Origin: Chara braunii
Lineage: Eukaryota; Plantae; Charophyceae
Assembly: GCA_003427395.1 (NCBI GenBank)
Contig: BFEA01000005.1
Coordinates: forward strand, 3,951,292-4,000,829
Direction of reading: 5' to 3'
Length of the DNA: 49,538 nucleotides
Every line of letters starts with the position of its first letter. The stretch's first letter is position 1. The notes under the pieces were generated by a model that saw only the letters and a list, made by a program, of their open reading frames with translations, was not told where the DNA came from and made no database searches. The translations under genes and the position numbers were made by a program. This document shows, piece after piece, positions 1 to 49,538 of this stretch.

Positions 1-3000
1 GTGGTCTTACACTCCCTCGCTCTCTCCGCCCCTCCAGCCCTTTTCTTCCCTGACCCTTGCCAAGGGTTATCCTCGTAGTCATACACTCCCTATCCCCGCC
101 GCCCTCAACAATTTTTCAACATATACTCAGTCACACTTCCTTCTAACAAATAAAGCTCACATTCACGCACTAACCATTCCCTCCTGCTCACCGCCTTCCC
201 CCCAATCCCCATACGCCCTCCGTTTCTTTCTCTCTCATCCCTCACCCTTTTCGAAATCATGGTCCAACAATTCCTCAACCCGTCGCACCCGGACTGAACC
301 TACTCGAAAATAGTCATCCCCGCCTCTCTAGGATTAGTAGTTTAGAACGGAAATCACAATTTAGTCCGTCACAAGACATACAGACTTTCGGTGGTGCTTG
401 ACGTGACTGCGAACTGTAGTGTCGCTCTCTGATTCCACATTCATAAAAGAAACAGATGTACTTGACGGAAACTCGCAGTCGTCACCTCGCTGAAAACTAG
501 AAGGCACCCTACATTGCAATAGTCTCACCCCCCGCACTGGTACAGTCAATCCCAAATCCCGATTACATGTTCAATCGCAATGTCGTAACTTTTTTTCTGC
601 ATGTTTTACTATAAGAACCTCGATCTGGCTTACTGCGATATCAGGATGTGTGTCTTGCTCCATTACGCGACTCTCTCAGATGCACATAAACGACTTCAGT
701 AAACTACCCTGTACATTTTCGATTGGATTGCTTCCTTTCCCCCACCCTTCCACCGACCCCATGACCGCACGCATCCGCTACCCTCTGTCTCACGCTCCGT
801 CCTTCTTGCCCCCTTCTTCGCCCCCCCACATGCACCTCCCTTCATTTTCTTCCCCGTTCATATAGGCCTGAAGGATCGACGATGGAAATCTTGTCCTAAA
901 CACTCGACATACCCTCTTGCAACTCTATGACAACCCTTTCCCCGCCCCTCCCGACCGCTCCTTTGCTACCGCCAACCTACACCATTTTAGCCTAATCACT
1001 AGCGCTCCCTTCCACACTATCTGATCACACCTTTATCTCACCAGTAGACGTGTACAGTAGGTACTGGAGAAATAAAAAAGAAAAAAATCTCACCTCCAAA
1101 GGAATCGAGGGTTAATCATCATCTCAAGTAATATCAGGTTTTTTATAGTAATAATCATCTAATTAATATTATTTACCGACATGTCTACGTGGCAAATGCC
1201 GACTTGTGTAGGGAACAACACATTTTATTGCTCAAATGTTATCACTATAAAATACCTCTTGCCTGTGCGATGTTTCGGAACTCCATGATAGGACCAGGGG
1301 CGGAGGTTGGTAGAAGAGGAGAATGCACGGTTTCTTGACCACGGGCCCAATCAGCTTGTCCAGGGAGAGGTTGCAGTCGAGAGGGAGCTGACAGAAGAGA
1401 GTTCGTCAGGAAGGGCAGCAACTGGGTGCTGATTGGAACTGTTATGACCCGCAGATAAGGGAAAGAGGGTAATAAGCTTTCAAGTTATCAACGTAATTCA
1501 TGTTTTTGTTTTCACAGTCATTATATTCGCCATTGGTTAAAGTTTGCCCTTGCGATCTATTATGTGTGCGACGCAAAGGGTCCGGTCTTTGTTCTTCTCC
1601 CTCTAGGGTCACAAACTCTGTCCGTCTGTTTTTTGAAGGCGCAGGCGAATGGGTAATAAAGCCTAATGAGTCTATTCTTTTCAACGTGAAGCTTCGCGTA
1701 CAGATACGCTAAGCGATCGCCAATTAGGTCTGCCTAGCTCATCTTCGCATTGTAAACTCGGTGCTGAAAGCGCGTAACTCTCTGCAGCTATAGGCGCCGA
1801 CGTGAGTATGACAGCGCAAGAACTTGCGAATTGAAAACTCAACTAATTGACACGCTTAGCACACACATCTCTTCTTCCTGCCTTCAAGAACTCTTCCCCA
1901 TATGTCTAATTGCACTCCAAGAGTTTTTGAAACTCCCCTCTGCAAAACCCTTGACAATGCTTTCGCCACTTTATACCAGGGTATCCAAATATACCCTCAC
2001 ACTCACATTAACCCCCCTACAACAAGATTTACCGTTCGTACCTCCCCCCTTCATAAAATAGCACCCCCAAGACAGCAACATCACTACGTTCTCTCTCCAA
2101 GATAAAAACCCTCTCCACCAACGGAGATCTTAGTACCTTACACCCTCTTAGCTCCTCTACCCCCAACTTCCTCACCAGAGTGATTACTCCTGAAAACCCT
2201 CAGGCACACCTCCCCTCACTTACCAACCTCGGATCACAGTAGACCAACCACCATTGCAATGAAAATAATTCAAAAGAAACCACTCAAAAGCAGACCCAAA
2301 AAATATAGATAAGTAGATAGTTGTGCATGTATAGCCCTTATACTCAGAGGTCCTACTTGACATAACTCTAACCCCTCACCTTTGTCTTCGTAGGGTGTCA
2401 TCGAACTGCACGCTCTACATATGGTTGCTCTTTTCCCCAGCAACTTCTCTCAGGTCGGTCCTTCTTCCTAGACTAGCCATCCTCTCCTACCACCCCTTCC
2501 CTCATATTAACCAACTCCGCTTCAGAAGGTTTTCGTTCTCCCATTAAAACCTGGGTTTCCCCAATCTCTCAAAACCTCATATAATTTCCCCTCAACTTCT
2601 TCCCTGTACTACACACCGTAAGCAATTAGAGATAGGGAATGTGTTCTCCATAAAAAAAAACAGGATCTTGACAAGATCCACCCTGAGAATGTCGCTAGTA
2701 TGAGTCTAACCTCCCTCCCACAAACTATGACCATTCACCCTTATCCTTCATCCCTTATTTCAGTCTTCCTTACATACAATCCAAAGAAAATTCACCTCAC
2801 CTGCTCATTCCTCCCCTACCCAGTCCTGACACATTCTGTTATATCATCCCTGCACTTTGAGTCGGTTAATTTGATTTACACGGCCCTACCCCACTTACCT
2901 CTTCAGACACTCTGCAGGCACTTCGACCGTATCTCGAAAACCTTCTTTTGCAGGCAAAGATCGCTCCCTGTTCCTCCGCCCTCTTGTTGGCATTCACTAC

Positions 3001-3104
3001 TTATCCCTCTCCTCGTTAAGCCCTTCCATTTGAACTACCCTTCTTTCTCCCCAATGCAGAAGAATCCCCAGTACAACACCTGTTTTATAAAATCATGATC
3101 TCCC

Positions 3105-5406
3105 TTGCTACGTTCTCACCCTCATGACGTTGCTGCCTCGTATCCCTATCTTGTGCAGGACCAGGAGAATGTCAACAGAGGATGGCATGCAGAGCTCGCC
3201 CCCCTCGTCGCCCCCTTTGCTGCACTCCAGCCACCTACTGCGCACTCACAACTTGTGATGATGACGCTACCCAAGGAAGTCCTCCTCAAGGTCCACGAGG
3301 TCGCACAAACCCCAAGTCTTATAGAGGCACTCACCTTCAGCGACTGGGCCGTCCTCAGTGGGATTTATGAATCCGACCCTGACACACTCGATAGAAAAAT
3401 CCAAACCTTCGCCCTCAGTGCCCCGGTTGTTTTGTCCATTAATAGAATTGAGAATAGGGAGATCTGCAAACTTGCCAATGCGGAGAAGACGATCTTGGAG
3501 AGGTTCGGATATAGCACTGCCCACCTCACGAATGTTGGTGACATAGACATCTCTGAACATGTCAACGAGAAAAGACAGGAAAGGAGGAGACGAATTGGCT
3601 TGTCACAAGCAGAGATAAAGTACCTAGATAAACAGCAAGAGAAAAGACTGAACACCGTTCTCTCCACCGCCTCCACTGCTGCAGATGCATCTGGTAGGGC
3701 ACATAAGCTTGGACAGGACAGTCATTTTCTCCCACTCCCGTCTAGCTCATGGATAGAAAGACAGAGCAAGCACGTCTCCCACAAGCTGTAGCACTTAGAT
3801 AACTTTAACTATGTTGCGCCTATCACTGTCGATGCCTACAAAGCCCTTGCAAATCTCTCAGACAATGACCTGCGGAAGTGTAAGGAAGCGGCCAACAGCT
3901 TCGCCCTACACCTCCCCCACAACAAGCCAGCCTTCGACGGGAACTTCCCCGTACTTGCCATTCTTGACCAAATGCCCTGTTTCCAAACAGGTCCTCGTGC
4001 AGAAGGGCTTCCCACGAGCACCACAGACTCTTGAAGAGGTTAAGAAGATGTGGAACACCGGTAGACCGTATCTCAAATGCACCTGCACTTCGAACTGCGG
4101 CAAGACGATCACCTGGTTCGATCACTTCATCTGGTACTACATCGCCAATCTGGACTTCTTCGATCCAGGCGCCCCTTCGGACATCACCAGGATGCTGGAC
4201 TTCCAGCAGCGACTCGAGACCGAGTGGAGACAGCCAGTACTGGCGCAAGTGACTTTCCTCTACATGAGGAAGATGATGACCGCCCTCTTGGAAAGGCTCA
4301 TCGACAACCCCAAGAGCAAAGTGGGGCAACTGCTGGAGCACCCCTGGATATGCGAAGTCCCTTTCGCCAGAAGGTTCGCAACAATCCTCCTCCCCGAAGA
4401 TATTGATCAAGCCAAGACCCTCGCCTCAGGATGCGGTGCGAAATCCCCTGCAAGTGACATGGTGCAGCGTAGCAGGCCCAGGCAAACAACACTCAACTTC
4501 CCTACCACTCCCAACACCCAACCCACCAACACCCCCTCGCCAGCCTCTGTCAATCTTGGAACACCCAGCGGAACCCCCACTCCCAGGACCCGAGATCCCT
4601 GCTCCAACCCCCCACTTGCCCCCCGAACACACCTTCCTCCTCCCCACAACCCCCTGGTTCCCACCCCCCAACCCCGCGCACATGCAAACCCATCCCCCGC
4701 CCCCCATACTGGTCCCTCCTTACACCAGGCTCCCCCTCCTACAAGCACCCGCCCAAACCCCGCTGCGATTGCAGACGCAACCGCGGTCGCCACAACAGCT
4801 CAAAGACCCAAGTCGAAAAAGCCTAGAAATGGACGCAGAGGCAAAGGCGCCAGCTCACGCACAACAAAAAGAGCTCGCATCCAGAACGTCATCATTGGAC
4901 ACTCTTCTGAACCAGCCCTCAGAGCCCAGGCTCAACAACTCATCTCCACTGCCCTTCTGTCGAGTCATGCACTGCCACCTATCCTCCCACTCCCTAGCCT
5001 ACACAATGTCGTGTCTGACTCCATCGCCCACAGCCCCTTCCCCACTCAGTCTGGTCTTCCTCAGCCCCAGCCTTCCACCAACAGCTGGATCCCGCCCGTA
5101 CAACAACTTATTAGACGACTCTCAGCAAATGCCTCTCCTCCTCCCCTCCACCTCCCCATACAAGTAATCAACATCTCTGAGAACTCGTCCAGACCTGGCT
5201 CCAGACCCCACCTGGCCATCAACGTGAGCTCCCCCTCCCCTGACACTCCAGCCAAACCTGCCAGTTCGTTTGGCCATATTCTCCAAGGCTTTGGCACTGA
5301 TGGTTCCCTCTCCGCTTCAAGCTGCATCGGCAATGAAGAAGTCGTCCAGGAAACGCAAGATCCAGCAATAGCAAAGGCCACCAGGAGAAACCTCGGACAT
5401 GACTAA
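3105..5406 (+). pseudogene. Disrupted orphan ORF of about 750 codons, possibly the ORF1/accessory gene of the downstream Penelope-like element
   Basis: ORF 3105-3791 reads through a single TAG and continues in frame (HLDNFNYVAPITVDAY...). It then shifts near 3980 into the 3811-5406 frame, which carries a CTC..NC..W..H..W motif and a long Pro/Ser/Thr-rich tail with a basic patch. No family recognised. Confidence 0.45.
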
Positions 5407-5599
5407 GACCAAGAGCGCCTCGCCCTTTCCACCTCCTAATCCACTGTAGTATGCAGATAGCCAGATCCGTTACGCACGCGGTTGGTGATCCTGACTCACA
5501 CAGGCCTGGTCCAGTTACCCGTCCACTTAATAGTTTACACGACATAGATACTTCAACGGAAACCGAGCTACTCAATACAAGAACCGTATAGGCTGCTCT

Positions 5600-6590
5600 T
5601 ACGACCGGAACATGTACTTCTAGTTTTGACAGCCGGCCCGCCCGGTCTGCCTAGTTCTGGAAAGATGCTTACAAAGCTAGGACACAGTCGGGCGAGCTTT
5701 GTTATAGCCTTTACGACAACCTGAGCTCTGAACCTTTTTTGAACATTTCTGCCTCTGGGCCTGAATGCTTCAGGTATAGGCTAGCCCAAGTTTAGAACTT
5801 TCGGCAAAGCTGTTTTTCCATAAAGATGCAGTTGTCTCAGGGTTAATAGAATCTTGTTTCCTCCTGAACGTCTTGATGACTCATCTTATGTACCTTCCCC
5901 TTTTTTTCATGTCCGCTCTACACCTTGTTTCATCATTGGTTTGTTATTCACCCCGATATAAACCTTGTTTATGTCCGGGGCGTGGAACTCTGAAATCAGC
6001 GGCAGGCCTGCCCACCATAACTAGTCTAGAAACGGTGCTTGGTTAGGACATAGTCTAAAGAGTTGTTTTGTATCCTTGGCTACAACCTGAACTCTGAGAT
6101 TTTTTATAAAGCTGTTTCCGTTTGAGTTTTCTTTCGTTCTGCAAATATTACGATCTTAATACAATCTGGATTTCTCATGAGTGGTCAATTGTTGATGGCT
6201 CACTTTTAGTGCTCCCGTTTGCCGTCTGCTCTACACCTTTTATTATTACTTTGTTGTTACTTTTTCACCCCAATGAAGACTTTGTTTGCGTCAGGTGCAT
6301 GAAATTCTGAAATCAGTTGCAGGCCTGCCCAATCTTTCTAGTATAGGATTGGTGCTAGGCTATGACACGATCTGAGGAGGTGTTTGGAAGCCTTTGCTGT
6401 GAACTGAGTTATATGATTCTTTTTTGAAACCTGAGACTCTGCGCCTGGATGCCCCAGGTACTTACGGTCTATAATTTTGAAGCCTTCATTTCAGTTGTCT
6501 CGTTCCATTCCCCATACAAATGTTACGGTCTTAGTACATTCTAGTTTGGACAGTCGTCGTGCTTCCGTTTGCCGTCCACTCTACACCTTC
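5600..6590. repeat. Diverged direct repeats with a period of about 310-350 bp
   Basis: The blocks 'ctctacacctt...ttcacccc...tctgaaatcag..gcaggcctgccca' recur at ~5915-6015 and ~6228-6332. A partial third copy lies near 6540-6590. Confidence 0.55.
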
Positions 6591-7175
6591 CTTTCCACCC
6601 CAACCACCTTCCCTTTTTTAAGCCTTCAAACCTAATTCATACGAATACTCACATCCATGACACCACCATAAGAGAGTCCACACCCCTAGACCCTACCCCC
6701 CATGCCCACCTCTTCCCCTCATAGGACTCGGTCCGACTTCTCTCTCCCCCACTGGTGCCCGCTCTCCCAATACTTTTTAGAAATGCAAAAATTTAAGACC
6801 AGTACATAGTTATGGTATTCGGGCCATAGGTTCTCTTAATTATGAACCCACACATATTTCTGACCACTGCCGGAAAATGCAAGTCTGAACCATTCAATAT
6901 TCACTGCAATAGTTTAAAGCTCTAGCTGCAAAATGACTTGTGTGCTACGCTAAGCAAAGGAGAAAATTGCATCATTAATGTCAAAAACTTTTTTTTCCCC
7001 CCATTAATGTCTAGAAATTGTTGTCTTTAATAAACAGGAATCCCACCTCACAGTCATGGAGGACGGAAGACGCGGCTGGAGAAGGCAGGCAGCCACACCA
7101 GAACGGCTAATGCATTTGCACTAGACAAGCAGGCTTTTTGAAAGGATCAAGCCCAAGAAAATAATCTCAGAGATC

Positions 7176-9146
7176 TTGGGGGAACATATTCCCGACATCG
7201 CCACCCACCTGGGTGCAATTACCTATGGATGGACCTATGACGCACATATCGCCAAAAAGCTATATAAACCCTCTGAGGTTTTTCAAACCTTCGATCTCCT
7301 CTCCTGGTATGAAGGGCAGCCGCCGCAATGCTTCTTCCAGCAGGACAGATTCTTGTCATATGCTCTCCACAGTTTTGATGGCAGCTTACCCCCCCACGTC
7401 GTCACCCTCGACCTCAGCATTGTCAAAAATCACGAGCTCAGAAAACAACTATCGATGGGATTGAATCATATCCCCCTCACAACACATAAAATCACGGAGG
7501 TCTTAGAGCAGATATCCAATGCACTGTCCCTCACCCTGGATTTTCTTAAGCAAAGTGGATGTCGCATCACTTCAGAGATTCGTGACATCTCTCACTATCA
7601 ACTCAGAGCGGTCATTAGGCGTACCTGCTCTCATCACCTCCAGTCCTTCCCAAAAGACAATCATGCAATGAAAAAAGAAATAAACTTCCTTACAGAACAT
7701 TTCTACATCTCCGGGACGGATAAAGCACCCAACACTCCATCTATTACCTGTATTAACTACATCAGATTTCTTGCGCTCCAGAGACTTACTGGAAATGACT
7801 TCACACCCTGTGAAATCACAACCTTTGACTTAGTGAACCAACTCGAATACCATATTACCACCTCCTTCCCCTTCTGTCCCATATAGAACAAGAATCTTCC
7901 CTACCTAATGGCGATCTACAAAAAACACAAGAATAGTTTTCGCTGGTTAACAAATGCGTCTAATGTCATCTTCTCCCCCCTTGCAGATATCTGCGCCTCC
8001 ACTCTGAAATCACTCTCAGAAATGGTAAAAAAGCACTGCGGGCTGCTAACAGAAGAAACAGAAAAAAAAATGGGCTGCAGGGTTTCTTTTTGGTGGATTA
8101 TAGACTCTGTCTCCGACGATGTCTATAACCTTCCCCCTAAGATACATACACTGTTCTTGGCAGACATAACTCGCTGTTACGAGACCATCCCGACAGACAG
8201 TTCACCTGACGGGCTCCCCGCCGCAGTCGAATTCTTTACTGACTTGGCATTTAAACAAGCAAAGAAGACGCTTGGGAGAAATGCTAAACTAGTATGTAAA
8301 ATCAGGGAGACAGAGAAAGACGTCAAATTCTACACAGAATGGACTTCCACACCTTCCCCTGACCTCATCACCCTCTCTCCACAGCTCATCAAAGATATGA
8401 ACAGTTGGCTGATCAACAATGCCTTTACCTCACTTGGAGGTCTCATATGGAATCAAACTCTCGGAATACCTATGGGTCTGAGTTGCTCTCCTATTTGGTG
8501 CAACATTTACTTTTTTCATTACGAATACAAGTTCATGAGGAAACTCAGGCGTCTCCCTAACCGACATCTACTTCCCCTTTTTCAGCATACCTTCAGATAC
8601 TTTGATGACCTAAACTCCATAAATAACCCCAGAATTCTAGACTTCTTAAATCCTGCAAACAAAAATAGCAATAGCAAATACTTCCTTTACCCACTCAATT
8701 TTGTCACCCTCATTGAGCAAACTGCTGAACATGCCGAACTTAACTCCAAACGGATCGGCACGAAGGCAAACTTCCTCTATGCCACAGTCACAATTCTCGA
8801 TCCTCTACAAGGCACGTACAAAACCACGAAGTTCGATAAAAGAAAAGAACTTGACTTTCCTATCACTCGGTTCATTAAGTTCCACTCTAACAGACCCGTG
8901 TATCAGTCGCTCAAGATCCTCATACCCCAAATCATAAACATACTAACCATCACATCAGACCATGAGGATGCTCTGTCAGACATCCTTGACACCATACAGA
9001 CCATGGTGAACAAGGGCTTCAACACTCACAAATGTCTGAAAGTTGTCGAAATCACGCTTAGGAATCCCCAGCAATACCAACCTTTTCGTTGTGACCACAA
9101 TCTTGTACTAAGCTCACTTTCCAAAACACGTGTTGTATGTGTGTAG
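7176..9146 (+). pseudogene. Penelope-like reverse transcriptase with one in-frame stop at 7884-7886
   Basis: The 7176-7886 and 7908-9146 ORFs share one frame. Motifs: GLNHIP, DKAPN, LPYLMAIYKKHK..FRW, ADITRCYETIP (motif A), QTLGIPMGLSCSPIWCNIYF (B'), FRYFDDL (C), and the thumb FDKRKELDFPI. No GIY-YIG motif seen. Confidence 0.85.
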
Positions 9147-9254
9147 ACCATATTTTTTTGTTGGTCTGGTTTGGATGGCGGACGACCCTGAAAGGGGGCG
9201 GGTTCGTCATCCGAGCCATGCCCCCTTCGGCCCCCCCATCACGAGGGATTGCGG

Positions 9255-9259
<5 letters not shown>

Positions 9260-9296
<37 letters not shown>

Positions 9297-9302
9297 TACA
9301 TA
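9260..9302. repeat. (CA)n/(CATA)n microsatellite tail
   Basis: Read directly from the sequence. Confidence 0.95.
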
Positions 9303-10678
9303 AAAGGGAAGACTAATTAAAGATAAGTATTAGAATGAAAATTCCGTTTTTTACAAAAAGAAGAGATTAAAGGAGTTACAACCCTTCTAGTGGCTACTTG
9401 GCATATGGAAGTACCACCTACCCTGCTACACGAACACGCACTATACACACCCCACATGACTACGAAAACTAGTTCTAAAAAGCACCCCCACACACATTAC
9501 CCCCGCCCACCCCTCATTTCACCTTCCCGGTATTACAAGCCACCCCGACTCCACTGTAACAACGACAGCACGCACGTCGCACGGAGCAGGACCACTCATA
9601 AACCCGCAAACCAGGATCGTTTCACCCAGTTTTCGATAAAATTTACGACCCAGTCCCCCANAAAAAACTACCCACCCGCACTTTCAAGCTTCCGGGCCTC
9701 AAAATAAGGTACCTTGCTAATGGTTTTTCAAAAAAAGGGGGAAGGACAAAAATATTGCCTTCGACGAGCCCCGCCCACTACGGGACTCCGCGCACATACG
9801 ACACACCTCAACCCACTGCGCACAAGAGGCGGACACTCCCTACCGCTTGGACATGGTGCGACAAGCCCACGCGCCTGCACCTGCCTCGTCTATGCCTCCC
9901 CACTGACAGGTTATGAGCATGCCGAGCAATAGCGGTCTTCTAGCACAGATACATCCCGACGGCAGTCCAAGAACACTAACCCCCCCTCGAGGAGGACCCT
10001 GCTCGGCCCCTTACACACGTCCCTAGTTGATCCCCCCTCATCCCTCAACCCCCTGTAAACATGGTCCGCACACCTCTTTTCTCCCCTCCTTCTGCCCCTG
10101 CTCCTCCCCCTTTCCCCCTCGATGCCAGTATAGTAAGCCTCCTCCTTTGTTTTCCCGCTCCTCCCTGCTTCACATATGCTATATCTTCCTCCCACATCCT
10201 TCTTCCCTTCATCTCGCGTTACCACTGNAAGAANTCCCGAATGCTNTGGCCANCTTGATCGCATGCATNACCTCCTCTCTGGCATCAATAGCANGACATA
10301 AGTTNTGCTNTGCGCCTCCGGCTTCCTGCTCCTCCTANNAGGAGGACGATTNNCGCCTTCCCACTGTCCGATTCGTGAATCCCCCCGCACTCNCCTAAGA
10401 TGGCTGACGCCTTTGAAGATCTCGTTCCGGATGCTGNCATCAACGCACATGCGGTAAGTTTCCTCCCCCTCCCCACCCACCTTCTGATTGGTTACTACCT
10501 CCACCACTGGTCTCTACCAATTCTTCATCCCTATCCTTCCCCCTACCCCTGCTCACCTTCCTCTCCTCCAATCGCTTCCTCTACACACACGACCCCTACC
10601 CTCTTGAAGCTCATTCCTGCCTCCCCGTTTTCATATACTCCTTAACTCTCTCCCTCCCCTCACCTTTCCTTCGTCTAC

Positions 10679-10690
10679 TCTCTCTCTCTT

Positions 10691-10785
<95 letters not shown>

Positions 10786-10817
10786 GCTCTCTCTCTATCT
10801 CTCCCTCTCTCTCTCTC
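10679..10817. repeat. (CT)n microsatellite
   Basis: Read directly from the sequence. Confidence 0.95.
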
Positions 10818-10849
10818 TTCCCCCTTTCTCTCCAGAGTAAGGACCTCAA

Positions 10850-10910
10850 GTCCACCTACCCTCTGATGAGCCATCCAATGGCGCGGATGGCGAAAAATGC
10901 TTAAGGGGAC
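10850..10910 (+). ncRNA. Minimal type I hammerhead ribozyme
   Basis: Stem I CCCT(10859-62)/AGGG(10904-07); core CTGATGA(10863-69); stem II GCCATCC/GGATGGC; GAAA(10892-95); 2-bp stem III closing ATGC; UUA cleavage triplet ending at 10903. Confidence 0.8.
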
Positions 10911-11148
10911 GCGCCTACCCCCCTCCTCCCCAGACAAAAATTGGTTTGCTGGGTGTTGGAGCTACCTCTCCCTTCTTCTTCCCACTTTTTTCTCCTCTTC
11001 ATTCGGATGATGGCTTACCTCGTGTAAAGTTGCCTCTCCCCACCTTCTCTCTGAACCCCCTCTTTGCTCCCTCCCAGTTTATTGGCATTCATGATGCTAG
11101 GAATGAATGGACACAAGTGTGACATTCTGGTGTCTTTGTCTTCAATAT

Positions 11149-11934
11149 NNNNNNNNNNNNNNNNNNNNNNNNNNNNNNNNNNNNNNNNNNNNNNNNNNNN
11201 NNNNNNNNNNNNNNNNNNNNNNNNNNNNNNNNNNNNNNNNNNNNNNNNNNNNNNNNNNNNNNNNNNNNNNNNNNNNNNNNNNNNNNNNNNNNNNNNNNNN
11301 NNNNNNNNNNNNNNNNNNNNNNNNNNNNNNNNNNNNNNNNNNNNNNNNNNNNNNNNNNNNNNNNNNNNNNNNNNNNNNNNNNNNNNNNNNNNNNNNNNNN
11401 NNNNNNNNNNNNNNNNNNNNNNNNNNNNNNNNNNNNNNNNNNNNNNNNNNNNNNNNNNNNNNNNNNNNNNNNNNNNNNNNNNNNNNNNNNNNNNNNNNNN
11501 NNNNNNNNNNNNNNNNNNNNNNNNNNNNNNNNNNNNNNNNNNNNNNNNNNNNNNNNNNNNNNNNNNNNNNNNNNNNNNNNNNNNNNNNNNNNNNNNNNNN
11601 NNNNNNNNNNNNNNNNNNNNNNNNNNNNNNNNNNNNNNNNNNNNNNNNNNNNNNNNNNNNNNNNNNNNNNNNNNNNNNNNNNNNNNNNNNNNNNNNNNNN
11701 NNNNNNNNNNNNNNNNNNNNNNNNNNNNNNNNNNNNNNNNNNNNNNNNNNNNNNNNNNNNNNNNNNNNNNNNNNNNNNNNNNNNNNNNNNNNNNNNNNNN
11801 NNNNNNNNNNNNNNNNNNNNNNNNNNNNNNNNNNNNNNNNNNNNNNNNNNNNNNNNNNNNNNNNNNNNNNNNNNNNNNNNNNNNNNNNNNNNNNNNNNNN
11901 NNNNNNNNNNNNNNNNNNNNNNNNNNNNNNNNNN
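11149..11934. other. Assembly gap (N run) followed by poly-G
   Basis: Read directly from the sequence. Confidence 1.
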
Positions 11935-11959
11935 GGGGGGGGGGGGGGGGGGGGGGAGG

Positions 11960-12114
11960 GTACACACACAATCGTTTCTATGTTTGACTAAGGTCCGTAA
12001 CAGACGGCTATAATTGAAAGATACAAGCTGTAAACAAAAGCCCCATTCTAATTGATTTTGACCAAAAGCCTTAACCGAAGGCTATAACTGAGGAGCGCAG
12101 GACATCTCTCTCTT

Positions 12115-12147
<33 letters not shown>

Positions 12148-12348
12148 ATCATTTCTATGTTTTAGTAAAGGTCTTAATGAAAATTATACACACACACACA
12201 CACAAACACACACAATCGTTTCTATGTTTGACTAAGGGCCGTAACAGAGGGCTATAACTGAAAGATACAAGTCATAAACAAAAGCCCCATTCTAATTGAT
12301 TTTGACTAAAAGCCTTAAGCGAAGGCTATAAATGAAGAGTGCATGACA

Positions 12349-12421
<73 letters not shown>

Positions 12422-13392
12422 TACACACACACATACACAATCATTTCTATGTTTTAGTAAAGGTCTTAAATGGAGACTATAACTGAAAGGTAGAAGCCAT
12501 ATCACATATGAAATGTGCAAAATTGTGTTTTTACTAAATGTGCAAAATTGTGTCTTTATTCACATGCTTACAGACAAAAGAAGAAACAACTATTCAGCAG
12601 ACTTCAAACAATCAAAACATCAAACAAGCACAGGTAAACTATTTTGTTTTTTTTGTTTTTATGCAATTGAATAAAAGCTACACACATCATTGGTGAGCTC
12701 AGTTCACACTAATGGTCAGACACCAAATTGGTCCATGTTCACGTTTCTCATATACTAGCGAAACACATTCCTCAAAACACTAGTGTAACTTTCACCTACA
12801 TAAAGGCTTTGACCACGTGAAAGACTCTGATTTCTCAAAAACAAAATTGACTTAGTTAGTAGTGACAAATTGACTAAAGACCTTAAATGAAGGCTATAGG
12901 CGAAAGATACAAGACATAAGGGAAGACCCTAAGTGAAGACCATATCCAAAGGTTATAACTAAAATATGAAAGCCCTAAGCAAAGGACCTATATGAAAGTA
13001 GTGGCCAAAATACAAAGGTCCTAAGTGAAGGCAAGGCTCAATCTGACCGTAAGTGAAGGATATAAACGAAAGATGCAAGCCATATGGGAATGCCTTAAGA
13101 GAAGGCCTTCTAAGCGAAAGATGCAAGACATATGGGAAGACCCTAAGTGAAGGTCTTATGCAAAAAGTTGTAACTAAAAAATACAAGCCCTAACCAAAAG
13201 CCATAGGTGAAACTTCTGACCAAAACACACATGCTTACAAGCAAAAGAAGAAACAACTATTCAACAGACTTCAAACAAGCACAAGTAAACTATTTTGTTT
13301 TTTTTTATTTTTATGCAAATGAATGAAAGCTACACACATCATTGGTGAACTCAGTTCACACTAATGGCCAGACACCAAATTGGTATTCACGT
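11960..13392. repeat. Degenerate tandem repeats: ~240-bp units with (CT)n(CA)n microsatellites, then ~660-bp units rich in 'ccctaagtgaagg'
   Basis: 'cacacaatcgtttctatgtttgactaagg' recurs at 11965 and 12210. The block 12560-13220 repeats from 13228 onward, is interrupted by the LTR element and resumes at 37498. Confidence 0.8.
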
Positions 13393-13819
13393 TGTCGGTG
13401 CGAATACCCTTACAAGGGTATCCGCCCTGATTTTTGCAAGCGAAAAAAAATAAGTTTAGTTAAAAGTTTAAGTATACCACGCGAGTCGCGGCAGTGTCCG
13501 TTGTTTATGCGGCTGATGGTTGACTAGATTAAAGAGTGTGTGGGCGTGCGAATCTGAGACACGCGCGATGTTTTAAATTGTTGATGATTGTGAAAATCGG
13601 CGTTGGTCGCCGACTGGATTTTTATCTTAATTTAAATAGGGATTAAAAAAATTATGTCTCGCCTATGACTTGTGCGTACGTATGGGGGACGGCGTCGACA
13701 ACAGTGTAGCTTCTGAAATTGTTTTGGTAGGTCGGTGCGTCGTCCAGTGCCCGTTTATTTAGGCGTCTGTCGGAGCTGAACCCAGACTTGGACCTAGCAT
13801 CAGCGGTTACGGTGTTCGA

Positions 13820-16240
13820 CGGGGCTATCCCCCTTGATTTTGCCGGCGGTGACTTCGGAAAGCTTCTAATAATTTCCTTTCCCCTGTTCGCCATATTTCG
13901 ACGATTAAAAGTCTATATATTTTATTTGATTATTTGTATTGACGTTATTAATTTTTGCGTCAGTTATTTCTTGACTTGGACGTGGCACCGGGATTGGTGG
14001 CCGTCATGGCAGTCGAGGACCATGATCACGCGCCTCTTTGGCGGGCCCGTTTGAACTTCCTGCGTGTTCGAGATGTTGACGATATTCCTTTATCTTGTCC
14101 GTCTTAAGAAAGAGGGGCGAAAAAATTTATGTGCATTCGAGCGGATGGGTGATTGAACCGCAAGGCGGAAGAAACCTGAATGGCAGGGATTGCCGCGGCG
14201 AGCCCTCCGCCAACTACAGTCTGTAGTAGAAAGGAGCATGAGCACGGGTATTGGGTCCTACAAAAGGCTGATATGAGCCTGGGCAATGGCCGGGGCACTA
14301 GGAAGGGGCCTCACTATGGCTATGTTCGCCTGAAACCATGTTTCTACGAGGATTTTTCAAAGTCCTGATCTGGATAATTGCTACCATCATTGAGAGCCGC
14401 ACCGGGTCGGTGTGCCAGGGCCCGTACGGCAGGCCACGCCTCTGAATCTGTAACCTGCTATCTGTGAGGGGGGCGCCTCTTGCGGGTCAGAAGCGGTGGT
14501 GAGCTCCACCTGAGTAGAACGAGGCAGGTGTAGTAGGGGTTAGCACTGTTACTGCCGTAGGAATCATCTGTCGGGCTTGAGCATAGGGGCGAAAAGACCA
14601 GATGAACCACCTAGTAGCCGGTTCCCTTTGAAGTTTCCCGTGGGACAACCGAAGTTGTTCGGCAGCTCCGCTGCCCGGGTGTGGGACCGAGCGCCGCAGC
14701 CGGAGGAAACGTTGGGGGAGGCTGGCAACGACACAGATCGGGCAGTAGGTGCCTAGAAGCCCGCTCGTCGGCCTTGAGGTATAGGGCAAAAGGCTATCGG
14801 GTTGTCATGTAGTTGCTCTCCCCGAAAAGTCCCTGAGCGGAACAGTCGGGAAGGCTGCAACACTAAGGCGCTGATGGGCTGATGATGAAAGTGGTGAGAG
14901 GCCGTGAGCGTTATTGGTACGGGAAAGAAAAGGGTGAGGCTGATGCGGTGGTGAAAATGGGCCGAGTGAATCCGGACGAGAAAGTATGCCGGGTGAGTGC
15001 AGAGAAGGTGGCAAACTATGGCGAAGACAACGGGAGCATAGGAGTGAGAAACGTACAGCCCTCCCATTCCTTAGTGGAAATAGGCGGGGGAAGATGCGAT
15101 ATGGGGGTTTTGGAGTAGGGTGAATACGTTAGTAATGTTAGTTTTAGTAGTAGATTAGTAGAATAGGAGAAGAAAGAGAAGTTGGTGCGAGGAGCTATGG
15201 AGGAGACGAGAAGAAGAGGGAGGAAGAGTGTGTAGAATGGTCAGTTGGGTATGAAATTAGTCGGGGAGCGGGGCGTTCCTACTGTTTTAGGAGTAGGCGA
15301 ATCGGATTTTGAAGTCAGAATCGAAGGAAGGTTAGTAGATGAGCGGGTAGAAATGAAACAGGCAGCGTGGAGATGGCGGGAAGTATGAAGGAGGGAGAGT
15401 AGGAAAATGCCTACCTCCCTCGTTTCTGAGCGGTTTCGAACGAAGGGGAGCTCAATTCTGGGTTTTTTTGACTCTACGAAACAATCTATGGAGTTAGATT
15501 TGAGGATAAATGTTTAGTTTAGGCGGGGTGGTGGAACAAGGCTGCGCGCTGCATGACGAAAAACGACATCGAGAGCAGAGATAGAAATGACTGTGTATCT
15601 TCCCGAGCTTCAGGAGAAGATTCATGAACAAATTATACATTTAAAGATCGACAATTCTGCCGTTGCCCCTTACACCCGCCATCCTGGCCAATGCTCTGGA
15701 TGGGGTTAATCATCGTCATCAGGAGGCCAGCTGCGAGATTAAAAGACTTACCTGTTGAGTCGAAACACTTCTCACGTTGACGACGAAGCAACTCGGACAA
15801 GCGATGGGGTTGCAGACTAACAGACCGACCGGTGAGTCGTCGATATCATCAGCGGAGATGACAAAGACACTAGTCACGGGATGGGGGAAGGTGTGGCCGA
15901 TTATTTGCTAACGAATTGAAGCGAAGGACGAGAGAGAGTTCGAGGGAGGTGGGGCGCACGTACCTAAGGTTGTAGTGGGGCGAGGAGACTGCAAACGACA
16001 TAAGCAGGTGGTGGGTGGCAAACGGGGAGCGAACTACGGAAGGTGGAGACCCGTGTGCTAATCGTGCACTGCTCATTGAGCCACCGCTAGCAAAAAGGGG
16101 GGACGCCGCCCGTGGAAGTTAACGAAATGATTTAATTCACCAGTACGTCATATCTGGTGGTCGCTGCATTGGCTCACTTTATCGATAGAAGTGGCGGGAT
16201 GGTGCAGGCGGAGAAAGGGACGGTGTGAAGAGGGGCAACA
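13820..16240 (+). pseudogene. Degenerate, rearranged LSU (25S/28S) rRNA-derived mosaic inside the 5' LTR; not a functional rRNA gene
   Basis: Strongest match is 14576-14646 to the conserved LSU segment CTTGGGTATAGGGGCGAAAGACTAATCGAACCATCTAGTAGCTGGTTCC..GAAGTTTCCC (recalled consensus). Further weaker colinear anchors correspond to domains IV, V and VI. Confidence 0.7.
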
Positions 16241-17654
16241 ACCAACATTGGGTTGCAAATTGGGCAATAGGCGATTGACCCCAGAAGTTGGCAGCTTCAG
16301 ACTCGGATGCATCGATTCAACCACTATTGCTCACAACGACCTTGCCGAGCCACAGACTAGTAGTAGCTGCGTTCCCCACAGCCTAGGCGCCGAGTACATG
16401 TGAGAAGAGGAGGTACTATTGCTAAAATTATTGAGGGGTAGGAACGACTGTGGCAATTGGTGTAGGACCTTTACTGTAGACTGTGCTTGCCGACCTGACT
16501 GATAGCGGAGCGGGTCGCTAGTGTTTCCCGAACAGTTCAATCTATGAAACGCTGCTCATCATACTGATCGAAGCAGCCGCAGTGCAGGTCTAGCTGCGGG
16601 CTGGATGCTTGTTAGGACCGGGTGAGGGCTACACAGTCGACATCTACGCACACTCCCTCTGCTGCATGAACTGCTAGACCTCGTTGTCGTTGGCATTATG
16701 GCGTAAGAAAAGACCGTGCTCCTCAGCTTGGTCCGTATCTCAAGCTGTGGCTAGTGCGTTTTCGGAAACACGAGCTCGGCGGAGTGGCCGAGTCATTTAA
16801 GGAGGGGTCATCGTTGCGACTTGGAGAGTCGTCAGAAAGTCAACAGTTGAACGTTGGCTGCTGTTGGCAGTTGTTGGCTGCTGCTGGCTGTGGCAGACTG
16901 TTGCTGGCTGACTGCTGACGGCTACAGACCAGAGCAAACTGCCGCTATCTGACTGTTGACCGATACAGGTTGCCTCAGACTACTGTGTAGCGATGATTGG
17001 TCTAAAGAGAGATGCTGGGACTTATAGGGGTAAAAGGGGCTGTTGCGACAATTTGGAAGGTCGTCTGGGAGTTGAATTCAACAGTTTGACTTCAGGATTT
17101 GATCAAGCTGCTGCGGCCTGACCATCATTGTGGGGCCCTCAGGCGAGTGAAGGTATCGAGGTCCTCTCCTGGGAGTTGAGTTGTCCCTCTCTTGCATCTC
17201 GAGCGTCTGAAACTCCTTATCTTCTGCCCTTCTTACTCTAAGTCTAGTCCTGATCTGAGAAGAAGGCGGCAGGCAGGATTGCAACCCGTAGGACCGCAGC
17301 AAGGCCTACGTGGGAGGTTACCCCACCGATTGCGGGAGCTCTGCCGGAACTCAGGAGGGGTTCTGAAGGCAAGGATATGAGAGGTAACCACCCATTTCCC
17401 TCTATAAACTCATATTATAGCCCCTATCTGTATTGCCCATTGCATGTTTGAATGAGTATATGGTATACGGCCCTACTTTGACTTTTTGTCTTACTTTCAT
17501 GACTCAAAACCAGATTAAATAAAAGAATGGTTGATCAAGTTCAGTTTTAAACTTTGTTGACTGTGTGAAAGCAGACTGTTTAAAGAGATTGCATATGGGA
17601 AAGGGCAGGATGGGAAGCAGTCTTGCGTGAGGTTTGACTGGGTTATCACGGCTG

Positions 17655-18590
17655 GGAGGTCCCCATAAGTTTGGGGAGACCCAATGCTTTGTTTTATTTT
17701 GGACTGTGTGGAGCATCAGACCATTCTATAAGTTTAGGTGGTCTGATTGTTCTAAAGGCTGGGAAGTCCCCATAAGTTTTGGGAGACCTAGTGCTGTGGG
17801 TTTGTATTGAGAATCCGATCATTCTATAAGTTTAGGTTATCTGGTTGCTCTGACTTGCGAGGGCTGCTTGTGATTGACTTTTTCAGGGACCAAGTGTGTT
17901 CTGTAAGTTCAGGTGCCTTGGTTGCCTTGTTATTTTGGGTTTTCCTCTGTTTATTAGGTTCCGAACGAGGAGGTCTGAGCCATTCTATAAGTTTAGGTGA
18001 CTCAACCTCTTCCTGTTTTATTTTAAGGGAATGTACTTGACAAAGGGGAAGACCGTTCTATAAGTTTAGGTGGTCTAACCCAATGCCACACACATATTGG
18101 ATCAGAGAGAAACAAATCAGGCAGAGAGTCGGACTGTTCTGTAAGTTCAGGTGGTCTAACTTAAAGCCCGTATATGTTGGAACCCAATGATATAATTTGG
18201 CTATATTTTATTACTATCTTATTTATGAACAAGCTAGTCAGACTATTCTATAAGTTTAGGTAGTCTTACTATAACGTATCACAATGTGAAGAGAGTATAA
18301 CTAAGAGTATAATTGAACGTAACCTGAACCGACTGAGCATTGTTTCTAAGATGAATGAATCAGTCCTACGCCCGCTTTGAAGATTAAGTTCAGAGAGATA
18401 TATACAATCTGACTACTTAAACAGTTCAGGGCGACTAGAATGGTCTAGTCATATGCCCAAAGAAGAGAGAAGTAGTTGTGCCCTCTGTTATGTGTATGCT
18501 CTTTGGGTAAGTTGGACTTATTCCATAAGTTTGGGTGACTTGACTTTATGCCTGACTAAGTAAGACACATTCCATAAGTTTGGGTGTCCT
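17655..18590 (+). repeat. Array of about 11 interspersed hairpins with an invariant TAAGTT loop
   Basis: For example cagaccattcta-TAAGTT-taggtggtctg; the stems covary between copies. Confidence 0.8.
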
Positions 18591-21204
18591 AACCTTATGC
18601 CTTATGTGAGTTGGATATAAGGGGTTAAATCATTGAGAGATTATGAACTATTGTTTGTTTAGAGAAACTTTGGATGATGAGAGTACTTACCTTTGTGGTT
18701 TGACTTGCATGTGGCTGAGTGAGATGACTACCTGGTCTGAGTTTCAGTTTGATAGGTAGTTGCTTTAGTTGCTCGCCACGTGCTAGAGCCATAGGAGTTA
18801 GTTTCAGTTTCTGCATTGTCTAAGTTAAGTTTTTTTTACTTAGATTAATTTTCGCATTTTCTGGGATCTTTTATTATACTTGGTCTTATATAAATGTTGG
18901 TAAGCCACTTTCTCTACGGAAAGCGCTGCCGAAATGTCTACAAAACCAAGAAGTTAGTCAGACTCTGTCTTTTTCAGGGTCCAGTTCTTTTTTTTGACTT
19001 TTTGACTTAGTAAAAATCTGGAAAGTTTCACTTTCTAAAGGGAGTGCTGCCCAAATTTTTGCTAATTCAGTGAGTTAGACAAAATTAGACCTTGAAAAGT
19101 CGAAGTCATTTCTGAATCCAAACTTAGCTTTGTATAAATTCTGATATAGCACTTTCTCTACGGGAAGCGCTGCCGAAATTTTTACAAATCTAAGGAGTTA
19201 GTTAAATTTTGTCTTAACTGAACTCATGTTTTTATATTTGAGTTCATTTCTGACTTAGTATAAATCTGAAAAGAGTCTCCCTTTGTAGAGGAAGTGCTGC
19301 CCACTAATTCAGAGAGTTAGACAAAATTTCGACTTTCTATAATTTTGGGCTAGTGTAAATTCTGCGAGGGCACTTTTCCTACGGGAAGCGCTGCCGAAAT
19401 TTTCTTAATTTAGAGGGGTTAGATTATATTTTGACAGGTGGCGATTCTGGAAAATCCACTCTGTATAGGGGAGATTCTGCCACGGTCTACCTTTCCTTTG
19501 ACATTTGCTTAGAGGTAGACTTAGGCATTTGTTAATTAGGATGGTTTGGGTGAGATCGTGATAAGGAGATTATTCTCCCTGGACTCATAAACTTAGCTTG
19601 GGGGATTGGACTGTCATGTGTTACAGGTCCTCTTAATTGATTGATTTAGGATTTGGGCTAGATTCAGCTTGATCTTGCGAGGATCATCTTCTGCTATCAC
19701 TGATAACAGGTCAGTTGCCGATTCGTCGGTTTACGACTCAACCTCAATCCACCCTCAACATTCAACCTAAAAGGCTTTAGCCTTGGTGATTTTACTGTTT
19801 TGTTAAGGTTTCACCCAAAATTTTATTGAATGGTCATTTAACAAAGATACTGAGCATTTAATTATGGTTAGTTGGAGAGGAGGTTGGGGCTTGCATGGCT
19901 TAAGCAAGGGGTATGAGTGTAGAGGTTGGTTGAAGTTGACTTCGTGTAGTGCGTGGACTTTTTGTTTGACTCTTTGATGTGATGGCAGGTATGTATGGTG
20001 GCTCGGATCTGGATTGACCTGCCTATGATCATACATATGTATAAGTGGTTTTGAGGAGTCCCACTGTGATTGTGGGAAGTGATCGTCACATACTTATCCC
20101 CTTTATAAATATACAAAGACATATGTGCACCTATGTTGAGAGTTCGCGCGGCCTGAAGGGCCCGCGTATTAAGGGTTGAATAGAGGTTGAGGCTGAGAAA
20201 AGGCAGAAAACCCCCTCTTCCGATTGTATACTTGTTGATGATCTTTTAGTCGGACGTTGGTCTTGGGTCGGGATTCAAGGCCCTTGTCTAGGACATCCTA
20301 AGTCCTAGACTCTGCATAGAAGGGATAACCCCTCGGGCAGATTCTATTTGCCTTGCCTGTTGAGACATTCAGGCCAAGGGTCGGAGGTCTCACGGCGGTT
20401 GCACGGCTATTCCTTCAGCCATGCAATATCGTGAGGGAACAAACCATCACGACACTTCGAGTCTGACACATGAGTGTCATAAGCGGTACTCGGATCCACG
20501 AGGGACCGCTTGATTATGAGCACTACATAGTACGCCATCATTGCGACTGCTTGCGCGCGCTTGCATTGCGAGTCGATACGAGTAGGCCCTGCGTCCGTGC
20601 GGTTTTTTTACTAAGTCTTGCACGTGACGCCTATCCGAGATCCGCATCGGAGAGTTATGGGATGGCTACCGAGGGACTAGGAGTGTTGTCGCGATGTTTG
20701 TTCTGTGTCGTTTTGTGTACGTGTACGTATGTGTATTTTTTTATTTTTTTTAATGTTTTTTAGAGTGGTGTGTGCGTGGTGAGTGAGATACGTCCTAGTC
20801 GACCGACGTCGGACCGCGCTTGGAACTTCAACCCCCCAAGATGTCGGTTCGCGTGCGGGTCCAATAGAGGCGTATTACCGCGCGTACCCCCTATGCTACA
20901 ACGAACGAGAAACGCCCTCGACTGGTCCACCTCTGTGATTGCAACTGATTAGCTTTCGTATTGTGGACTGGTAGCTCGGCAGGGATATGCCCACCGAAGG
21001 AAGGTGATAACTCCCGTAAGGTGGAGGTAAGTCGTTCCTCGCTTAGCAGGGTATCGCGAGAGGTATGGCTGGCGCACTCGGCCGGAGCGGCTTGTAGAAG
21101 CTCCATGTATATTCGCGACGAGGATTAAGAACCAACTCCTGCGTGACGTGGCCGGGAGGGTCCCGCGCTGCCCAGTGCGGTGCTGGACCGATGTGCTCGA
21201 CAGG

Positions 21205-21222
21205 TGGCGTCGTTGCTGGGGA
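21205..21222 (+). promoter_or_regulatory. Primer binding site (tRNA-Asp)
   Basis: TGGCGTCGTTGCTGGGGA lies 2 nt after the LTR and is near-complementary to the plant tRNA-Asp(GUC) 3' end (..TCCCCGGCAACGGCGCCA). Confidence 0.85.
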
Positions 21223-21603
21223 CAACGAAAGCCTACCGTTGTCCCTGGTGGAACGATATCCGGGTATTGGATCGAGAAAATTAGGCATATAATGGAGATA
21301 TAAATAGACCGTGACATAGACTGTGTGGTGCTTTGTGTGACTATGTGCGAGATATTTGATTATTAATGACTTTGATTTGTAACATGATTTGATTGTATGA
21401 CTGGAAGGATTGTCAAGGAAGTCCTATGGTGGAAACAGACTCTATAAGGGCAAGCGTGGGAGTAAGGGTAGTGTTTGTTAGACCTAGGGAGTGTGGGAAT
21501 GATATAGGGAGCCCGATAAAAGTATGTTAAGCTAGGCTGCTGAGTAAAGCTGTCCTTTTTTTTTATATATACAGGGAAGTTGAGAAAGGAGCAGCCAACC
21601 AAG

Positions 21604-23259
21604 ATGTCGGGAGGTGTGGGCAACAGTTCGAGAAAGGTCGTGACGCTCGACGATCGTATCGAAACCCTGGATAGGCGAGAAAGAGCGCCAAGAAATGTTC
21701 TAAAGGTTGATACGTTCCACTTCAATGGAGAATTGGTCTCCGATTGGCTGGACCTGGTTGAGCAGGCGCTGGTGGGGTTGTCAGATGAAGTAAAATTCCA
21801 GCGAATTCTGAGGTACTTCCTTCACGGGCATCATCAGGAAGTGGGCAAGGTTGTGGAAGTCGCGAATGGCAGTTGGGCAAGGTTCAGGGATGGAATGCAA
21901 AGGAAGTACAGACTGAGTGATGGCCTGCTGACTACAACAGAGCTAGAGGCTATGAACAAGGATGACTTCACCACAATCAGGGCATTTGTGTAAGAATTTA
22001 AGAAAAAGGCGAGAAAAGTACATGGGATTTCTGAAGAAGCACAATGCGCTATTTTTTTGGGATTGCTCACTGCCTCAGAAGCGTCGGCGCTAACGAGCCA
22101 TGGACTCACTGCCTCAGAAGCGTCGGAGCTAACGGGCCATGGAGGTGGAAGTGCGAAGCTCACATGGGCTACTATTGACAAGGGAGTGGAGGATGGAAGT
22201 TTGGACCAGGTAGTGCAACACCAAATGCGCATGCGGAGGCGGAAGAGGAAGAAAAGGGACGCCACCGCGTCCGGAACCCCGGGGGTAAAGAGGATCGTCA
22301 CGGACGTGTTGGCAGAGTTAGGATATGGCAAGGATGCTGAGGTGCAGAAAAAGGTGGTGATCGTGGTCCAAGGTCGGGTGTCAGAGGTGGTGGACGAGGA
22401 GACCGGACACGACGACTACGGTGGGGAGGAGACAATCTCCCAGGTTCTGACCATGGCGCAGCGTAAGCAGCGCAATCTACTAACGGGCGGGCAAGGCTCT
22501 GGAAAGGGGCAGATCCCGCAGACGGTCGCGGCGCCTCCGACCGCCGTCGTGAGTGCGCCTATGTCAGCAGGGCCCTCGATGATGGGGCCACCAACATCAT
22601 ACAGACACTGGTTACCCTAGTACCCCATATCACCCTGACCCCCATATAACCAATGCAATTCATGGGGAGGGGGCCAAGTTCCCTCGGGGGCGATGGTGCC
22701 CTATTCAGGTCCACTGGCGAGTGCGGGACCACCAAGTTTCCCGGCAGCCCAGGGCCAATTCGCAACCCAACCTCCACCCTCGCAGCAGGTATTGGAGGCT
22801 AGCGTGGATGGAGGAGGGAACCAAGGGCAAGGCGGACGGAGCAATGGAGGCCGAGGCCAAGGAAGGAATGGCGGGGGTCGTGGCGGTGGATGGAATGGCC
22901 AAGGGGGCTAGGACCAAGGAGGCCAAGGTGGTCAGGAAGGGGGCCAAGGATATGGCAGGCCCTGCTTCGATTGGCGGAATGCCATTTGTCGGCATTGTGG
23001 CTATCAGGGCCACACTATACGGTTTTGCCAAGGGTGGCGCGACGATGAGCTCTCCGGGTTGATTTCCACTAATATGGACGGGGATATATACGACAAATTT
23101 GGGAAGTATATTGACCCAAAGACTCCAGGCGGAGTCAGGCAAGAGGTCCAGAGGCGAGCGGCAGCAGGACCAGCACCCCCGACAATGTTCAGAATGTGGC
23201 AGGAAAGAGAGGACCCGACCATAAGGGTCGAGGAGATTGTGGGGAGAACGAGGAGGTGA
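21604..23259 (+). pseudogene. gag: Gag (capsid and CCHC nucleocapsid) with several in-frame stops
   Basis: Capsid-like FHFNGELVSDWLDLVEQ...W.RF..GMQRKY; Gly-rich region; zinc knuckle CRHCGYQGHTIRFC at ~22987-23028. Confidence 0.88.
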
Positions 23260-24052
23260 CTCAGCGACTAAAGGCAGGGGCCATAAAGGAAGAGTCGATA
23301 GTCGTTAAGTCAGATGATGAGGAGAGAGGAGAGGAGGGAGATTCAGTCATAACCATTCTGGAGAAGATGGAGGACTTGCTGGGGAAAGTGGATAGGTACA
23401 AGCAAAGGTTAAAGAGTTTGTGTGATGAGACCAAGGAATGGAGGGCCAACCTCCTTGGAGTTTTCCTCTATGAGTTCGGGCCCGAATCATCGTCGGGGCA
23501 GCAAGGGTATACAAGGGTTGCGATTGTGGGGTCAGACCCTAGGTCGGGGATGACCTATAGGCCCCCCACGTCGCATGGAAGAGTGCCATAGGCAGCACGG
23601 ACCAGAAGCTAGAACAAGGCTGGAACCAGTCAAGTGCCCAGCCAGGCGCCTAGTCAGGCGCCCCCTCGAAGGGAACTTGAGCCCGAGCGCAGGAAGGAGG
23701 TGGTGGAAGTCCCAGAAGAGGAAGAGGAAGATGAAGACGAGGAGGATGAGAGGCTCCGACAAGAGGAAGACCGGCGGGCGGAGCTAAGAGTTAGGAAGAG
23801 AGGGGTTCATGAGGAAGTTGAGCCGCGGTTTGGCTAAAAGAGGGCTTTGATGTGGAAAGGGTGGTGGACAGACTCCTGGAAGGCCACAATGACCTGATAA
23901 ACTTGAAGGACATTTTGGCGTCAGCCCCAAGGCTCCGTGATGGTTTGAAGGGGCGGCTCTCGTGAAGATTAGTGCCCAATGTCCATCTGAGTACGATCCT
24001 GCCGAGGGAGGTAGAGTTGACTGAAGCAGGGACAAGCATGGAGTGAAAGTGT

Positions 24053-24520
24053 GTGGCGTGTGGCCAGGTGGATTTGGTGGTGAAGGATCAGAAGTGCACT
24101 AGAATGGTGGATACAGGCGCTGAAATGAACATCATCCGGGAAAGGGAAGCGATCATGCTGGGAATGGAGATCGACCGTTCGGACTACTGTATGCTACATG
24201 GCGCCAATTGCAAGGCGGTCTTTTGTGGCACGACGTCCAATGTGATCGTGGAGATTGACAAGGTACGAACAAGGACCTGTTTCTTTGTTATGCCGGATGT
24301 TGACCATTCTGTCCTCTTGGGTAGATCTTTCCTGTGCAGGACGGAAACACTGATTTTTAACAAGCACGATGGGACGATGATCCTACTCTTGTGCGACCCG
24401 GCCTGCGAGAACTACGAAGTCATTACTTGCCGGAACACAAGGGCGCGGAGTGGGAGGAACAGGCCTAACCCCGGCTCGTTCACCTTCGAGGAATCCGAAA
24501 ACGAGCGACGGAGGCTCTAG
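24053..24520 (+). pseudogene. pol: Aspartic protease domain of pol
   Basis: MVDTGAEMNII and VLLGRSFL motifs. Confidence 0.9.
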
Positions 24521-25059
24521 GAGCTGCCCGAGGTGGAAGGAGGGGCCGAAGTGCTGACGCTGAGCCTTATTGATGTAAATGAGGCTATGGAGGTGGTGGC
24601 AACGCATGACATGGCAGACCCCGAGGCCATTAGGGCGCTGAGGGAGCAGGTTTTAGAGAGCCCTTAAGTGAGAGAAGTGGAGCTGGTTTATCGACTTCCG
24701 GGTGGAAGGGGAGATCCTGCAATGGCACAAGCACAACACGCAAGCCGACCTTTTTTAGGGGACGGCTTAAGCAGGGTTCCCAAAGGCGGTACAAAACGGT
24801 AGATAAAAAGTGCCGCCCAGTTCCCGTGCTCATTACTGAAGATGAGGAAGCCTATTACGAGCGGGAACGAGGACTGATACGGCGCATGCGGGAGCAAGCA
24901 GCAAGTGCTTCGTGCCGTATCAACGATGAGAATGAAGGGAAGCTGATAATTGGAGAGCCTGACTTCCTTTTACCCTAGGAGAAGACTCTGATGGTGGAGC
25001 TAATGAAAAGGAGGCATCGCATTTACGCCTTTAATGACGATCAGCGTGGGAGACTGGAT

Positions 25060-25943
25060 GTGGAAAGATCCCGATGATTCGGATCCACACAATACCACAC
25101 GAGCCATAAAATCTAAGAGGCGTGCGATATCCCAACCCTGATGAGGAAAAGATGGTGGTGGACTACCTGGACGACAAGATGCGCACGCACGTTGCTTACT
25201 ACTCTAGCGGGCCGTATGCTTCCCCTTGGTTTTGTTTCGTTAAGTCAAACGGGACGCTGCAGTGGGTACAAGATTTGCAGTGGCTAAATGCGGTGGCAAT
25301 GCGAGATGCGGGAGGTTTGTCGAACGCGGACGCATTGTAAGAGTCATGCGCAGGAAGGCCTATAATTTCGCTTATAGACCTCTACTCTGGGTATGACCAG
25401 TTTTCTGTATATCCGCCAGATAGGCCTGTAACGACAATGCATACGCCTAGAGGGCTAATTCATATGAATGTAGCCCCTCAGGGCTGGACGAATGCGGTGG
25501 CAATGGTGCAAAGACACATGATCAGAGCCATGCAAACGGTCAGTCCACACATCACCCAACCTTATATCCATGACTTGGCGGTCAAAGGCCCGAAGGAAAG
25601 AGAGGAAGACGAAGTGATGCCCAAAGTAAGGCGTTTTGTCTGGAAGCATGTCCAGGATCCTAATCGGGTCCTGAGCCTGTTGGAAGAATATAACCTTACA
25701 TCAAGTGGTCCAAATTCCAAGCACTATATGAGGGAAGCCACCATCTTGGGGTTTGTCTGTAATGAGAAAGGTCGAAGACCTTACGTGAAGAAGAAAGACA
25801 AGATCCTGGAGTGGCCACTACCTTTTCGTTCGATAACGGACGTAAGGAGCTTCCTCGACAGTGAATTCTGGAGGAGCTTTGTAAAAAACTTTACCGCTAA
25901 GACTGAGTATTTGAGAAAGCTGGTACGTCAGGACCAGGAATGA
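25060..25943 (+). pseudogene. pol: Reverse transcriptase domain of pol, disrupted
   Basis: PYASPWFCFVK, WVQDLQ.LN, IDLYSGYDQ, PQGWTNA, catalytic motif mutated to YIHD, VRSFL; in-frame stops present. Confidence 0.92.
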
Positions 25944-25970
25944 ATTTGAGGCGGAGATCGGGAAGAGGTT

Positions 25971-26420
25971 GTGAAGCGAATGAAGGAAGAGTTTAAAGAA
26001 GGAGGTTTGGTGTTAGGGGTGCCAAACTGTGAGGTTACAGAGGAGAAACCGTTCATCATCGAGACGGACGCTGGGCCAACTGCCCTGGGAGGAGTCTTGG
26101 TTCAGGCAGATGCCGATGAGAAGGAGAGGCCGCTGAGATTCGAGAGTCAGACTCTCAATACGACTGAGAGGAACTATTCTCAGTTTAAAAAGGAGACTCT
26201 TGTGGTACTCCATTGCCTGAGGATCTTCCGGAACTATGTTTTTGGCAGGAGGTTCATATTGAGGGTGGACCCCACTGCGCTCGCCTGTTCCCTAAAGAAT
26301 TATACACCATCGGACCCAACCGTCGCGAGATGGCTGACGTACATTTGGATGTTTAACTTTGAGTTGGAGAGGATTCCAGGGGACAAAAACAGGGTAGATG
26401 GGTTGAGCCGCATCAACTGG
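25971..26420 (+). pseudogene. pol: RNase H domain of pol
   Basis: FIIETDAG..LGGVL.Q, ERNYSQFKKE, FILRVD, RW, IPG.KN.VDGLSR. Confidence 0.92.
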
Positions 26421-26642
26421 GATGAGCCTGATCAAGGGTCGATAGAAGACACTCCGCCGATTGATGGGTTCTTGGGCCAAGAAGAAGACGCCCGCCTCCA
26501 TATAAATGAATGGTCCCTGCGAGTGCCTAGTTGTGTCAGCCACCCCATATGGCTAGCGCCTAGGGGGTATGAACAAAAAGAGGAGTTGGTCCTCAAGCCC
26601 TTTCAAGAGGAGGATCCATGGGGAAGTAAGGATGTCCACTAG

Positions 26643-28141
26643 ATGATGAAATTGGCATTGGCTGGTACACATAGTCTGGCGGAGGAAGCGAGGACGATAG
26701 AGGAGAGCCCCACTCAGGTAGAGGAGCATGAGCAGTTAATGGGAGGAATGTACCTGCTTACAAATACGCTTCTGCAAGGAGACTTTGACCGGAAGGGCTC
26801 ATTCAGTCCTATTGAGGGCGAGGACTTCGTTCCTGAAAGCCAGGATGATGAGTTCGAGGAAGGAAAGATCAAGGAAGTCTTCCGTGCGAAAGAATATAAT
26901 GGAATCTACCTGGAGTTAGGACTGCTCCTGTCCTGTGAGATGAAGAATAGAGATGTAAGTGATAAGGCGCAGAAGATAAGGCACCTGTATGTGGTAAGAG
27001 ATGACCATTTGTTCATAAAGCGACAGGTCAGGAATCCCAAGAGAATTATGTGCGGGAGGAACCGACAGATCGACATCATCGCGACATTGCACGACGGTAT
27101 AGCAGGAGGACACAGGGGATTAAATGCTATGTATGCAAAGATAAGCGAGCTATACTACTGGGATGAGATGCTGAACATGGTCATCGAGTATTGCCAGTCT
27201 TGCGTACCTTGCCAAGAAAGGTCACCGCAAAGGCCAGGGGAGCCCCTACACCCAAGATTGGAGAAGGAAGTAGGCGCGGCTGTACGTCTAGATCTACTCT
27301 TCATGCCGGTTGGGGAAAACGGATGTAATTACATCTTCGATGCGCGAGATAACCTTACCGGGTTTGTAGATGGTCGGGCTATTCGCACAAAGACCGGCCC
27401 AGTTTTGGCGAGCTGCATCGAAGAGTATTATCTATGCTACCCTTTCGTCAAAGAGTTCGTGATGGATCGAGGATCGAAGTTTACCTGTAACGAGGTGCGG
27501 ACTTTGCTTGCAAGGTATGGCGTGGTGGCGAATTATACTACTGCTGTACATCCTCAAGCAAATGCACCTGTGGAAAGGGGACACAGTACCATTACAAATC
27601 ACCTAGCCAAGTGGACGGAAGGCAAACCCGGCCAGTGGCCGAAGTTCTTGCGCGCAACTTTCTTTGTGGAGAATGTCACGGTGAAGAGAACTACCAAGTA
27701 CGCGCCAGCTACTCTGTGGTACGGAAGGCACGCCACCTTTCCCATAAAAAGTTTTATGAAAACCTGGAGGCGCCAAGACTTAGAGGTCAACCTGTCTTTC
27801 GAAGAGCTGCTCGATATTCGGGCGCGACAAGTAGGGGCTGCTGAAGAAAGGTTACGGGAGGCCGCCAATCAGGTAGAGAGGAGCCGCATGGATGATAAGA
27901 TGCGATGAGACCAGATGGCGCGAGTGAGGAAGGAACAATTGGGAGTTGGGGACGACTATTGCTGTACGACTCCTCCTTGGAGAAGCAATGATCGAGAAAG
28001 CTCACCAAAAAGTGGATGGGGCCCTATAGGATCTTGCGGTGCGGCGAATGTGGAGCCTACCAGATCGAGGAGCTGGACGGGACAGGATGGCAGGATTGGG
28101 TGTCAGGGACCAAGTTAAAGAAGTTTGTGGCCAGGAAATAG
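26643..28141 (+). pseudogene. pol: Integrase (acidic linker, HHCC, DDE core, GPY tail), disrupted near the 3' end
   Basis: LHDGIAGGH...CQSCVPCQ; LDLLF, VMDRG, NAPVERGH; KWMGPYRI tail after a stop and a frameshift. No chromodomain seen. Confidence 0.92.
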
Positions 28142-28319
28142 GTAAAGAGTTTCATACCCCCCAGAATAAACCATTGCCTAAAAGTGTCGCATGTCCTGGT
28201 TAGACTAAGTAGGGAAAGGAAGGGATAGGTATGTATGTGTTTGTCATAGACTCGATGAACCTGATGGCTGATCTCGTTGTGTGCCTGTTTGCTTCCTCTC
28301 GCCTGATGTGCAAGCCTAA

Positions 28320-30097
28320 CTTTCTGAAGACAGCCCTGCAGAGGGGCGGGAGGGGCTCACGACCACGACAGAGGCCCCTGGAGCATCTGGAGGGGATCAG
28401 CGCGGACCATTTGGGAGAGAGTCCACGCCTGTCTTCGACGATGATAACATAGAGCTCTTCTTAGACACCTACCAGGCTCATGCGACACGAGAGGGATGGT
28501 CTACCCTGGAGAGGATACGAAATCTGAGAGGGGTTGGACGTTTCGAAGAGCCTATAGCGCATATCCGAGAGGAGACTTTGACCTGGCCAGATGTGGAGGC
28601 AAGAATGCAGAGGTTAAGAGCTTCGCCGGTAGGACGCGATGGTTTGCCTATCCGGCTGGAGGAAGGCAATGCGGAGGAGTTCATTCCAGCCTATGAGCAG
28701 TATATGCACGATCAAGGGACCGCCCAGGAAGAGTGGATGCAGACATTGCTCCTCTGGACGCGAAGGGCGGAGAGGCCATTGGCAAGACAGATTCGGGATA
28801 GGGCGCGTGAGTGGGAAGATTGCCAGGCTCAGCTGAGGCAGGTATTCTGACGGCCAGAGCCTGAGAGGCCAGAGCCCAGGGTTTAGAGAAGGCAGAGAAG
28901 TAAGAGGCCACGAAACCCAGAGACGATGGGGGCCACTATGACGAGGAGGAGCCAGTGGGGCCTGTTCAGGCAGCAGGGCCACTCCCTACTCATGGACATG
29001 AGCAAGTGGAGTCTCGTCAGATCACTAGCAGTGACCTACGGGGCCCGTCGCCGAAATTGCCAGAGGAGGGGGAGGATGTACCATCGGAGACGCCGCTCGG
29101 AAGTCTGGAGGCCCACCTCGATGCGTCTCAATGGGGGACTTCGCAGTTGGGAGTAGATCCGGTTGAACCGGCACGGTACGAGCCGGCGGAAGGGCTACAA
29201 GGCCCTGAGCCAGGGACTGAGCCGCGTGAGCCAGGGGAGCTACAGACAGAGGAGGTTATTACCGTTGGGGACGATACACCTCCTCATACCCCGGTCCCGG
29301 AGCAGGTACGACAGCCCTGGCCAGAAGGGATTCCTGAGGCAGATAGTGGAGAGGTTTTAGCACCTGCGCCGGAGGCTATCACTTCGCCCAGGAAGGTGGC
29401 AGAGACAGGGGGGCAGGAGGAGGACGAAAGGGCGGGGGTGCGTACGACCGTCGACTCGTGGTTAGCCGAGCATCCGACCGAGCACTCAGATACTGAGATG
29501 CCAGCGTCCGATGAGCCACCGCCAGAGTTGTCGCATGTAGAGAGAGGGGTAAGTGCTAAGGCTCCGGCTCGAGAGACCCACGAGGCGCGGACAGGGAGAG
29601 CACTGAGAGAGACGGCTGAGGAGAAGTCTACGAGGGTGCAGGCTCGCCTCGCGGTGATATATGAAAAGAAAGTTAGGATGGAGGCCGCAGGTGTGGCGCC
29701 AACGCTGCCGGTTGATTCCGGGACGAGTGAGCAGAGGATCGATGAGATGTGGGCTAGGTACGAGAGAAGGAGGGATGCCGCCCGCCTAAGGTCGCAAGAG
29801 ACCGGACAGGAAGGCGAGAGGGCGGACGAGATAAAAGAGAATGAAGACTTGGGATTTTCCGCCGCCAGGATGGCGATCGAGCGAGCAGAGAGAAGGATAC
29901 GCCAGGCGGCGACCACGTCATTCCAACGATATACCCTGCTCAGTGATGAGCTGGTGGCTGCAAAATTGGAGGTGGAACAACTATCTACTCTGCTAGCGGA
30001 GGAGAGGGCAGAGAATCGAGCCTGGAAAACTCGTATGGAAGTTAGGGAAGTTGATGTCAGGACAATGGAGACCCAAGTGAGAATTCTGGCAGCATAA
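28320..30097 (+). pseudogene. Extra 3' ORF: two tandem Gag-capsid-like domains plus an acidic/Pro-rich region and a coiled coil
   Basis: The frame from ~28320 reads PVFDDDNIELFLDTYQAHATREGWS...W..VEARM, then LEEGNAEEFIPAYEQYM....EEW...W.DCQAQL. It is joined by stops and a frameshift to ORF 28955-30097. Confidence 0.7.
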
Positions 30098-30252
30098 TGT
30101 TGTGGTTTGCGTGATTTGATGGAGACCTCGAACCAGAGTCTGTCAGCTAATCGGATTGGTTCCTTTCTCGTTAGCATTTGGAGTATGGATGAATTTATAG
30201 CTTTTTGATTCGGCAAAGCGACGGGGACGTCGCTTAATATGGTCCGGTAAGC

Positions 30253-33200
30253 TGTCAGTGCGAATACCCGGACAAGGATATCCGTCATGGTTTTTACAAA
30301 CGACAGAAAATAAGTTTAGTTAAAAGTTTGAGTATACCACACGAGTCGCGGCAGTGTCCGTTGTTTATGCGGCTAATGGTTGACTAGAATAAAGGGTGTG
30401 TGGGCGCGCGGATTTCAGGCGCGCATGATCTTTTAAATTGTTGATGATTGTGAAAGTCGGCGTTGGTCGCCGGCTGGATTTTTATCCTAATTTAAACGGG
30501 GATTAAAAAGATTATGTCTCGCCTATGACTTGTTCGTATGTATGGGGGACGGCGTCGACAACAGTGTGGCTTCTGAAATTGTTTCGGTAGGTCGGCGGGT
30601 CGTGCAGTGCTCGTTTATTTAGGCGTCCGTCGGAGCTGAACCCAGATATGGGCCTAGCATCAGCGGTTACGGTGTCCGACTTTCATTAGAAAGGTTCACG
30701 GGTCGAGATCGGGTGGCGACGACGCGGGGGATATCAGAGTAGCACGAAGGGACTGAGGGGTCGAGGTCCCGGCGGGGCTATCCCCCTTGATTTTGCCGGC
30801 GGCGACTTCGGAAAGATGGTAATAATTTCCTTTCCCCTATTCGCCGTATTCCGACGATTAAAAGTCTATATATTTTATTTCATTATTTGTATTGACGTTA
30901 TTAATTTTTGCGTCAGTTATTTCTTGACTTGGACGTGACGCCGGGATTGGTGGCCGTCATGGCAGTCGAGGACCTTGATCACACGCCTCTTTATCTTGTC
31001 CGTCTTGAGAAAGAGGGGTGAGGAAAGTTGGCGGAACCGTTTGAACTTCCTGCGTGTTCAAGATGTTGACGATATTCCTTTATCTTGTCCGTCTTGAGAA
31101 AGAGGGGTGAGAAAATTTACGTGCATACGAACGGATGAGTGATTGAACCGCGAGGCGGAAGAAACCTGAATGGCGGGGATTGAAGCGGCGAGCCCTCCGC
31201 CAACTACAGTCTGTAGTAGAAAGGAGCGTGAGCATGGGTATTGGGTCCTAGAAAAGGATGATATGAGCCTGGGTGACGGCCGGGGCACTAGGAAGGGGCC
31301 TTGGTATGGCTCTGTTCGCCTGGAACCATGTTTCTACGGGGATTTTTCAAAGTCCTGATCTGGATAATTGCTACCACCATTGAGAGCCGCACCGGGCCGG
31401 TATGCCAGGGCATGTACGGCAGGCCACTCCTCTGAATCCGTAACCTGCTATCTGTGCGGGTGCCGCCTCTTGGGGGTCAGAGGCGGTGGGGAGCTCCACA
31501 TGAGTAGAATGAGGCAGGTGTAGTATAGGTTAGCAGTGATACTGCCGTAGGAATCATCTGTCGGGCTTGAGTATAGGGGCAAAAAGACCTAACGAACCAC
31601 CTAGTAGCTGGTTCCTTTTGAAGTTTCCCACGGGACAGTCGAAGCTGTTCGGCAGCTCCGCTGCCCGGCTGTGGGACCGAGCGCTGCAGCCGGAGGAAGC
31701 GTTGGGGGAGGCTCGCAGCGACACAGATCGGGCAGTAGGTGCCTAAAAGCCCGCTCGTCGGCTTTGAGGTATAGGGCAAAAGGTTATCGGACTGTCCTGT
31801 AGTTGCTCTCCCCGAAAAGTCCCTTAAGCTGAGCGGAACAGTCGGGAAGGCTGCAACACTAAGGCGCTGACGGGCTGGTGATGAAAGTGGTGAGAGGCCG
31901 TGAGCGTTATTGGTATGGGGAAGAAAAGGGTGACGCCGATGCGGTGGTGAAAATGGGCTGAGTGAATCCGGACGGGAAAGTGTGCCGGGTGAGTGCAGAG
32001 AAGGTGGCAAACTATGGCGAAGACAACAGGAGCATAGGAGTGAGAAACGTATAGCCCGCCCATTCCTTAGTGGAAATAGGTGGGGGAAGATGCGATATGG
32101 GGGTTTTAGAGTAGGGCGAATACGTTAGTAATGTTAGTTTTAGTGGTAGATTAGTAGAATAGGAGAAGAAAGAGAAGTTGGTGTGAGGAGCTGTGGAGGA
32201 GATGGGAAGAAGAGGGAGGAAGAGTGTGTAGAATGGTCATTTGGGTATGGAATTAGTCGGGGAGCGGTGCGTTCCTACTGTTTTAGAAGTGGACGAATCA
32301 GATTCTGAAGTCAAAATCGAAGGAAGGTTAGTAGATGAGCGGCTAGAAGTGAAACAGACAGCGTGGAGATGGCGGGAAGTGTGAAGGAAGGAGAGTAGGA
32401 AAATGCCTACCTCCCTCGTTTCTGAGCGGTTTCGAACGAAGGGGAGCTCGATTCTGGGGTTTTTTGACTCTACGAAACAATCTACGAAGTTAGATTTGAG
32501 GATAAATGTTTAGTTTAGGCCGGGTGGTGGAACAAGCTGCGCGCTGCATGACGGAAAACGACATCGAGAGCAGAGATAAAAATGACTGTGTATCTTCCCG
32601 AGCTTCAGGAGAAGATTCATTAACAAATTATACATTTAAAGATCGGCGATTCTGGCGTTGCCCCTTATACCCGCCATCCTGGCCAATGCTCTGGATGGGG
32701 TTAATCATCGTCATTATGAGGCCAGCCGCGAGATTAAAAGACTTACCTGTTGAGTCAAAGCACTTCTCACGTTGACGACGAAGCAACTCGGACAAGCGAT
32801 GGGGTTGCAGACTAACAGACCGACCAGTGAGCCGTCGATATCATCAGCGGAGATGACAAAGACACTAGTCACGAGATGGGGGAAGGTGTGGCCGATCATT
32901 TGCTAACGAATTGAAGCGAAGGAGAAGAGAGAGTTCGAGGGAGGTGGGGCGCACGTACCTAAGGTTGTAGTGGGGCGAGGAGACTGCGAACGACATAATT
33001 AGGTGGAGGGTGGCAAACGGGGAGCGAACAACGGAAGGTGGAGACCCGTGTGCTAATCGTGCACTGCTCATGGAGCCACCGCTAGCAAAAAGGGGGGGGG
33101 GCGTCCGTGGAAGTTGACGAAATGATTTGATTGACCAGTACGTCATATCTGGTGGCCGCTACATTGGCTCACTTTATCTGTAGAAGTGGTGGGAGGGTGC

Positions 33201-36200
33201 AGGCGGAGAAAGGGACGGTGTGAAGAGGGGCAACAACCAGCATTGGGTTGCAAATTGGGCAATAAGCGATTGCCCGCAGAAGTTGGCAGCTTCAGATGCA
33301 TCGATTCAATCACTATTGCCCACAACGACCTTGTCGAGCCACAGACTACGCAGCCTGGGCGCCGTGTACATGTGAGAAGCGGAGGTACTATTGTTAAAAT
33401 TATTGAGGGGTAGGAACGACTGTGGCAATTGGTGTAGGACCTTTACTGTAGAATGTGCTTGCCGACTTGACTGATAGCGGAGCGGATCGCTAGTGTTTCC
33501 CGAATAGTTCAATCTACGAAACGCTGCTCATCATACTGATCGAAGCAGCCTCAGTGCAGGTCTAGCTGGGGGCTGGATGCTTGTTAGGACCGGGTGAGGG
33601 CTACACAGTCGACATCTAAGCACACTCCCTCTGCTGCTTGAACTGCTGGTCCGCGTTGTCGTTGGCATTATGGCGTAGGAAAAGACCGTGCTCCTCAGCT
33701 TGGTCCGTATCTCAAGCTGTGGCTAAAGCTGTGGCTAGTGCGTTTTCGAAAACACGAGCGCGGCGGAGTGGCCGAGTCATTTAAGGAGGGGTCATCGTTG
33801 CGACTTGGAGAGTCGTTAGAAAGTCAACAGTTGAACGTTGGCTGCTGTTGGCCGTTGTCGGCTGCTGCAGGTTGTGGCAGACTGTTGCTGGCTGACTGCT
33901 GACGGCTACAGACCAGGGCAAACTGCTGCTATCTGACTGTTGACCGATACAGGTTGCCTCAGACTACTGTGTAGCGACGATTGGTATAAAAAGAGGTGCT
34001 AGGACTTATAGGGGTAAACGGGGTTGTTGCGACAATTTGGAAGGTCGTCTGGGAGTTGAATTCAACAGTTTGACTTCAGGATTTGATCAAGCTGTTGCGG
34101 CCTGACCATCATTGCGGGGCCCTCAGGCGAGTGAAGGTATCAAGGCCCTCTCTTGGGAGTTGAGTTGTCCCTCTCTTGTATCTCGAGCGTCTGAAACCCG
34201 TTATCTTTTGCCTTTCTTACTCTAAGTCTAGTCCTGGTCTGAGAGGAAGGCGGCAAGCGGGATTGCAACCCGTAGGACCGCAGCAAGGCCTACGTGGGAG
34301 GTTATCCCACCGATTGCGGGAGCTCTGCTGGAACTAAGGAGGGGTTCTGGAGGCAGGGAGCTGAGAGGTAATCACCCATTTCCCTCTATAAACCGAGATT
34401 ATAGCCCCTATCTGTATTGCCCATTGCATGTTTGACTGAGTATATGGTATGCGGCCCTACTTTGATTTTTTGTCTGACTTTCAAGACTTAATTTCAGATT
34501 AAATAAAAGAATGGTTGGACAAGTTCGGTTTTAAACTTTGTTGACTCTGTGAAAGCAGACTGTTTAAAGAGATTGCATCTGGGAAAGGGCAGGTTGGGAA
34601 GCAGTCTTGCGTGAGGTTTGACTGGGTTATCAAGGCTGGGAGGTCCCCATAAGTTTGGAGAGACCCAATGCTTTGTTTTATTTTGGATTGTGTGGAGCAT
34701 CAGACCATTCTATAAGTTTAGGTGGTCTGATTGTTCTAGAGGCTGGGAAGTCCCCATAAGTCTTGGGAGACCTAGTGCTGTGGATTTGTATTGAGAATCA
34801 GATGATTCTATAAGTTTAGGTGATCTGGTTGCTCTGACTTGCGAGGGCTGCTTGTGATTGACTTTTTGAGGGGCCAAGTGCGTTCTGTAAGTTCAGGTGC
34901 TTTGGTGCCTTGTTTTTTTGGGTTTTCATATGTTTATTAGGTTCTATAAGTTTAGGTGGTCTAGCCCAATGCCACGCACGAATTGGATCAGAGGGAAACA
35001 AATCAGGCAGAGAGCCGGACTTTTCTGTAAGTTCAGGTGGTCTGACTCAAAACCCGTATATGTTGGAACCCAATGATATAATTTGGCTATATTTTATTAC
35101 TATTTTATTTATGAACAAGCTAGTCAGACTATTTTATAAGTTTAGGTAGTCTGACTATAGCTTATCACAATCTGGAGAGAGTATAACTGAGAGTATAACT
35201 GAAGGTAACTAGGGCCGACTGAGCATTGTTTCTAATATGAATGACTCAGTTTTACGCCCACTTTCAAGATTAAGTTCAGAGAGATATATACAATCTAGCT
35301 ACTTAAACAGTTCAGAGCGACCAGAATGGTCTAGTCATATGCCCAAAGAAGAGAGAAGTAGTTGTGCCCTCTGTTCTGTGTATAGTTTTTGCCTAAGTTG
35401 GACTCATTCCATAAGTTTTTGTGGCCTGACTTTATATAGCACTTTCTCTACGGGAAGCACTGCCGAAATTTCTACAAATATAATGAGTTGGTTAAATTTT
35501 GTCTTAACTGAACTCAGGTTTTTATATTTGAGTTCATTTCTGACTTTGTATAAATCTGGAAAGTTTCCCTTTCTAGAGGAAGTGCGGCCTTATGTTTTAC
35601 TAATTCAGGGAGTTAGACAAAATCTTCACTTTCTATAATAAAAAGTTTGATTTTTGACCTAGCGTAAATTCTGTGAGGGCACTTTTCCTACGGGAAGGGC
35701 TGCCGAAATTTTCTTAATTTAGAGGAGTTAGATTATATTTTGACAGGTGACGATTCTGGAAAATCCATTCTGTATAGGGGATATTCGGCTAGAGTCTACC
35801 TTTCCTTTGACATTTGCTTAAAGGTAGAATTACACATTATTTAATTAGGATGGTTTGAGCGAGATCGTGATAAGGGGATTATTATCCCTGGATTCATAGA
35901 TTTAGTTTGGGGGATTGGCCTGTCATGTGTTACAGGTCCTTTTAATCGATTGATTCAGGATTTAGGCTAGATTCAGCTTGATCCTGCGAGGATCATCTTC
36001 TGTTATCACTGATAACAGGTCGGTTGCCGATTTGTCGGTTTACGACTCAACCTCAATCCACCCTCAACACTCAACCTAAAAGGCTATAGCCCTGGTGATT
36101 TTACTGTTTTGTTAAGGTTTCACCCGAGTTTTTATTGAAGGTTTCACCCGGACTTTTATTGAATGGTTTACAAAGGTACTGAGTATTTAATTATGGTTGG

Positions 36201-37497
36201 TTGGACAGGAGGTCGGGGCTTGCATGGCTTAAGCAAGAGTATGAGTGTAGAGGTTGGTTGAAGTTGAGTGTATGTAGTGTGTGGACTTTTTGTTTGACTC
36301 TTTGATGTGATGGCAGGTATGTATGGTGGTTAGGATCTGGATTGGCCTACCTGTGATCATACATATGTATAAGTGGCTGTGAGGAGTCTCACTGTGATTG
36401 TGAGAAGTGGTCATCACATACTTATCTCCCTTATAAATATACAAAGATATATATGCACCTATGTTGAGAGTTCGCGCGGCCTGAGGGGCCCGCGTATTAA
36501 GGGTTGAATAGGGGTTGAGGCTGAGAAAATGCAGAAAAGGCCCTCCGCTGATTGTATACTTGTTGGTGATCTCTTAGTCGGACGTTGGTCCTGGGCTGGG
36601 ATTCAAAGTCCTTGTCCAGGACATCCCAAACCCTAGACTCTGAATACAAGGGATTACCCCCCGGGCATAGCCTATTTGCCTTGCCTGTTGAGACACTCAG
36701 GCCAAGGGCCGGATGTCTCCCGGTGGCTGCACGGCTATTCCTTTAGCCGTGCAATATCGTGAGGGAACAGACCCTCACGGCACTTCGAGTCTTACACATG
36801 AGTGTCATAAGCGGTACTCGGATCCACGAGGGACCGCTTGATTATGAGCACTACATAGTACGCCATCATTGCGACTGCTTGCGCGCGCTTGCATTGTGAG
36901 TCGATACGAGTAAGTCCTGCGTCCGCGCGGTTTTTATACTAAGTCTCGCGCGTGACGCCTATTTCCGCATCGGAGAGTTATGGGATGGCTAACGAGGGAC
37001 TAGAAGTGTTGTCGCATTGTTTTTTTTTTTTAAATGTTCTTTAGAGTGATGTGTGCGTGGTGAGTGGGATACGTCCTAGTCGACCGACGTCGGACCACAC
37101 TTGGGACTTCGGCCCCCCAGGATGTCGATTCCCGTGCGGGTCCGATAGAGGCGTATAACCACACGTATCCCCTATGCTATAACGAATGAGAAAGACCCTC
37201 GGCTGGTCCACCTTTGCGATTGCAACTGATTAACTTTCGTATTGTGGACCGGTAGTTCGGAGGGAATACGCCCACCGAAGGGAGGTGACAACTCCCGTAA
37301 GGTGGAGGTAAGGTGTGTCGCGCGTATGCCCTATCATGTCGTAGGGGCTCGCGAGAGGTATGGCTAGCGCACTCGGTCGGAGCGGCTTGCGGAAGCCCCA
37401 TGTATATTCGCGACGAGGATTAAGAACCAATGCCTGCGTGGCGCGACTGGGAGGGTCCCCCGCTGCCCAGTGCGGTGTCGGACCGATGAGCTCGACA
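30253..37497 (+). repeat. 3' LTR of element 1 (7245 bp)
   Basis: TGTCAG...TCGACA; colinear with the 5' LTR apart from several indels. Confidence 0.93.
30690..33230 (+). pseudogene. LSU rRNA-derived mosaic, second copy in the 3' LTR
   Basis: 31566-31638 CTTGAGTATAGGGGCAAAAAGACCTAACGAACCACCTAGTAGCTGGTTCCTTTTGAAGTTTCCC; also GCCGGAGGAAGCGTTGGGGGAGGCTCGCAGCGACAC at ~31688. Confidence 0.7.
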
Positions 37498-38300
37498 ACG
37501 TTTCTCACATACTTGCGAAACACATTCCTCAAAACACTAGTGTAACTTTCACCGACATGAAGGTTTTGACCACGTCAAAGGTTTTGATTTTTCAAAAATG
37601 AAATTGACTTAGTGATGTAGTAGTGACAAGTTGACTAAAGGCCCTAAATGAAGGCTATAAGTGAAAGATGCAAGACATAAGGGAAGACCCTAAGTGAAGA
37701 CCCTATGCAAAGGTTGTAACTAAAATATGAAAGTCCTAAGTAAAGGACTTATGTCAAAGTTCTGGCCAAAAGACAAAGGCCCTAAGTGAAGGTCGGGCTC
37801 AATCTGGCCGTAAGGGAAGGATATACGAGAAAGATACAAGCCATATAGAAAGGCCCTAAGTGAAGGTCTTATAAGCGAAAGATGCAAGCCATATGGTTGT
37901 AACTAAAGGATACAAGCCCTAACCAAAAGCCATAGGTGAAACTTCTGACCAAAAGACAAAGGCCCTAACTAAAGGTCATATTTGATTCTAAACAATTTTC
38001 ACTAAACACCCTAAGTGAAGACTTCATCTAAAAACTGCAAGACATAAGCAAAAACCCTAAGAAAGAACCTTGTCTAAAGGTTATACTTGAAACACAAAAG
38101 CCCTAACACATAGATACAAAAACACACCAAAAAAATGCAAGCCATATTTCGCAAAGGTTGTAACTGAAAGATTAAACACCTAGCTAAAGGTTATAAAAAC
38201 CCTAATTGATAATAAATATTTTTTCACTAAAAACCTTAAGTGAAAGCTTCAACTAGAAACTCTAAGACATAAGCAAAAACCCTAAGAAACACTTGATTAA
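37498..38300. repeat. Continuation of the host degenerate repeat interrupted by element 1
   Basis: 37498-37960 matches 12741-13220. Confidence 0.8.
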
Positions 38301-38429
38301 TTTTTTTCTTTCATGCATTAATTTTTTACTTGAACTAGTACCCCATACTAAAGATAAACATACCTTGTGGTTTGCTTTTTTCTTTTTCATTTATGTTTTG
38401 ATGTTTGTATAGGTTTGTGAGAGACGAAG

Positions 38430-38898
38430 ATGAATACAACAAGTACAAACAATCAGTTGCCACGATATCTAGACCAACTTCGAGTCTCAGAAGAAAAACA
38501 AGCTCGCACACGACAAATCATTCATAGTACTACAAAACAGATTTTCGACTACATCGACCAAACAGAAAAAGATATATCATGAATCATCGTTGAAAAAAAA
38601 AATACTATTAAACATAGAAACACGAGAATATTTAAACAAGCAATTATTTGATCTTTACTTGGGCGACATAGATCATATTGAAGCAGTTGAAGCTGTTCAT
38701 GCAACTTTACAGGATAAACATGCCGTTGCTCGCTTTGATATCCTACCATTATTAAGAAAAACAACAATTTATGATTTGACATTGAAACATGAACTGCCGA
38801 CAATTGGATCTTCCATTACATTTAAACGATGCACAAAACTTGTTAGATTTGGTTACCCACAAATGACATGTTTTCCAACAAACATGAAAGATGTTTAA
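38430..38898 (+). pseudogene. Small AT-rich broken ORF of unknown origin
   Basis: ATG at 38430 follows a polypyrimidine/TAG acceptor-like site. One TGA and an A-run frameshift lead into ORF 38590-38898. Confidence 0.3.
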
Positions 38899-39011
38899 TG
38901 GAGGATATATATTTCACCGAATCTATATCGAAAAGAGTCTTATATATGGTATACCGAAGGCAAACTCACCAATTTCATCAAAATACACTTTGGCAATTTC
39001 ATCAAAATATA

Positions 39012-41174
39012 TCGGTGTTTGACTTAGTCAATTTTCTATCATGTAGTACATCATATCCCGAAGTGCTTTCGGTGTTTCGGTACCGAAAACGCACTTCAGG
39101 ATTTCGGTGTTTAACTTAGTCGATTTTCTCTATCAACTACATCATATTCCCAAGTGCTTTCGGTGTTTCGGTACCGAAAATGCACTTTGGGATTTTGAAG
39201 TTTAACTTTGTCGATTTTCTCTATCAACTACATCATATCTAGTAGTGTTTTCGGTGTTTCGGTACCGAAAACGCACTTCGGGATTTCGGTGTTTAACTTA
39301 GTCGATTTTCTCTATCAACTATATCATATCTAGTAGTGCTTTCGGTGTTTCGGTACTGAAAACGCACTTCGGGATTTCAGTGTTTAACTTAGTCGATTTT
39401 CTCTATCAACGACATCATATCCCAAAGTGTTTTCGGTGTTTCGATATAGAAAACGCACTTCGAGATTTCGGTGTTTAACTTGGTCGATTTTCTCTATCAA
39501 CTACATCATATCCAGTAGTGTTTTCAGTGTTTCGCTACCGAAAACGCACTTCGGGATTTCGGTGTTTAACTTAGTCGATTTTCTTTATCAACTGCATTAG
39601 ATCTCGAAGTGTTTTCAGTGTTTCGGTACCGAAAACGCACTTCGGGATTTCGGTGTTTAACTTAGTCGATTTTCTCTATCAACTAAATCATATCCAGTAG
39701 GGGTTTCGGTGTTTCGGTACCGAAAACGCACTTCGGGATTTTGGTGTTTAACTTCATCGATTTTCTCTATCAACTACATCATATCCCGAAGTGTTTTCGG
39801 TGTTTCGGTACCGAAAACTCACTTCGGGATTTCGGTGTTTAACTTAGTCGATTTTCTCTATCAACTATATCATATCCCGAAATATTTTTGGTGTTTCAGT
39901 ATCGAAAACCCACTTCGGGATTTTGGTGTTTAACTTAGTCGATTTTCTCTATCAACTACATAATATCCAGTAGTGCTTTCGGTGTTTCGGTACCGAAAAT
40001 GCGCTTCGGGATTTCGGTGTTTAACTTTGTCAATTTTTTCTATCAACTACACCATATCCCGAAGTGTTTTCGGTGTTTCGGTACCAAAAACCCACTTCGG
40101 GATTTCGGTGTTTAACTTAGTCGATTTTCTCTATCAACTGCATCATATCCCGAAGTGTTTTCGGTGTTTCGGTAACAAAAATGCACTTCGGGATTTCGAT
40201 GTTTAACTTAGTCAATTTTCTCTATCAACTAAATCATATCCAGTAGTGCTTTCGGTGTTTCGGTACCGAAAATGCACTTCGGGATTTCGGTGTTTAACTT
40301 AGTTGATATTCTCTATCAACTACATCATATCCCGAAGTGTTTTCGGTGTTTCGGTACCGAAAACGCAGTTCGGGATTTCGGTGTTTAACTTAGTCGATTT
40401 TCTCTATCAACTAAATCATATCCAGTAGTGCTTTCGGTGTTTCAGTACCGAAAACGCACTTCGGGATTTCGATGTTTAATACATCATATCCCGAAGTGCT
40501 TTTGGTGTTTTGGTACCGAAAACGCACTTCGTGATTTCGTTGTTTGATACATCATATCCCGAAGTGCTTTCGCTGTTTCGGTACTGAAAACGCATTTCGG
40601 GATTTCGGTGTTTAACTAAGTCGATTTTCTTTATCAACTACATCATATCCCGAAGTGCTTTTGGTCGTTCGGTACCGAAAACGCACTTCGGGATTTCGTT
40701 GCTTAATACATCATATCCCGAAGTGCTTTCGGTGTTTCGGTACCGAAAATGCACTTCGAGATTTTGGTGTTTAACTTAGTCGATTTTCTCTATCAACTAC
40801 ATCATCTCCCGAAGTGCTTTCGGTGTTTCAGTACCGAAAACTCACTTCGGGATTTTGGTGTTTAACTTAGTCGATTTTCTCTATCAGCTACATCATATCC
40901 CGAAGTACTTTCGGTGTTTCGGTACTGAAAACGCACTTCGAGATTTCGGTGTTTAACTTAGTCGATTTTCTATTATCTACTACATCATTGTCCCGAAGTG
41001 CTTTCGGTGTTTCGGTACCGAAAACGCACTTCGGGATTTCGGTGTTTAATACATCATATCCCAAAGTACTTTCGGTTTTTCGGTACCGAAAACGCACTTC
41101 GGGATACCGGTGTTTGACTTAGTCGATTTTCTTTATCAACTACATCATATCCCGAAGTGCTTTCGGTGTTTCGG
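39012..41174. repeat. Tandem satellite with a ~91-bp unit (some ~67-bp deletion variants), roughly two dozen copies, internally palindromic
   Basis: Unit: gtgctttcggtgtttcggtaccgaaaacgcacttcgggatttcggtgtttaacttagtcgattttctctatcaactacatcatatcccgaa. Confidence 0.95.
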
Positions 41175-41919
41175 TATCGGGGCAAATACCCTGACAAGGG
41201 TATTTGGCGGGGATTTAAAGCGTCGGACGCTGTCCGACTTTTTTTCGTTAAATTAAGAAACTTGAAGAGACTGACGTCTGCCAAAAGGTTATTCAGAACA
41301 AACCTACGACTGAGAGACTAAATTTTTGCTTAAGTCCAAACGCCTGCGGCATGCTATAACGGGGGTGCGGTCGGTCACCAACCGTGTTTGGCGAGTACGA
41401 AGGGGTGTACGGGCGTTGGAATACTAAGTCTAACTCATATCCTATTTAAAATGATGACAACCGCGCGATTCAGAGCCTGAGTAGGCCAAAGGGGTGGCTT
41501 ATCGGGCTTACCAAGCTAAGCCTCAGCCGGTTAGATGGCGGGCCGGCGGCCATTTGCCAAGGTGAGGCAGTTCGGGCCTGCCTAGTCCCGAGGCTGGGTG
41601 ACCTACTGGGCAGCAACTCTTCAAATAGAAGAGCTGCGGGTATAGCTTTCGTGAATAGGAGCTAGCCCAGTAGGTTATAGCATCGCTATCACCCAACAGA
41701 CACTGGGATCAAACCTGAAGGCATCGTACTGGGCTGGCTCCTTTTGGAACAGCCCACCGGAAAGGAACGTGAGGCGCGGTCGATTTTGACCGTGAGATCA
41801 TCAGATCTCAAGGCCAAAAACCGCCGCACGGATAACAACATGGCGCCCGTAGATGAGGTTGGGGGGAGTGTAGCTGTAGCCATTGGCATAAGCCAACGAG
41901 TCAACGACTTTTACTATTA

Positions 41920-41960
<41 letters not shown>

Positions 41961-44900
41961 CCTACAGCGCCAGATGGCGCAACGAGACGTGATGGGAACT
42001 TGAAGTCCCCAGAAGGAGCTGCAGGCGCTCGTTTTCACGGACAGCATAGTAGGTAAGTTCGTTTTCTGGTTTGTTTATTCTTTTGGATTTTTTTCGTTAA
42101 AGATTTTGTTTAAGATTTTTTTTTTTTTTTTGTCTTATTTAGAAAGATTCCCACCCCCCCTCATTCCTTTCTTATCATGGCGCAGTTGAAGTGTCGCCTG
42201 TTCACTTTTGGAAACGGGTTGCAACTTCCAACGATGCGCCCGAACGTGGCACTGTTGGCAGCCGGGTGCGGGCGCGCGCTGCCGCAGGGGAAAGAAAACC
42301 CTGTAGTTGCTCGTGGGAAAACGAGCAACTGTTCCCTCAGCAACTACTGAGGGAACCACCGCAGCCTTGTCTGAATCTGGCTGGAGTCGTAGGCTGTATG
42401 CAGGCACAGGCAGAAAGGGGGGGGGTGAAAAGCAAGAGGGGGTTAAAGGAGTTGAGTGGAGAGTGAGAGAGAGAGGGATGGGAGGATGGGAGAGAGGGGG
42501 ACCTGCTCCTCCCGACCTGCCAGCTGCCTCCCCGTTGTCAGGGGGGGAAGAAGAAAAAGAAAAGAAGAAAAAGAAAAGAAAAGAAAAGAAAAGAAAACGA
42601 AAAAACGCAATCTGAGTTTTTTTTCAAAAACTGTATTTTTCAGTTTGCGCCACTATTTTTTTGGTGGCGTAAAACATTTTTTTTACCTTGCAATTTTTTC
42701 TATAGATAGTCAGGCACTTAGGCCATGCGCATGAAATGTTTTAAAGTTTTTTATTAAGCGACTATGTTTCTAAAAATGCTTAAAGTCGGGGTACTTTTTG
42801 CACCCCGCCCTGAGCTGTCGGGATTTGAACTCGTGCATTTTCACGAGTTCTTTCCCTACCTCTCCCAATTTGACAACTACCATCCCCGTTTTCAGGGGAG
42901 GGCAAGGGAGAAAAGAGAAAAAGTAGAGAAGGGAGAGAAAGGAACAGTCACGGCCGCGAACGTGGTCGCGGTCGTGCACCAAGTTCAAGCAGTATTGGCC
43001 TGAATGCACTCATTCAGGCCAGAGCTGTGAACTAGAGGGTCAGTGAGGCGAAGTTGGCTGGAAACAACCATTTTCCCGTTGAACCTGCACTCAGTGTAGG
43101 GCTGAGTGCAGGGAAAAGGGAGAAAAAGAGGGGGGGCAGTTGAGTACAACTGACACCCTAACTGTGTGGCTGAGGTGAGACAGCCTCAGTCCGTTGATCT
43201 GGCTGAGATCGACGGCCCCAGGCAAGTGATGAATTTTGCCTCGGGGCAGCTGAGGCTGCTGCTGCCCTCCTCAACCACTACAAAAGAGGCAGCTGTCCCC
43301 CAGCTGCCTCACACTTGCCTCCAGCTGCCAGTGTGCGACAGCACACTTGCCTCATCGCTGGAGTGTTGGAGAGGAGGCAGGAATGTTGTCGGCGAAGCTG
43401 GACTCTGAGGACTGCTGAGGAGGGCGACGAAGGAGGAGACACCCATAGCCTTGGCTGGAGCATTCTGCTCCACCTTGGCAGGCTGGTCTCTAGGGGAACT
43501 CTGCGGCAGCGTGGTGAGGAGCGGCAGCGGAGCGTGATGAGGAGCGGCAGCGGAACATGATGAGGAGCGGCAACGGAGCGTGGCAAGGAGCAACGGGGAG
43601 CACGACAAATGGTGGGGTTATGCTGCCGAAATACCGCGGCGTTGGCGCGACACCTTTATTCTAAGGGGTAATGCTGCCGTTTTCACGGCACGTCGGCAAC
43701 ACTTTGTTTCGAAGAATGACGCTGCCGTTTTCACGGCACGGTAATACATCGCGGCGAAGCGCTGCCAATTTTTTTTTACGGTGGTAGGTACGGCACTGCG
43801 AAGCGCCGCCGTCTTTTTGCGGTGGTACACCACGGCAAAGCACCGCCGTTCTTTTGCGGTGGTACGGCACGGCGAAGCGCTGCCGGTTTTTCTTACGGTG
43901 GTACAGAGCAGCGAAGCCCCGCCGTCTTTTTTACGGTGGTACGGCACGGCAAAGCGCTGCCGTTTTTTTATGATGGTACGGCACGGCGAAGCGCTGCCGT
44001 TTTTTTTATGGTGATATGGCACGGCGGAGCGCTGCCGTTTTCTCTTTTTACGGGGCACGACGTGACGACGTGCTACCATTTTCCGACGAGAGTTTGGCAT
44101 GATAGTGGAGTTGAGGCACGACGGTGGGACATGTGGCGCGGCAGTGGAGGTTTTTTTTACGGCGCTGAAAGTTTTTTTTGTTGCGGCGAGGGGTCTGCTT
44201 TTCTTGGTGAAGATCTGCTATTATTGGTGTGTACGGCAGCAGCAACGTGGCATGGTGGCGGTGGACGGCATGCGATGGTACGAAATCTGAGCGCGACAGG
44301 CGGATTTATTTTTTGTATGCAGCATATGAGATAAATGTTTTATAGTTGGGACTACCCAACACTTGCGGCAGTGGGACTGGACTACTTGGGACTGCCTGGA
44401 TTCAGTTGGGACTGACGTTGGACGAGGGCTGTCATTTGTGGCGGTCCCGACACAGACGTTTTTGGGATTCGGCACCGATTTTATTTTTTAGAGAAGTGTG
44501 GCGGAAGCGGTTTTCGACTCAGTAGTCATTCGACAAAGTGTTTGACAGCGTGGGACCACTTAGAACCGCGTGGGACCATCTGGGACCGCTTAGGACCAGT
44601 TGGGACTTACGTAATACCAGATTGAGTGTTTTTTCTGGGACGCGTGCGGCTCTCCGTTTTCACGCTTGGGTTACCGCGGATGAGGCGTGNGAGTGAAAGG
44701 CGGTTNGATCAGGATTTTCCTTGAGANTACAGNTTTCNGCGGCACACACAACTTGTTGGTTGANTTTCTTGAGTGAGCCAGNANNCTTCTTNGACACCAC
44801 TTCACTCAAGGTCACTGGACGACTCAGACTCCCTTCACACATGTGTGCACCCACACATTGCTTGACCCTTTTGCTTTGAATGTTCCGGAGAAAAGGTTGA

Positions 44901-46427
44901 GTTGGGNTGTGGGCGTCATGCATGAGTGAAAAGGTGGGCCTGGCGTGAGTAGTGGGACTTTGCTTGTCTTCTTTTGATTGTGTTGTCTGCATGGTGTGCA
45001 GGTGAGTAANAAGACTACGTATAAAAGTGGGACAAAATGCTATTTCATAAAATGACGGAGAATTTTTGCCTCCTCAACATTTCCTTTCGTCAGTGACTTG
45101 GGTGAACTTGCTTGCTATTTCTGAAGGATAATTGATGGGTGTNGTNAGAAAAGGAATTTTGAAAACAGAAAGAGAATCAAAGCATAATGAATTTAACTTT
45201 TCTCAAGGATTGACCGCCTGTATTCCGAATGACCTTATCTGCCTATACCCGTCCAAATGATTCTCATTATTTATCCCTTTTGATTTCCCCCTGCTTAAGT
45301 TACCTTGAACTTAAAAAACAAAATTGGAACAATTGAAAGTTACTTGTAGTGGACACGTGTTCTCTCTCCAGGAAGCATCTGGGGCGGGGTTTCGTTGCTT
45401 TCGGAGCCGACCCTGTTATTGACCCGGAGTGGACCGTTCTACGGGGNGGTACTTTGCCGATTCGGTGGAGACGGCCCGACTTCTGAGATCCGAGTCTTGT
45501 GCTCGGGCGAGGAGGAGNAGTACCCCAGACCACTTCCTAGAGGGTGAGGCATGCAACACCTCAAGCAATGCACCTGATAAAGAATCAACCGCAAAGCAAC
45601 CTTTCATCCAAGAAGATGAAAATGGGTATGTGAGTTTAGTCTTAAGTCGGCGGTGGGTTAAAATAACTTTGGCAGCGTGTCTCATCAAGTCAAAACTAAG
45701 GCTGTCGATTACCTTGTCAGCTGCATCAATGTTATTATCGGTAGCCAACTCCTTTTTGGCGGTTGCACGAGTGTTTTGTGGAGTTCGACCCGGGGTGGTC
45801 GGGTTTTTGATATTGTACTATTGGATGTATTGCGTGATGATTCAAACTATTTTGTTAGTTAGTTCANANTGAACGTACTTTTCTATCGACTGCGGTCGAT
45901 TCCTTATTATGTAAATATATGTGGGTGTTATAAATTTCTTTTGAGTTGTATGTAAAAGGGTCTAGGATACTGTGGGTTTCACGCTTGGTTGAGACCATCC
46001 TAGTCGACCGACGTACGCTTCGTTCTTAGGAGATCAGCGCCCTGATGGACAGACGACGCCCGGGTCCACTAGGCGTTAATCAAACATATCTATACTACAG
46101 CGAACGAGCAAACGCCCTCGGCCGACCCACCCGTGCAACTGCATGTAAAAGCTTTCGCACGTGAGTCGGTAGCTCGGTAGGGATACGCCCCTAAGGGTGG
46201 TGACAGCCCCTTAGGGAAGGCAAGCTTGTCGTAGGGGACCGCGGGATGTACAGCTAGCGCACCCGGCTAGAGCGGCGAAGGAACGACGCGACCTCGCACC
46301 CGTCTCAGCGGCTCGCGGGATTATTTTGCGTCGTTCCTAAGTTGTCTCCTTGTTTTCTTTTCCGTGTTTCTCTTGCGTGACGCGGCCGAGAGGGCCCTCG
46401 CTGACGCGGGGGCCGATGCGCTTAACA
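41175..46427 (+). repeat. 5' LTR of element 2 (5253 bp)
   Basis: Starts T(A)TCGGGGCAAATACCCT, matching TGTCGGGGCAAATACCCT at 48956. Ends TTAACA before the PBS. Confidence 0.88.
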
Positions 46428-46429
46428 GG

Positions 46430-46447
46430 TGGCGTCGTTGCCGGGGA
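46430..46447 (+). promoter_or_regulatory. Primer binding site (tRNA-Asp)
   Basis: TGGCGTCGTTGCCGGGGA lies 2 nt after the LTR. Confidence 0.88.
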
Positions 46448-46615
46448 TAAGAGCAAACTACCGTTGTCCCTAGCGGAACGACACTCGGGTATTGTATTGA
46501 TTTTAAACTGATATCTTTTAGAAATAGACGTGATTGATTTTGATAGATCTTACGAGTCATTTCGGCTTCTTACCTTTATGCATTCTCGCTTGCAGGTTAA
46601 TCTTCTCATAGCGAG

Positions 46616-47596
46616 ATGGCGGAAGTTAGCAGGCTGAATAACGATCCTTGGGATAAAATGAAGAAGTTGATTGAAATGCTCGGGAAGATCGAAAGAGCGG
46701 CAACTGCTCCAAAAATCGATGTTTTGATCTTTAATGGCAATAATGTTGTGAAATTTCTTTCAGCGTTTGAGCAATTGGCTGCTGCTCACGAGTGGGATGA
46801 GCAGACAATGTTAAAAAGGGTGACGTCATGGGTACATATAGATGTTCGTCGTGACGTAGCAAGGTTAGTTTCAGAAGCCAGAAGTTATAATGATTTTGAT
46901 CAAACGATGTTTGATATGTTCTAGCTTGGGAACGAAACTTTGACTTGTGATGACCTCAAGAATGTTTGTCGTGACAACTATCCTACTTTCGGGAAGTTTC
47001 TTTCTGTGTTTGAGCGAGTGGATCGTCTTGTTCCAGACCTGTCGGAAATTGATAAGAGTAGGATGTTTCTTGCGAACTTTTCAGAGGTAGAAATACAAGT
47101 TTTATTGAAAGGTGTCAGGTCTTCTTTTGTTTGGCAGAAGATCCACGAGAATGCCTTGAACAATGATTTTTATCAGGTTCTTCATCTAAATTTGAAAAAC
47201 ATGCGTCGACAGTCAAATAGCATTTCAGACCAGCGTGATGAGCGTATTTTGAAAGAACTTTATGAGGTTAAAGAGTCTTTGAAAGTCATGAAAGAAAACG
47301 ATTGTGAGACGACAGTCGCTGTCAGATTGTCGAAGGAATATAGTAACGAGAAGCGAAAGGGTACGGTTGACTCTTTTGTCAGAAATGTAAGGCATAAACG
47401 AGAGGAGGTTCGACCTAGTCTTCAGGATATACCGAAAGTCGCTAATGTTCAGTATGCGACCAAGGACAATTTTGGTCTTCGTCGTTCTCGACGAGCAGGG
47501 AATTGGTGGAAGAAAGTGAGATGTCACTCTTGTGGTTTGATAGGACACACCCCACGTTATTGTTCATCTCGACAGAGCAATGATATGAATAAGTAA
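46616..47596 (+). pseudogene. gag: Gag with one in-frame stop at 46922-46924
   Basis: Capsid-like FNGNNVVKFLSAFEQLAAAHEWDEQTML; zinc knuckle CHSCGLIGHTPRYC. The two ORFs are in the same frame. Confidence 0.88.
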
Positions 47597-47759
47597 TTAG
47601 GAAACTCATCCAAGCGATAAGCGAGGAGAGTTGTTATGACAGAATTATAAGCAAGACATTGAGTTGTGGAAAGTAAAAAGCCTTTAATGTTTGATTTTGG
47701 TAAATTATGGTGAATTTGGTCTTATCGCTGGCAACATCTTCTCTTTTTAGAATTGTCAT

Positions 47760-48390
47760 TCCCCAACAGTGACTGAATGTATAACAGACAAATGTTTATT
47801 TCTCAGTCGTGGTTGGATGTATGACGGAAAAGTGTGCATTCATTCCCTAGGTACGCCTGGATGTATGATGCACTTGAGTTTTCCATTCCCTGACTAGAGT
47901 TGAATGTATGGTGGGGCCTATGTATCTATTTCCCAGTTTATCTGGATGTACGGATTTCAGGTTAAACCCATATTTCTCAACGAAGGTCGGATGTATGGCG
48001 TATACTCGAGTTGTAAATTCCTTGGCTTTAGTTGAATGTATGGAGGGGCCTATGTATCTATTTCCCATCTTGTCTGGATGTATGGATTTCAGGATAATCC
48101 CTTATTTCTCGACACAAGTCGGATGTATGGTCATTCCCTGACTTGAATTGGATGTATGGTGTCCGACATATATATCTATTTCCCAGTTTGATCTGGATGT
48201 GTGGATTTCAGGGGGGCTTCTGATTTCCCAGCTCAAGTCAGATGTATGGTATACAACCCTTCATTTCCTGACGATGATTGGATGTATGGAGTTCAATTTG
48301 AATGTTTATTTCCCAGTTCCGACTGGATGTACAATTCTCAGATTGAGTTTTCATTATCTAAGCTTAGTCGGACGTATGATGTTCAGATAT
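47760..48390. repeat. Degenerate ~40-bp tandem repeats (ggatgtatgg...tttccca)
   Basis: GGATGTATG/GAATGTATG recur at intervals of roughly 40-50 bp. Confidence 0.7.
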
Positions 48391-48571
48391 GACAAATTTT
48401 TTAAACTTGTCATATTTTTGAGAAAATGCTGCTTGAGGTAATACTAAGAGTAACCACGAGTCCATATTGTGGATATCAAACAAGATATGGATAAGGACTT
48501 TTGAAAGAATGATTTCTCTCTAAATGGTTCGTTCGGACTACGTCCGAACAAATCCAGGAGATTGATATGCT

Positions 48572-48820
48572 TGAAAGACCCGTCAGGGGGTTAATCCTGA
48601 CTTGAAAGGCCCGTTTGGGGGTTAATCCTGATTTGAAAGGCCCGTCAGGGGGTTAATCCTAACTTGAAAGGCCCGTCAGGGGGTTAATCCTAACTTGAAA
48701 GATCCACCAGGGGGTTAATCCTGAATTGAAAGGCCCGTCAGGGGGTTAATCCTGACTTGAAAGACTCATCAGGGGGTTAATCCTGATTTGGAAGACCCTT
48801 TTGGAGGCTAAATCCAGTTT
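48572..48820. repeat. 31-bp tandem repeat, 8 copies
   Basis: Unit: tgaaaggcccgtcagggggttaatcctgact. Confidence 0.92.
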
Positions 48821-48955
48821 TGTTGTTATATTATTGTATGTTGATGGAAAAGTTTCGGCTCGATGTATATTATGATCGTTGCCTTTATAAGAATCCTGAC
48901 CTTTTAAAGTAAATGGTGAATGACGTGGAAGTCATTCAATGGGGTCTGGGAATGT

Positions 48956-49538
48956 TGTCGGGGCAAATACCCTAACAAGGGTATTTGCTTGGGATTTTAA
49001 ACGCCGGACGCTGTCCGACTTTTTTTTGTTAAATTAAGGAACTTGATGAGACTGACGTCTGCCAAAAGTTTATTCAGAACAAACCTACGACTGAGAGACT
49101 AAATTTTTGCTTAAGTCCAAACGCATGCGGCATACTATAGCGGCGGTGCGGTCGGTCACCAACCGTGTTTGGCGAGTACGGAGGGGCGTACGGGCGTTGG
49201 AATACTAAGTCTAATTCATATCCTATTTAAAATGATGACAACCGCGCGATTCAGAGTCTGAGTAGGCCAAAGGGGTGGCTTATCGGGCTTACCGCACTAA
49301 GCCTCAGCCGGTTAGATGGCGGGGCGACGGCTATTTGCCAAGGTGAGGCAGTTCGGGCCTGCCTAGTCCCGAGGCTGGGTGACCTACTGGGCATCAACTC
49401 TTTAAATAGAAGAGTTGCGGGTATAGCTTCCATGAATAGGAGCTAGCCCAGTAGGTTATAGCATCAAGCTATCACCCAACAGACACTGGGATCGAACCTG
49501 AAGGCATCGTACTGGGCTGGCTCCTTTTGGAACAGCCC
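48956..49538 (+). repeat. 3' LTR of element 2 (partial)
   Basis: High identity to 41175-41756. Confidence 0.92.

Follow-up and report, generated by a model that had tools for sequence, protein, structure and literature searches.

Both long terminal repeats (LTRs) of a 24-kb retrotransposon from the alga Chara braunii carry, as sequence comparison indicates, a rearranged and decayed mosaic of about 855 nt derived from large-subunit (LSU) ribosomal RNA. The mosaic spans 13996-14850 in the 5′ LTR and is composed of four blocks, in the order A, C, B, D, which is the same in both LTRs. Coordinates refer to the window, i.e., the whole stretch of 49,538 nucleotides of contig BFEA01000005.1 that was analyzed. 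The reading we favor, with a probability of roughly 60%, is that an ancestral copy of the element acquired LSU rRNA in U3 through a switch of reverse transcriptase to host rRNA packaged along with it, and that the insert has since been copied passively while decaying. LSU fragments within a gypsy LTR are real and their placement is apparently undescribed, and the insert is smaller than claimed in the first-pass annotation of this DNA: of the ~2.5 kb proposed there, rRNA is supported for about 855 of 2421 bases, or about a third.

The giant LTRs of that annotation are both present on the + strand, as established by self-blastn and alignment, around pol remnants in gypsy order: the 5′ LTR (LTR1) occupies 13393-21202, with a length of 7.8 kb and TG...CA termini, and the 3′ LTR (LTR2) occupies 30253-37497, with a length of 7.2 kb. 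In a pairwise alignment they differ by 540 mismatches over 7042 aligned sites (7.7%, K2P 0.082). A 4-bp target-site duplication, ACGT, is found at 13389-13392 with its second copy at 37498-37501 (+ strand), and the flanking repeat has an uninterrupted copy near 12730-12790. Directly after the 5′ LTR there is a primer-binding-site (PBS)-like motif (21205-21222, + strand), which we take to resemble the tRNA-Asp PBS of Athila-type elements. The broken pol (24047-27908, + strand) contains, according to Pfam, an aspartic protease, a reverse transcriptase, RNase H, and an integrase, with stops in all three frames; Pfam domains of pol occur in four of the 19 open reading frames (ORFs) scanned, and the 46 protein matches to the integrase ORF were without exception gene models of Chara braunii, which suggests that the DNA comes from this species or a close relative. 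The order PR-RT-RNaseH-IN between two LTRs, the TG..CA ends, and the target-site duplication identify the 24-kb element as a decayed Chara member of the Ty3/gypsy group.

Target-site duplications of land-plant gypsy elements are usually 5 bp long, and the 32 nt preceding 30253, i.e., the position of the polypurine tract (30220-30252), hold no clear purine run; the 4-bp duplication and the absence of a clear polypurine tract may mark a distinct Chara lineage. Two ORFs of 176 and 397 aa at 28320-30097 are without a Pfam match and lie between integrase and 3′ LTR, the same place where some gypsy lineages have extra or env-like ORFs. A stretch of 93 nt exclusive to the 3′ LTR (30681-30772) adjoins a high-copy motif, and the depth there is also high. 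Regarding the position of the rRNA insert within the LTR, TATA-like sites at 33985 and at 17403/34387 both fall downstream of it, as does the resumption of family RNA reads (bins from 17094 and 34083), and for these reasons the insert probably belongs to U3, the part of the LTR that is copied into both LTRs at every retrotransposition cycle.

The LSU profile used in the searches was made from 51 of 107 oriented eukaryotic loci, leaving out those with an LSU span below 1500 nt as well as L001, a viral-collection contig whose positions 1-122 join ~120 nt of eukaryotic LSU domain II to unrelated coding sequence and whose joint is likely an assembly chimera. With nhmmer, the whole window gave five matches, none of them outside the two LTRs: two to the domain II core, two to the collinear sequence upstream of it, and one in antisense. 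Local alignment of 18 segments against the LSU consensus singled out eight, namely blocks A-D in each LTR, whose scores were reached by 0 of 60 shuffles (z 5.5-41), while the remaining 10 were matched by 9-60 of 60; a chance resemblance is refuted by the whole-window search together with these shuffle-controlled alignments, and the reality of the signal is thus not confined to a domain II block of ~70 nt, the outcome that the first-pass annotation had named as fatal to its claim. When 33 sub-models were slid along the LSU, scores above all 60 shuffles in both LTRs were confined to the stretches 701-1200 and 1401-1700, and the top five tiles of a 124-tile scan of the window are these same rRNA blocks. 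At the gathering threshold, Rfam gave no match in the window.

Block A (13996-14290, + strand; in LTR2 from 30949 to about 31285, + strand, with a 37-nt local duplication at 30991-31027) begins in the D2 expansion segment and runs on into domain II; nhmmer E values are 1e-4 and 2e-4, z is 12.6 and 5.5, and the 3′ extension to ~14290 was reached by 3 and 0 of 200 shuffles. Block C (14323-14404, and 31312-31394 in LTR2) is on the - strand and corresponds to LSU sequence ~520-600 nt downstream of the domain II core, presumably the domain II/III boundary in customary LSU numbering; it has z values of 11.4 and 11.0, sub-model scores reached by 0 of 60 shuffles, and an nhmmer E of 0.17. Block B (14497-14666, and 31487-31657 in LTR2, + strand) is the domain II core, RF02543 positions 822-950 and onward, and gives the strongest values, with z 31 and 41, nhmmer E 5e-13 in LTR1 and 6e-18 in LTR2, RF02543 matches below the gathering score at 14495-14617 (E 7e-4) and 31485-31607 (E 1e-4), and blastn matches from 104 and 107 of the 107 fetched eukaryotic LSU loci; the domain II block previously reported in both LTRs is thereby confirmed by RF02543, nhmmer, and blastn. 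The second, more decayed copy noted right behind it is likewise genuine: block D (14685-14850, and 31675-31846 in LTR2, + strand) is an independently decayed domain II core, with z 9.1 and 9.9, 0 of 100 shuffles reaching its score, and best local alignments at 14698-14837 and 31685-31839 (0 of 60 shuffles in either LTR). The labels D2, domain II, and II/III boundary follow the general layout of LSU rRNA.

In LSU coordinates, block B begins slightly before the end point of A, and D restarts within the same stretch, so that a short piece of domain II is represented three times in the mosaic (A, B, and D). Searched segment by segment with the full model, nhmmer recovered B and D from each LTR, but C from LTR2 alone and A from neither; block A, and C of LTR1, therefore rest on the other searches and on host reads; Rfam on block C alone and on block D alone gave no LSU match, and on 31840-33000 no rRNA match. 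LSU similarity is not significant on either side of block C, at the beginning of B, or in the gap that follows B, and a continuation of block D as far as ~14910 has marginal support (11 of 200 shuffles). Beyond the mosaic, a purine-rich, subfamily-specific, low-copy LTR segment occupies the remaining 14851-17090 (+ strand) with no established rRNA similarity, and none of nine tiles of the 3′ part of the LTR beat all shuffles against the LSU. Rfam matches down to E 10 over 13300-21000 included no 5S or tRNA family, and those to snoRNA, lncRNA, and miRNA families (E >1) were dismissed as chance. A 215-aa antisense ORF over B-D (31477-32124) had no homolog among 458 candidates and was treated as spurious.

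These results redraw the arrangement given by the first-pass annotation, which read domains V-VI, II, II, and IV in permuted order and all in sense. The actual order is D2/domain II, antisense II/III boundary, domain II, and domain II; the sense orientation holds for A, B, and D, and the antisense block C had been missed. Domains V-VI, placed over 13820-14455, are not supported: against that domain alone, the LTR1 score was reached by 39 of 200 shuffles, and that of LTR2 by 2 of 200, but this last score comes from 29 nt within block A, a block assigned to D2/domain II by the alignments and the host rRNA reads. Most of the V-VI anchors fall within blocks A and C, and the first "domain V" anchor is an LTR motif without LSU similarity (13817-13850, + strand), whose counterpart in LTR2, near 30760-30800, has a high depth, with 122 contigs across it. 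Domain IV over 15305-15760 fares no better, since its scores against the whole LSU were reached by 20 of 60 (LTR1) and 29 of 60 (LTR2) shuffles; against domain IV alone, they were reached by 5 of 200 shuffles in LTR1 and, at a different spot, by 37 of 200 in LTR2. Sub-models from position 1601 to 3400 never beat all 60 shuffles in either LTR.

The source of the rRNA is indicated by RNA reads of the same species label, which were taken raw and aligned at >=80% identity. In run X6 they pile up on 13996-14105 to a depth of 25,000-34,000, and they also fall on 30949-30992 and 31119-31177; nearly all those on block A are of one strand, and their loose ends run into conserved LSU sequence. These reads are host rRNA aligning to a lineage-variable expansion segment. 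The 5′ part of block A is matched by none of the 107 fetched LSU loci, and since host rRNA reads fit the lineage-variable D2 and the fetched loci do not, the donor was likely the 26S rRNA of the host lineage itself. The host-type rRNA motif was also seen in one unrelated viral contig and in one of the 107 fetched loci, the latter not close to the LTR, and both were set aside. There is a practical side to this pileup: rRNA reads are drawn to LSU-like inserts and can pass for LTR expression (mean depth 10,727 in one bin of run X6). The reads on block A are of rRNA type, and the copy number of the insert is too low for an absence of reads to say anything about expression.

Decay of the blocks places the capture well before the present insertion. 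All eight block copies keep 63-76% of near-invariant positions, or 206 of 279 near-invariant nucleotides in LTR1 and 199 of 275 in LTR2, with ~27% changed. The pooled decay (JC 0.32-0.34) compares with a K2P of 0.082 between the LTRs, i.e., ~0.04 per LTR since insertion; if rates were alike, the capture would be several times older than the present insertion. Of ~100 conserved columns, only 2 show an identical derived letter in blocks B and D; columns altered in both blocks number 5 and 4, vs 7.1 and 5.7 if the changes were independent. With so few derived letters in common, the two copies would have separated close to the time of capture.

Whether the captured sequence still works as rRNA can be judged from its fold, for which B and D were compared with a pan-eukaryote consensus, not the host sequence, using the 49 profile loci that spanned the region. 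The base pairs kept are 32/48, 33/47, 26/34, and 24/34, against null expectations of 34.1, 34.3, 22.7, and 24.2 (P = 0.87, 0.79, 0.11, and 0.63), which is the level of random substitution, while the 49 real LSUs keep 99% of pairs; compensatory changes are also at the null level. Differences between the LTRs are as frequent in the blocks (71 of 855, 8.3%) as elsewhere (469 of 6187, 7.6%; P = 0.45). Neither helices and compensatory changes in B and D nor near-invariant nucleotides are thus maintained as in a functional LSU or a mimic of it, and there is no sign of selection for the rRNA fold in B and D. The annotation had suggested an rRNA mimic, which would bind ribosomal proteins, target the nucleolus, or recruit translation. 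In favor of a mimic, the insert would be sense in what LTR anatomy indicates is the 3′ untranslated end of the full-length element RNA. Against it, no more than 67-76% of pairs survive, the helices erode as expected under neutrality, the LTRs diverge equally within and beyond the blocks, domains IV-VI are missing, and the family seems to hold the insert rarely, most of its LTRs apparently lacking the region at >=80% identity. A full mimic, or else a chance resemblance or assembly artefact, is therefore very improbable; for the latter two, z values of up to 41 occur in the two LTRs, and parts of the insert are reproduced without a difference by short-read contigs of 223-313 nt. The captured rRNA is likely a passenger.

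The spread of the insert was read from DNA depth at >=80% identity, in which copies below 80% identity are invisible and summed contig depth does not equal copy number. Summed depth is 19-250 over 14113-17093, vs mostly 10^4-10^5 at shared LTR parts, and ~25-190 over 31289-33955 (one bin at 784/450), vs 56,000-67,000 at 34083-34200, a contrast of about three orders of magnitude between insert and shared LTR; single contigs have depths of 7-26. In the X2 set, 98, 191, and 267 contigs carry other sequence before 34103, 34106, and 34110, respectively, and one contig each in X2 and X3 joins 30521 to 34106. These depths suggest that the full insert is present in few copies only and that most family LTRs differ there, so the region appears, at this identity, to be largely missing from other family copies, which the annotation had listed as a result that would count against it. 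The depth at 31618 suggests that the B core is common to more than two or three copies. One contig over 31303-31601 has 32 differences and 2 gaps, where LTR1 would give 29 and no gaps, and another over 31303-31575 has 35 differences and 1 gap, where LTR1 would give 25 and no gaps; as these two contigs fit neither LTR, at least one further copy likely has the C-B junction. The earlier proposal that rRNA was captured and is inherited as part of the LTR is thereby supported by the mosaic shared between LTRs, the further-copy contigs, and the D2 match to host reads. Searching genome contigs with the LTR motif gave 0 matches. Inside the low-copy segment there is a depth island (784 and 450) at 32051-32177, corresponding to ~15050-15180 of LTR1, which lacks rRNA similarity and shows weak self-similarity to 32248-32335.

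The window also contains a second, related LTR element, with a 5.2-kb 5′ LTR (41177-46427), similar termini, and the same PBS type at ~46430; no LSU signal was found in this LTR. Its other LTR starts at 48958 (48958-49538; 94% over 581 nt), leaving ~2.5 kb between the two, and it is possibly a non-autonomous or deleted derivative. Immediately before it is a 91-bp tandem array (39012-41176) of ~22 copies with a 273-bp higher-order period. Long + strand ORFs at 2622-9146 (158, 230, 535, 253, and 419 aa), with weak sub-cut-off Pfam matches to a GRF-like zinc ribbon and CdaS_N, are probably another transposon.

One part of block A might have had a different fate from the rest. Its first 44 nt, the D2 island, have at least 4 differences from host rRNA among those listed, with P = 0.003 against a decay of 27%, a value colored by the fact that the 80% filter selected this stretch. 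At 30957, about half of the DNA depth in X2 and a fifth in X3 is not counted as the rRNA letter, which in X2 is carried by only 19 contigs there vs 106 at 30960; contigs join the high-copy motif (ending at 30786-30796) to 30952-30961, and two others have diverged letters over 30978-31047 in which hairpins are still possible by eye. Many LTR copies may therefore share the island, judging from the depth at 30957. On this basis, one could imagine that an ancient LSU capture founded a large Chara giant-LTR subfamily in which part of the rRNA, most likely this 5′ D2 piece by the high-copy motif, was domesticated as a U3 cis-element or RNA hairpin and conserved in hundreds of copies, the rest decaying. 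We consider this unlikely: the signal may come from a widespread conserved island or from overlapping rDNA unitigs, whose ends near the site could also explain the depth split; depth is down to about 120-130 by 14054, the two hairpin variants are anecdotes, and neither B nor D is constrained. Should the island prove conserved family-wide, the importance of the finding would rise sharply, and the D2 module would be to the LSU what Cassandra is to 5S rRNA, but hosted by an element of autonomous type.

Regarding how the rRNA entered, repeated staggered jumps of reverse transcriptase on rRNA during minus-strand synthesis would generate the overlapping sense blocks A, B, and D, and the U3 location would ensure that each retrotransposition places the insert in both LTRs, with no rRNA-like function conferred by a sequence acquired several times earlier than the current insertion. 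Template switching, as proposed in the annotation, fits the staggered overlapping sense blocks, although it is itself something we infer. The antisense block C is not an expected product of simple minus-strand switching and counts against it; C might instead derive from a switch in plus-strand synthesis or from a repair event at the DNA level. The latter can be extended to the whole mosaic if a pre-rearranged rDNA fragment (break-repair filler or orphon, with inversion and duplication) entered U3 via recombination, repair, or read-through and remained passive since. Antisense pieces and duplications are common in repair products, and both are present here; in human LINE-1/28S chimeras, moreover, opposite orientation is linked by the authors to twin priming and not to template switching (PMC13174262). 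Set against DNA-level capture are the sense, staggered disposition of three of the four blocks and the failure to detect SSU, ITS, or 5.8S in the LTR, where a profile from 17 non-host loci gave no nhmmer match and 2 of 16 tiles rose barely above 40 shuffles. We regard this route as rather doubtful, and prefer capture by template switching, with the proviso that an RNA template and an rDNA template would leave the same trace here, every block coming from within the LSU gene. So understood, the mosaic would be a fossil record of host rRNA copied by the reverse transcriptase of an LTR element, with its jumps and an inversion preserved, and it shows one route by which giant LTRs grow.

Pieces of rDNA inside transposons are already known, and as a passenger on present evidence the insert is of modest importance. 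The literature searched, which comprised few subscription papers and stood apart from repeat databases, showed no LTR element whose LTRs hold sequence derived from the LSU. A 2024 review tabulates LTR elements only with 5S-derived sequence and LSU only for SINE28, together with Pokey and 5S-bearing TRIMs and SINEs, and its authors speculate that most rDNA modules in transposable elements do not benefit the element (PMC10946416). The closest parallel in placement is offered by the TRIMs Cassandra, Ajax, and Helenus, which are described as short, non-autonomous, and endowed with an internal Pol III promoter from 5S rRNA or tRNA (PMC10886601; PMC10946416). Like them, the Chara element has a structural-RNA-derived sequence in both LTRs that is propagated with the LTR; unlike them, its source is LSU rRNA, a Pol I product, it is a 24-kb gypsy element with pol remnants and not a non-coding element below 1 kb with a 5S/tRNA Pol III promoter in its LTR, as Cassandra and Ajax (TRIMp3) are, and no conserved sub-motif is demonstrated. 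SINE28 shares the mobilization of LSU rRNA by retrotransposition and a low copy number (PMC4994717); it is a non-LTR element from the LSU 3′ end, whereas the Chara blocks come from D2/domain II and the II/III boundary, are rearranged, ~27% decayed at conserved sites, and lie inside an LTR. Human LINE-1/28S chimeras similarly join internal LSU fragments (50-482 nt, mostly sense) to a retroelement, template switching or RNA ligation being credited (PMC13174262); they are single insertions, while the Chara fragment resides within an LTR and has been through one or more additional cycles of retrotransposition. Finally, Galadriel/Monkey and certain tomato elements are LTR retrotransposons that are also associated with 35S rDNA; they insert into rDNA (PMC10946416; PMC2679016), whereas in Chara it is the LTR that contains rRNA sequence, and a repeat other than rDNA flanks the element. 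An LSU mosaic in both LTRs of a gypsy element thus extends the list of rDNA-bearing transposable elements.
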